Origin: Gaiellaceae bacterium | GTDB taxonomy: Bacteria > Actinomycetota > Thermoleophilia > Gaiellales > Gaiellaceae | Direction of reading: 5' to 3' | Assembly (NCBI GenBank): GCA_036276675.1 | Contig: DASUOK010000096.1 | Location: forward strand, 1-39,891 | Length of the DNA: 39,891 nucleotides | In this document: piece after piece, positions 1-39,891 of the stretch | Position numbering within the stretch: position 1 is the stretch's first letter | Layout of the letters: each line of letters starts with the position of its first letter | Program-made: the position numbers and the translations under genes | Notes under the pieces: model-generated | Databases searched by the model: none | The model's input: only the letters and a program-made list of their open reading frames with translations | What the model was told of the DNA's origin: nothing

Positions 1-20
1 CACGCGCTTCCAGGCCTCGA

Positions 21-1466
21 TCACGCCGGCTCCTCCGCGCGCCGGTGGGCGGCCGTGAGGGCGGCGAGGCCGAAGAGCGCCCACGTCGTGGGGTCCTCGA
101 AGAGCGCGTTGTAGAAGAGGCTGTGCACGGCGATCGCGCCAAGCGTAAGCCCCGCGACGAGCGCGGTGCGGCCCGCATCGCTCCGGTGCGCGCCGAGGAG
201 GGTGGCACCGAGCGCGACGACGCCGAGCCAGAGGAGTAGTGCGAGCCCGGGCAGACCCGTCTCCGCGGCGACCGTGACCGGGGTGGTGTGCGACGCCGCC
301 TTCTGCGGATCGCGCCCGGCCAGGCCGGTGCGGTCGGCGTAGGCGCGCTGGAAGCTGCCGACGCCGACGCCGAGGAGCGGGTGGTCGCCGGCGATCCGGA
401 TCCCGTTCGCGACGAGCCCGGCGCGGCTGCTCGTCGCCTTGTCCAGGCCTGCACGGGACTCGTCCAGCAGCTTCGTCCGCACCTGCGGCGTCGCGAAGCC
501 GACCGAGAGCACGAGCACGGCGAGGGCGCCGAGCGCCGCGGCCGCGCGCCAGCGCCAGACCACCGTCGCGGCCACGAGCACGCCGGCGACGAGGGCGGCG
601 AAGCTCGATTGCGAGAACGAGAGCAGCAGACCGAGCCAGAGGGCCACGACGAGCGCGAAGGCGGCTCCGAGCAGCCGCCCGCGGAGGCCGAGCAGGACCA
701 GCGTGAGCACGGCGAGGATCGCGACGACCAGGTAGCGGCCGTAGATCGAGGGGTCCCAGAAGACCGAGTTGACGCGGAAGAACGGCGCGTAGGCGTTGCC
801 GACGATCACGGTCGGGTTCCAGAAGACGTCGCGCGTCACCCACTGGTAGCCGCCGACGGCGGCGAAGGCGAGCGCGGTGGCGAGCAACACGCCGTACGTC
901 CAGACGAGCGGCCGGCGCGACCAGGGCAGCCGCGCGAAGCCGACCGCGAGCAGCCCGAAGGGGAGCACGAAGGCGAGCAGGAAGATCGCCCCGCGGCGAA
1001 GGTCGTCCGTCCACACGAGCGAGAGGCCGGTCCAGCCGACGACGGCGGCGAGCGGCAGCGCGATCACGCCGAGCTCACGGGAGCGATCGTCACCGCGCGC
1101 GAGCTGCCAGCCGACCGAGAGCGCGAGCGCGGCCACGACGAGGTAGAGCGGCAGCAGCAGGTTGGCCTCCTCGTCGCCGATCGAGACGGGGATGCGCAGC
1201 GGGACGCACGCGAGGGTCGCGAACGCGAGCGCCCACGGCCAGCGGAGCAGCGCCCAGCCACCGGCGGCCGCGACGAACAGACCCCCGACGGCGGCGAGCC
1301 CCAGGAGCGCGAGCTTGCCGTCGGGCGCGAGGTACGCCGCCAGGGCCGCGGTGGCGGACGCCCACGCGACGAGCCCGGCGAGGCGCAGGTCGCGGCGCGT
1401 CGCGAGCAGGAGGAGGACGAGCCCCGCGCAGCCGACGGGCCCGGCGATCTGCGCCAGCTCGCTCAC
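21..1466 (-). CDS. O-antigen ligase (Wzy_C/WaaL-like) family polytopic membrane protein
   Basis: This is the C-terminal 481 aa of track ORF 21..2111. It has many hydrophobic helices and Wzy_C-like motifs (SFSQSSFAAL, GVGVGSFQRAY, SHTTPVTVAAETGLPG). The start is set at GTG 1466, which overlaps the upstream stop as GTGA. The Arg/Pro-rich ORF extension upstream of 1466 lies over the coding frame of the neighbouring gene. Confidence 0.75.
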   Translation of the reverse strand: MSELAQIAGPVGCAGLVLLLLATRRDLRLAGLVAWASATAALAAYLAPDGKLALLGLAAVGGLFVAAAGGWALLRWPWALAFATLACVPLRIPVSIGDEEANLLLPLYLVVAALALSVGWQLARGDDRSRELGVIALPLAAVVGWTGLSLVWTDDLRRGAIFLLAFVLPFGLLAVGFARLPWSRRPLVWTYGVLLATALAFAAVGGYQWVTRDVFWNPTVIVGNAYAPFFRVNSVFWDPSIYGRYLVVAILAVLTLVLLGLRGRLLGAAFALVVALWLGLLLSFSQSSFAALVAGVLVAATVVWRWRAAAALGALAVLVLSVGFATPQVRTKLLDESRAGLDKATSSRAGLVANGIRIAGDHPLLGVGVGSFQRAYADRTGLAGRDPQKAASHTTPVTVAAETGLPGLALLLWLGVVALGATLLGAHRSDAGRTALVAGLTLGAIAVHSLFYNALFEDPTTWALFGLAALTAAHRRAEEPA

Positions 1467-2410
1467 GGGCGCTCCCGCACGTACACCGCCGCGCGGGCCG
1501 AATGCCCGCGCGCGGAGACGACGAGCGTGAAGCGGCCCTTCTGGAGCGGCGCGCGCAGCCGGAGCGTCCCCGGCGCCGCGGTGCCGCTGCGGCTGCCGAG
1601 CCGCCAGCGCACCGTGCGCGCGTCCGCAGAGACGCGGATCGCGAAGCGGCCGCCCGCGGCGACGTCCACGCGCGGGCGGCCGAGCGCGACGTAGCGGATG
1701 CGCAAAGGCACCAGCTCCGTCGGCTCGCTGACGTTGCCGGCGGGGTCGCGCGCGGAGAGGGCGAGCTGGTAGGTCCCGGCGGGCAGGCCGCGACCCTCCA
1801 CCCGGCCCGACCACCGGAGCCGGCTCTCGGCGCGCGCGTACCTCGTCTGCACGCGCCGCTCCCCGTCGACGAAGAGGAGCGCACGGGCGTCCTCGCTGAA
1901 GCGGTACCGCACCGTGACGGAGTCGGCGCGGCCGTCGCCGTCGGGCGAGATCACCCGCGGCGCCACCTGCACCTCCCCGACGACGGGCGGGGTGACGTCG
2001 ATCCGGATCGGGTTGGGCAGCGTGATCGTCTGGCGCTCGCGGCGCAGGTGGACCCGCGGGCGATACTCGCCCTCGCTCAGCACGCGACCGTCGTCGTCGC
2101 GGCCGTCCCACGTGAACGAGACCAGCCCTGCGGGGTGGGCGTCGCCCCGCGCGACCGTGGCGACGACCCTGCCGCGCCCGTCCACGACGGCGACGTCGAG
2201 CACGTCGGGCTCGCGCAGCCGGAAGCCGATGGTCGCGGCGGCGGTCTCGCAGTCGCAGACCGGAGAGAAGACCTTCGCGACGTCGATCGGCCCGGTGATC
2301 GGGCTCGGCTCCAGCTTCAGGCCCTCGGTGAGGGCGAACGCGGCCGTGGTCGCCGCCAGCAGGGCGACGACGAGCACCGTCGAAGCGAATCTGGCCACGT
2401 GAGCGGCCAT
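1463..2410 (-). CDS. Membrane-anchored or secreted protein with FlgD-Ig-like beta-sandwich repeats
   Basis: Start is ATG 2410 (MAAHVARFASTVLVVALLAATTAAFAL gives an N-terminal anchor or signal). Repeats resemble FlgD-Ig domains (LVSFTWDGRDDDGRVLSEGEY, PAGTYQLALSARDPAGNVS). High GC3. There is a 4-bp GTGA overlap with the downstream ligase-like gene. Confidence 0.65.
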   Translation of the reverse strand: MAAHVARFASTVLVVALLAATTAAFALTEGLKLEPSPITGPIDVAKVFSPVCDCETAAATIGFRLREPDVLDVAVVDGRGRVVATVARGDAHPAGLVSFTWDGRDDDGRVLSEGEYRPRVHLRRERQTITLPNPIRIDVTPPVVGEVQVAPRVISPDGDGRADSVTVRYRFSEDARALLFVDGERRVQTRYARAESRLRWSGRVEGRGLPAGTYQLALSARDPAGNVSEPTELVPLRIRYVALGRPRVDVAAGGRFAIRVSADARTVRWRLGSRSGTAAPGTLRLRAPLQKGRFTLVVSARGHSARAAVYVRERP

Positions 2411-2441
2411 TCTACGCCGGACGCTGCCTCTACGACCCCCG

Positions 2442-2469
2442 CTGACTCGGTCAGCATGATCTGTAGAAT
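2442..2469 (+). promoter_or_regulatory. Putative promoter for a leaderless ATPase mRNA: CTGACT (-35-like), 16-nt spacer, TAGAAT (-10), 6 nt, ATG 2476
   Basis: The hexamers were read directly from the sequence. TANNNT placed 6-7 nt before a start codon is the actinobacterial leaderless signature. Confidence 0.35.
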
Positions 2470-2475
2470 CGACGC

Positions 2476-3660
2476 ATGGCGCGACAGCGCAGCGCCGACC
2501 TCTTCCCCTCCGACCGGCCGCTGCCCGCAAGCCAGATGATCGGCCGTGCAAGCGATGTCGCCCACGTGGCCACCTCGCTCGCCGGCGGTGCGAGCCTCGT
2601 CGTCGCCGGGCCGCGACGGACCGGCAAGACGAGCGTGTGCGAGGCCGCTCTCCTCCGCGCGGAGGCCGAGGGGCTCTACACCGTTGCGGTCGACCTCTTC
2701 CGCATCCCGACCGCCGCGCAGCTCGCGGAGGCGCTCGTCGCGCAGACGATCGCCAACCGCCCGCCGCTGAAGCGGCTCGTGCACGCGGCGCGGCGTGCAG
2801 GCCGCCTCGCCGGTGAGGTCGGGGAGGTGGCGCTGACGCTGCGCGCCAAGGACGAGCTCGGCGAGGAGCTCGAGATCGCCTTCCGCCCCGGAATCGCCGA
2901 CCGCGACCCGGCGCGCTACCTGGAGTACGCGCTCGAGCTGCCGAACCGGATCGCGCAGGCCGACGAGCGCCACGCGATCGTCTTCTTCGACGAGTTCCAG
3001 GAGGTCGCCAACCCCAGGCGTCCGTACGGCGACCCCGACGAGATCACGAAGAAGATGCGGGCGATCTTCCAGCGCTCCGACGAGTGCAGCTTCCTCTTCG
3101 CCGGCAGCGTCGAGCACCTGCTGCGCGACCTCTTCGCCCCCGGCGAGCGCGCCTTCAGCCAGTTCGGCAGCTTCTACGAGCTGCAGCCGATCGCGGTGGA
3201 CGCGTGGCTGGAGGGGCTGTCGGAACGATTCGCGGCCGACGGCTGCACGGTGCGGGCGGGAGCCCTCGAGCGGATCGTCGAGCTGGGCGAGGCGCACCCG
3301 CGCGCGACGATGCTGATCGCCCAGCGCACCCATCTCACCTCCGTGATGCTCGGCACGCGCACCATCGACCTCACGCTCGTGCAGCAGGGCTACGACGCGG
3401 CGCTCGAGGGCGACCGCCCGGTCCACGAGCAGTCGGTGGAGCACATCCGCCAGCTGCACCGGCTGGCGCTCGTCGTCGCACGCCGCATCGCCGCCGGCGA
3501 GGCGCCGCACGCCGGCCTCAACTCGAGCGAGAGCTACCGCTCGGTGAAGGCGCTGCACGACGCCGGCTTCATCGACAATGCGGGGCCGCGTCGCTGGAAG
3601 ATCGTCAACCCTCTCCTCGGCCGCTACCTGCGCGAGCTGGAGCCGTTCGGACCGCTCTGA
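2476..3660 (+). CDS. P-loop ATPase (archaeal-ATPase/ORC-like AAA family) with a probable C-terminal winged-helix
   Basis: Walker A is GPRRTGKTS and Walker B is AIVFFDEFQ. Length is 394 aa and GC3 is high. Confidence 0.75.
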   Translation: MARQRSADLFPSDRPLPASQMIGRASDVAHVATSLAGGASLVVAGPRRTGKTSVCEAALLRAEAEGLYTVAVDLFRIPTAAQLAEALVAQTIANRPPLKRLVHAARRAGRLAGEVGEVALTLRAKDELGEELEIAFRPGIADRDPARYLEYALELPNRIAQADERHAIVFFDEFQEVANPRRPYGDPDEITKKMRAIFQRSDECSFLFAGSVEHLLRDLFAPGERAFSQFGSFYELQPIAVDAWLEGLSERFAADGCTVRAGALERIVELGEAHPRATMLIAQRTHLTSVMLGTRTIDLTLVQQGYDAALEGDRPVHEQSVEHIRQLHRLALVVARRIAAGEAPHAGLNSSESYRSVKALHDAGFIDNAGPRRWKIVNPLLGRYLRELEPFGPL

Positions 3661-4498
3661 CACCGGCGGCCAGGAGCAGCAGCCCGCACGCGGCGAGCAC
3701 GACGATGATCACGATCTCGGCGCCAGGCACCTCGGCGAGCTTCAGCCCGGCGAGCGTGAGCGTCAGCGCGAGGCCGAGCCGGAGCACGCGCTCGGGCAGC
3801 TTCACCGACACCTGACTCCCCAGCAGCACGCCCGGGATGGAGCCGACGAGCAGCGAGCCCATCGCCGCGATGTCGACGTTGCCCGCGGCCAGGTGGCCCG
3901 CGCCGGCGACCCAGAGCAGTGCGGCCGCGTGGAAGATGTCCGTTCCCACCACCTTCGAGGCGGTCAGCGGGAAGACGAGCAGCATCACCAGGCCGAAGAA
4001 CGTGCCGCTGCCGACGGAGGTGAGCCCCACGATGAAGCCGCCGATCGCCCCGGTGGCGAGCGCGATCTGCTTGTCGCGCCGCCGGAGCAGGAACGGTGCG
4101 TCGCTCTTCGCGCGACCGGCGATGAAGGTCTTGAGGCCGAACCCGACGCCGCCCAGGATCAGCGCGATCCCGAGGATGATCCCCGCCGCGTCCTCGAAGC
4201 CCTCGCCGTAGCGGTGCTTCAGCCAGGTGGAGAGGCCGACGCCGGCGAGCGAGAACGGCGCCGAGCCCGCGAGCATCCAGAGCGTCAGCCGGGCGTGCAC
4301 CGTGCCCAGCTGCCGGTGCCGGGCGGCGCCGAAGGTCTTGAACACCGCTCCGTGCAGGATGTCCGTGCCGATCGCGACGGTGGGCTTGAACCCGAAGAGG
4401 AAGACGAGCATCGGCGTCATCAGCGAGCCGCCCCCCATGCCGGTCATGCCGACGAGGATGCCGATGAACAGGCCCGCGATCGAGAGCTTCGGGTCCAC
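3605..4498 (-). CDS. TauE/SafE (DUF81) family sulfite/sulfonate anion exporter-type membrane protein
   Basis: Two-repeat polytopic membrane protein with GxxxGMTGMGGG-like and VGLTSVGSG motifs. GTG start at 4498. Divergent from cysH. Confidence 0.85.
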   Translation of the reverse strand: MDPKLSIAGLFIGILVGMTGMGGGSLMTPMLVFLFGFKPTVAIGTDILHGAVFKTFGAARHRQLGTVHARLTLWMLAGSAPFSLAGVGLSTWLKHRYGEGFEDAAGIILGIALILGGVGFGLKTFIAGRAKSDAPFLLRRRDKQIALATGAIGGFIVGLTSVGSGTFFGLVMLLVFPLTASKVVGTDIFHAAALLWVAGAGHLAAGNVDIAAMGSLLVGSIPGVLLGSQVSVKLPERVLRLGLALTLTLAGLKLAEVPGAEIVIIVVLAACGLLLLAAGVRAVRTAPARAGSGRGEG

Positions 4499-4504
4499 CG
4501 CGGC

Positions 4505-4574
4505 ACTCTACCCCGATTCGTCGAATAGGAGCGATTAGCTCTCCTTATCCGCTAGCCCGGGCCGATGGTAGGAT
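4505..4574. promoter_or_regulatory. Divergent tauE-like/cysH control region with two outward-facing -10 elements
   Basis: On the minus strand, TAGAGT (plus 4505-4510) lies 6 nt before GTG 4498. On the plus strand, TAGGAT (4569-4574) lies 7 nt before GTG 4582. The region between is the most AT-rich stretch nearby. Confidence 0.3.
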
Positions 4575-5277
4575 GCACCCCGTGTCGACGACCGCTCCCG
4601 CCGACGACGTCCAGCTGCTCGCGCAGCGCTCCGAGAGCCTGACGGCGGCGGACCTGGTCGCCGCGCTCGCCGAGCGCTTCGGGCCGCGGCTCGCGCTCGC
4701 CTGCTCCTTCCAGAAGGAGGAGTCGGTACTGCTCGACCTGCTGTTCGCCGTCCAGCCGAAGGCGCGCGTCTTCGCGATCGACACCCACTACCTCTTCCCG
4801 GAGACGTACGAGCTCTGGCGCGAGGTCGAGCGGCGGTACGACACGACGATCGAAGCGTTCGAAGGCCCGAGCGCCGACGAGCTCGCGACGACTCACGGCC
4901 AGGACCTCTGGGAGCGCAAGCCGGATCTCTACCTCGCGGTCGCCAAGGTCGAGCCGCTCGTCCGGGCGCTCGGCGACCTCGACTGCTGGATCACGGGCAT
5001 TCGCCGCGACCAGTCGCCGACGCGGGCGAGCGCCCCGAAGCTCGGCTGGGACGCCACGCACGAGCTGTGGAAGGCCAACCCGCTCGCCGACTGGAGCGAC
5101 GACGACTGCTGGGCGTACATCCGGGAGCGCGGGCTCCCCTACAACCCGCTGCACGACCGCGGCTACGCGTCCATCGGTGACACCCACTCGACGCTCCCCG
5201 GCGCCGGGCGCGATGGCCGCTGGGCGGGCAGCGACCGCACCGAGTGCGGGTTGCACGAGCCGACACCGCCGAGCTGA
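4573..5277 (+). CDS. cysH: Phosphoadenosine-phosphosulfate (PAPS)/APS reductase, thioredoxin-dependent type without Fe-S cysteines
   Basis: PAPS_reduct fold motifs are present (LACSFQKEESVLLDL, WITGIRRDQSPTRA) plus the C-terminal catalytic ECGLH. There are no CC...CxxC cluster ligands. An alternative in-frame GTG start lies at 4582. Confidence 0.85.
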   Translation: MHPVSTTAPADDVQLLAQRSESLTAADLVAALAERFGPRLALACSFQKEESVLLDLLFAVQPKARVFAIDTHYLFPETYELWREVERRYDTTIEAFEGPSADELATTHGQDLWERKPDLYLAVAKVEPLVRALGDLDCWITGIRRDQSPTRASAPKLGWDATHELWKANPLADWSDDDCWAYIRERGLPYNPLHDRGYASIGDTHSTLPGAGRDGRWAGSDRTECGLHEPTPPS

Positions 5278-6188
5278 TGCAGCACGCCCTCACGCTCACC
5301 CACCTCGACGAGCTCGAGGCCGAGGCGGTCCACATCATGCGGGAGGTCGCGGCCGAGCTCGAGCGGCCCGTGCTGCTCTTCTCCGGCGGCAAGGACTCGA
5401 TCGTGCTGCTGCGGCTCGCGGAGAAGGCTTTCCGGCCCGGCAAGTTCCCGTTCCCGGTGATGCACGTCGACACCGGCCACAACTTCCCCGAGGTGCTCGA
5501 GTTCCGCGACCGGCGCGTGGCCGAGCTGGGCGAGACACTCGTCGTCGCCTCGGTGCAGGAGTCGATCGACCGCGGCCGCGTGGTCGAGGAGACGGGACCG
5601 CGCGCCTCGCGCAACCAGCTGCAGACGACGACGCTGCTCGACGCGATCGAGGAGCACCGCTTCGACGCCGCCATCGGCGGCGCGCGCCGTGACGAGGAGC
5701 GGGCGCGCGCGAAGGAGCGGATCTTCAGCTTCCGCGACGACTTCGGCCAGTGGAACCCGCGCGCGCAGCGGCCCGAGCTCTGGAACCTCTACAACGCGCG
5801 CGTCCGCCGCGGCGAGCACGTGCGCGTCTTCCCGATCTCCAACTGGACGGAGCTCGACGTCTGGCAGTACATCGCCCGCGAGCAGCTCGAGCTGCCGCCG
5901 ATCTACTTCGCGCACGAGCGCGAGGTGTTCCGGCGCGACGGGATGCTCTACGCGGTGAGCGACTTCGTCGAGCGGATGGAGGGCGAGGACCCCTTCCGGG
6001 AGTCGGTGCGCTTCCGCACCGTCGGCGACATGTCTTGCACGGGCGCGGTGGCCTCGCGCGCGGCGACGCTGGAGGACGTGGTGGCGGAGATCGCGGCCAC
6101 CCGCGTGACCGAGCGCGGCGAGACGCGGGCGGACGATCGCATCTCCGAAGCGGCGATGGAGGATCGCAAGCGTGTCGGTTACTTCTAG
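5277..6188 (+). CDS. cysD: Sulfate adenylyltransferase subunit 2
   Basis: Motifs LTHLDELEAEAVHIMREVAAE, FSGGKDSIVLLRLA, HVDTGHNFPE and RVGYF at the C-terminus. ATG 5277 overlaps the cysH TGA by 1 nt (TGATG). Confidence 0.95.
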   Translation: MQHALTLTHLDELEAEAVHIMREVAAELERPVLLFSGGKDSIVLLRLAEKAFRPGKFPFPVMHVDTGHNFPEVLEFRDRRVAELGETLVVASVQESIDRGRVVEETGPRASRNQLQTTTLLDAIEEHRFDAAIGGARRDEERARAKERIFSFRDDFGQWNPRAQRPELWNLYNARVRRGEHVRVFPISNWTELDVWQYIAREQLELPPIYFAHEREVFRRDGMLYAVSDFVERMEGEDPFRESVRFRTVGDMSCTGAVASRAATLEDVVAEIAATRVTERGETRADDRISEAAMEDRKRVGYF

Positions 6189-7455
6189 CGAGCTGATGGA
6201 CGCCGGCCTGCTCCGGCTCGTCACCGCGGGCTCGGTGGACGACGGCAAGTCGACCCTGATCGGCCGCCTCCTCTTCGACTCGAAGCAGATCCTGGCCGAC
6301 CAGCTCGAGCACATCGAGGAGACCTCGCAGCGCCGCGGCGACGGCTACGTCAACCTCGCCCTGCTCACGGACGGCCTGCGCGCCGAGCGCGAGCAGGGGA
6401 TCACGATCGACGTCGCCTACCGCTCGTTCGTGACGCCTCGCCGCCGCTTCCAGCTCGCCGACGCGCCGGGGCACGTGCAGTACACGCGGAACATGGTCAC
6501 GGGCGCCTCGACCGCCGACCTCGCGATCATCCTCGTCGACGCGCGCAAGGGCGTGATCGAGCAGACGCGCCGCCACTCGTACATCGCCGCCATCCTCGGC
6601 ACGCCGCACGTCGTCGTCACCGTGAACAAGATGGACCTCGTCGAGTTCTCTGAGGAGCGCTTCCGCGAGATCGAGCAGGAGCTGCGCGAGACGAGCGAGC
6701 GGCTGGGCCTGCGCGACGTGCGCGTGATCCCGATCTCGGCCCTGCGCGGTGACAACGTCGTCGAGCGCGGCGAGGGGATGCCGTGGTACGACGGTCCGAC
6801 GCTGCTCGAGCACCTGGAGACGGTCGAGACGGCCGGCGATCGCGACCTCGACCACCGGCGCTTCCCCGTGCAGTGGGTGATCCGGCCGATCTCGGACGAG
6901 CACCACGACTACCGCGGCTACGCCGGCCAGGTGGCGGGCGGCCTCTGGCGCGCGGGCGACGACGTCGTCGTGCTGCCGTCCGGACGGCGCTCGAAGGTCG
7001 CCGCGGTGGAGACGTCCGACGGCCCGCTGGACGTCGCCGTGCCGGGCATGTCGGTGACGATCCGGCTCGAGGACGACCTCGACGTCTCCCGCGGCGACCT
7101 GCTCGCCGACCCGGACGCGGCCCCGGTCGTCGCCCGCGAGCTGGAGGCGACGGTCTGCTGGATGGCCGAGCGCCCGCTCGAGCCCCGCACGCGCCTCGTG
7201 GTCAAGCAGACGACCCGCTCCGTCCGTGCGATCGCCGACGAGCTCGTCTCGGTGATCGACATCCGCACGCTCGAGGACCGCCCCGCACCGGAGCGGCTCG
7301 AGCTGAACGACATCGCGCGCGTGCGACTGCGCCTGGCCGAGCCGCTGGCCGTCGACCCCTACGGCGAGAACCGCGCGACGGGCGCGTTCATCCTGATCGA
7401 CGAGGCGACGAACGACACCATCGGCGCCGGCATGATCCTCTCGGCGACGAGCTAG
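6172..7455 (+). CDS. cysN: Sulfate adenylyltransferase subunit 1 (GTPase), with no fused APS-kinase domain
   Basis: G1 motif GSVDDGKSTLIGRL, then DAPGH and NKMD. 427 aa, so there is no room for a CysC domain. GTG 6172 overlaps cysD; the alternative ATG 6196 is equally possible. Confidence 0.95.
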   Translation: MSVTSSELMDAGLLRLVTAGSVDDGKSTLIGRLLFDSKQILADQLEHIEETSQRRGDGYVNLALLTDGLRAEREQGITIDVAYRSFVTPRRRFQLADAPGHVQYTRNMVTGASTADLAIILVDARKGVIEQTRRHSYIAAILGTPHVVVTVNKMDLVEFSEERFREIEQELRETSERLGLRDVRVIPISALRGDNVVERGEGMPWYDGPTLLEHLETVETAGDRDLDHRRFPVQWVIRPISDEHHDYRGYAGQVAGGLWRAGDDVVVLPSGRRSKVAAVETSDGPLDVAVPGMSVTIRLEDDLDVSRGDLLADPDAAPVVARELEATVCWMAERPLEPRTRLVVKQTTRSVRAIADELVSVIDIRTLEDRPAPERLELNDIARVRLRLAEPLAVDPYGENRATGAFILIDEATNDTIGAGMILSATS

Positions 7456-7486
7456 CGCCCGACGACGCACGGGTTAGGGTAGGCGT

Positions 7487-7915
7487 ATGCCCGCCGAGCT
7501 CCAGCAGGTGCCGCTCTTCAGCAGCCTCTCGCAGCGACAGCTGAAGCGGCTGTCGCGCCTGTTCAAGGAGCACCGCGTCAAGGCCGGGCGCCCCGTCGTC
7601 AAGCAGGGGGAGATGAGCGGCATCCGCTTCTTCGTCATCTCGGAGGGCGAGGCGTCGATCAGCGTCGACGGGCGCGAGGTGAGGCGGCTCGGCCCCGGCG
7701 ACCACTTCGGCGAGTTCGCGCTGATCAGCCGGGAGGTCCGGGCGGCGACTGTCACGGCCGAGACCGACCTCACCTGTCAGGCGATCGCCTTCTATGACTT
7801 CCGGAGCTTCGCCAACGACAATCCCGAGATCCTCTGGAAGCTGCTCGAGCATGTCGTCGGCCTGCACACCGACGAGCGCGACCGCTCCGCGGCTTCGTCG
7901 CCTCAGACGAGCTGA
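7487..7915 (+). CDS. Stand-alone cyclic-nucleotide-binding (CAP-effector) domain protein
   Basis: Motifs VPLFSSLSQRQLKRL, GEMSGIRFFVISEG and the phosphate-binding cassette FGEFALISREVRAATVTA. 142 aa with no HTH or other output domain. Lies 31 bp downstream of cysN. Confidence 0.8.
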   Translation: MPAELQQVPLFSSLSQRQLKRLSRLFKEHRVKAGRPVVKQGEMSGIRFFVISEGEASISVDGREVRRLGPGDHFGEFALISREVRAATVTAETDLTCQAIAFYDFRSFANDNPEILWKLLEHVVGLHTDERDRSAASSPQTS

Positions 7916-8099
7916 GCGGCGCTCCCGTCGTCCAGGGCCCCCGATTCGGCGTCCGCCGTCGTCGGTTCGAGGGAAGATCTCGAGCGTGAGATCGTTGCCG
8001 ATCGTCCGTCGCCTGTCGAGCCCGCTGCGTCGGAAGCGGTGACCAGTCAGGCGGACGAATCGCAGGCACCACCGCCGTTGCCCTCTCCGGCCCGCATCG

Positions 8100-8127
8100 T
8101 TGACTCTGCGCGGAGAGGCGCTACATT
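8100..8127 (+). promoter_or_regulatory. Sigma-70-like promoter: TTGACT, 16-nt spacer, TACATT
   Basis: The hexamers were read directly. It sits about 190 nt upstream of the 8318 ORF inside a 400-bp non-coding gap. Confidence 0.3.
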
Positions 8128-8317
8128 GCCCACTGGGTAACGGCATGGGCAAGTGTGTGCCGGCACTCGCTGCGACGGGCGTCGGGCGGAGGCGGTCCTC
8201 GGCCGTCGGCGTCCCGCGCGAATCGTCTCGTGACACGAGGGGGGTCTCGTATGAGTACGTCACACGCAGCCATCGTCCTCCGCGAGTGCGGCGGGCGACG
8301 CACATTCAGGAGCTGAC

Positions 8318-8596
8318 GTGCACCCGCCGCTCAGGATCACGGTCGCAGACGAGTCGCTCGCCGAGGCGCTCCGCCGGCGGCTCCGCTCCTTCGAGGTCGA
8401 GGCGCTACCGGTAGCCGGACGGGTCGAGCTGAAGATCGCGCTGCGCGACCGCAACCCCGAGCGCCGGATCAACGACGTGCTCAAGACCGTCGACCGGTGG
8501 CTCGTCTCGAGCGGTGTCGCCTCCGTGCAGGTGCACCTCGACGGGAACACCTACACGCTGCACGCACCGGTCGAGGCGGAGGAGGCGAGCGCCTGA
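8318..8596 (+). CDS. Hypothetical 92-aa protein
   Basis: GTG start with AGGAG 5 nt upstream. High GC3 throughout. No recognisable motif. Confidence 0.5.
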   Translation: MHPPLRITVADESLAEALRRRLRSFEVEALPVAGRVELKIALRDRNPERRINDVLKTVDRWLVSSGVASVQVHLDGNTYTLHAPVEAEEASA

Positions 8597-8625
8597 CGGA
8601 CCTCGTCGTCGGGTGATCGGCCGAG

Positions 8626-9747
8626 TCACCGGACGACCTGCAACGCCGGCTGCAGCGACCACAACCTGCCGATGCGCTCGGCCTCGACGTCGAGGTCGGC
8701 CCGTCGCGCCCTCGCCAGTCGCCGGAACGGCTCCACCTTCAGCTCGATCCGCTTCCCCGCCCGCCTCCGAGACCAGGTGCCGGCGACGATGCCGTCGACG
8801 AGCAGCCACGAGAGCGCGCCCGGGCCTTCGAGCCGCCCCTTCCCGTGGGCCTTCGTCCGGGCGACCGCCTCCGCCGGGAACAGCTGCTCCCGCTCGCGGA
8901 AGCCCATCACGAGCGCGTCGTACTCCGGGATCAGCCGCACGCCGGCGGGGGCTGCAGCCCGGCGCTCGCTCCCTGCGAGCAGCCAGGCGCGCCGCCCCTC
9001 CACGTCGACCTCGACAAGCTCACCCGCGATCGAGTCGAGGAGCGCCTTCGCGTCCTTCACCTTGAACTGCGCGCCGGCGACCCACTCGGCGAACTCTCGG
9101 TGCGTCGCCGGGCCGAACGCCGCGAGATAGCGACGCAGGATCTCGGCCAACGCCGCCTGCGGCTCGTGCTCCCGCTGCCGGCCGAGCCACTGGTCGGGCC
9201 GGACGAACGTGACGCGGGCTCCCTGCGGCGGCCCGTTGACGAGGACGCCGTTCAGCGCCGCGGGGCCGAGCACGGTGCCCCAGCCCGAGCCGATGTGCTC
9301 GCGCGCCCAGACGCCGACGTGGGGCGACACCGCCGCGACGAGCTCTTCCCTGGTCAGACAGCGGCCGTCGAGCGCCGCGGCGATGGCGGCGAGGATGCGC
9401 GTCGCCTCCTTCGGCGGCAGCTCGTTGTGGACGTACCAGTCGCCGACGACTGCCCGGCGCGCGGCCAGCCAGAGCCCGAGCTCGTCGGCCGGGTGGACGT
9501 GGAGCGTGCCGCGCAGGGTCCACGTCTTCACGAGCGAGCGCTCCTCCCAGAGCGCCCGGCTCAGGTGCTCCTGCGTCAGCCCGCGCACACGCGCCGACAG
9601 CGCCAGCTCCGCGGCCGAGAGCACCTGCGCGTGGATGCCGCCGACCTCGCGCACGACGTCGACGAGCCGCGTGCGCGGCGCCGGCTTCGCGAGCCGGTGG
9701 CGGTCGAGCCGCCGTGCCCGCACGTCGTCCCACGTCAGCGTCCGCAC
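8626..9747 (-). CDS. Winged-helix HTH_42 family protein (AlkZ/YcaQ-like DNA glycosylase family)
   Basis: The N-terminus (RARRLDRHRL...VVREVGGIHAQVLSAAELALSARV) and overall length and pattern match the DUF1006/HTH_42 family. GTG start lies 13 bp after the comA stop. Confidence 0.7.
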   Translation of the reverse strand: MRTLTWDDVRARRLDRHRLAKPAPRTRLVDVVREVGGIHAQVLSAAELALSARVRGLTQEHLSRALWEERSLVKTWTLRGTLHVHPADELGLWLAARRAVVGDWYVHNELPPKEATRILAAIAAALDGRCLTREELVAAVSPHVGVWAREHIGSGWGTVLGPAALNGVLVNGPPQGARVTFVRPDQWLGRQREHEPQAALAEILRRYLAAFGPATHREFAEWVAGAQFKVKDAKALLDSIAGELVEVDVEGRRAWLLAGSERRAAAPAGVRLIPEYDALVMGFREREQLFPAEAVARTKAHGKGRLEGPGALSWLLVDGIVAGTWSRRRAGKRIELKVEPFRRLARARRADLDVEAERIGRLWSLQPALQVVR

Positions 9748-9760
9748 CGGTTCGACCGTA

Positions 9761-10546
9761 CTACTGCGGGAGGAGGATCTCCTTGAGCGTGTCGCCGCGC
9801 AGGCCGAGGCGGAGGGTCTCCAGCGGGATCACTTCCTCGGGCGCGATGTTGCCGAGGTTGACCTCCGGCCCGAAATGCTTCACGAACCACGCCTGCGAGC
9901 TCTTCGAGGGCGCCTCCCAGATCAGGTCGTGGAAGTCGATCTCGTGCGCGATCTCGTCGATCAGGCCCGTGCGCATGTCGCCGTCCTTGCGGAAGATCCC
10001 GGCCGTGCCGCCCTCGCGCGCCTCCGTGATCACCTTCCAGGCTCCGGCCTGCTTCTCCTCCTTGATCCACTCGACCCACTGGTACGGGGCGAAGACGACC
10101 TCGGAGTCCTTCGAGCCGACCTCCGAGAGAACGGTGAAGTCGCGGGCGAAGTCGGCGATCAGCTCCAGCTTCCGCTCGCGCGGGATCTCGAGCGTCCCGT
10201 CCGAGATCTCGACGTGCGAGAAGCGGAAGTGCTCGAGCCAGCTCTTGAAGCCGTCCAGCTTGTTGCGCGCGAACACGGCCTCGAAGAGCGTGCCGCCGCA
10301 GACGATCGGCGTGCCGAACGAGCGGTAGAGCGCGATCTTCTTCTCCAGGTTGTTCGTGACGTAGCTCGTGCCCCAGCCGAGCTTGACGATGTCGACGTAC
10401 TCGCCGGCCGTGTCGAAGAGCCCCTCGATCTCGCGGATGCCCATACCCTTGTCCATCACGTGCGTGAGGCCGCTCTGCCGCGGCTTCGGGCTGCGCGCGG
10501 GGAGGTCGAGGAAGTTCGGGTGCGGATCGCCGTTAGAGGCGTGCAT
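9761..10546 (-). CDS. comA: (2R)-phospho-3-sulfolactate synthase
   Basis: Near full-length resemblance to the ComA family: GLTHVMDKG, VDIVKLGWGTS, GGTLFE, HVEISDG, LSEVGSK, IWEAPSKSSQAWF, NLGNIAPEEVIPLETLRLGLRGDT. The ATG overlaps the upstream gene by 14 nt. Confidence 0.9.
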   Translation of the reverse strand: MHASNGDPHPNFLDLPARSPKPRQSGLTHVMDKGMGIREIEGLFDTAGEYVDIVKLGWGTSYVTNNLEKKIALYRSFGTPIVCGGTLFEAVFARNKLDGFKSWLEHFRFSHVEISDGTLEIPRERKLELIADFARDFTVLSEVGSKDSEVVFAPYQWVEWIKEEKQAGAWKVITEAREGGTAGIFRKDGDMRTGLIDEIAHEIDFHDLIWEAPSKSSQAWFVKHFGPEVNLGNIAPEEVIPLETLRLGLRGDTLKEILLPQ

Positions 10547-11135
10547 AGAGCTCCTTCAGCTTCTCCTGCGCCTGGGCCTGGACGTCGTGGTAGAGCGAGT
10601 TGCCGTGCGCGTCGATGCCGACGGTGAGCGGGCCGAAGTCCTTCACGCGGAACTTCCAGAGGCACTCGGGCATCAGCTCCTCCCAGGCCACCTCCTCGAT
10701 CTCCTCGATCTGCGTCGTCTCGAGTGCGGCGGCGCCGCCGACGATCGCGAAGTAGACCATCCCGAGCTCGCGCATCGGCTCGATCGCCTCGTCGGGGAAG
10801 CCGCCCTTGCCGCAGATCGCGCGGACGCCGAACTGACGGCCGAGCGGCTCGGTGAAGCGCACCATACGGGCGCTCGTCGTCGTGCCGATGCAGATCTTCT
10901 CGTAGGTGCCCCTGCCCTCGGCATCGGTGGCGACCTTGCGCACGTTCGGCGCCGTGTGCAGGAGGAACGCGCCCGTGAGATCCATCGGCGGCTCGACGCC
11001 CTGGTCGAAGATGCGGATCTGCGTGCGGTCGCGGATGCCGATGATGTGGCCCTGCACGGTGACCTCGTCGCCCGCCCGGAGCTTCAGGATCTCCTGCGGG
11101 TCGGTGACCGGGAAGGTGACGGTGTGCTCGGCCAT
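10533..11135 (-). CDS. Class-I Fe-S hydro-lyase beta subunit (fumarate hydratase/tartrate dehydratase C-terminal-domain type)
   Basis: This is the C-terminal 200 aa of track ORF 10533..11594. Motifs LRAGDEVTVQGHIIGIRD, ICGKGG and FAIVGGAAAL. ATG 11135 lies 2 nt after the alpha-subunit stop. Confidence 0.85.
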   Translation of the reverse strand: MAEHTVTFPVTDPQEILKLRAGDEVTVQGHIIGIRDRTQIRIFDQGVEPPMDLTGAFLLHTAPNVRKVATDAEGRGTYEKICIGTTTSARMVRFTEPLGRQFGVRAICGKGGFPDEAIEPMRELGMVYFAIVGGAAALETTQIEEIEEVAWEELMPECLWKFRVKDFGPLTVGIDAHGNSLYHDVQAQAQEKLKELYARL

Positions 11136-11137
11136 CG

Positions 11138-12037
11138 CTAGAACTCCCGGTCGTAGTCGAGGTTGCCCTGGGCGTCGACGTGCACGGAGGCGCGCCGCGC
11201 CGCCCAGCACTGGTAGTTCACGGCGACCGGGTTCAGCGTCATGTGCGTGTCGGCGTGCTCGATGTGGCACTGGAGCACGGTCACGTCGCCCCCGAGCCCC
11301 ATCGGGCCGATGCCGGTCTCGTTGAGGAGCCCGTAGAGCTCGTCCTCGAGCTGCGCCACGAGCGGGTCGGCGTTGCGCGTGCCGACCGGGCGCGTGATCG
11401 CCTCCTTGGCGAGGTACATCGCGTAGTCGGCGGTGCCGCCGATGCCGACGCCGACGATCCCGGGCGGGCAGGGCTTGCCGCCCGCGCCGACGATCGACTC
11501 GAGCACGAACTGCTTGATCCCCTTCACGCCGTCGGCGGGGACGCACATCTTCAGGAAGCTCATGTTCTCGGAGCCCGAGCCCTTCGGCACGCACTTGACG
11601 TCGAGGCCGTCCCAGTCCGGGATGAACTCCCAGTGCACGATCGGCAGCCGGTGGCCGATGTTCGGCCCGGTGTTCTCGCGCGTGATCGTGTGCACCGCGT
11701 TCGAGCGCAGCGGGTGCTCGACCGTCGCGCGGGCGGTGCCGTCGCGCAGCGCCTCGTAGATCCGCGTCGGATGGAGCGGGAAGTGCTCGCCGACGCGGCA
11801 GGTGTAGACGGCAATGCCGGTGTCCTGGCAGACGAGGTTCTTCTCCTCGTCGGCGATGTTCACGTTGCGGTGGATCGTGTTGAGGACGCGCTGGCCGGTG
11901 ACGGAGGTCTCGCGGTCGCGCGCCGCGGCGAGGGCGTCGCGCAGGTCCTGCGGGATGTCCTTCAGCGCCCAGACGTAGAGGTGCGCCGCGGCGTCCTCGA
12001 CGGCGTGCTGGAGATCGGTCGTGGTGACTGTGCTCAT
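11138..12037 (-). CDS. Class-I Fe-S hydro-lyase alpha subunit (fumarate hydratase/tartrate dehydratase N-terminal-domain type)
   Basis: Motifs CQDTGIAV, VPKGSGSENMS, GKPCPPGIVGVGIGGTAD. ATG 12037 is preferred, with GAAGG 7 nt upstream. The track uses TTG 12043. Confidence 0.85.
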   Translation of the reverse strand: MSTVTTTDLQHAVEDAAAHLYVWALKDIPQDLRDALAAARDRETSVTGQRVLNTIHRNVNIADEEKNLVCQDTGIAVYTCRVGEHFPLHPTRIYEALRDGTARATVEHPLRSNAVHTITRENTGPNIGHRLPIVHWEFIPDWDGLDVKCVPKGSGSENMSFLKMCVPADGVKGIKQFVLESIVGAGGKPCPPGIVGVGIGGTADYAMYLAKEAITRPVGTRNADPLVAQLEDELYGLLNETGIGPMGLGGDVTVLQCHIEHADTHMTLNPVAVNYQCWAARRASVHVDAQGNLDYDREF

Positions 12038-12092
12038 TGGCAAACCTTCGGCTCGACGCTCACTGTGCTCGCTTTCTCCAAGTAACAGACTG

Positions 12093-13283
12093 TCACTTGG
12101 CGTTCTCCGCGGCTGCCCGGCCGGCGCGGCGCCCGAAGACGACGCACTCGAGCAGCGAGTTTCCCATCATCCGGTTCTCGCCGTGCGTGCCCCCTGCGAT
12201 CTCGCCGCACGCGTAGACGCCCTCGAGCGTCGTCTGCGCATCGGTGTCGATCACGAGGCCGCCGTTCTGGTAGTGCAGCACGGGGTAGGTGAGGATCTTC
12301 TCCGTGAGCGGGTCGATGCCGCCACCGCGGTAGCGGCGCAGCATGTACGGGAGCGAGACCTCCGCGTCGGCCGGCGCGATGCGGGTGGTGTCGAGGTAGA
12401 CGGCGGGGCGGCCGTCGGGCGTCTCCACGCCCCGGCCTCCTTCGACCTCGTCGAAGATCGCCTGGCTGACGACGTCGCGGGGGCCGAGGGAGTCGGTGAA
12501 CTCCTCGCCGTCGGCGTTCAGCAGCACGGCGCCGTACGCACGGGTCGTCTCGGGGATCGAGTAGCCCTGCATCGTCTCGGGCCAGGCGCCGCCGTTCGGG
12601 TGGTACTGGAGGTGGTCGAGGTCGCGCGCCTCCGCGCCGAGGTCGAGCGCGAGCTGCAGCACCTCGCCCGTCGCGTTCGGGTGATTCGTCGAGAGCTCGC
12701 CGCGCTCCTGCGCGACGCGGTAGCAGCGCCCGCCGGCGGCGAGGACGACGGTGGCGGCGTCGAGCTCGTGCTCGCCGCAGGTGGCGCGCCACCCGTGCTC
12801 CGTCCGCTCGAGGGCGGCGAGCGGGCTGTTCGCGAAGAGCGTGCCAGCGCCCGACTCGAACGCGTCGCGGAGCGCCTTCGTGATCGCGTGGCCGGTCCGG
12901 TCGCCGACCTGGAGCAGGCGCTTGCGGCTCGCACCCCCGCAGCGGGCCAGGCGATAGCCGCCGTTCTCCCTCGTGAACTCGACGCCGAGCTCCTCGAGCC
13001 AGTGGATCGCGCCCTGCGCGTCGCCGGTCAGGATCTCGACGAGGCCCAGGTCGGCGCTCTCGTGCGAGCTCGTGAAGATGTCGGCAGCGTGCTGCTCGGG
13101 TGAGTCGTCGGCACCGAACGCTGCCTGGATGCCGCCCTGCGCCTTGGCCGAGTTGCACGCCTGGATCGAGCCCTTCGTCGCGAGCGCGACGCTCGCGCCG
13201 GCGCGGTCGGCCGACACGGCGGCGGCGAGCCCGGAGGCGCCGCTGCCGATCACGAGCACGTCGAATGCGCGGCTCTCGGTCAC
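12093..13283 (-). CDS. FAD-dependent oxidoreductase of the succinate dehydrogenase/fumarate reductase flavoprotein family (short, soluble type)
   Basis: Dinucleotide fold DVLVIGSGASGLAAA, YHPNG (HPT-like motif), TRAYGAVLLN (RGEG-like proton-shuttle region), and C-terminal GVYACGEIAGGTHGENRMMGNSLLECVVFGRRAG. 396 aa, so it lacks the usual C-terminal helical domain. GTG start. Confidence 0.8.
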   Translation of the reverse strand: MTESRAFDVLVIGSGASGLAAAVSADRAGASVALATKGSIQACNSAKAQGGIQAAFGADDSPEQHAADIFTSSHESADLGLVEILTGDAQGAIHWLEELGVEFTRENGGYRLARCGGASRKRLLQVGDRTGHAITKALRDAFESGAGTLFANSPLAALERTEHGWRATCGEHELDAATVVLAAGGRCYRVAQERGELSTNHPNATGEVLQLALDLGAEARDLDHLQYHPNGGAWPETMQGYSIPETTRAYGAVLLNADGEEFTDSLGPRDVVSQAIFDEVEGGRGVETPDGRPAVYLDTTRIAPADAEVSLPYMLRRYRGGGIDPLTEKILTYPVLHYQNGGLVIDTDAQTTLEGVYACGEIAGGTHGENRMMGNSLLECVVFGRRAGRAAAENAK

Positions 13284-13289
13284 CGGGGC

Positions 13290-13320
13290 AGGATACCAGC
13301 ATCGATAATGCTGCGCATTA
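13290..13320 (-). promoter_or_regulatory. Internal promoter and operator ahead of the flavoprotein/hydro-lyase/comA genes
   Basis: On the minus strand, TATCCT (plus 13290-13295) lies 6 nt before GTG 13283. A perfect dyad TAATGC-N3-GCATTA at 13306-13320 is centred about 30 nt upstream of that start. Confidence 0.35.
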
Positions 13321-13355
13321 GCCTTCGTTATTCAGAGTGGCTCGCCGGATGGGAG

Positions 13356-14315
13356 TCACCAGATCGAGCGCAGGAGCTCCTCGACCTGCGCCGGCGTCGC
13401 GGTGCGCGGGTTCGCCTTCGCCCCGGCCCGCTGCACGACGGCCGCGGCGACGCCGGCCAGCTCGCCCTCTGGCACGCCGTGGTCGCGCAGCCGCTCGAAG
13501 CCGCCCAGGCGGGCGAGCTCCTCCACCCGCGCCGCTGGATCCTCGGTGCCGAGTGCCTCGCCCAAGCGGGCGATCGCGTCGGCGGCAACACCGCGGTTGA
13601 AGCGGAGTGCCGGCGGCAGGCAGAGCGCGTTCATCGCGCCGTGCGGCAGGCCGTACCGGCCGCCGAGCGCCTGCGCCATCGCGTGGCCGAGGGCGAGCAT
13701 GGAGCCGGCCAGGGCCGCACCCGCGTGACACGCGCCCTGCAGCAGCTCCGTGCGGGCGGCGAGATCGCGCGGCGTCTCGACGACCCGGGGCAGCGCCGAC
13801 CCGATCAGCCGCGCCCCCTCGAGCGCATGCGCGTCGGCGGCCGCGTTCCGTCCCCGGACGTACAGCGCCTCGGCGCAGTGCGCGAGCGCGTTCAGCGCCG
13901 TGCCCACGGTCTGGTCGCGGGGGAGCTCGAGGGTCAGCTGCGGCTCGTAGACGATGCCCGCGACGCGCGCGCCGGCGCCGCCGCCGCGCTGGCGCCGCCC
14001 GGGGTCGCGCACGCCGAAGAAGTCCGTCCACTCCGCGCCGGAGTACGTCGTCGGGATCGAGACGACCGGGAGCGAGGCCTCCGCGGAGACCGCCTTCGCC
14101 GTGTCGATCGTGCTGCCGCCGCCGAGCGGCACCAGGCAGTCGGCAGCTCCCAGGGCCGCGGCAACCGCCGCGATGTCGTCCGTCGGCAGCTCGCTCCAGC
14201 GGCCGACGTGCGCCGGCACGTCCTCGTGCCTGGAGGTCGCGAGCAGGTACGGCGCCGAGCAGCCGAGCTCCCCCAGGACGTCGTCGAGAGCCTCGACACC
14301 CCAGCGAACGATCAT
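13356..14315 (-). CDS. Iron-containing (group III) alcohol dehydrogenase family protein, maleylacetate-reductase-like
   Basis: Motifs GGGSTIDTAK, TALNALAHCAEALY and LGHAMAQALGGRYGLPHGAMNA (metal His ligands). ATGA overlap with the lysR-type gene stop. Confidence 0.75.
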   Translation of the reverse strand: MIVRWGVEALDDVLGELGCSAPYLLATSRHEDVPAHVGRWSELPTDDIAAVAAALGAADCLVPLGGGSTIDTAKAVSAEASLPVVSIPTTYSGAEWTDFFGVRDPGRRQRGGGAGARVAGIVYEPQLTLELPRDQTVGTALNALAHCAEALYVRGRNAAADAHALEGARLIGSALPRVVETPRDLAARTELLQGACHAGAALAGSMLALGHAMAQALGGRYGLPHGAMNALCLPPALRFNRGVAADAIARLGEALGTEDPAARVEELARLGGFERLRDHGVPEGELAGVAAAVVQRAGAKANPRTATPAQVEELLRSIW

Positions 14316-15205
14316 CCGACGCGTTCCCGCGCGAAGGCGACGAAGGCGTCGGCGACCCGCGTCGGCGTCCGTCCCGCCGCGCGCGCGAGCGAGATCTCGC
14401 GCGTCGCCTCGAGCCCCTCGACCCGCGCCGCCGCCAGCGTGCCGGCGGCCAGCTCCGACTCGACGGCGGTGCGCGAGATGAAGGCGACGCCGTAGCCGGC
14501 CTGTACGGCGCTCCGCACCGACTCCTGCAGCCCGAGCTCGAGCCGCACGTCGAGGTCGCGCAGGCGCAGCCCGAGCTCGCGCAACTCGTCGTCGACGATC
14601 TGGCGGACGCCGGCGCCCTCCTGCATCAGGATCAGCTTGTCCGCCCGCAGCTCGTCGAGGCCGACGCTGCGGCCGGCAAAGGCGTGACCGGGCGGACAGG
14701 CGAGGATCACCTCGTCCTCGAAGAACGGCTCGAACCGCACGGAGCGATGACGGCGCGCCGCGCCGACGATGCCGAGCTCGAGCTCACGCGAGGCGACGAG
14801 CTCGACCACCGAGTGCGTGTCGTGCACCGACAGGGCGACCTTGACGCCGGGGTTCTCGAGCTGGAACTCGCAGAGCAGGAGCGGGACGACGACCGCGGCG
14901 GGGCCTGTCGAGGCGCCGAGCCGGAGCTCCCCGGTGAGCTCGCCGTCGCCGTCTCCGGTGACCTCCTCGAGGAGCTGCTCCTCGAGCGCGAGCAGCCGCT
15001 GCGCACCGCGATAGAGGCGCGCGCCGGCCTCAGTCGGCTCGACGCGGCGACCCGAGCGGTCGAGCAGCTGCGCGCCCAGCCGCTTCTCGAGCGCGCGCAC
15101 CTGCAGCGAGACGGCCGGCTGGGTGACACCGAGCCGCTCTGCGGCCTGCGAGAAGCTCTTGCGCTCGACGACGGCGCAGAAGGCGGCCAGCTGGCGCGTG
15201 TCCAT
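14312..15205 (-). CDS. LysR-family transcriptional regulator
   Basis: N-terminal HTH (LAAFCAVVERKSFSQAAERLGVTQPAVSLQVRALEKRLG) followed by a LysR substrate-binding domain of typical length. Confidence 0.9.
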   Translation of the reverse strand: MDTRQLAAFCAVVERKSFSQAAERLGVTQPAVSLQVRALEKRLGAQLLDRSGRRVEPTEAGARLYRGAQRLLALEEQLLEEVTGDGDGELTGELRLGASTGPAAVVVPLLLCEFQLENPGVKVALSVHDTHSVVELVASRELELGIVGAARRHRSVRFEPFFEDEVILACPPGHAFAGRSVGLDELRADKLILMQEGAGVRQIVDDELRELGLRLRDLDVRLELGLQESVRSAVQAGYGVAFISRTAVESELAAGTLAAARVEGLEATREISLARAAGRTPTRVADAFVAFARERVG

Positions 15206-15223
15206 AAGCTCATCTTATAAGGT
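15204..15223. promoter_or_regulatory. Back-to-back -10 elements plus a LysR-type dyad in the 20-bp lysR/DUF354 intergenic region
   Basis: The dyad ATAAG-N5-CTTAT (15204-15218) contains T-N11-A. Minus-strand TAAGAT (plus 15212-15217) lies 6 nt before ATG 15205. Plus-strand TAAGGT (15218-15223) lies 8 nt before ATG 15232. Confidence 0.35.
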
Positions 15224-15225
15224 CG

Positions 15226-16239
15226 ATGCGGATGCGGGTCTGGATCGACATCACGAACTCGCCGCACGTGCCCTTCTTCCGGCCGCTGCTCGGGCTGCTC
15301 GAGTCGCGGAGGCATGAAGTGACCGTGACCACGCGCGACTACGCGCAGACCCTGCAGCTGCTCGGGCTGCACGGCATCCCCCATGAGGTCGTCGGCCCGG
15401 GGCACGGCGGGGCGGGCCGGCTCGGGAAGGCCCGTGCGCTCGCCGGCCGTCTCGTCGCGCTGCGCCGCTTCGCGCGCGGCCGCGGCTTCGACGTCGCGCT
15501 CGCCCACGGCTCGCACGAGCTCGCATTGACGGCGCGCAGCCTCGGCGTCCCGAGCACGACCGCGTTCGACTACGAGTACGCCTGGCTCCAGCACCAGCTC
15601 GGCTGCCGGGCGGCGACGAAGGTCGTGGTGCCGGAGGCGATCCCGCCGGAGCGCCTCGCCCGCCTCGGCGCGAGACCGCCGAAGCTGCTCCGCTATCCGG
15701 GCCTGAAGGAGGAGTACTACCTGTCCGACTTCGTGCCGGGCCCGGAGCCGCTCCCCGGGCTCGACCCCGAGCGGGTGCTCGCCGTCGTGCGCACGCCGCC
15801 CGAGGTCTCGCTCTACCACCGCCACGGCAACCCGCTCTTCACCCGCGTGCTCGAGCGGCTCGGGCGAGACGAGGCCGTGCAGGCGGTCGTGCTCACACGG
15901 ACGCAGGAGCAGCGGGCGGCGCTCGCCGCGCTCGCGCTGCCGTCACTCGTCCTGCCGGAGCGTGCGATCGACGCGCAGAGCCTGATTGCGCGCGCCGACC
16001 TCGTCATCTCGGCCGGCGGCACGATGAACCGCGAGGCGGTGGCGCTCGGCGTGCCCGTCTACACGACCTTCGGCGGCCGCCTCGGCGGCGTCGACGAGTG
16101 GCTGATCCGCGAGGGCCGCCTGCTGCCGCTCGCCGATCCCGCCGAGCTCGAGCTGCGCAAGCGCGAGCGGGGCCCCGGCGAGCGCACCCGCCGGGACCCC
16201 GAGGTCCTGCTCGAGCTGCTGCTCTCAGCCGCCGACTAG
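15226..16239 (+). CDS. DUF354 family protein (glycosyltransferase/epimerase-like fold)
   Basis: The N-terminus (M)RVWIDITNSPHVPFFRPLL...HEVTVTTRDYAQTLQLL matches the characteristic DUF354 opening, and the C-terminal part contains ISAGGTMNREAVALGVP. ATG 15232 may be the true start. Confidence 0.7.
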   Translation: MRMRVWIDITNSPHVPFFRPLLGLLESRRHEVTVTTRDYAQTLQLLGLHGIPHEVVGPGHGGAGRLGKARALAGRLVALRRFARGRGFDVALAHGSHELALTARSLGVPSTTAFDYEYAWLQHQLGCRAATKVVVPEAIPPERLARLGARPPKLLRYPGLKEEYYLSDFVPGPEPLPGLDPERVLAVVRTPPEVSLYHRHGNPLFTRVLERLGRDEAVQAVVLTRTQEQRAALAALALPSLVLPERAIDAQSLIARADLVISAGGTMNREAVALGVPVYTTFGGRLGGVDEWLIREGRLLPLADPAELELRKRERGPGERTRRDPEVLLELLLSAAD

Positions 16240-17669
16240 AGCAGCCCCCGCTCCCACGGGCCCCAGATCGCGAACGTGACTCCGGTCGCCTGGAGGTTCA
16301 CGAACAGCGTCTGCGTGTCGGGGCTGAACGTCGAGCCGGCGAACTCGTCGCCGGTGGCGCCGGGATACGCGTTCAGGGCGAAGTCGAAGAGCAGCCCGTC
16401 CTGCGTCAGACCGCGCAGGTAGTTCGCGCCCGAGCTGTCCTCGCAGAGCAGCACGCTCTTCCGCCGCGGCGTCATCGTGATGTTGTCCGGCATGTCGAGG
16501 ACGGCCTGGGACGGGCTCTCGAAGAGCAGCGTCAGGGTCTCGGAGCGGATGTCGTAGACCCACACCTGGCCCCAGCCCTGGCCGTATCCACCCTTCGGAG
16601 AGAAGGGAGGGCCGCCGCCCTGGGTCGAGACGAAGAAGATCCGTCGGTTGAAGTAGTCGATCCCCTCCAGCCGGCTGAACCCCGCCGCGCCCTTGGCCTC
16701 GCCCTCGAGGTAGACGAGCCGCGCTGCCGGATCGTTCTCGATGCCCTGGGGGAAGGTCGGGTCCGGATCCTCGATGTCGACCCACTCGACCGGCAGCGGG
16801 ACGCCGACCTGCTGGTTCTGCGTCGTGTCGTAGTTCGGCTGCCCCTTCACCTTCAGGATCTGGAGCCGGCCGCCGTCGGCGACACGCTTGTCCCTGAACG
16901 GGTTGTTCGGCGGCAGGTAGCGCCAGAACCCGGAGGCGTACGCGAAGTCGTCCTCGGTCTGGTAGATCACACCCGAGGCCGGATCGACGGCGATCGCCTC
17001 GTGCGCGAAGCGGCCGGCGCTGCGGATCGGCTCGCCTTCGACGAGCTCACCCGCCCCCCGGCTCGCCGGCACCTCGAAGAGATAGCCATGCTTGGCCTCG
17101 AGGTCGATGGTCGTCCCGATGAAGGTGCGATTCGCATCCGGGCCGTTCGTGGTCTCCTCGCAGGTGATCCACGACTCCCACGGAGTCGCGCCGCCGGCGC
17201 AGTTGGCATTCGTGCCGTTCAGGCTCACCCAGCTGCCGGAGAGGGTCCGGTCCTTCGCGACTTCGAGCGTCGTCGTGCCGCCGCCGGACCGCGTGTCGTA
17301 CGCCTTGTCCGCCGGGCCGAAGGCCGGGTTCTGGAACAGGACCTCGTGGTTCCGCACGAGCCTCGTCGTGCCGCGATAGTGGAACGCGGCCATTCCGTCC
17401 GAGCGCGCCGGAGTCGCAAAACCGTCGCTCATCTCGTCGCCGATCCTGCTGAGCACGCGGTACTGGAAGCCCTCGGGCAGGTGCAGGAGGACTTCCTCGG
17501 TGTCGATCTCGCCGATCGGCACGAGCGGGCCGTAGCCGCCGTTCTGCGCCGCGAACTTGCCGCCGTTCGCCGCGCGAGCAGTCAGCCCCGCGAAGGGCCC
17601 AACCGCGGTTCCGAGCGCAGCAGCGGACACCACGCCGCGCTTGAGAAAGCTCTTTCGATCCAACGCCAT
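16236..17669 (-). CDS. PhoX/DUF839 family secreted phosphatase-like beta-propeller protein with a Tat-type signal
   Basis: MALDRKSFLKRGVVSAAALG is a twin-arginine-like signal with an RK variant. Also GATPWESWITCEE, FAHEAIAVDP and GFSRLEGI. ATG 17669 has the strong SD AAGGGGAG 4 nt upstream, so the track start at 17687 is rejected. Confidence 0.8.
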   Translation of the reverse strand: MALDRKSFLKRGVVSAAALGTAVGPFAGLTARAANGGKFAAQNGGYGPLVPIGEIDTEEVLLHLPEGFQYRVLSRIGDEMSDGFATPARSDGMAAFHYRGTTRLVRNHEVLFQNPAFGPADKAYDTRSGGGTTTLEVAKDRTLSGSWVSLNGTNANCAGGATPWESWITCEETTNGPDANRTFIGTTIDLEAKHGYLFEVPASRGAGELVEGEPIRSAGRFAHEAIAVDPASGVIYQTEDDFAYASGFWRYLPPNNPFRDKRVADGGRLQILKVKGQPNYDTTQNQQVGVPLPVEWVDIEDPDPTFPQGIENDPAARLVYLEGEAKGAAGFSRLEGIDYFNRRIFFVSTQGGGPPFSPKGGYGQGWGQVWVYDIRSETLTLLFESPSQAVLDMPDNITMTPRRKSVLLCEDSSGANYLRGLTQDGLLFDFALNAYPGATGDEFAGSTFSPDTQTLFVNLQATGVTFAIWGPWERGLL

Positions 17670-17685
17670 GCGTCTCCCCTTCCCC

Positions 17686-18123
17686 ATGGGTTCAGAGGCG
17701 GTGCCTCTCGAGGTTCCTATACTGACGGGTATCGCCGAAACGGGTCAACAGAACGGTCTGCACGCCGCCGTCGAGTCCTTCGTGCAGCGCGTCCGGGGAC
17801 TGACCGACGAGGAGCGGCGCACGGTGGCCGAACGCCGCAGCGGGATCGACGAGGCCCTGCGCGAGAAGGCGCTGCGTGCCGGCGCGGAGGCGATCGCGCG
17901 CCATCCTGACCTCTATGCGCACGCTCGTGCGCGGGTCGCCGGGGCGCATCTCCCGGCGGCGCTCGAGGACGGCAGCACGGACGCCGAGTGGGTGCGGGTC
18001 TCGCGGCTCGTGCAGCTCGCGATCGACGAGGGGCTCGTCGCGGTCGTCGGCAGCGGCACTCTGCACCCGAACCACCTGCGCGAGCTGATCGCGCCCTGGC
18101 CCGCCGAGCTAGCGCGGCGGTAG
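17686..18123 (+). CDS. Hypothetical protein (start uncertain)
   Basis: High GC3 from about 17760 to the stop, with lower GC3 and no SD near ATG 17686. Alternative in-frame starts are GTG 17701 or GTG 17782. No recognisable motif. Confidence 0.4.
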   Translation: MGSEAVPLEVPILTGIAETGQQNGLHAAVESFVQRVRGLTDEERRTVAERRSGIDEALREKALRAGAEAIARHPDLYAHARARVAGAHLPAALEDGSTDAEWVRVSRLVQLAIDEGLVAVVGSGTLHPNHLRELIAPWPAELARR

Positions 18124-20007
18124 CCGCGTGTGCGTCGACTCGGCAGGCTCGTCGACGAGCAGCCGCTTCGGCTCGCGCGTGATCTCGGCCAGGCGGCCGA
18201 CGAGCTCGAGCGTGTCGCCCTCCTCCACGAGCACCTCCAGCTCGTCGAGCTTCGCGTCGAGCCAGGCGCGATCGACCGGCGAGACGTCGAGCGCCACGAT
18301 CGAGGGATGCGTCGTCGGCTCCCACCGCTCACCGGCGGCGAAGAGCTCCTCGTGCGTCTTCTCGCCGGGGCGCGCGCCGATGAACGTGATCGCGACGTCG
18401 ACCTCCGGCTCCTTCCCGGAGAGCCGGATCATGTTCCGCGCGAGATCGAGGATGCGGATCGGCTCGCCCATCTCGAGCACGTAGATTTGCCCCCGGCCGC
18501 CGATCGCCCCGGCCTGCACCACGAGGGCGACCGCCTCCGGGATGGTCATGAAGAAACGGGTCATCTCCGGATCGGTCACGGTGACGGGGCCGCCGCGCTC
18601 GATCTGGCGGCGGAACAGCGGGATCACGCTGCCCGCCGAGTTGAGGACGTTGCCGAAGCGGACGGCGACGAACTTCGTGGCCACTTCGTCGCGCTCCCCG
18701 TGCGAGCCGACGATCCACTCGCAGAGCGTCTTCGTCTGTCCGTAGACGCTGTACGGGTTCAGCGCCTTGTCGGTGGAGATGAGGACGAAGCGCTCGACGC
18801 CGTGGGCGATCGCGGCGTCGGCGACGTTCCTCGTCCCGAGGACGTTGTTCGCCACCGACACGAGCGGATTCGCCTCCATCAGCGGCACGTGCTTGTACGC
18901 GGCCGCGTGGAAGACGACGTCGGGGCGGTAGCGGTCGAAGACGTCGTGCAGACGCCTGCGGTTGCGGACGTCGGCCAGCACCGGCACGCCCGCCACGAAG
19001 TCCCGCTCGTCGACGAGCTCGCGCTCGATGTCGAAGAGAGCGCTCTCGCCCTGCTCGACCATCACGATGCGCGCAGGCTCGGCTCGCGCGATCTGGCGGC
19101 ACAGCTCCGAGCCGATCGAGCCGCCGGCGCCGGTGACGAGCACGGTCTTGCCCTCGAGATACGACGAGATCGCGGCGACGTCCGTCTCCACGGGCTCGCG
19201 CCCGAGCAGGTCCTCGACCTGGACGGGCCGGATCTGCCGCGTGAGCGCCTCGTCGCCGGCGATCAGCTCGTGGAGGCCCGGGAGCGTCTTCACCGGCACG
19301 CCCGCGTCGCTCGCGACCTCGACGATCCGCCGCCGCAGCTCGCCCGAGGCGGACGGGATCGCGATCAGCAGCTCGTCGGGCCGGCGGTCGTGCAGGATCC
19401 GCTGCAGCTCATCGCTCGTGCCGAGCACGCGGATCCCGTGCAGGCGCATGTTCTTCTTGCGCGGGTCGTCGTCGACCAGCCCGATGGGCGTGTAGCCGAT
19501 CGCCGGGCTGCGCAGCATCTCCTTGACCATCAGCTGCGCGGCGTCGCCGGCGCCGACGACGATCACCTCCTTGCCCCGCGCGACGAGCGACGAGGTCTGG
19601 GGGCGCTCGATGATCGTGCGCGCCAGCATCCGCGAGGCGGCGACGAACGCGAGGCAGAGCAGCCAGTCGAGGACCCAGACCGTCCGCGGCACGGACGCGA
19701 CGTGCACGTCGAAGAAGGCGAACACGAGGAAGGCGACGAGCGACGCGGCCGTCACGCCGCGGGCGGCACCCCACATGTCGCGGGTCGAGACGTACCTCCA
19801 CCAGCGGTTGTAGAAGCCGAAGAGCGCGAACACGGACAGCTTGATCGCGATCAGCAGCCCGACGATCTCGGCGTCCAGGTAGCGGTCGTAGTAGACCGGG
19901 ATCGAGGGGTCGAAGCGCAGCTGGAAGGCGAGGAACCACGCGGCCGCGACGATCGCCGCGTCGGCCACCAGCTGCGGCAGCCGGTGTCGGTTGATCGGGA
20001 ACCTCAC
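18109..20007 (-). CDS. Membrane-bound UDP-sugar 4,6-dehydratase (CapD/PglF/WbpM family)
   Basis: This is the C-terminal 632 aa of track ORF 18109..21513. It has four N-terminal TM helices, two Rossmann motifs (VIVVGAGDAA, VLVTGAGGSIGSEL) and the catalytic YGQTKTLCE. GTG 20007 lies 5 nt after the upstream stop. Confidence 0.9.
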   Translation of the reverse strand: MRFPINRHRLPQLVADAAIVAAAWFLAFQLRFDPSIPVYYDRYLDAEIVGLLIAIKLSVFALFGFYNRWWRYVSTRDMWGAARGVTAASLVAFLVFAFFDVHVASVPRTVWVLDWLLCLAFVAASRMLARTIIERPQTSSLVARGKEVIVVGAGDAAQLMVKEMLRSPAIGYTPIGLVDDDPRKKNMRLHGIRVLGTSDELQRILHDRRPDELLIAIPSASGELRRRIVEVASDAGVPVKTLPGLHELIAGDEALTRQIRPVQVEDLLGREPVETDVAAISSYLEGKTVLVTGAGGSIGSELCRQIARAEPARIVMVEQGESALFDIERELVDERDFVAGVPVLADVRNRRRLHDVFDRYRPDVVFHAAAYKHVPLMEANPLVSVANNVLGTRNVADAAIAHGVERFVLISTDKALNPYSVYGQTKTLCEWIVGSHGERDEVATKFVAVRFGNVLNSAGSVIPLFRRQIERGGPVTVTDPEMTRFFMTIPEAVALVVQAGAIGGRGQIYVLEMGEPIRILDLARNMIRLSGKEPEVDVAITFIGARPGEKTHEELFAAGERWEPTTHPSIVALDVSPVDRAWLDAKLDELEVLVEEGDTLELVGRLAEITREPKRLLVDEPAESTHTRLPPR

Positions 20008-20012
20008 GTGGC

Positions 20013-21098
20013 CTACCGAGCCGAGGCGACGCCGACGGCGTCGAGCACCGTCTCGACGACCTGTTCCTGCTGCTCCGGCGCGATCCCCGCCCACAGCGGC
20101 AGCGCGAGGTTCTCGGCGGCCGCGCGCTCCGTCTCGGGCAGCGAGCCCGGCTCGTAGCCGAGGTAGCGGAGCGCGGGCTGGAGGTGGAGCGGGGTCACGT
20201 AGTACGAGGCGGAGGCGATCTCGCGCTCCCTCAGCGCGGCGGCGATGCGCTCCCGCCCGGCGGTACGCACGACGTAGAGGTGGTAGACGTGGCCGGGCTC
20301 GTCCGGCGGCAGCTCCACCGCGTCGCCGAGGCCGAGCTCCCCGTACTGCGCCGCCGCCGCCCGCCGGGCGGCGTTCCAGCCGGCGAGGTGCGGCAGCGAG
20401 ACGCGCAGGAACGCGGCCTGCAGGGCATCCAGCCGCGAGTTCGTCCCCACGAGCTCGAAGGTCGTCTTCTCGCGCGAGCCGTGGAAGCGCAGCATGCGCA
20501 GCCGGTCGGCGACCGCGTCGTCGAGACAGCTGACGAGCCCGCCGTCGCCGAGCGCGAACAGGTTCTTGGTGGGGAAGAAGCTGTACGTGGAGCAGCTGCC
20601 GGTCGTGCCGGTGCCGGGCGCGCCGAACGCCTGGGCCGCGTCCTCGATCAGCGGCAGCCCGAAGGCGGCGAGCTCGGCGAGGGGTGCCGGGCGCCCGAAC
20701 AGGTGCACCGGCACCATCGCCTTCGTCCTCGCCGTCAACCGCCGCTCGACGTCGTCGGGGTCGAGGTTGAGGGACACGGGATCGATGTCGGCGAAGACGG
20801 GGGTCGCGCCGGCGCGGGCGATCGCCTCTGCCGTCGCGTAGAACGTGAACGCCGGGCAGACGACCTCGTCGCCGCGGCCGATGCCCATCGCCTCGAGCGC
20901 GAGCACGAGCGCGTCGGTGCCGTTCGCGACGCCGATCGCGTGCGGGACGCCGAGGTACTCGGCCGCCTCGGCCTCGAAGCCGGACACCTCCGGCCCGAAG
21001 ATGAAGCGGCCCGAGGCCAGGACGCGCTCGAACGCCTCGCGGTACTCGGGCACGAGCGGCGCGTACTGCGCCTTCACGTCGACGAGATCGATTCGCAC
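20013..21098 (-). CDS. DegT/DnrJ/EryC1/StrS family PLP-dependent sugar aminotransferase
   Basis: Motifs GPEVSGFEAEAAEYLG, VANGTDAL and FFPTKNL (PLP lysine). GTG start. Confidence 0.9.
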   Translation of the reverse strand: MRIDLVDVKAQYAPLVPEYREAFERVLASGRFIFGPEVSGFEAEAAEYLGVPHAIGVANGTDALVLALEAMGIGRGDEVVCPAFTFYATAEAIARAGATPVFADIDPVSLNLDPDDVERRLTARTKAMVPVHLFGRPAPLAELAAFGLPLIEDAAQAFGAPGTGTTGSCSTYSFFPTKNLFALGDGGLVSCLDDAVADRLRMLRFHGSREKTTFELVGTNSRLDALQAAFLRVSLPHLAGWNAARRAAAAQYGELGLGDAVELPPDEPGHVYHLYVVRTAGRERIAAALREREIASASYYVTPLHLQPALRYLGYEPGSLPETERAAAENLALPLWAGIAPEQQEQVVETVLDAVGVASAR

Positions 21099-21110
21099 GC
21101 GGACGCCAGT

Positions 21111-21791
21111 CTAGCTGGGGTCGAGGCGGGCCCTGCGCCGCCCCAGGAGCTTCCACGCGCCCCAGGCGGCCGCGGCGACGAGTCCGGCGATGATCGCGTA
21201 GTCGACGTAGTGGAAGGCGTGGTGGAACTCCTCCCACCTCGAGCCGAACCACCAGCCGACGGCGGCGAGGGCGAAGCACCAGATCGCCGAGCCGATCAGC
21301 GTCAGGACGGTGTAGCGCCAGAACGGGGTGCGGAAGACACCGGCGGGGATCGAGATGAAGGAGCGGACGACCGGCGTCACCCGCCCGAAGAAGACCGCCT
21401 GGTCCTCCCAGCGCTCGAACCAGCGCTCGGCCTTGGCGAGCTTCTCCTCGTTCAGGTGCAGCCAGCGCCCGTGGTGCTCGAGGAAGGGCCGGCCACCGCG
21501 GGCGCCGATCCACCAGCCGAACATCGAGCCGATCGTGTAGCCGATCGTCCCGGCGCTTGCCATCGCGAGGTACGCGGGCAGGCCTTCCTCGAAGGTGTGG
21601 CCGAAGAGGACCGTGTCCTGGCCCGCGAACGCGCCCGCAGCGACCGCGCCCGAGTAGACCATCACGGGCTCGCTGGCGGCCGGGAAGACGGCGTCGAGGA
21701 GCATCAGCCCGAAGACGGCGTACAGCCCGTGATCGCCGATCAGGGTCGTGAGGAGATCGGTGATCTCCGACAGGATCGACGCGACGGGCAA
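21111..21791 (-). CDS. DedA (SNARE-associated) family membrane protein
   Basis: Motifs FGRVTPVVRSFISIPAGV and WRYTVLTLIGSAIW, with multiple TM helices. Only a TTG start is available, at 21791. Confidence 0.8.
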   Translation of the reverse strand: MPVASILSEITDLLTTLIGDHGLYAVFGLMLLDAVFPAASEPVMVYSGAVAAGAFAGQDTVLFGHTFEEGLPAYLAMASAGTIGYTIGSMFGWWIGARGGRPFLEHHGRWLHLNEEKLAKAERWFERWEDQAVFFGRVTPVVRSFISIPAGVFRTPFWRYTVLTLIGSAIWCFALAAVGWWFGSRWEEFHHAFHYVDYAIIAGLVAAAAWGAWKLLGRRRARLDPS

Positions 21792-21802
21792 CCCGCGGGA
21801 CT

Positions 21803-23614
21803 CTAGCTGCGCCGGTTCGCCGGCTTCTTCGGCTGCTTCTTCGGCACCGGCTTGGCGCGGATCAGCCGGAACGGCCTGCTCGCCACCTCGGTGACGCCGA
21901 GCGCGCTCGCGGCCCGGAAGCGGAGCACGTAGGTGCCGCCGTAGGCGAAGAGGCGGCCGCCCCTCGTCGTCCCGTTCCAGCGCACGAGGTAGCGGCCCGC
22001 CTTCCGGACGCGCTGGGTGGCGATCGTGGCGACCCGGACGCCGGAGCGGGTCTCGACGGTGACCCTCAGGCGTGCTGGCCGCGTCACGTTGACCCCGGCC
22101 TGCATGAACTGCTTGCCGCGAACCCGCGCGACGATGCGGTTGCGCGAGAGCGCGACGTGGCCGAGCGTGTTGTCGACCCGGAAGCGCTCCCGGATCGTCG
22201 AGGTGCGGCCCAGGTCGTCGGTCGCGGACACGTCGAGCTGCCAGCGGCCCTCCGCAGGGGCGGGGACCTCCGCGTTCGGATCGGCGGGCGCGGGCGGGAA
22301 CGCGACCGGATACGTGCCCGGCTCGCGCGCGATCGTCTCCGTGAAGGCGACGCCACCGCCCGGCGCCGTCAGCGTCGCCGTGACGTTCGACGGGCGGACG
22401 ACCTTGTACGAGAGCTCCTGCGTCTCGTCGACGCCGTCGCCGTTCGGCGAGACCACGGCTTTCGGGGTGGGCGTGTGGACGCCGTAGTACATGAGCTGGA
22501 GGGACGTCGCGACGGCGCGTTCACCGGCCGGGTCGGAGGGGCGGTTCAGCACGGTGCCGTCGAAGGCCAGCGTGGTGGAGCCGCCGGCGTCGAGGGCGGA
22601 CGCGGTCACGGCGCCCAGCCGCACCATCGTCTGGGCGAGCTCGAAGTTCGTCATCCCGACGCTGTAGCCGGGGCGACGGCCGTCGGTGGCGACGAGCAGC
22701 ACGCGGCCGTTCGGGAGCTGACCGACGGCGGTGCGCGGGTTGCGCGGCAGGAGCTGGTTCGGCTCGAAGGCCTCGAGCGAACGGAAGACCGGGGCCCCGC
22801 CGCGGACGATCACCGGGCCGCCGCCGATCGCCTGCGAGACCTCCCGCCACTCCGGCCGGAGGATGAGCCGCAGCGCGACGCTGATCCCGATCGGCGCCTC
22901 CTCCGCGAGCTTCTGACCCGCCGTGCCGCGGGCGACGAGCACGGCGCCGCCGGCCGGGATCGGCGTGCCGCCGCCGGTCGTCAGGTGCACGACCGGGCCG
23001 ACGAGATCGGTGTTGGGCGCTGCGGGCGGGAACGGGGCGATCACGGCCTCGACCGCGCCGGCCTGGGCTGGTGTCGTCGCCCCGTAGCTCGGCGTGAACA
23101 GGGAGATCCCGTTCGGCCCCGGCAGCTGGTTCACGTCGTTCAGCGAGCGGCGCTGGCCCAGCCCCTTCCACGTGCCGAAGAACTCGACCCGGCGGACGTC
23201 CAGCGTCCCCTGCGGCGTGATCCCCAGGCTGGAGCGATCGCCGTACGGAGGACTGTCGACGACGCCGTCGCGCAGCAGGACGCCACTGGGCCGCCCGCTG
23301 GAGAAGTTGTAGAAGTCGCCGTTGACGCCCACCATCGTCGCCTGTGCGGACAGCCGCTTCTGCATCGCCGTGACCCGCTCGAGCCCCTGGATGCGCTCGT
23401 TCGAGAGCACCGGCCGCAGCTCGTAGAGCCCCGTCGGCCGCGGCCCCGTGACGACGTGCAGCGCCACCGGCCCGTGCGGGGTGAACTGGACGGCACGCAT
23501 GTAGCTGACGCCCGGCATGAGCGCCTTCGTCGACGCGGCCGCAGCCGGCGAGGCGAGCGCCAGCGTGGCGACTCCACAGATGAGCAGCTTGCGCAGCACG
23601 ACCCCGGCCGACAC
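21803..23614 (-). CDS. Phosphodiester glycosidase (NAGPA/DUF2233) family protein with C-terminal Ig-like repeats
   Basis: Motifs GVNGDFYN and ATDGRRPGYSVGMTNFELAQTMVRLGAVTASALDAGGSTT. The C-terminal repeats resemble FlgD-Ig. The signal or anchor is LLICGVATLALASPAAAAS. The start is set at GTG 23614 (GGAG 9 nt upstream); GTG 23599 is also possible. Confidence 0.75.
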   Translation of the reverse strand: MSAGVVLRKLLICGVATLALASPAAAASTKALMPGVSYMRAVQFTPHGPVALHVVTGPRPTGLYELRPVLSNERIQGLERVTAMQKRLSAQATMVGVNGDFYNFSSGRPSGVLLRDGVVDSPPYGDRSSLGITPQGTLDVRRVEFFGTWKGLGQRRSLNDVNQLPGPNGISLFTPSYGATTPAQAGAVEAVIAPFPPAAPNTDLVGPVVHLTTGGGTPIPAGGAVLVARGTAGQKLAEEAPIGISVALRLILRPEWREVSQAIGGGPVIVRGGAPVFRSLEAFEPNQLLPRNPRTAVGQLPNGRVLLVATDGRRPGYSVGMTNFELAQTMVRLGAVTASALDAGGSTTLAFDGTVLNRPSDPAGERAVATSLQLMYYGVHTPTPKAVVSPNGDGVDETQELSYKVVRPSNVTATLTAPGGGVAFTETIAREPGTYPVAFPPAPADPNAEVPAPAEGRWQLDVSATDDLGRTSTIRERFRVDNTLGHVALSRNRIVARVRGKQFMQAGVNVTRPARLRVTVETRSGVRVATIATQRVRKAGRYLVRWNGTTRGGRLFAYGGTYVLRFRAASALGVTEVASRPFRLIRAKPVPKKQPKKPANRRS

Positions 23615-23688
23615 TACCGAAAGCTCCGGTGGCCCTTTGCAGGGTTTACGAATCCCGTACACGGCTGCCGCAGGGGGGTCGCGACCGC

Positions 23689-23694
23689 TAGGTT
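23689..23694 (+). promoter_or_regulatory. -10-like TAGGTT, 6 nt upstream of GTG 23701 (leaderless-type)
   Basis: Read directly from the sequence. It follows the same TANNNT-N6-start geometry seen at other operon heads in this window. Confidence 0.3.
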
Positions 23695-23700
23695 CCACCC

Positions 23701-25050
23701 GTGAGCTCCACGGTCTCCGGCACGCGCACCGAGCTCGTCGAAGGGCTGATGGCCGCGTTCCCGCACATCCCGCGCGAGGCCGTGCTGAAGGAGGACCTGC
23801 TCCGCACCGGCATCGACTTCGACACCTCCGCGCTGACGGAGAACCTCGACGGCGAGGTGAAGCCGAAGTCGTACTTCATCTTCTCCTTCGACCAGAAGCC
23901 GCTCGCGCAGCTCGGCGAGGCCGCGCGCCGGCGGCCGCCGGAGGAGATCGCCCTCACGGGCGGCCCGTACGAGCTGCGCCGCACGATCGTCTCCGTGCGC
24001 GTCAACCCCGGCTCGCCCTACCACATCACGCGCGGCGAGACGGGTGAGCTCCGGCTCTCGCTGGAGGGCCGCGAGATCGCGGACGTCGGCCTGCCGCCGA
24101 TGCCCGAGTACTACCGGCACACGCTCGAGAACGGCAAGACGGTGCTGGAGACGGCGCCGACGATCCAGTGGGGCTACCTGATCTACCTGACCGTGCTGCG
24201 CCTGTGCCAGTACTTCGGCGCCAAGGAGGAGTGCGGCTTCTGCGACATCAACCACAACTGGCGCCAGCACAAGCGCGAGGGCCGCCCCTACACGGGCGTG
24301 AAGCCGGTCGCGGACGTGCTCGAGGCGCTGGCGCTGATCGACCGCTACGACACGGCGGCGGTGAGCAAGGCGTACACGCTCACCGGCGGCTCCGTGACGA
24401 GCACGGTCGACGGGCTCGCGGAGGCCGACTTCTACGGCCGCTACGCGCAGGCGATCGAGGAGCGCTTCCCCAACCGGTGGATCGGCAAGGTCGTCGCGCA
24501 GGCGCTGCCGAAGGCCGACGTGCAGCGCTACAAGGACTACGGGATCACCATCTACCACCCGAACTACGAGGTCTGGGACAAGCGGCTCTTCGAGCTGATC
24601 TCCCCGGGCAAGCAGCGCTACGTCGGCCGCGAGGAGTGGCACCGGCGGATCTTCGACGCGGCCGATGTCTTCGGCGCCCGCTACGTGATCCCGAACTTCG
24701 TCGCCGGCGTCGAGCTGGCGAAGCCGTTCGGCTTCAGGACGATCGACGAGGCGATCGCGAGCACGACGGAGGGGCTCGACTTCTTCATGGGCCGCGGCAT
24801 CACGCCACGCTTCACCACCTGGTGCCCCGAGCCGACGACGCCGCTCGGCCGCGACAACCCCGACGGCGCGCCGCTCGAGTACCACATCCGACTGCTGGAG
24901 GCCTACCGCGAGACGCTGGAGCGTCACGGGCTCAAGCCGCCACCCGGCTACGGCGTCGCGGGCGCCGGCAACGCGGTCTTCTCGGTCAGCTCCTTCATGG
25001 ACACGCTGGCGCCCGAGGTGGTCATCGTGGAGGAGGCGGTGCCGTCGTGA
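23701..25050 (+). CDS. Radical-SAM-like TIM-barrel protein with a non-canonical C-x8-C-x2-C motif and an N-terminal domain of about 165 aa
   Basis: Cys169, Cys178 and Cys181 lie in LRLCQYFGAKEECGFCD (nt 24205-24243). Barrel-like strands follow (YTLTGGS, TIYHPNYEVWD, NFVAGVE). High GC3. The GTG start and the stop overlap the next gene as GTGA. Confidence 0.6.
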   Translation: MSSTVSGTRTELVEGLMAAFPHIPREAVLKEDLLRTGIDFDTSALTENLDGEVKPKSYFIFSFDQKPLAQLGEAARRRPPEEIALTGGPYELRRTIVSVRVNPGSPYHITRGETGELRLSLEGREIADVGLPPMPEYYRHTLENGKTVLETAPTIQWGYLIYLTVLRLCQYFGAKEECGFCDINHNWRQHKREGRPYTGVKPVADVLEALALIDRYDTAAVSKAYTLTGGSVTSTVDGLAEADFYGRYAQAIEERFPNRWIGKVVAQALPKADVQRYKDYGITIYHPNYEVWDKRLFELISPGKQRYVGREEWHRRIFDAADVFGARYVIPNFVAGVELAKPFGFRTIDEAIASTTEGLDFFMGRGITPRFTTWCPEPTTPLGRDNPDGAPLEYHIRLLEAYRETLERHGLKPPPGYGVAGAGNAVFSVSSFMDTLAPEVVIVEEAVPS

Positions 25051-26093
25051 GCGGCCGCCTCACGGTCGACGAGGCGACCGTCCTCTGGCACGAGGCGAGC
25101 GACGAGGAGCTGCAGCGGCTGGCGCAGGAGGTGCGGAACCGCTGGCACGAGCCCGACCGCGCCACGTACATGGTGATGCGGATCATCAACTACACGAACG
25201 TCTGCGTCGCGCAGTGCGACTACTGCGCGTTCTACGTGCTGCCCAACCAGGAGGGCGGCTACGTGCTCTCGCGGGACGAGGTGTTCGCGAAGATCGACGA
25301 GCTGGTGGAGCTCGGCGGCGACCTCGTCGGCTTCAACGGCGGCTTCAACCCGCGCCTGCCGCTCGACTACTACGCCGACCTCTTCGCCGCCGTGCGCGAG
25401 CGCTACGGCGACCGGGTCGAGTTCTACGCGCTCACGATCGCCGAGTTCGTCTACCTCGCCGACCGCGCCGGCCTCAGCCACGCCGAGGCGGCGGTCAGGC
25501 TGCGGGACGCCGGCGTGCACTGGATCACCGGCGGCGGCAGCGAGATCCTCACCGAGGGCTTCCGCTCCCGGCACGCGAAGTTCAAGTACACGGTGCGCGA
25601 GTACTTCGAGGCGCAGCGCGCGATCGTGGAGAGCGGGATGAAGACGACCGCGACGATGGTGATCGGCTTCGACGAGACACTCGAGGAACGCCTCGAGCAC
25701 CTGCAGCGCACGCGCGACTTCCAGGACGCCTGCCTCGCCGACGGCTACGACGGCCTCTTCTCGTTCCTGTGCTGGACGTACAAGCCGTACGGCACCGCGC
25801 TCGGCGGCCGCGAGATCTCTCCGCGCGAGTACTGGCGGCACATGGCGCTCTCGCGGATCTTCCTCGACAACGTCAAGCACTTCCGCACCTCGGTGCTGAC
25901 GCAGAACGAGGAGGCCTTCCGCGCCCTCGACTACGGCGCCGATGACTTCGACCTGCCGATCGAGGACGAGGTGACGCAGAAGGCCGGCGCGCGGATCGAG
26001 CTCGACCTCGAGGCGCTGCTGGCGGTGCCGCGCCGGCTCGGCTACCGCGTCGAGTACCGCCGGGCCGAGCGGCCCGCCGCCCTCGCCTCGTAG
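25047..26093 (+). CDS. CofH/MqnC/MqnE-family radical SAM enzyme (futalosine-pathway type, MqnC-like)
   Basis: Canonical NYTNVCVAQCDYCAF (CX3CX2C), then GGGSEIL, ATMVIGFDET and GADDFD...EDEVTQKAGA. GTG 25047 is in frame with track ORF 24168..26093. The subfamily assignment (MqnC versus MqnE) cannot be resolved by eye. Confidence 0.8.
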   Translation: MSGRLTVDEATVLWHEASDEELQRLAQEVRNRWHEPDRATYMVMRIINYTNVCVAQCDYCAFYVLPNQEGGYVLSRDEVFAKIDELVELGGDLVGFNGGFNPRLPLDYYADLFAAVRERYGDRVEFYALTIAEFVYLADRAGLSHAEAAVRLRDAGVHWITGGGSEILTEGFRSRHAKFKYTVREYFEAQRAIVESGMKTTATMVIGFDETLEERLEHLQRTRDFQDACLADGYDGLFSFLCWTYKPYGTALGGREISPREYWRHMALSRIFLDNVKHFRTSVLTQNEEAFRALDYGADDFDLPIEDEVTQKAGARIELDLEALLAVPRRLGYRVEYRRAERPAALAS

Positions 26094-26864
26094 CTAGGCG
26101 CCGACCGGCTGCTTCTGGACGAACCGCAGCTCCGGCACCTGCTCGAGCTCGCCGACGTCGCGGGCCATCTCGAGGAAGGTGTAGAGGCCGGCGCGCTCGC
26201 GCGGGCCGAACGAGTAGCGCAGCTTCTCGAAGTAGCGGGCGAGGTAGCCGGCCGGATAGCCATAGCGGGCGCTCGCCTCGTGCGCGAGCACCTCCGGCTC
26301 GGCGCGGGCCAGCCGCACCGAGGCGACGAGGGCGTGCTCGAGCTCGCCGAGCCCGGCGACGACGGGCTCCGGAGCCGCCCACACGGCGAACACCATCGGC
26401 AGACCGGTCCGCTCGAGCCAGAGGCGGCCGAGGTCGTAGTGCGGCGTCGGGTCCTCGAACGCGCTGCGGAGCGCCGCGTCGCCGATCAGGAGCTTCGCGT
26501 CCGCACCCGCCGCGTCGTGTGGCAGATGCTCGGCCTGGGGCAGCAGCACCTTCGTCAGCACCACGGAGGTGGCGCTCTCGGGCGTGACGGCGACGGAGCG
26601 GATCTGCGGGAACGGCAGCCGCGAGACGAGCTGGATCGACTCGACCGCGCCCTCGGAGGAGACGCACAGGCGCGGCAGCAGCCGCAGCGCACCCGCATGG
26701 CGTGCGTACTCGATCGAGGAGATGGGCGCGATGTCGAGCTGACCGTCGAGCAGCATCCGGTTGAGCTCGGTCGGGACGCCGCTCACCTCCTCCACCTCGA
26801 CGTTCAGCCGGTGGAACACCGGCGCCATGTTCACGTACGAGATGCGGCCCAACCGAATGGCCAT
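26094..26864 (-). CDS. mqnA: Chorismate dehydratase (futalosine pathway, VitK2_biosynth family)
   Basis: Motifs LGRISYVNMAPVFH, LDGQLDIAPISSIEY and MVFAVWAA. The start codon directly follows the upstream stop. Confidence 0.85.
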   Translation of the reverse strand: MAIRLGRISYVNMAPVFHRLNVEVEEVSGVPTELNRMLLDGQLDIAPISSIEYARHAGALRLLPRLCVSSEGAVESIQLVSRLPFPQIRSVAVTPESATSVVLTKVLLPQAEHLPHDAAGADAKLLIGDAALRSAFEDPTPHYDLGRLWLERTGLPMVFAVWAAPEPVVAGLGELEHALVASVRLARAEPEVLAHEASARYGYPAGYLARYFEKLRYSFGPRERAGLYTFLEMARDVGELEQVPELRFVQKQPVGA

Positions 26865-27764
26865 TCAGCTCCTCCTGTCCACGACTGCCTCTGCCAGTGC
26901 CTCGAGCTCGAGCCGGTGGGCGCCGCCGTCGAGGCTCGCACGCGCCCGGTCAGCGTAACCGCGCGCGACCTCCAGCGAGCGCTCGAGCGCGCCCGTGGCG
27001 GCGACACGGACGAGGACGCCGGCCATCGGGCCGCCCGCGAGCGCCGCGCGCACCGCCTCGTCCTCGCGGGCGGCGAGCAGCAGCGGCAGTGTGGGCGTGC
27101 CCTCGCGCAGGTCGGTGCCGGCGAGCTTGCCGGTCTCCGACGCCTCACCGGCGCAGTCGAGCACGTCGTCGGCGATCTGGAACGCGATCCCCAGGGCGAG
27201 GCCGTAGCGCCCGAGCCGCTCGTCGCGGGAGCCGAGCAGGCACGCCGCTTCGAAGAGCTTCCCCGTCTTCAGCGCGATCCGCTCCAGGTAATCGTCCACG
27301 GAGGTCTCCGGACGGTGCCGCTGCCGCCGCTGGAGCGCCTCGCCGCGGACGAGCGCGAGGCAGGCGTCGGTGAGGATGCGCACCCCGTCCAGGTCGCCCG
27401 CCTCCGCGAGGACGCCGAAGGCACGGGCAAACAGGTAGTCGCCGGTCGCCTTGGCGGCGTCGTCGCCGTGGGCGGCCCAGGCGGTGGCGCGCCCGCGGCG
27501 CAGGCGGGCGCCGTCGATCAGGTCGTCGTGGACGAGGGTGGCGGTGTGGACGAGCTCGATCGCGACGCTCGCCCGCAGCGCCTGCTCGCGGTCGTCGGCG
27601 ACGAGGTGGACGAGCAGGGGCCGCAGCCGCTTGCCGCCGGCACCGACCGCCTCGGCGCCCACCTGCTCGACGAGCCCTGGGACGCGCGAGACGGCGTCGA
27701 GCAGCCGCTCCTCGAGCTCGTCGAGGTACGGGCGCGCCTCCGTGTAGACGGCCTCGGTCATCAT
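26865..27764 (-). CDS. Long-chain trans-polyprenyl diphosphate synthase (hepta/octaprenyl type)
   Basis: This is the C-terminal 299 aa of track ORF 26865..28541. It carries two aspartate-rich motifs (LVHDDLIDG and IADDVLD) and GKRLRP. ATGA overlap with the menG stop. Confidence 0.9.
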   Translation of the reverse strand: MMTEAVYTEARPYLDELEERLLDAVSRVPGLVEQVGAEAVGAGGKRLRPLLVHLVADDREQALRASVAIELVHTATLVHDDLIDGARLRRGRATAWAAHGDDAAKATGDYLFARAFGVLAEAGDLDGVRILTDACLALVRGEALQRRQRHRPETSVDDYLERIALKTGKLFEAACLLGSRDERLGRYGLALGIAFQIADDVLDCAGEASETGKLAGTDLREGTPTLPLLLAAREDEAVRAALAGGPMAGVLVRVAATGALERSLEVARGYADRARASLDGGAHRLELEALAEAVVDRRS

Positions 27765-28444
27765 CGGCGTGTCCCCGTGTGCAGGGCGACGATCCCGCCC
27801 GCGAGCAGCCGGTACGAGACCTCGGCGAAGCCGTGGGCCTCGACGAGGCGCGCGAGCTCCTGCGGGCCCGGGAAGCGCCGCACGCTCGCCGGCAGGTAGG
27901 TGTAGGCCTTCCCGCCCGGCAGCAGCTTGCCGGCGAGCGGGATCAGCACGTCGAACCAGAGCTTGTAGAACGGCTTCAGGAGGCCGCGCGGCTTCGTGAT
28001 CTCGAGGATCGCGAGCCGGCCGCCGGGGCGCAGGACCCGCGCGAGCTCGGCGATCCCACGGTCGAGATCCTCGACATTGCGGACGCCGAAGCCGACGGTC
28101 GCGGCATCGAACGAGGCGTCCTCGAACGGCAGCGCGAGCAGGTCGCCGCGCACCCATTCGAGCTCCGGCCCCTTGCGGCGCGCACGCTCGAGCATCGGCT
28201 CGGAGAAGTCGAGCCCGACGACGTCCGCGCCGGCGTCGCGCGCGGCGAGCGCGAGGTCGCCGGTGCCGCAGCACGCGTCGAGCACGCGGTCGCCCGGCCG
28301 CACGGCGAGCCGCACCGCCAGCCGGCGCCAGCGCTGATCGAGGCCGGCCGTCATCACGCGGTTCATCAGGTCGTAGACGGGCGCGATCCGGTCGAACATC
28401 GTGCGCACGCCCTCGGCCGGCAGCGTGCCGGACCTGTGCGTCAC
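27761..28444 (-). CDS. menG: Demethylmenaquinone/ubiquinone C-methyltransferase (UbiE/MenG family)
   Basis: Motifs MFDRIAPVYDLMN, LDACCGTGDL, FGVRNVED and LRPGGRLAILE. GTGA overlap with the ubiX stop. Confidence 0.9.
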   Translation of the reverse strand: MTHRSGTLPAEGVRTMFDRIAPVYDLMNRVMTAGLDQRWRRLAVRLAVRPGDRVLDACCGTGDLALAARDAGADVVGLDFSEPMLERARRKGPELEWVRGDLLALPFEDASFDAATVGFGVRNVEDLDRGIAELARVLRPGGRLAILEITKPRGLLKPFYKLWFDVLIPLAGKLLPGGKAYTYLPASVRRFPGPQELARLVEAHGFAEVSYRLLAGGIVALHTGTRR

Positions 28445-29058
28445 GACTGCCCCCACCGCGCCACGAGCGTGTTCTCGAGGCCGAGCTGGTCGAGGATCCG
28501 GGCGACCACGAACCGGACCAGATCGTCCACCGTCTCCGCACCGTGGTAGAAGCCCGGGGCGGCGAAGAGGATCGTCGCGCCCGCCTGCCGCAGCGTCGTC
28601 AGCCCGGCGAGGTGGATCGCCGACAACGGCGTCTCCCGCGGGACGAGCACGAGCTTCCGCTCCTCCTTGAGGGCCACGGAGGCGGCGCGGTGGATCAGAT
28701 TCGCCATCGCCCCGGCCGCGACCGTGCCGACCGTCGACATCGAGCAGGGGCAGATCACGTACGCGTCGACCTTCGCCGAGCCCGAGGCGTAGGGGCTCTT
28801 GTAGTCGGCGATGCCGTAGACGGTCACGTTCCGCGCGTCGCCGACGAGCCGCTCGAGCACCTCGTCGCGCGCGAGCGAGGGATCGTCGTAGAGCTCGGTG
28901 GCGAGCACCTCGATCCCCGCCGCGGACGCCGTCAGCCCCACCTCGCAGCCGGCGTCCGAGAGCGCGTGCAGGAGCCTGGCGGCGTATGGCGCGCCCGACG
29001 CGCCGGTGACGCCGAGGAACACCTTCATGGGACGCTCGCCCGGCGCCGGGCGCGCCAC
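28441..29058 (-). CDS. ubiX: Flavin prenyltransferase UbiX (prenyl-FMN synthase)
   Basis: Motifs GVTGASGAPYA, VICPCSMSTV and LVLVPRETP. GTG 29058 directly follows the qcrC stop; ATG 29028 (MKVFLGVTG) is an alternative start. Confidence 0.9.
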   Translation of the reverse strand: MARPAPGERPMKVFLGVTGASGAPYAARLLHALSDAGCEVGLTASAAGIEVLATELYDDPSLARDEVLERLVGDARNVTVYGIADYKSPYASGSAKVDAYVICPCSMSTVGTVAAGAMANLIHRAASVALKEERKLVLVPRETPLSAIHLAGLTTLRQAGATILFAAPGFYHGAETVDDLVRFVVARILDQLGLENTLVARWGQS

Positions 29059-29892
29059 TTACTCTTCCGGGCCCTTGGACGCGTCGAGGAAGGTCGCGAT
29101 CGCCGTCAACTGCTCGTCGTCGAGGCTGCCGCCGAACTCCTCGCCGTACGCGGGCATCACGGGGTTGCCGAAGTCCGCCGGGTTGGCGACGTAGCTCTTG
29201 AAGAAGTCGATGCCGCGGTCGCCCGCCCCGATCGCGCTCAGCTCCGGGGCGCCGAGGTTCTGCGAGCCGATCCCGAGGTAGACGTGGCACTGGGCGCAAC
29301 CTGTCTCCGCGAAGAGCTGCGCGCCCTGGACTGCGACCTCGTTGTCGGCGAAGCCCTGACGTTCCGCCCACTCCGGCACGGCCTCGACCAGCTCGCTGCC
29401 GAGGGCCTCCTCCGCGGTCGCGCCCTTCCACGTGAGCACGCCCATGGCGAGCACGACGAGGATCACCGTCACGATCGCGACGGGCCGCCGCAGCAGCCGG
29501 CGCTCGCGGCGGAGGTCGATGAACGGCAGCACCAGCAGCAGGATCAGCAGGATCGTCGGGATGCCGACGGTGCCGAGGATCACCGACTCGGGCCACTTGA
29601 AGATCCTGAGCAGGTAGAAGAGGAAGAAGAAGTACCAGTCGGGCCGCGGGATGAAATCGGTGGTGCCCGGGTCGGCTTCCTCCGTCCAGTGCGGGCCGAG
29701 CACACCGGCCTCGGTGCCGTCCGCGTCGAAGTACCAGATGCACGCGAGCGCGACGATCACGATCACGACGACGAAGCTCATGATCGTGTCGTGGAACATC
29801 GCGTGCGGGAAGAACGCCTTCCCCCGCTTCTCGACGTCCTCCTTGTAGCGCTGGTGCGCCTCGCGCCGCTCGACGATGCGCCTAGACGCCAT
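29059..29892 (-). CDS. qcrC: Menaquinol:cytochrome c reductase subunit IV fused to a mono-haem cytochrome c (Bacillus QcrC-type)
   Basis: The N-terminal three TM helices carry the PetD-like PDWYFFFLFYLLR motif, and the C-terminal domain carries CAQCH. The ATG overlaps qcrB by 11 nt. Confidence 0.85.
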   Translation of the reverse strand: MASRRIVERREAHQRYKEDVEKRGKAFFPHAMFHDTIMSFVVVIVIVALACIWYFDADGTEAGVLGPHWTEEADPGTTDFIPRPDWYFFFLFYLLRIFKWPESVILGTVGIPTILLILLLVLPFIDLRRERRLLRRPVAIVTVILVVLAMGVLTWKGATAEEALGSELVEAVPEWAERQGFADNEVAVQGAQLFAETGCAQCHVYLGIGSQNLGAPELSAIGAGDRGIDFFKSYVANPADFGNPVMPAYGEEFGGSLDDEQLTAIATFLDASKGPEE

Positions 29893-30688
29893 CCGAGCCT
29901 CCGCGCCCGCCGTGCCGCAGCAGGCCCTCGCGACCCTCGGCCGGCTTGGCGACGACCGTGCCCTCGCCCGCCGCGTTCTTCGTCCACGGGTTCGGCGTCA
30001 CGCCGAGGCGGATCACGAGGTGGAGGTGCAGGATGATCAGGCCGATGATCGCGCCCGGGACCACGAGCATGTGCAGGGAGTAGAACTTGCTGAGGGTGTC
30101 TTCCCCGATCGCCGCACCCCCCTGAAGGAACTGCGCGATGAACGGCCCGAGGAAGGGGGCGGTGCCGTTGATGTTGATGCCGACCACGGTGGCCCAGTAC
30201 GCGGTCTGGTCCCACGGGAGCAGGTAGCCGGTGAAGCCCTCGAGCATGCCGAGCGCCAGCAGGAGCACGCCGACGATCCAGTTCAGCTCGCGCGGGTACT
30301 TGTAGGCGCCGAACAGGAAGACGCGCGCCATGTGGAAGAACATGAGGATGATGAAGACGCTCGCGCCCCAGCGGTGCATGCCGCGCACGAGCCAGCCGAG
30401 CGTGAGGTCGTTGGTGATGTACTGGACGGACTCGTAGGCCGAGTCGGGATCCGGCTTGTAGTAGAAGGCCAAGATCACGCCGGTGATCGCCTGCACGAGG
30501 AAGGCCGTGAGGGTGGCCGAGCCGAGCGTGTGGTACCAGCCGATGTCGCGCGGCACCTTCCGGAAGAGGAAGTACTTGACGGCGCCGACGAGCCCGGAGC
30601 GCTCTTCGAGCCAGTCGAGCGGGTAGAGCGCCGCCGCCTCGATCTGCGCGCGGCGTCCCGACTTCCCGCGAGGCGGCGCTGTGGCCAC
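29882..30688 (-). CDS. qcrB: Cytochrome b6-type (split, four-helix) cytochrome b subunit
   Basis: This is the C-terminal 268 aa of track ORF 29882..31564. The helix B His pair (MHRWGASVFIILMFFH) has 13 residues between the His, and the helix D pair (HMLVVPGAIIGLIILH) has 14. Also LPWDQ. The GTG shares 1 nt with the qcrA TAG. Confidence 0.9.
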   Translation of the reverse strand: MATAPPRGKSGRRAQIEAAALYPLDWLEERSGLVGAVKYFLFRKVPRDIGWYHTLGSATLTAFLVQAITGVILAFYYKPDPDSAYESVQYITNDLTLGWLVRGMHRWGASVFIILMFFHMARVFLFGAYKYPRELNWIVGVLLLALGMLEGFTGYLLPWDQTAYWATVVGININGTAPFLGPFIAQFLQGGAAIGEDTLSKFYSLHMLVVPGAIIGLIILHLHLVIRLGVTPNPWTKNAAGEGTVVAKPAEGREGLLRHGGRGGSDGV

Positions 30689-31641
30689 TAGCCCGGGACC
30701 TCGATCGGGTACAGCCAGGCGGACGGGCCGTCCACGTGCACGCCCGGGCTCGTGTGGCCGTACTTCGTGATCCGCGCGCGCGCTCCCGTGCCCTCGACCT
30801 CCCCGACGCTGTAGAAATCGCCGAGCCAGAGGTTGCCGTTGCGGATCGAGAACTCGCAGCGGTCGAGCGCGCGGACGGGCGGCCCGGCGGTGCGGTTGCC
30901 CTCGGTGTCGTACTGGCCGCCGTGGCAGGGACAGCCGAAGCCGGACGGCTGGGTCGGAACCAGCCGGATGGCGCCGCCCTCGCCGACCGTCTGCGCCGCG
31001 TCCTCGTCGACGGGGCCGTTCGGCTGCACCGGGCAGCCGAGGTGGACGCAGCGGGAGAAGAGGATCGTGAAGCTCGAGACCGGGCCTTCCGGCGTGTCCG
31101 CGACGCCGTTGTTGCGCACGAAGACGGTGCGGCGGCTGACCTCGCCGATCTCCGGGTCCTCGAGGTAGGTGGCGATCACGAACTCCCCCCGCGGGAAGTT
31201 CTCGACCGGGCCGAGGTCGACCGACTGCTCGTCCTGGTTCGTGAAGGAGGGCAGCACGGCGAAGCCGAGCACCGGAACGGTGATGATGCCGCCGATCGCG
31301 GCGCCGACGCCGATCGTCGCGGCCGAGAGGAACGTGCTGCGCGGATAGGCCGCGACCTCCTCGTCGTCGGCGACGGGCACGGCGCCCGCCGCGGCGGGCG
31401 GCGCGCCGGTCTCGCGTACGGCCCGCGTCTCCGGCTCCACGTGGGGCGCCGGCTCGCGCACGCCTCTCGTGACGTCGCGGATCCAGAGGAACCCGAAAAC
31501 GATCGCCAGGACCGCGCCGACGGCCGCCACGGGCAGGCTGACGACGAGCCCGAGCAGGACGCACGCGATGCCGATGGCGAAGCCGATCGGCCAGAGGCTC
31601 GGCGGCGGCAGATGCGGCGTTTCGTTGTCGTGCATGCTCAA
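30688..31641 (-). CDS. qcrA: Rieske 2Fe-2S subunit of the menaquinol:cytochrome c reductase
   Basis: Box I CVHLGC and box II CPCHGG, with three predicted N-terminal TM helices. The start is either TTG 31641 (GGAGGAG 8 nt upstream) or ATG 31635. Confidence 0.85.
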   Translation of the reverse strand: MSMHDNETPHLPPPSLWPIGFAIGIACVLLGLVVSLPVAAVGAVLAIVFGFLWIRDVTRGVREPAPHVEPETRAVRETGAPPAAAGAVPVADDEEVAAYPRSTFLSAATIGVGAAIGGIITVPVLGFAVLPSFTNQDEQSVDLGPVENFPRGEFVIATYLEDPEIGEVSRRTVFVRNNGVADTPEGPVSSFTILFSRCVHLGCPVQPNGPVDEDAAQTVGEGGAIRLVPTQPSGFGCPCHGGQYDTEGNRTAGPPVRALDRCEFSIRNGNLWLGDFYSVGEVEGTGARARITKYGHTSPGVHVDGPSAWLYPIEVPG

Positions 31642-31684
31642 GCCTCGGTCTCCTCCGGATCTAACCCGTCTGTGCCTCGCCCTG

Positions 31685-33193
31685 TCAACGACGTGTCAGT
31701 CGTCGCAAGCCTCGCCGGCCCGCGCCATTCTGCACCACTCCGCCGGACGCGTGCGCCGATATCCCGTACTCGGCCCAGCGCTCGTCGACGAGCGCCTTCA
31801 CCTCGGGCGTCATCTCGATCTCGTCGGGCCACTCGCGCGCGCCCTCGAGCGGCCCCTTCGCGGTCGCGTCGATGCCGATCTTCCCGCCGACGAACTGGAG
31901 TGTGGGCGCGTGGTCGAGGTGGTCGAGCGGCCCCTCGGCGATGACGACGTCCCGCTTGGGGTCGACGTTCGCACCGACGTAGAAGAAGACCTCCTCGTAG
32001 TCGTGCACGTCGACGTGCTCGTCCACGACGACGACGGCCTTGGAGAGGCTGAGCATGCCCAGCCCCCAGATCGCGTGCATCACCTTGCGCGCGTGGCCGG
32101 GAAAGGCCTTGCGGATCGAGACGATCACGCAGTTGTGGAACGCACCGGCCACGGGGAGGTCGTAGTCGACGATCTCCGGCACGGTCATGCGCACCGCGGG
32201 CAGGAAGATCCGCTCGGTCGCCTTCCCGAGCCAGGCATCCTCCTGGGGTGGCTTCCCGACGACGATTGACGGATAGATCGCGTCGCGGCGCATCGTCAGC
32301 GCCGTGACGTGGAAGACGGGGAACGGCTCGGCCGGCGTGTAGTAGCCCGTGTGGTCGCCGAAGGGGCCCTCGAGGCCGAGCTCGTCCTTCTCGATGTAGC
32401 CCTCGAGCGCGATCTCGGCGTGCGCCGGCACCTCCAGGTCGTTCGTCTTGCAGCGCACCATCTCCACGGGCGTGCCGCGGAAGAAGCCCGCCAGCATCAG
32501 CTCGCCGATGTGCTTCGGCAGCGGCGCGCTCGCCGAGTAGGCGGTGACGGGGTCGAGCCCGAGCGCGACCGCGACGGGGATGCGGCCGTCGGTCGCGAGC
32601 CAGTCGGCCCGCCCGTCCTTGTGGATCTGCCAGTGCATGTAGGTCGTGTTGCGATCGATCACCTGCATCCGGTACATGCCGACGTTGCGTGTGCCGGCGC
32701 GCGGGTCGCGCGTGATCACGGCGGGGAGCGTGATGAACGGCGCGGGATCGCCGGGCCAGCAGCGCTGCACCGGGAGCAGGCCGAGGTCGACGTCGTCGCC
32801 GGTCAGCACCACCTCCTGCACGGGGCCGCTGCGCACCGAGCGCGGCCCGGAGCCGGCGATCGACTTCAACTTCTGCAAGCCGCGGACCTTGTCCAGCAGC
32901 CCCTGCGGCGGGGTCAGCTCGAGCACGTCGGCGACGCGCTCGGCGAGCTCGTCGAGGCGCTCGACGCCGAAGCCGAGCGCCATGCGGCGCTCGGTACCGA
33001 ACTGGTTGATCAACAGCGGGTGCCGCGACCCCTTGGGGTTCTCGAACAGGAGCGCAGGCCCGCCCGCCTTGACCGTGCGGTCGACGATCTCCGTGATCTC
33101 GAGATCCGGGTCGACCTCGGCGGCGACGCGGACGAGCTCGCCCTCGCGCTCCAGGAGCCGGATCCACTCGCGGAGGTCCGTCGGAGGTGCCAT
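31685..33193 (-). CDS. ubiD: UbiD-family prenyl-FMN-dependent decarboxylase (menaquinone late-step type)
   Basis: This is the C-terminal 502 aa of track ORF 31685..33760. Motifs LLFENPKG, NVGMYRMQV, EGPFGDHTGYY and AIWG. The ATG shares 1 nt with the upstream TGA (TGATG). Confidence 0.9.
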   Translation of the reverse strand: MAPPTDLREWIRLLEREGELVRVAAEVDPDLEITEIVDRTVKAGGPALLFENPKGSRHPLLINQFGTERRMALGFGVERLDELAERVADVLELTPPQGLLDKVRGLQKLKSIAGSGPRSVRSGPVQEVVLTGDDVDLGLLPVQRCWPGDPAPFITLPAVITRDPRAGTRNVGMYRMQVIDRNTTYMHWQIHKDGRADWLATDGRIPVAVALGLDPVTAYSASAPLPKHIGELMLAGFFRGTPVEMVRCKTNDLEVPAHAEIALEGYIEKDELGLEGPFGDHTGYYTPAEPFPVFHVTALTMRRDAIYPSIVVGKPPQEDAWLGKATERIFLPAVRMTVPEIVDYDLPVAGAFHNCVIVSIRKAFPGHARKVMHAIWGLGMLSLSKAVVVVDEHVDVHDYEEVFFYVGANVDPKRDVVIAEGPLDHLDHAPTLQFVGGKIGIDATAKGPLEGAREWPDEIEMTPEVKALVDERWAEYGISAHASGGVVQNGAGRRGLRRLTRR

Positions 33194-35634
33194 CACCCCG
33201 AGTCTACGGAGAGGCCGTAGGCGACCGCTTCGCCGAGCGTCAGCGCCCGTCCCCGCTGGACGCCGTCGCTCGGGAGTGCGCCGAGCCGGGCCGCGAACGA
33301 CTCCCGCTGCCGCTCCCAGACGCCAAGCCGGGCCCGGCGCTCCTCGGCCTCGACGGCGCCCCACAGCACCGCCGCCCGATCCGGCTCGCCCGACGCGTAC
33401 GCGAGGGTCGCAAGGGTGGCGAGGCCCCAAACCGTGTTCTGCCGGTCGCCGAGCTCGTGGCAGAGCGCGAGCGCTCGCCGTGCGAGCTGCACCGCCTGGT
33501 CGGTCCGGCCGAGAGACTCTGCGGCCTCCGCGGCGTTCCCGGTCATCACCGCTCCCCACCAGACGAAGCCGATCGCTTCGGCGCGGCGCGCGCTCTCGAG
33601 CAGGAGCTCGAGCGCCGCGGCGTCGTTTCCGCTGAGCGACTCGACCCTGGCGAGGGTTCCCGGCAGCTGCGCCTCGAGGCGGGGCGCTTGGACCCGGGCG
33701 AGGCTCTGCTCGACCTCGAGGAGGATCGCACGGGCCCGATCGGGATCTCCGAGCCGACACGCGACCGACGCCTGCCGGTGGAGCAGTCTCGCGGCGCCGG
33801 CCTCGTCCCCGAGCTCCCGAAAGCAGGCGAGCGACCTGGAGTAGGCGTCTGCGGCCCCGACGAACTCACCGGTGATCTGGCTGGCGCCTCCGAGGCCGCG
33901 GAACGCCCGAGCGCGGAGAGCCGTCGGGACGCCCGGACGCTCGAGGAGGGATGCGAAGATGCGTGCGCCCTCGAAGGGGCTCGTCGTCTCCCAGTAGCTC
34001 TCGAGCTCGACGGCGAGCGAGAGCGCGGTCTCCGCGTCGTCCTCGCGCTCCGACCAGTCGAGCGCGGCCCGGATGTTCGCCCCCTCGGGCCGGACGAGCT
34101 CGTGCCGCTGCTCCAGGAAGGCGGAGTCCTCGGACAGTCCGGATCGGCGCGCGAGCTCGAGGAACCAGCTCACGTGCGCCCGCCGGAGCGCCTCCTCCTC
34201 CCCGGACGCGGAGAGGCGCTCGAGCGCGAGCTCCCGGATCGTCTCGAGCATCCAGAAGCGCTCCTCGTCCCGAACCCGGAGCAGGCTCTTCTCGACGAGC
34301 GACTGCAGATCGTCGAGGTCGGCGTCGCAGATCTCCTCGGCCGCGGCGAGCGTGCAGCCGCCGGAGAACACGGCCAGCCGGGCGAACAGGCGCTGCTCGT
34401 CCGGCTGGAGGAGGTCGTGCGACCACTCGATCGTCGCGCGCAGCGTCTGCTGGCGCGACTCGGCGTCGCGGCCCCCGCGGAGCACGTCGAGCCGGCTGCC
34501 GAGCCGCTCCAGGAGCTGCCGGCTCGAGAGCATCACGGTCCGTGCGGCGGCGAGCTCGAGCGCGAGGGGCAGGTCGTCGAGGCGGTCGCAGAGCTGGTCG
34601 ACTGCCTCGTCCGGCGCGAAGTCCGGTCGGACGGCCCGCGCTCTCGCCGCAAAGAGCTCCCGAGCCTCGGCACGGTCGAGCACCGGGACGGGATACACGT
34701 GCTCGCCCTCGATTCGAAGCCGCTCGCGGCTCGTCACCAGCAGGTCGAGGTTCGGGCAGTCGAGGAGGAGCGACGAGAGCTTCGGAGCCGCGGCGACCAC
34801 GTGCTCGAAGTTGTCCAGCAGGAGGAGGAGCCGACGGTCGCCGATCGCGACCGCGAGCTCGCCGGGCGCTCCGAGTGCGCGGCTCGCTGCGTCGAGAACG
34901 GACGCGGGATCGACGACCGCGGCGAGCGGCACCCACCACACGCCGTGGGGGTACTCGTCCGCCGCGGCGCCTGCCGCCTGGAACGCCAGCCGGGTCTTGC
35001 CGCTCCCACCTGGGCCGGTGAGCGTCAGCAGCCGCGTCTCTCCGAGAAGGGTCGCAATCTCGCCGAGCTCGCGCTCCCGGCCGAGAAAGACGGTCGCCGG
35101 CACGGGCAAGTTCGTCTGGAAGAGCGTCTTCAGCGGCGGAAACTCGTCGCTCCCGAGCTGGAAGACGCGCTCTGCGGCCTCGAGATCCTTGAAGCGGTGC
35201 TCGCCGAGGTCGCGGAGCTCGATCCCGTCTGCGAGCGCGGCCGCCGAAGCCGACACGAGCACCTGGGTGCCATGGCCGGCCGCGGCGATCCGCGCCGCCC
35301 GGTGGACGTCGACCCCGACGTAGCCCTCCTCGGCCACGAACGGCGTCCCCGTATGGACGCCGACGCGGACGCGGATCGGCCCGTCGGCCAGCGCCTCCGT
35401 CAGGTCTGCCGCAGCGGCCAGCGCGCCCGATGCGGTCGGGAACGCGACGAAGAAGGCGTCGCCCTGCGTGTCCACCTCGACGCCGTCGTGCGCCGCGAAC
35501 GCGGCGCGCAGCGCCCGGCGGTGCTCCGCGAGGGCGCCCGCATACGCCTCCGGCCCGAGCTCCTGCAGCAGCCGCGTCGAGCCCTCCACATCCGTGAACA
35601 GGAACGTGACCGTGCCGGACGGCAGCGCGCGCAC
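33193..35634 (-). CDS. Class III nucleotide-cyclase domain fused to a STAND/NB-ARC-like ATPase and TPR repeats
   Basis: N-terminal cyclase motifs VTFLFTDVEGSTRL, GDAFFVAF, VRVGVHTG and VHRAARI. Walker A GPGGSGKT and Walker B LLLLDNFEH. The C-terminal half is helical-repeat (TPR-like). No HTH is visible at the C-terminus. Confidence 0.85.
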   Translation of the reverse strand: MRALPSGTVTFLFTDVEGSTRLLQELGPEAYAGALAEHRRALRAAFAAHDGVEVDTQGDAFFVAFPTASGALAAAADLTEALADGPIRVRVGVHTGTPFVAEEGYVGVDVHRAARIAAAGHGTQVLVSASAAALADGIELRDLGEHRFKDLEAAERVFQLGSDEFPPLKTLFQTNLPVPATVFLGRERELGEIATLLGETRLLTLTGPGGSGKTRLAFQAAGAAADEYPHGVWWVPLAAVVDPASVLDAASRALGAPGELAVAIGDRRLLLLLDNFEHVVAAAPKLSSLLLDCPNLDLLVTSRERLRIEGEHVYPVPVLDRAEARELFAARARAVRPDFAPDEAVDQLCDRLDDLPLALELAAARTVMLSSRQLLERLGSRLDVLRGGRDAESRQQTLRATIEWSHDLLQPDEQRLFARLAVFSGGCTLAAAEEICDADLDDLQSLVEKSLLRVRDEERFWMLETIRELALERLSASGEEEALRRAHVSWFLELARRSGLSEDSAFLEQRHELVRPEGANIRAALDWSEREDDAETALSLAVELESYWETTSPFEGARIFASLLERPGVPTALRARAFRGLGGASQITGEFVGAADAYSRSLACFRELGDEAGAARLLHRQASVACRLGDPDRARAILLEVEQSLARVQAPRLEAQLPGTLARVESLSGNDAAALELLLESARRAEAIGFVWWGAVMTGNAAEAAESLGRTDQAVQLARRALALCHELGDRQNTVWGLATLATLAYASGEPDRAAVLWGAVEAEERRARLGVWERQRESFAARLGALPSDGVQRGRALTLGEAVAYGLSVDSG

Positions 35635-35666
35635 GGCTGCAGTCTGGAACCGCGTGGGGGCTGCGT

Positions 35667-35807
35667 CTAGTGGCTTCGGTCGCCGCGGTGCGTCAGCCAG
35701 CGGGCGGTCTCGCCGAGCGCGATCACCGCGATGAAGACGAGGCCGACGACGAGCATCGAGAGCACGATGTCGCGCTCTGCCGTGTTCGCCAGGAGCCAGG
35801 CGGTCAT
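35667..35807 (-). CDS. Small 46-aa single-pass membrane protein (below the ORF-track size cutoff)
   Basis: Hand translation gives MTAWLLANTAERDIVLSMLVVGLVFIAVIALGETARWLTHRGDRSH. Nearly every codon ends in G or C. It has one hydrophobic helix. It starts 10 nt after the upstream stop and ends 32 nt before the cyclase gene start. Confidence 0.5.
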   Translation of the reverse strand: MTAWLLANTAERDIVLSMLVVGLVFIAVIALGETARWLTHRGDRSH

Positions 35808-35817
35808 GGCGAGGAGC

Positions 35818-36276
35818 TTAATCGACGCGCGCGGCGTGCGCGACCAGGGCGCGCTCGACCGCGTCGGCCTCGCGGGCGCCGCCGAGGCGACGCGCCAGCT
35901 CGACCCAGGCCTCCCCGTCGCCCGGACGTCCGTCGGCCCGCAGAGCCGCGCACGTGGAGATCAGCTCCGCGAAGGCGGCGACGGCCTCGAGCTCGCCGAG
36001 CGCGGCGATGCGCGAGAGCCCGTGGGCGTAGAGGTAGTCGCCGGTGAGGAGGGCGACGTCGGCGTCGGGCGGAGCGAACAGGCGCGGGCGCCCGTAGTGG
36101 AGGAGATAGCCCTCGTAGATCGTCTCCAGGCCCAGTGCATACCGCTCGTCGACGAGCGGCGAGAACACCGGCTCGCGGTCGACGTCGTCCCGCAGTGACT
36201 CCCCCCACAGCGGGCTCTCGGCGGCCGCCTCGGCCGCGATCGTGCCCCAGAGGTCAGTCGCGGAAGAAGTCGCCAA
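35818..36276 (-). CDS. Hypothetical 152-aa protein with a polyprenyl-synthase-like LLTGDYLYAHGL segment but no DDxxD motifs
   Basis: High GC3 across the ORF. The only usable start is TTG 36276, which overlaps the hemL end by 23 nt. Confidence 0.55.
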   Translation of the reverse strand: MATSSATDLWGTIAAEAAAESPLWGESLRDDVDREPVFSPLVDERYALGLETIYEGYLLHYGRPRLFAPPDADVALLTGDYLYAHGLSRIAALGELEAVAAFAELISTCAALRADGRPGDGEAWVELARRLGGAREADAVERALVAHAARVD

Positions 36277-37516
36277 CGGCCTCGATGGTGCGGTCGATGT
36301 CCTCGTCGGAGTGCGCGAGCGAGACGAACAGGCACTCGAACTGGGACGGCGCGACGTAGATCCCCGACTCCAGCAGGTGCCGGAAGAGGGCGCCGTAGCG
36401 CTCCGTGTCGGACCTCTCGGCGTCGGCGAAGTCCCGGATCGGGCCGTCGGCGAGGAAGAGGGTCGCCATCGCCCCGACGCGCTGCACGCGGCCGAACGGG
36501 GTGAGCCCCGCCTCGAGGCGCGCGCCCTTCGCCTCCAACTGCTCGTACACGGCCGGCTCGCGCAGACGCCGCAGCACCGAGGTGCCGGCGGCGGTCGCGA
36601 GCGGGTTGCCCGAGAGCGTGCCCGCCTGGTAGACGTCGCCCGCCGGGGCGAGCCGCTCCATCACGTCGGCGCGGCCGCCGAAGGCCGCGGCGGGCAGGCC
36701 GCCGCCGACGATCTTGCCGAGGATCGTCAGGTCGGGGACGACGCCGTAGCGCTCCTGCGCGCCGCCGCGCGCGACGCGGAAGCCCGTGATCACCTCGTCG
36801 AAGACGAGCAGCGCGCCCGACGCGTCGCAGAGCGCCCGCAGCGCCTCGAGGAAGCCGGGCGCCGGAGGGACGACGCCCATGTTGCCGGCCACGGGCTCGA
36901 CCACGATCGCGGCAAGGCCCTCGCCGTAGCGCTCGACGGCGGCCGCCGCTGCGTCGACGTCGTTGTACGCCGAGACGACGGTGTCGCCGGCGACGCCGGT
37001 GGGCACGCCCGGGCTGGCCGGGATGCCGAGCGTCGCGAGCCCGGAGCCGGCGCTCGCGAGCAGCGCGTCCACGTGGCCGTGGTAGCAGCCGGCGAACTTG
37101 AGCACGCGGTCGCGGCGCGTGAAACCGCGGGCGAGCCGGAGCGCGCTCATCGCCGCCTCCGTGCCGGAGGAGACGAGGCGGACGAGCTCGACCGACGGCA
37201 CCGCGTCGACGATCTCGGCGGCGAGCTCGACCTCCGCCTCCGTCGGCGCGCCGAACGTGGTGCCGCGCCGCGCGGCCGCCTCGATCGCGGCGAGCGTCTC
37301 CTCGTCGGCGTGCCCGAAGATCAGCGGGCCCCAGCTCATCACCCAGTCGACGTAGCGCCGGCCGGAGACGTCCTCGAGCAGCGAGCCGCTGCCGCTGCGG
37401 ACGAAGACCGGCTCGTCGAGCCCGACGGTGCGCATCGCGCGCACCGGCGAGTTGACCCCGCCGGGAATCAGCTGCGTCGCCCGCCGCCAGAGCGCGGACC
37501 TCTCGACTAGAGCCAC
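36254..37516 (-). CDS. hemL: Glutamate-1-semialdehyde 2,1-aminomutase
   Basis: Motifs [20 protein letters not shown] and [10 protein letters not shown] (PLP lysine). GTG start overlaps the hemB end by 10 nt. Confidence 0.95.
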
Positions 37517-38454
37517 CGCGCCAGGTCCTTCGTCCAGTACGAGCAGACGAGGTCGGCACCCGCGCGCTTGATCGCGGTCAGCGTCTCGAGCGCCGCCTGC
37601 CGCTCGTCGACGTAGCCGCGTGCGGCCGCGGCCTTCACGAGCGCGTACTCGCCGGAGACGTTGTAGGCGGCCACGGGGCAGTCGAAGCGCTCGCGCACCG
37701 CCCGGATCACGTCGAGGTACGGCAGGGCCGGCTTGACCATCAGCACATCCGCGCCCTCAGCGAGGTCGAGCTCGCACTCGCGCAGCGCCTCCCGGGCGTT
37801 CGCCGGGTCCAGCTGGTAGCCGCGGCGGTCGCCCTCCGAGGGAGCCGACTCGGCGACGTCGCGGAAGGGCCCGTAGAAGGCCGAGGCGTACTTCGCGGCG
37901 TACGCGATCAACGGGGTCTCGGGCAGCACCTCGCGGATCGCGGCGACGCGGCCGTCCATCATGTCGCTCGGCGCGACGGCGTCGGCCCCCGCCTCGACGT
38001 GGCTGACGGCGGTGCGCGCCAGCAGCTCGAGCGTCTCGTCGTTGACGACCTCGCCGTCCCGCAGCACGCCGCAGTGGCCGTGCGAGGTGTACTCGCAGAG
38101 ACAGACGTCGGTCACGAGCACGAGCCCCGGGTGCTCCGCGTGGAGCGCCCTGAGCGCCCGCTGGACGATGCCGTCCTCGTCCCAGGCGCCGGAGCCCTCC
38201 TCGTCCTTCTCCTCGGGCACGCCGAAGAGGAGCAGCGCCCCCACGCCGAGCGCGGCGACCTCGCCCGCCTCCGCGACGAGGTCGTCGATCGAGAGGCGGG
38301 ACATCGCGGGCAGCTCCTCGTTCCGCACCGTCGAGGGACCGACGAAGAGCGGCAGGACGAAGTCGTCGAGGTCGAGCCGCGTCTCGCGGACGAGCGAGCG
38401 CAGCGCGTCCGTGCGCCGCAACCGGCGCAGGCGCGTGGCGGGGAAGGCGCTCAC
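37507..38454 (-). CDS. hemB: Porphobilinogen synthase (delta-aminolevulinate dehydratase), Zn-type
   Basis: Motifs RLRRLR, the cysteine-rich Zn site [24 protein letters not shown] and [11 protein letters not shown] start. Confidence 0.95.
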
Positions 38455-38480
38455 GCGGACAGGTTACGTCAGGCGCAGCC

Positions 38481-39809
38481 TCAGGCTCCGAGGCGGCGGA
38501 CGGCGGTGCGGGCGGCGAGGCCGTAGAGGAGGGTCAGCGCGGCGAGCCACGCGAGCTCGCGCGCGAGCGTCGGCCACGGGTCGAGGTCGAACAGCGCCGC
38601 CGTCGAGAAGTGCAGGGCGTGGGCGAAGGGGAACGCGGCGCTGACGTACGCGGCGGCCGGGACGACCTCGCGCGGGACGAGGCCGAGGAAGACGATCGGC
38701 AGCACGGCGAGGACGGCGACGAGCGCCGCGGTGCGGGCATCGCGGGCGAGGGCGCCGAGCAGGGCGCCGAGCGCACCGAGTGCGGCGCCCGCGGCCGCCA
38801 GGCCGAGCGCGAGGACCGGGAGCCGCGCCCACGGCTGACCACCCTCCACGTCGCCGAGCTCGATGATCGCCCCGAACGCGAGCACGATGCCGGCGCCGAG
38901 CGCGAGCGCCGCGAGCGCAGCGAGCGCCACCTTCGCGGCGACGAGCTCGCCCGGGCCGACGCGCCCGCGCCGGAGCCTCGCCAGCACGCCCTCGTCGCGC
39001 TCGGCGGCGAGCGCGGCCGCTGCGAGCAGGAGCGCGAGGAACGAGATCGTGAGCGCGAGCGCGTGCGACTGCGCCTGTGCGGAGAGCGCCCAGGTCCGGC
39101 CCTCCCCGCCGACCTCGACGAGCTCGATCGGGTTGGCCGTCGCCCGGAGCGCCTCGTCCGTCTCCCCGAGGGCCGCCTCCGCGGTGGAGACGAACTCGCG
39201 CAGCCGGTCGAGCCGCGGCCCCGCCGGCAGCTCGTCGAGCAGCTCGCCGGCCCGACGGAGGCCGAGCACGTCGAAGCTCTGCCCGAGGAACGCGCCCTCG
39301 CCACCCTCGAGCAGCAGGTCGATGTACTCGAGATTCGCCTCCACGTAGGCATCCGAGAGCTGGCGGTTGAGCTGGTAGACGAGCGCCTGCACCTGCTGGG
39401 TGACGCGCACCGACAGCCCGCCACTGCCGGTCTCGAGCTCGAGCCGGGGGGTGCGGGCCATGCTGCGGAGGTCGCCGACGAAGCCGCTCGGGACGACCAG
39501 CATCGCGACGATCCGCCCGGAGCGCAGCTGGTGCTCGGCCTCGTCGCGCTCGAGCCGGACGAGCGTGACCTCTTCGGCGACCCGGTCGATGGTGCGCTCG
39601 ACGTGGAACCTCTGCCCACCCACCTCGACCTGCGCCGGCAGGCCGTCCTCGTCGACGAGCGCCACCCGGGGCTTTGCGTTCGCGTAGCTGGCGACGAGCC
39701 CCACGAGCGCAGCGATCACCAGCGGGTACGCGAGCAGCACGCCGAGCAGAAGCGGCGACCGGCGCAGCACCAGCAGGTCCTTGCGGAGCAGGAGCAGGGC
39801 CCGCGTCAC
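38481..39809 (-). CDS. ABC-2 type transporter permease with a large extracytoplasmic loop
   Basis: An N-terminal TM helix is followed by a soluble loop of about 230 aa and then five or six C-terminal TM helices. GTG 39809 overlaps the upstream stop as GTGA. The track ORF start at 39887 lies inside the upstream gene. Confidence 0.7.
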   Translation of the reverse strand: MTRALLLLRKDLLVLRRSPLLLGVLLAYPLVIAALVGLVASYANAKPRVALVDEDGLPAQVEVGGQRFHVERTIDRVAEEVTLVRLERDEAEHQLRSGRIVAMLVVPSGFVGDLRSMARTPRLELETGSGGLSVRVTQQVQALVYQLNRQLSDAYVEANLEYIDLLLEGGEGAFLGQSFDVLGLRRAGELLDELPAGPRLDRLREFVSTAEAALGETDEALRATANPIELVEVGGEGRTWALSAQAQSHALALTISFLALLLAAAALAAERDEGVLARLRRGRVGPGELVAAKVALAALAALALGAGIVLAFGAIIELGDVEGGQPWARLPVLALGLAAAGAALGALGALLGALARDARTAALVAVLAVLPIVFLGLVPREVVPAAAYVSAAFPFAHALHFSTAALFDLDPWPTLARELAWLAALTLLYGLAARTAVRRLGA

Positions 39810-39891
39810 GGCAGCAACCGCCCGTCCAGGAGCTCCAGCGTGCGGTCGGCCTCCTCGCGCTCCTCGACGTTCTGGGTCGCGAAGCACACCG
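39806..39891 (-). CDS. ABC transporter ATP-binding protein, 3-prime end only (partial at window edge)
   Basis: Hand translation of the last 27 codons gives ...CFATQNVEEREEADRTLELLDGRLLP-stop, a typical C-terminus of an ABC ATPase. GTGA coupling to the permease. Confidence 0.45.
   Translation of the reverse strand, partial: VCFATQNVEEREEADRTLELLDGRLLP

Follow-up and report, generated by a model that had tools for sequence, protein, structure and literature searches.

A ComA-linked gene module in bacterial surface-glycan clusters that probably forms 3-sulfopropanoate from sulfite and phosphoenolpyruvate

The coenzyme M (CoM) pathway of Xanthobacter autotrophicus comprises XcbB, XcbC, XcbD, XcbE and XcbA, of which XcbC1 has been shown experimentally to convert phosphosulfolactate to sulfoacrylate (PMC9457059). 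Spores of Bacillus subtilis accumulate free sulfolactate, made by a ComA/ComB operon that comes with its own paralogues of sat, cysC and cysH (PMC517825). A TauE homologue has been proposed as exporter of 3-sulfopropionate in Enterococcus gilvus (PMC11489063), and a degradation of 3-sulfopropanoate via sulfoacrylate to sulfolactate is cited in the same paper as proposed for Roseovarius. No published description of the module analyzed here was found in the literature. A preliminary description of this DNA had called the combination of a class I Fe-S enzyme with a fumarate-reductase-like flavoprotein undescribed as far as known.

The window, a stretch of 39,891 nucleotides, derives from the Gaiellaceae-type genome of a soil actinobacterium (class Thermoleophilia) and carries six module genes on the minus strand, each assigned to its family by Pfam and NCBIfam. 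They encode a LysR-type regulator (15205..14312, 297 aa), an Fe-ADH (14315..13356, 319 aa) whose start overlaps the LysR stop in an ATGA, a FAD_binding_2 flavoprotein starting with GTG (13283..12093, 396 aa), the alpha (12043..11138) and beta (11135..10533) subunits of a class I Fe-S hydro-lyase with Fumerase and Fumerase_C domains, and ComA, the phosphosulfolactate synthase acting on PEP and sulfite (10546..9761). The alpha subunit starts at TTG 12043 or ATG 12037, leaving a gap of 49 bp or 55 bp, respectively, to the flavoprotein gene; alpha, ending at 11138, and beta are 2 nt apart, and beta overlaps comA by 14 nt. The preliminary description had reported six co-directional genes with these overlaps and gaps, all of which were reproduced together with the coordinates.

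ComA scored 294 bits with PF02679 and 246 bits with TIGR03849 (cut-off 280), and its solved relatives are YitD of B. subtilis (1u83, E 2e-62) and ComA of Methanocaldococcus jannaschii (1qwg, E 6e-47). The reported absence of the canonical partners was borne out: tblastn found no ComB homologue in the window, and the scanned window ORFs contained no member of the ComC and ComDE families. Sulfate-to-sulfite supply is encoded on the plus strand by cysH-cysD-cysN (4573..7455; PAPS_reduct for cysH and cysD, GTP_EFTU for cysN), and a TauE/SafE-family permease for sulfite or an organosulfonate is encoded on the minus strand (4507..3605; PF01925, 131 bits). Both had been placed within about 2 kb, which is right for cysHDN, ending 2.3 kb from comA, but not for tauE, which is about 5 kb away. 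In most related Gaiellales loci, PAPS reductase, APS kinase and ATP sulfurylase genes follow directly 3' of comA in the same operon, and tauE comes next.

Conservation of the gene linkage in relatives had been named beforehand as a refutation test. Among 82 Gaiellales loci, 65 were informative, reaching 3.7 kb or more 5' of comA, and all 65 keep the co-directional order flavoprotein, alpha, beta, ComA, a linkage far above chance. The module is also widespread in bacteria and has counterparts in unrelated lineages, a point missed by the preliminary description. In seven of eight distant loci sampled (GC 44-54%, versus 72-76% in Thermoleophilia), a short fumarate-reductase-like flavoprotein of about 400 aa adjoins ComA, and the window flavoprotein is 32-38% identical to those of the distant lineages. 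The order is flavoprotein, FumA, FumB, ComA, His_Phos_1, PIG-L, ATP-grasp in L086 and flavoprotein, FumA, FumB, ComA, ComB, Epimerase_2, NeuB in L094, while an ATP-grasp enzyme and an XcbC-like lyase join the flavoprotein-ComA pair in L087, L088, L089 and L091. Miltoncostaeaceae show LysR, flavoprotein, ComA and Sat, and no lyase adjoins flavoprotein or ComA there. The cut, 287-aa gene that follows FumB in L093 is not ComA. L090 is a canonical FumA, FumB, Fer4 and flavoprotein cluster lacking ComA.

On balance, we favor the reading that the module builds a three-carbon sulfonate from sulfate and PEP, with attachment to a glycan as its most likely fate. The product is probably 3-sulfopropanoate, formed from sulfite and PEP with the help of two enzyme activities not yet described. 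Sulfate would be reduced to sulfite by CysDN and CysH (Sat, CysC and CysH in sister genomes), and ComA would join sulfite to PEP to give (2R)-phosphosulfolactate. For all steps after ComA, we infer substrates and products as follows. A phosphatase, not encoded in the window, would release (R)-sulfolactate, whose configuration corresponds to that of L-malate; in counterparts outside Thermoleophilia, ComB or a His_Phos_1 enzyme could take this role. The [4Fe-4S] alpha/beta hydro-lyase would then remove water from sulfolactate to give sulfoacrylate, by analogy with fumarase and malate, and the flavoprotein, with non-covalent FAD, would reduce sulfoacrylate to 3-sulfopropanoate. In other lineages, a single XcbC-type lyase with direct elimination of phosphate may stand in for both dephosphorylation and dehydration.

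The putative destination of the acid is suggested by the neighborhood, also missed in the preliminary description: the module resides in surface-glycan gene clusters. Genes for Wzy_C, PIG-L, DegT, Polysacc_synt_2, NeuB and glycosyltransferases flank it in every lineage sampled. The usual Gaiellales layout has a Wzy_C gene and a gene of about 310 aa downstream of tauE, followed by a PIG-L deacetylase gene in 42 loci. In the window, the Wzy_C-type glycan polymerase/ligase lies at 1466..24 on the minus strand (tblastn, 62% identity to the L001 gene; 44 Gaiellales loci) and the conserved protein of about 310 aa at 2398..1475 on the same strand (58%; 51 loci). A DUF354 (GT-B-like) glycan gene (PF04007; 15226..16239, plus strand) diverges from lysR; about 40 Gaiellales loci have a DUF354 gene, and that of the Miltoncostaeaceae lies between DegT and Polysacc_synt_2. 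A DegT aminotransferase (21098..20013) and a 4,6-dehydratase-type Polysacc_synt_2 protein (about 20010..18109), both on the minus strand and recognized by Pfam, are predicted from their families to make an amino sugar; at least one of the two is found with the module in L083, L084, L086, L087, L088, L089 and L091. The PIG-L protein of L086 is 55% identical to that of Gaiellales, and its best NCBIfam match is a weak one to BshB1. An ATP-grasp ligase would join the acid to an amino sugar of the surface glycan whose amine comes from DegT and Polysacc_synt_2 or is uncovered by the PIG-L deacetylase, and decoration of cell-surface sugars is the most likely purpose; otherwise, TauE may carry the acid out of the cell. 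In the literature, no sulfonated acyl group of such kind was found on any glycan, and we know of none.

Alternatively, the same genes may yield a soluble product, i.e., 3-sulfopropanoate or else sulfolactate or sulfoacrylate, which would serve as osmolyte or as a secreted acid exported by TauE. We regard this as unlikely, although 56 of the 82 Gaiellales loci have tauE after comA or sat, a TauE-type exporter has been proposed for 3-sulfopropionate in E. gilvus (PMC11489063), the free sulfolactate of B. subtilis spores is a precedent (PMC517825), and the Gaiellales loci yielded no ATP-grasp ligase. It does not account for the glycan genes beside the module in every lineage sampled, for the five of eight distant loci whose modules include an ATP-grasp ligase, or for the distant modules that lack TauE.

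The flavoprotein, the predicted sulfoacrylate reductase of the favored route, scored 211 bits with FAD_binding_2 and consists of FAD and capping domains only, a short fumarate-reductase/NadB-like type; sequence comparison revealed neither a covalent-FAD His nor a C-terminal domain. Its AlphaFold model (pLDDT 95.6) superimposes on SdhA/FrdA with a query-normalised TM-score of 0.90. Of the motifs claimed earlier, the catalytic Arg is present (LGPRD), but the alleged HPT-like motif is actually H-P-N. The His/Arg/His/Arg dicarboxylate site, equivalent to NadB 244, 290, 351 and 386, is kept, which, together with the lack of a covalent-FAD His, favors reduction. The position of NadB Glu121 is occupied by Cys in the window protein and by Gly, Ala, Ser or Pro in other members, and an active site with these four substrate-binding residues and neither a covalent-FAD His nor the NadB-specific Glu appears compatible with an enoate reductase.

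A different role of this protein, namely NadB-like oxidation of sulfolactate or cysteate, action on the acid only after ligation, or an APS-reductase-like supply of sulfite to ComA, seems to us quite improbable. L-aspartate oxidase is among its best sequence matches, and the AprA-like PAPS reductase alpha subunit 8a8o gives a weak local match (E 2e-5). Furthermore, the Miltoncostaeaceae cluster only flavoprotein, ComA and ATP sulfurylase, with neither CysH nor lyase nearby, and no electron-donor partner is encoded at the locus. However, these roles are opposed by the missing Glu121 and the four retained dicarboxylate-binding residues, by the lack of an AprB-like Fe-S subunit, by the CysH already present in the Gaiellales operon, and by the distant modules, which have no sulfate-activation genes and always a sulfoacrylate-forming lyase.

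For the alpha/beta enzyme, we predict from sequence a function as (R)-sulfolactate dehydratase. Alpha (Fumerase, 306 bits) matches the fumarate hydratase 7xky_A of M. jannaschii with E 3e-72, retains the cluster cysteines and the CQDTG, R112, KGSGSEN and TH motifs, and lies above the NCBIfam fumarase equivalog cut-off; beta retains RD, TTSARM and GKGG, but falls below its cut-off (149 versus 269 bits) and has subfamily-specific substitutions adjoining the active-site motifs. Alpha is 46-49% identical to the module-linked homologues of L086, L093 and L094 and 38% to that of the canonical fumarase/fumarate-reductase cluster L090, and beta 54-58% and 32%, respectively, which suggests that the module-linked lyases form a subgroup of their own, nearer to each other than to L090. 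A replacement of the distal-carboxylate ligands, proposed earlier as a check, was not seen: all known malate/fumarate ligands are conserved, so that the alpha/beta sequence is also compatible with a plain fumarase.

In four distant loci (L087, L088, L089 and L091), the Fe-S pair is exchanged for an enzyme that is 36-40% identical to Xaut_4873 (XcbC1), the neighbor of XcbB in Xanthobacter, and that scores 474 bits on the XcbC family NF052535 versus 282 bits on argH. Such a swap to a phosphate-eliminating lyase is sensible only if phosphosulfolactate is the intermediate. With an Fe-S lyase instead of XcbC, a separate phosphatase is required; both complete Fe-S-type modules outside Thermoleophilia (L086 and L094) indeed encode His_Phos_1 or ComB next to ComA, in agreement with a route via sulfolactate, and the four XcbC-type modules encode none. 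A phosphatase gene was found neither in the window nor, within 10 kb, at any of the 82 Gaiellales loci. The recurrence of flavoprotein with ComA, the lyase swap, the phosphatase pattern and the active sites thus lend support to the route from ComA via sulfoacrylate to 3-sulfopropanoate put forward in the preliminary description. That the linkage is fortuitous, with an ordinary fumarase and fumarate reductase or NadB, or catabolic, running from 3-sulfopropanoate via sulfoacrylate to sulfolactate, is highly improbable: the alpha score, the conserved malate ligands, the ComA-free L090 cluster and the route cited as proposed for Roseovarius (PMC11489063) would fit, but the adjacency repeats in unrelated lineages within glycan clusters, the lyase is exchangeable for a phosphate-eliminating one, sulfate-reduction genes are fused to the operon, non-covalent FAD disfavors succinate-type oxidation, and beta fails the fumarase cut-off.

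The LysR-type protein (HTH_1 and LysR_substrate in Pfam; best NCBIfam match NF040786, 247 bits versus a cut-off of 250) is the probable regulator of the module, and lysR lies upstream of it in 55 of 82 Gaiellales and all three Miltoncostaeaceae loci. Its conserved operator is a point added here. Three operator sites lie within the window. The dyad ATAAG-N5-CTTAT at 15204..15218, at the lysR start and the 20-bp divergent gap between lysR and DUF354, is an exact match (0.02 expected by chance), and 46 Gaiellales hits to the motif lie 13 nt 5' of a LysR start. The 72-bp gap before the flavoprotein gene (13284..13355, minus strand), the presumed promoter/operator of flavoprotein, lyase and comA, contains a perfect dyad, TAATGC-GCA-GCATTA (TAATGCGCAGCATTA, 13306-13320), overlapped by an operator ATAAC-N5-CTAAT, and a -10-like TATCCT, in line with the promoter and dyad described earlier. 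As TATCCT is only 6 nt 5' of the GTG start, a leaderless or very short-leader transcript is suggested. For 41 Gaiellales hits, the distance from the motif to the flavoprotein start downstream is about 49 nt; of all 89 hits within 1.34 Mb, 88 sit at LysR or flavoprotein starts. The third, operator-like site (4523..4548) occupies the divergent tauE/cysH intergenic region, where GAATAGGAGCGATTA overlaps ATTAGCTCTCCTTAT, each with one mismatch to one of the two motifs (chance expectations 0.05 and 0.02); a TAGGAT box follows, 7 nt ahead of an in-frame GTG. LysR may bind such operators at the promoters of its own gene and of the operon, and probably also at that of tauE/cysH, and cysH-cysD-cysN probably belongs to the same regulon as the module. 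The Fe-ADH (ADH_Fe_C and Fe-ADH in Pfam) is short at the N-terminus and, judged by its best solved relatives 3jzd (E 2e-45) and maleylacetate reductase 3hl0, falls into the maleylacetate-reductase-like group. It is an accessory gene that 43 of the 82 Gaiellales loci carry (48-68% identity) and all non-Gaiellales modules examined lack, and both Fe-ADH and LysR are outside the cross-phylum core.

In mycothiol and bacillithiol synthesis, an MshB/BshB PIG-L deacetylase is followed by a ligase. L086 likewise has a PIG-L deacetylase and an ATP-dependent ligase beside acid-forming genes, but the resemblance is one of logic only: their scores are far below the family cut-offs, the module lacks a cysteine ligase, and its neighbors (Wzy_C, glycosyltransferases, NeuB) serve polysaccharide assembly. 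With fumarase (FumAB, M. jannaschii fumarate hydratase) and the soluble fumarate reductases (Fcc3, Osm1, TfrA-type), the module shares the folds, the cluster cysteines, Asp/Thr acid-base pair and Arg/Lys carboxylate clamps of the lyase, the His/Arg/His/Arg site and non-covalent FAD of the flavoprotein and, as in L090, a lyase gene beside a reductase gene. It differs in its flavoprotein of only 396 aa, which lacks an N-terminal extension as well as any Fe-S or haem partner, in its distinct lyase subgroup with a beta below the family cut-off, and in the fusion to ComA and sulfite supply.

As with the sulfolactate operons yitCD and yitBA-yisZ of B. subtilis, a single gene set holds ComA and a sulfate adenylyltransferase, an APS kinase and a PAPS reductase of its own, and ComB, known from B. 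subtilis and from the ComA-ComB steps of archaeal CoM synthesis, adjoins ComA in L094. Unlike in those systems, ComB, ComC and ComDE are absent from the window, and Fe-S lyase and flavoprotein would extend the route past sulfolactate. From the Xanthobacter CoM pathway the window departs by its class I Fe-S alpha/beta pair in place of the class II XcbC, and homologues of XcbD, XcbE and XcbA were found in none of the loci examined. Both nevertheless start with sulfite and PEP at ComA/XcbB, have an adjacent LysR gene and would share sulfoacrylate as branch-point intermediate, and the sister modules L087, L088, L089 and L091 even possess the XcbC-like lyase. Whereas in Xanthobacter sulfoacrylate undergoes cysteine addition on the way to CoM for alkene metabolism, in the module it would be passed to the flavoprotein to yield 3-sulfopropanoate in a context of glycan synthesis.

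On the basis of sequence comparisons, we lean towards reading the flavoprotein, Fe-S lyase and ComA genes as a route from phosphoenolpyruvate (PEP) and sulfite through phosphosulfolactate, sulfolactate and sulfoacrylate to 3-sulfopropanoate. The [4Fe-4S] alpha/beta enzyme would act as an (R)-sulfolactate dehydratase forming sulfoacrylate, with an XcbC-type lyase as the alternative for this step, and the minimal fumarate-reductase-like flavoprotein would reduce sulfoacrylate to 3-sulfopropanoate. As the preliminary description had proposed, six genes are co-directional, all of them on the minus strand of the window (about 72% GC), and their families were confirmed with Pfam and NCBIfam: a LysR-type regulator (15205..14312), an Fe-ADH family protein (14315..13356), an FAD_binding_2 flavoprotein (13283..12093), the lyase alpha subunit (Fumerase; 12043, or ATG 12037, to 11138), the beta subunit (Fumerase_C; 11135..10533) and ComA (10546..9761). 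The spacing also agrees with the description: LysR and Fe-ADH overlap by ATGA, 72 bp separate Fe-ADH from the flavoprotein gene, 55 bp (counted from the ATG) precede alpha, 2 nt separate alpha from beta, and beta and ComA overlap by 14 nt. The Fe-ADH, which among the loci examined is restricted to Gaiellales, is N-terminally short, and its nearest solved relatives are maleylacetate-reductase-like enzymes. Compared with the maleylacetate reductases, whose reaction is the reduction of a C=C bond, it lacks about 30 N-terminal residues, and a start further upstream is impossible because the reading frame opens only at the ATGA overlap with lysR.

ComA and TauE are separated by an AlkZ-like DNA glycosylase gene (8626-9747, minus strand), which starts 14 nt past the comA stop and occurs in only six of the 82 related Gaiellales loci, and by an inverted cysH-cysD-cysN set; a small cNMP-binding protein (7487-7915, plus strand) is encoded after cysN. 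TauE is found about 5 kb from comA and not within about 2 kb, as had been stated. Together, the AlkZ-like gene, the cNMP-binding gene and the inverted cysHDN set mark a local rearrangement of the usual operon of ComA, cysH, cysC, sat and TauE. A PhoX alkaline phosphatase gene (16236-17687, minus strand) adjoins DUF354; its presence in only one of the 82 related loci makes it unlikely to have anything to do with the missing phosphosulfolactate phosphatase. Housekeeping cofactor genes occupy 26094-29892 and 36254-38454 (minus strand), comprising VitK2_biosynth (menaquinone, futalosine-type), a polyprenyl synthase, a UbiX-like flavoprotein, a cytochrome b/c fusion, glutamate-1-semialdehyde aminotransferase and ALAD, and an adenylate cyclase-TPR protein is encoded at 33193-35634.

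The best 80 loci listed by the scan of the genome collection were all from Gaiellales. Distant lineages, reached indirectly via the flavoprotein, were examined because conserved synteny in a single order might simply be inherited. The gene content of the loci was determined by targeted tblastn; antisense ORFs, common in high-GC DNA, make ORF clustering noisy. Flavoprotein, alpha, beta and ComA genes were co-directional and adjacent in every one of the 65 related loci whose upstream sequence was long enough, and the module was preceded by LysR in 55 and by Fe-ADH in 43 of the 82 Gaiellales loci. Downstream of ComA, the usual Gaiellales layout comprises PAPS reductase, APS kinase, ATP sulfurylase and TauE and, behind them, a conserved protein of about 310 aa, Wzy_C and a PIG-L deacetylase. 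For one module gene each in L003, L006 and L070, three Microflora Danica long-read MAG loci, no tblastn match covered at least half of the query; the shorter matches present there likely result from frameshifts or assembly errors. Three loci from Miltoncostaeaceae (L083-L085), including the cultured Miltoncostaea marina (L083, CP064655), carry LysR, a flavoprotein with 53-54% identity to that of the window, ComA and ATP sulfurylase, and no lyase, CysH or APS kinase was present near this set.

The distant loci (L086 onwards) have a GC content of 44-54% and differ in their lyase. Fe-S lyase genes (FumA and FumB for alpha and beta) are found in L086 (47% GC; Wzy_C, flavoprotein, FumA, FumB, ComA, His_Phos_1, PIG-L, ATP-grasp), in L094 (flavoprotein, FumA, FumB, ComA, ComB (PF04029), Epimerase_2, NeuB) and in L093 from Omnitrophota, where NeuB, CMP-sugar synthetase, flavoprotein, FumA and FumB are followed by a cut in the contig. 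The gene after FumB in L093 (6330-7191, at the contig end), at the expected place of ComA, matched no Pfam family and did not resemble ComA, which may lie further on or have been replaced. A Lyase_1 gene is present in L087 (Lyase_1, ATP-grasp, flavoprotein, ComA, glycosyltransferase, DegT), in L088 from Nitrospirota with the same layout, in L089 (flavoprotein, Lyase_1, ComA, with ATP-grasp adjoining ComA on the opposite strand and a polysaccharide cluster around them) and in L091 (ATP-grasp, flavoprotein, Lyase_1, ComA, inside a polysaccharide cluster). These Lyase_1 proteins are 36-40% identical to Xaut_4873, i.e. XcbC1, the neighbour of phosphosulfolactate synthase on the Xanthobacter plasmid, and score 474 bits on the NCBIfam XcbC model versus 282 bits on argH. 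XcbC1 was demonstrated experimentally to eliminate phosphate from phosphosulfolactate, yielding sulfoacrylic acid (PMC9457059), the reaction cited earlier as a precedent for fumarase-like chemistry on this scaffold. Since both an XcbC-like Lyase_1 and the Fe-S lyase were found, two unrelated lyase types share the same slot between ComA and the flavoprotein. Both complete Fe-S-type modules outside Thermoleophilia carry a phosphatase (ComB or His_Phos_1), whereas the phosphate-eliminating XcbC-type modules carry none, which is what the proposed chemistry predicts.

The ATP-grasp protein of L087 (5737-6996) and the XcbC-like lyase of L089 (9291-10787) match the two halves of PRK02186, a single NCBIfam family of 890 positions whose annotation reads 'argininosuccinate lyase'; it follows that ATP-grasp-lyase fusions occur elsewhere, possibly under a wrong name. 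L090 (WOR-3 MAG JBDRVO010000028, 5907-9641), our canonical outgroup, encodes FumA, FumB, a ferredoxin-like Fer4 protein and a 546-aa flavoprotein with an N-terminal extension of about 90 aa, and no ComA. It probably represents a soluble fumarase/fumarate reductase unit, and a cluster of this type is the likely evolutionary source of the module.

Regarding the fate of the product, glycan genes surround the module in every lineage sampled, with DUF354, DegT, Polysacc_synt_2, NAGPA and Wzy_C in the window and PIG-L, NeuB, CMP-sugar synthetase, glycosyltransferases, Bac_transf, Wzc and Poly_export elsewhere. ATP-grasp ligases were identified inside or beside the module in five distant loci, and the PIG-L deacetylase of L086 shares 55% identity with that of Gaiellales. 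The acid would then be ligated to an amino sugar, which is the least secure part of the model. The main alternative is that the free acid is exported by TauE instead of being attached to a glycan. The surroundings of the Gaiellales module yielded neither a phosphatase nor a ligase: in the window, ComB, His_Phos_1, PAP2 and four ATP-grasp sequences used as tblastn queries gave no match, and PAP2 is present in only 4 of the 82 Gaiellales loci. Glycan attachment is the reading we put forward, tentatively and with clearly more doubt than the route to 3-sulfopropanoate. It would amount to a widespread, undescribed bacterial pathway in which PEP and sulfite are converted to 3-sulfopropanoate via two new activities, the [4Fe-4S] (R)-sulfolactate dehydratase (or XcbC-type lyase) and the sulfoacrylate reductase, followed by ATP-grasp-catalyzed N-acylation of surface-glycan amino sugars or nonulosonic acids with a permanently anionic sulfonate, in Thermoleophilia, Nitrospirota, other phyla and probably Omnitrophota. 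This would be a new kind of strongly acidic surface-glycan decoration, with possible effects on the charge of the cell surface, on recognition by phages and antibodies, and on soil organosulfur cycling. Among the carriers of the module are abundant but little-known soil Actinomycetota (Gaiellales) as well as several candidate phyla.

The window ComA contains a full-length PF02679 domain (294.5 bits, profile positions 2-243 of 243), and scores 246 bits on the archaeal equivalog TIGR03849, below its cut-off of 280; the Miltoncostaea ComA reaches 251 bits on this model. Among solved ComA structures, it matches 1u83 (B. subtilis YitD) with an E-value of 2e-62 and 1qwg (M. jannaschii) with 6e-47. 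The alignment with YitD and M. jannaschii ComA is full-length and the VEISDG, EVGSK, EAREGG and EAP.K..Q blocks are kept. Its predicted role is that of a phosphosulfolactate synthase joining PEP and sulfite to phosphosulfolactate. Its identity to Gaiellaceae, Gaiellales and Thermoleophilia MAG proteins is 77-93%.

The lyase alpha subunit matches M. jannaschii fumarate hydratase 7xky_A (E 3e-72), and its C71-Q72-D73, CPP and QCW..RR motifs align with C133, C252 and C346 of the L. major fumarate hydratase and with 7xky_A. The residue roles, i.e. cluster cysteines and the catalytic CQD motif, follow the structure of the L. major enzyme. Alpha retains all three cluster cysteines together with CQD, Arg, the GS loop and His, and all C4-carboxylate-binding motifs of beta (RD, TTSARM, GKGG) are present. 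The distal-carboxylate ligands are retained and not replaced, contrary to what had been considered; their retention is compatible with sulfonate binding but does not prove it. Alpha passes the fumarate hydratase equivalog NF004885 (306.9 bits, cut-off 276); beta stays below that of NF004708 (148.7 versus 269 bits), and the only cut-off it exceeds is that of the generic TIGR00723. The module-linked FumA and FumB proteins are 46-58% identical among themselves and only 32-38% identical to L090. Positions flanking the motifs consistently differ between module-linked proteins and the only three canonical sequences compared (IIG[IC]RD versus I[YF]TARD, GTTTS versus GPTTS, HTAP versus H[AC]GP, TH versus CH, as well as KGSGSENMSF), and these differences may be subfamily-specific, which offers a lead. 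The gene context argues against fumarate or malate as the physiological substrate of alpha/beta.

The flavoprotein scores 211 bits on PF00890 and shows the fold of FAD-binding and capping domains; its predicted model, a confident one (pLDDT 95.6), has a query-normalised TM-score of 0.90 to these domains of SdhA/FrdA. An exhaustive search showed that it belongs to a family whose members have about 400 aa and also occur far outside Thermoleophilia. The residues corresponding to NadB H244, R290, H351 and R386 (His/Arg/His/Arg, for substrate binding and proton transfer) are conserved, those of R290, H351 and R386 being invariant and that of H244 nearly so across 18 homologues. The catalytic arginine is present, and the supposed HPT-like motif reads HPN. 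The histidine for covalent FAD attachment of the SdhA/FrdA type is absent (NSAKAQGG at this place), as it is in NadB and soluble fumarate reductases. Flavoproteins of the fumarate reductase family that bind FAD non-covalently tend to reduce enoates rather than to carry out succinate-type oxidation. The C-terminal helical domain is also missing, the protein ending at residue 396 and matching positions 2-388 of 489 of the NadB profile, and the window operon contains no Fer4 gene for an Fe-S partner subunit of the complex II or TfrAB type, in contrast to L090. At the position of NadB Glu121, the residue binding the amino group of the substrate, the window protein has Cys (RCGG), and its score on TIGR00551 (NadB) is 254 bits, below the cut-off of 453. 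A housekeeping fumarase or NadB was rejected on the cross-phylum context together with the Glu121 and cut-off tests. An APS reductase, suggested by the Miltoncostaea layout and a weak match to 8a8o, was dropped on account of distant modules without sulfate-activation genes and the intact dicarboxylate site.

The dyad reported upstream of the flavoprotein gene turned out to be part of a conserved, position-specific putative LysR-type operator. The motif ATAA[GC]-N5-[GC]T[TA]AT has 89 matches in 1.34 Mb of Gaiellales loci (L001-L082), all but one of them at a distance of 13 nt from the LysR start or about 49 nt from the flavoprotein start, upstream in each case. At both promoters a -10-like box lies only about 6-8 nt before the start codon (GTG at the flavoprotein), which suggests leaderless or very short-leader transcripts. 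M. marina has ATAAGAATGTCTTAT at the same place. Putative operators in the window are located at 15204-15218 in the 20-bp gap between lysR and DUF354, at 13306-13320 with flanks (13300-13335) in the flavoprotein promoter and, as a one-mismatch copy, at 4523-4548 between tauE and cysH; these three sites would place the displaced genes for sulfite supply and a glycan gene under one common regulator. A riboswitch or leader RNA in the 72-bp gap was rejected, with the dyad read as a protein operator, as scanning 9000-16000 against Rfam with a permissive threshold gave only a chance miRNA-like match.

The canonical partners ComB, ComC and ComDE are indeed missing from the window, as judged by tblastn for ComB (PF04029), which was also absent from the Gaiellales loci and present in L094, and by Pfam scans of the window ORFs for ComC and ComDE. 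No homologues of XcbC, XcbD or XcbE were detected by tblastn in the window or the 82 Gaiellales loci, and the XcbC-like genes in L087-L091 occur without XcbD or XcbE. Coenzyme M synthesis was rejected on the absence of XcbD, XcbE, ComC and ComDE. No description of the ComA/fumarase/flavoprotein gene combination was found in the full-text literature searched, in agreement with the earlier view that an Fe-S enzyme joined to an FRD-like flavoprotein is undescribed; nor did we find there any mention of class I Fe-S lyases acting on this scaffold, of ComA paired with a minimal fumarate-reductase-like protein, of two lyase types in an either/or pattern or of such modules embedded in glycan clusters. 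The sole ComA match found there in an actinomycete natural-product cluster belongs to a different cassette, which supplies a 2-sulfoacetyl group. To our knowledge, few biological routes form a carbon-sulfonate bond, namely those to coenzyme M, sulfolactate, cysteate/capnine and sulfoquinovose. If our reading is true, the module would add a new branch off the ComA/sulfoacrylate node, new substrate specificities for class I fumarases and fumarate reductases, two classic families of central metabolism, and a clear case of non-homologous enzymes in the same slot (Fe-S lyase plus phosphatase versus XcbC-type lyase). Xanthobacter-type coenzyme M biosynthesis combines XcbC with XcbD, XcbE and XcbA, whereas the window module lacks XcbC, XcbD and XcbE; the first two steps of the proposed pathway are already known, from ComA and from XcbC in the sister clusters.

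Follow-up and report, generated by a model that had tools for sequence, protein, structure and literature searches.

A conserved radical-SAM protein with a CX8CX2C motif, encoded beside menaquinone genes, is a candidate for an unrecognised step of the futalosine pathway

Introduction

Many bacteria, among them Helicobacter, Campylobacter, Chlamydia, Streptomyces and large groups of uncultured soil bacteria, synthesise their respiratory quinone by the futalosine pathway. It is absent from humans and most gut commensals, and its enzymes are therefore studied as narrow-spectrum drug targets; they are also studied as markers that predict quinone use from genomes. MqnE (TIGR03700; PDB 6xi9) is a radical-SAM enzyme of this pathway that acts on the product of MqnA and combines a CX3CX2C cluster motif with a CofH_C domain. 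MqnC, a second radical-SAM enzyme of the pathway, has the same canonical cluster motif and the domain pair PF04055 and PF19288, and is found in the context of mqnA and late-step genes. Wider spacings are known from other families, namely CX5CX2C in HmdB and CX14CX2C in Burkholderia QueE, where an insertion between the first two cysteines of the β1-α1 loop leaves the CX2C intact. Here, a gene for a radical-SAM-like protein with an eight-residue spacing is compared with these systems. The gene lies next to menaquinone genes in the window, a 39,891-nt stretch of DNA from a Gaiellaceae bacterium.

A variant radical-SAM gene of a named family

Gene 1 occupies positions 23701–25050 of the plus strand and encodes a protein of 449 aa from a GTG start. 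Its codon-position GC content (0.65/0.46/0.98) is typical of a real gene in a window of 72% GC. Both the reading frame and the CX8CX2C motif of the preliminary description were confirmed. That description had placed protein 1 in no named family; in fact, the protein passes the NCBIfam model NF045502 (‘variant_rSAM’) with 155.6 bits against a cutoff of 125, residues 27–384 aligning to model positions 5–335 of 357. Homologues from two other lineages, L139 and L162, also pass, with 171.5 and 183.3 bits. NF045502 is of the ‘domain’ type, its product is named only generically (radical SAM protein) and it has no assigned function; no information on a substrate, a pathway or the CX8CX2C motif was found for it, and full-text literature searches returned no paper on the family and no characterised function. 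The family is thus already named, its function never characterised.

A Pfam scan of protein 1 gave zero matches, PF04055 included, and PF04055 is matched by some of its homologues (precomputed or weak matches). Apart from NF045502, a single NCBIfam model matched, and weakly: TIGR04043 (MSMEG_0568-family radical SAM) reached 23.9–32.5 bits over residues 92–336 in protein 1 and its homologues; protein 1 itself scored 23.9 bits, far under the cutoff of 303.7. Members of TIGR04043 are part of another conserved gene cluster. None of the CofH, MqnC and MqnE family models matched protein 1, and a sequence search of the PDB yielded only noise (NAP1, E 0.3), MqnE 6xi9 not being matched. A scan of positions 23400–26400 for promoters and terminators returned nothing, as did Rfam over the whole window.

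An invariant cysteine triad on a partial radical-SAM barrel

The three cysteines of the motif lie at nt 24205–24243 of the plus strand, where the peptide LRLCQYFGAKEECGFCD places Cys169 at 24205–24207, Cys178 at 24232–24234 and Cys181 at 24241–24243. Conservation of the triad, which the preliminary description had named as a check, was found in 43 of 43 full-length homologues with 24–76% identity. Only 13 columns of this alignment are invariant, and the three cysteines are among them, as are Gly230, Pro-Gly-Lys302–304, Gly336 and Glu338; the triad is likewise invariant in 60 closer homologues. The eight-residue spacing is found in the window protein and in 9/9 lineage representatives, in place of the canonical CX3CX2C, and each lineage checked shows the form CQY[FW]..x..EEC.[FY]C. 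Judged from the alignments, the motif is far beyond chance. One aligned homologue may carry a CX7CX2C. A single further cysteine, Cys375, is conserved, solely within the closer clade, and protein 1 gives no sign of an auxiliary cluster.

The AlphaFold2 model of protein 1 (pLDDT 90.5, pTM 0.91) contains six β-α units between residues 160 and 408, forming a partial (βα)6 TIM-barrel core. The topology runs from β1 through the loop with the three cysteines to α1 and on to β6, the triad directly following β1 (residues 160–166), and in this position Cys169, Cys178 and Cys181 would bind a [4Fe-4S] cluster. Matches listed by Foldseek (E <1e-4) were essentially all radical-SAM enzymes, starting at E 3e-7 and including MiaB, HydE, BioB, ThiH, PylB, viperin and MoaA. 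The nearest solved folds are the cores of HydE, BioB, ThiH and MiaB (PDB 3iiz, 1r30, 7pd1 and 7mjx), with about 250–265 aligned columns and E-values from 3e-7 to 1e-5; HydE and BioB reach a TM-score of 0.5–0.54 on the target. Identity to these four enzymes is 12–17%, and all of them lack both the N-terminal domain of protein 1 and its CX8CX2C. The NF045502 match, the modelled barrel, the Foldseek matches and the invariant triad together bear out the radical-SAM-like nature that had been read from the sequence.

The motifs TLTGGS, IYHPNYEVWD and NFVAGVE, also noted earlier, were located at residues 226–231, 284–293 and 332–338. TLTGGS (24376–24393, plus strand) lies at the end of β2, with Gly230 invariant and Gly229 nearly so among the 43 homologues, and by analogy with known radical-SAM structures would be the counterpart of the SAM-binding ‘GGE’ motif. 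NFVAGVE (24694–24714, plus strand) lies on β5, its Gly336 and Glu338 are invariant, and it would correspond to GxIxGxxE. Both roles, that of TGGS and that of FVAGVE, are assigned by position only.

The core is preceded by an N-terminal domain of about 160 residues (23701–24180, plus strand), which in the models comprises two helices and a five-stranded β unit. The domain is conserved in the family, with Gly37, Pro80 and Tyr107 as conserved columns. A PDB fold search with this domain alone gave no match (best E-value 0.29) and so offers no ground for calling it an RNA-binding domain or a known substrate-binding one; a part in substrate binding may nevertheless be suggested.

A coupled MqnC-like gene and the surrounding menaquinone genes

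Gene 2 (25047–26093, plus strand) encodes a protein of 348 aa, a length that agrees with that of homologues with 98% identity. It belongs to the CofH/MqnC/MqnE family, as first described, with PF04055 and PF19288 and a canonical C53-x3-C57-x2-C60 motif at 25203–25226 on the same strand. The stop codon of gene 1 does overlap the GTG start of gene 2, in the GTGA at 25047–25050, and a ribosome-binding site, GGAGGAGG, lies 10–17 nt upstream of this overlap. The best-scoring model for protein 2 is that of MqnC (TIGR03699), at 305.6 bits, which is 122 bits short of the equivalog cutoff of 428.1 and 109 bits above the score for MqnE (TIGR03700; 196.9 bits, cutoff 434.55). A second MqnE model, NF006276, gave 145.2 against a cutoff of 560, and the CofH/FO synthase models gave 147.8 and 159.4 bits against cutoffs of 374–426. 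Being under the cutoffs for MqnC, MqnE and CofH, gene 2 cannot simply be named MqnC. Its sole significant relative in the PDB is MqnE 6xi9 (E 7e-31), and its orthologues are annotated as ‘radical SAM protein’ at NCBI and as MqnC at JGI. Gene 2 shares with MqnC the domain pair, the cluster motif and the gene context, and may represent a sister clade of MqnC with an altered substrate.

Gene 2 ends directly against mqnA (chorismate dehydratase; 26094–26864), and the absence of a spacer had been seen correctly. The mqnA gene lies on the minus strand, however, so that the two genes converge stop codon against stop codon and are not co-transcribed, and the position of mqnA relative to the pair differs among relatives. 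Its product matches PF02621 (E 2.7e-61, 207.7 bits), and its best PDB matches are the MqnA proteins of S. coelicolor (SCO4506) and Deinococcus (E 2e-26 to 5e-25), with MqnD absent among the matches listed; by sequence it is nearer MqnA than MqnD. Further along the minus strand follow genes for a polyprenyl diphosphate synthase (26865–27830, start approximate; PF00348, E 8.8e-55), a UbiE/MenG-type quinone C-methyltransferase (27761–28480, start approximate; PF01209, E 2.9e-55) and a UbiX-type flavin prenyltransferase (28441–29058; PF02441, E 2e-39). Downstream of the cytochrome bc genes (29059–31641) lies a gene for a UbiD-family decarboxylase (31685–33200, minus strand, start approximate; PF01977, PF20696 and PF20695), an arrangement that is also found in the relative L002. 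The preliminary description did not include these late-step genes (polyprenyl synthase, UbiE, UbiX and UbiD). It had reported the window to lack mqnB, mqnD and a second MqnC/E paralogue, and none was found among the ORFs scanned.

Occurrence and gene context of the variant enzyme

Flanking DNA of 171 loci was examined together with the window, giving 2.33 Mb. The family of protein 1 comprises 660 clusters at 50% identity, with a close relative in more than 590 GTDB species genomes, and is under very strong constraint (74–91% identity across two phyla). Gene 1 and an MqnC-like gene are both present at 62 loci. They are adjacent in every Gaiellales/Thermoleophilia locus examined, the MqnC-like gene directly after gene 1, and at these loci mqnA, polyprenyl synthase, UbiE, UbiX and cytochrome bc genes usually lie within 10 kb, and the coupling of the pair is kept throughout these loci. 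In many other lineages, however, the variant enzyme is unpaired. At 28 of the best 80 genome loci (Gemmatimonadota, Streptomyces, Micromonosporaceae and others), and at most Acidobacteriota-type loci, neither an MqnC-like gene nor a conserved neighbour lies within 10 kb. The ‘two-radical-SAM step’ proposed at first is therefore not a general feature, and the variant enzyme is better regarded as autonomous than as an obligate partner of gene 2.

The earlier link to futalosine-type menaquinone synthesis gained independent support from three further lineages. In L139, an MqnC-like gene whose product is 59% identical to that of gene 2 overlaps the start of the variant enzyme gene via ATGA, in reversed order relative to the window, and its product likewise falls short on the MqnC model (342.7 bits, cutoff 428.1). 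In L087, the variant enzyme lies within a shikimate operon whose genes run UbiA, DAHP synthase, MqnD, MqnB-like, variant enzyme, aroA/E/K-B/Q/C and UbiE. The MqnD of this locus matches TTHA1568 (E 6e-50), and the MqnB-like protein, whose gene overlaps that of the variant enzyme via ATGA, has futalosine hydrolase as its best NCBIfam match. L089, which was counted with L087 and L088 as one lineage, retains MqnD, MqnB-like, the variant enzyme and the shikimate core; the MqnB-like proteins score 58.3 and 41.7 bits against a cutoff of 124.7. In L162, an MqnA-like VitK2_biosynth gene stops 3 nt ahead of the variant enzyme. The variant enzymes of the four mqn-linked lineages are just 50–59% identical pairwise, and the DNA ranges from 46 to 72% GC. 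By a rough estimate, the immediate neighbour of a random gene is an mqn gene in about 0.5% of cases, so that some 0.5 adjacencies would be expected in roughly 95 loci outside Gaiellales; 4 distinct loci were observed, the Gaiellales lineage being extra.

A search of the 2.33 Mb of flanks found no MqnE-type gene near the variant enzyme. Members of the CofH/MqnC/MqnE family there are all MqnC-like, and those of the window and L139 score about 100 bits higher on the MqnC than on the MqnE model. At the 66 metagenome loci outside the Gaiellales type, which mostly belong to a clade of 55–60% identity, the commonest neighbours are housekeeping genes: an FmdB zinc ribbon (17/66), MutM (12), MoaC (8) and CoaX (6). 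Single loci place the variant enzyme beside a tRNA synthetase and CCA-adding enzyme, GatA/GatB or a SpoU methylase, and in a low-GC lineage it is paired with a sugar-epimerase-like SDR, not with mqn genes. Clustering of neighbours at loci without an MqnC-like gene gave no shared partner, the top ‘clusters’ being antisense ORFs within the variant gene itself. An acyl-CoA ligase encoded upstream of it in Micromonosporaceae was considered as MenE of the classical pathway and rejected, since it scores 709 bits as a PRK07787 acyl-CoA synthetase and lies far under the cutoffs of the MenE models. In the searched collection the variant enzyme was found in only a few species of Streptomyces, a genus of futalosine users. 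Gemmatimonadales, another lineage with the enzyme, are also known futalosine users (PMC9426454).

Proposed role and alternatives

Tentatively, and with a confidence somewhat short of an even chance, gene 1 is proposed to encode an autonomous NF045502 radical-SAM enzyme of futalosine-type menaquinone head-group synthesis, possibly one that replaces MqnE. The protein consists of the N-terminal domain of about 160 residues and a (βα)6 radical-SAM core, in which Cys169, Cys178 and Cys181 of the β1-α1 loop would hold a [4Fe-4S] cluster and TGGS and FVAGVE would stand in for the SAM-binding motifs GGE and GxIxGxxE. In Gaiellales it is co-translated with an MqnC-type cyclase, beside mqnA and the late-step genes. 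It would supply the SAM-consuming step that is normally the task of MqnE, adding the 5’-deoxyadenosyl radical to 3-enolpyruvyl-benzoate, the product of MqnA. The resulting nucleoside intermediate might then be handled by the divergent MqnB-like and MqnC-like enzymes encoded alongside. The identity of the step is the most conjectural part of this proposal. It is suggested by the flanks, where mqnA, mqnB-like, mqnC-like, mqnD, UbiA, UbiE, UbiX and UbiD genes adjoin the variant enzyme and MqnE alone of the head-group enzymes is never found.

MqnE would then be a functional analogue. It has CX3CX2C and a CofH_C domain, whereas protein 1 has CX8CX2C, an additional N-terminal domain and structural kin in MiaB, HydE and BioB. 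Given that the two proteins have no detectable sequence similarity, any common function would be a case of non-orthologous displacement, by analogy. The stronger version, in which members of the NF045502 subfamily act as an aminofutalosine synthase that is not orthologous to MqnE, or perform a radical step not known before in a variant of the futalosine route, is unlikely; on this reading, the enzyme would couple SAM to the MqnA product, and the neighbouring MqnB-like and MqnC-like enzymes with their sub-threshold scores would have evolved together with it to handle what it makes. Several observations count against the proposed role. An mqn neighbour is missing at most loci outside Gaiellales, and the enzyme is also present in Micromonosporaceae. 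Streptomyces coelicolor, the model organism of the pathway, has a canonical MqnE (SCO4494), and would have no need of a simple replacement. The order MqnD, MqnB-like, variant enzyme in L087 fits an MqnC-type step equally, steps B, C and D being consecutive.

The most serious competitor, itself on the unlikely side, is a housekeeping radical-SAM enzyme unrelated to quinones, acting in RNA, cofactor or small-metabolite modification, with lineage-specific mqn adjacencies that reflect no shared function. It would account for the loci that lack an mqn neighbour or conserved operon (28 of the best 80 genome loci and most of the 66 metagenome loci), for neighbours such as SpoU methylase, class II tRNA synthetase with CCA-adding enzyme, GatA/GatB, MutM and MoaC, and for the epimerase-like SDR that takes the place of mqn genes in the low-GC lineage. 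Lone copies would be expected under the pathway hypothesis as well, however, because futalosine genes are typically scattered. Direct adjacency in four lineages, each to a different futalosine gene and in three with overlapping or 3-nt-spaced ORFs, is well above the chance rate of about 0.5%. The top structural match, to the tRNA methylthiotransferase MiaB, might seem to favour RNA as a substrate, but it reflects a shared core at 17% identity and is level with HydE and BioB, and the N-terminal domain matches no RNA-binding fold.

An improbable alternative places the variant enzyme at or after the MqnB step, as another dehypoxanthinyl-futalosine cyclase or as the catalyst of a novel radical reaction of the ribosyl intermediate, and leaves an MqnE-type or other reaction to the MqnC-like neighbour. 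Its position after MqnD and MqnB-like genes in L087 and L089 would agree with this, as would the epimerase-like partner in the low-GC lineage, and the sub-cutoff scores of the MqnC-like (305.6 and 342.7 against 428.1) and MqnB-like proteins hint at altered substrates. Against it, gene 2 and its L139 counterpart prefer MqnC to MqnE by some 100 bits in both model pairs, which suggests that the cyclase role is already filled where the pair occurs, and the pairing with an MqnA-like gene in L162 favours an early step.

It is more improbable still that the protein has a radical-SAM fold without cleaving SAM, as an Fe-S scaffold, a lyase-type enzyme or an enzyme that cuts a different C-S bond as in Dph2. 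The non-canonical spacing of the cluster loop and the missing PF04055 match of the window protein would fit such a role, but expanded-spacing enzymes (HmdB, some QueE) are normal SAM cleavers, the counterparts of GGE and GxIxGxxE are conserved family-wide and some homologues do reach PF04055. A two-component synthase like CofG/CofH (FO synthase), making another aromatic compound on a branch of the pathway, is very unlikely: gene 2 is of the CofH/MqnC/MqnE family and two lineages show translational coupling of the pair, but the CofH scores of 148–159 bits lie far under both their cutoffs and the MqnC score, CofG models leave protein 1 unmatched, most lineages have no CofH-family neighbour, and the FO-synthase reading was rejected on these HMM scores.

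The role in head-group synthesis proposed above would have consequences for the annotation of genomes. Widespread, very conserved and found beside vitamin K2 genes of the futalosine pathway in four separate lineages, the variant enzyme may well catalyse a step of the pathway that has gone unrecognised. If it does, current predictions of the pathway from the genomes of Gaiellales and related soil lineages are incomplete, and a novel radical-SAM chemistry, or another way of achieving the unusual adenosyl addition of MqnE, would become directly testable. Were the non-orthologous reading true, the early futalosine pathway would exist in a second version, found in Gaiellales/Thermoleophilia and in some of the Acidobacteriota-type and other lineages. 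The variant enzyme is distinct from the predicted ‘MqnZ’ of Ravcheev and Thiele, which is a PF01048 phosphorylase-family protein (PMC4746308).

With HmdB and QueE, protein 1 shares the insertion in the β1-α1 loop and the intact CX2C. These are other families, however; the HmdB model misses protein 1 and weakly matches protein 2 only, and the spacing of eight residues, with its consensus CQY[FW]G..EEC.[FY]C, is particular to the family of protein 1. Whatever its pathway, this family extends the non-canonical cluster loops of radical-SAM enzymes by a CX8CX2C class that has many members and is strictly conserved.

A conserved radical-SAM variant in a named family of blank function

The ORF at 23701–25050 (+; gene 1) encodes a 449 aa protein (protein 1, the variant enzyme) and has a third-position GC of 0.98, a bias shared with the genuine genes of this 72% GC window. 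The putative cluster motif LRLCQYFGAKEECGFCD (nt 24205–24243, +) carries Cys169, Cys178 and Cys181 in a CX8CX2C spacing, and the segments TLTGGS, IYHPNYEVWD and NFVAGVE occupy residues 226–231, 284–293 and 332–338, respectively. A Pfam search with protein 1 returned no match, and the NCBIfam model TIGR04043 matched only faintly. Protein 1 does pass NCBIfam NF045502 'variant_rSAM' (155.6 bits against a cutoff of 125), so the family, which the preliminary description could not place, had already been named, without a function. No paper describing it was found in a literature search. Identity with the previously predicted 'MqnZ' was rejected, as MqnZ is a different protein.

Homologues comprise 2,734 matches at 90% clustering and 660 representatives at 50% clustering, with a close relative present in at least 591 GTDB species genomes. 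Across 43 full-length members at 24–76% identity only 13 columns are invariant, among them Gly230, Pro302-Gly303-Lys304, Gly336, Glu338, Gly344 and all three of the cysteines. A close homologue from a metagenome (P0001, 550 aa) carries an internal duplication of approximately 100 barrel-region residues, which is probably an artefact of assembly or gene calling.

An AlphaFold2 model of protein 1 generated from 60 homologues (pLDDT 90.5, pTM 0.91) places a strand (residues 160–166) before the Cys-bearing loop, followed by a helix (183–192) and five more β-α units extending to residue 408. Among the matches listed by Foldseek against the PDB, essentially all were radical-SAM enzymes, including MiaB, HydE, BioB, ThiH, PylB, viperin and MoaA, with the best E-values from 3e-7, approximately 250–265 columns aligned and identities of 12–17%. 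The modelled topology and these matches agree with the radical-SAM-like barrel suggested initially by short motifs. Residues 1–160, modelled separately (pLDDT 82), matched no solved fold. Given the predicted fold, three invariant cysteines and conserved putative equivalents of the SAM-binding motifs, protein 1 is most likely a SAM-dependent [4Fe-4S] enzyme. It represents a genuine, well-conserved variation on the radical-SAM architecture, in a family that has a name but no assigned function.

Pairing with an MqnC-like gene

The TGA stop of gene 1 overlaps the GTG start of gene 2 (25047–26093, +, 348 aa), and the ribosome-binding site of gene 2, GGAGGAGG, falls within the 3' end of gene 1. Protein 2 contains the domains PF04055 and PF19288 (CofH_C) and a canonical CX3CX2C motif (Cys53, Cys57, Cys60), in keeping with both the overlapping partner and the CofH/MqnC/MqnE family membership originally described. 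The MqnC model TIGR03699 scores best, at 305.6 bits, below its cutoff of 428.1; the MqnE model TIGR03700 gives 196.9 bits, below its cutoff of 434.55, and CofH models give 148–159 bits. The sole significant relative in the PDB is MqnE (6xi9, E 7e-31), while orthologues are labelled 'radical SAM protein' by NCBI and MqnC by JGI. Judged by sequence, protein 2 is a divergent member of the MqnC lineage and is called MqnC-like here.

Gene order was compared across the 80 best genome loci, at 74–91% identity to protein 1. Every Gaiellaceae, Gaiellales or Thermoleophilia locus among them has an MqnC-like gene directly 3' of the variant enzyme, the two either overlapping or lying 0–20 nt apart, and in most of these loci mqnA, polyprenyl synthase, UbiE, UbiX and cytochrome b lie within 10 kb, with mqnA placed variably upstream, downstream or up to ~7 kb away. 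The two-radical-SAM pairing is present in all compared loci of the Thermoleophilia group but missing from 28 of the 80 loci, where no MqnC-like gene, mqn gene or common neighbour was found. The unpaired loci belong to Gemmatimonadales (two complete chromosomes among them), Longimicrobium, Streptomyces, Actinoplanes, Plantactinospora, Micromonospora and two unclassified actinomycetes. Because no MqnC-like gene accompanies it at these loci, the variant enzyme does not obligatorily pair with gene 2.

Orthologues of protein 1 from Gaiellales (Actinomycetota) and Gemmatimonadota share 81–88% identity, the Gemmatimonadota carriers being L026 and L038 (Gemmatimonadales chromosomes OY969570 and OY970303) and three Longimicrobium loci (L003, L013, L025). 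The comparison also took in loci L062–L083, and a few Streptomyces and Micromonosporaceae orthologues showed 73–80% identity. Cross-phylum identity equal to that within Gaiellales suggests either that the gene has recently moved horizontally between soil bacteria or that protein 1 is unusually tightly constrained.

Links to futalosine-type menaquinone synthesis

A clade at 55–62% identity to protein 1, from Acidobacteriota, Planctomycetota and other groups, includes four informative loci (L087/L088, L089, L139 and L162). The operon of L087/L088 runs UbiA, DAHP synthase, MqnD (E 6e-50 to Thermus TTHA1568), MqnB-like, variant enzyme, aroA, aroE, aroK-aroB, aroQ, aroC and UbiE, with an ATGA overlap joining the MqnB-like gene to the variant enzyme; the best NCBIfam match of the MqnB-like protein is futalosine hydrolase, at 58.3 bits, below the 124.7 cutoff. 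L089 again holds MqnD, MqnB-like, variant enzyme and the shikimate core, at 79% identity. At L139 (48% GC) the order of the window is reversed: an MqnC-like gene, which shares 59% identity with gene 2 and scores 342.7 bits on TIGR03699, overlaps the variant enzyme start with its stop, and at L162 (46% GC) an MqnA-like VitK2_biosynth gene stops 3 nt 5' of the variant enzyme. The variant enzymes of the window and these lineages share 50–59% mutual identity, and all retain CX8CX2C. Adjacency to mqn genes was found in four lineages, the Gaiellales included, and in none of the 28 unpaired loci.

In four lineages the variant enzyme directly adjoins four different futalosine genes, well above a rough chance estimate (~0.5 loci expected against four seen plus the Gaiellales lineage), and this genomic evidence makes a role of the variant enzyme in this pathway credible but unproven. 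Its neighbours include mqnA, mqnB-like, mqnC-like, mqnD and late-step genes but, in the flanks examined, never mqnE. Flanks totalling 2.33 Mb, taken from 171 loci and the window, contained no MqnE-type gene, and the MqnC-like genes were the sole members of the CofH/MqnC/MqnE family there. Because mqnE is never alongside and gene 2 seems to provide the cyclase already, the step we infer, and favour, is an MqnE-type one, in which the variant enzyme would adenosylate 3-enolpyruvyl-benzoate. Against replacement of MqnE, the gene was recovered from only a few Streptomyces species of the collection that was searched, and the pathway's model organism, Streptomyces coelicolor, has a canonical MqnE.

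A step between MqnB and MqnD would also fit, and the L087 gene order is compatible with it. Both the MqnB-like and the MqnC-like proteins linked to the variant enzyme score below threshold, which hints at a modified intermediate. Most remaining loci of the 55–62% clade have housekeeping neighbours only; mqn genes are usually scattered in genomes, and these neighbours fit such a layout but equally allow an unrelated housekeeping role. In Table S2 of a genome survey (PMC13386864), the quinone pathway predicted from the genome of Gaiella occulta is marked 'inconsistent' with the MK-7 that was measured.

In a low-GC lineage, an atypical epimerase/extended-SDR-like protein of 278–290 aa is always encoded immediately upstream of the variant enzyme (L103:9169–10005, where the ORFs overlap; L143:9121–9960; L144; L161:1112–1981; L171:506–1378). 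It matches PDB 3ius (E 1e-11), had no match in Pfam or NCBIfam, and may be a lineage-specific partner. At L126:8786–11275 the variant enzyme shares a run of three overlapping ORFs with a UbiE-like methyltransferase and an NADPH-dependent FMN reductase; together they could form a mini-operon supplying reductant and a methylation step.

Flanking genes in the window

The mqnA gene (26094–26864, −; PF02621, E 2.7e-61; S. coelicolor MqnA in the PDB, E 2e-26) directly abuts gene 2 as first described, but the two are convergent and not co-transcribed. They meet stop to stop at 26091–26096, where TAG of gene 2 lies against CTA (plus strand) of mqnA with no nucleotide between them. A scan for terminator-like hairpins at the junction found none. 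Beyond mqnA on the minus strand lie polyprenyl synthase, UbiE, UbiX, cytochrome c/b/Rieske and UbiD genes. Divergent genes 5' of gene 1 encode NAGPA-domain, DedA, DegT and CapD-type proteins. At 23617–23701 the longest ORFs of the NAGPA-domain gene (start 23698, −) and gene 1 (start 23701) are separated by 2 nt; a signal-peptide-like segment in the NAGPA protein suggests that its translation really begins ~80 nt deeper within the ORF, and the two genes would then share a short promoter region. A search for sigma-70-like sites in this divergent region found none.

Flanked by the quinone/cytochrome bc block on one side and hemL/hemB (36254–38454) on the other is the gene for an 813 aa protein (33193–35634, −) in which an adenylate/guanylate cyclase domain is joined to a STAND-type NTPase and TPR repeats. 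A sulfate-assimilation block encodes two proteins with a PAPS-reductase domain, of CysH and CysD type, along with a CysN-type GTPase, and the window also holds a homologue of (2R)-phospho-3-sulfolactate synthase (ComA), these genes together occupying 4573–7455 and 9761–10546. ComA is an enzyme of the coenzyme M/sulfolactate pathway and is unexpected in an actinobacterial setting.
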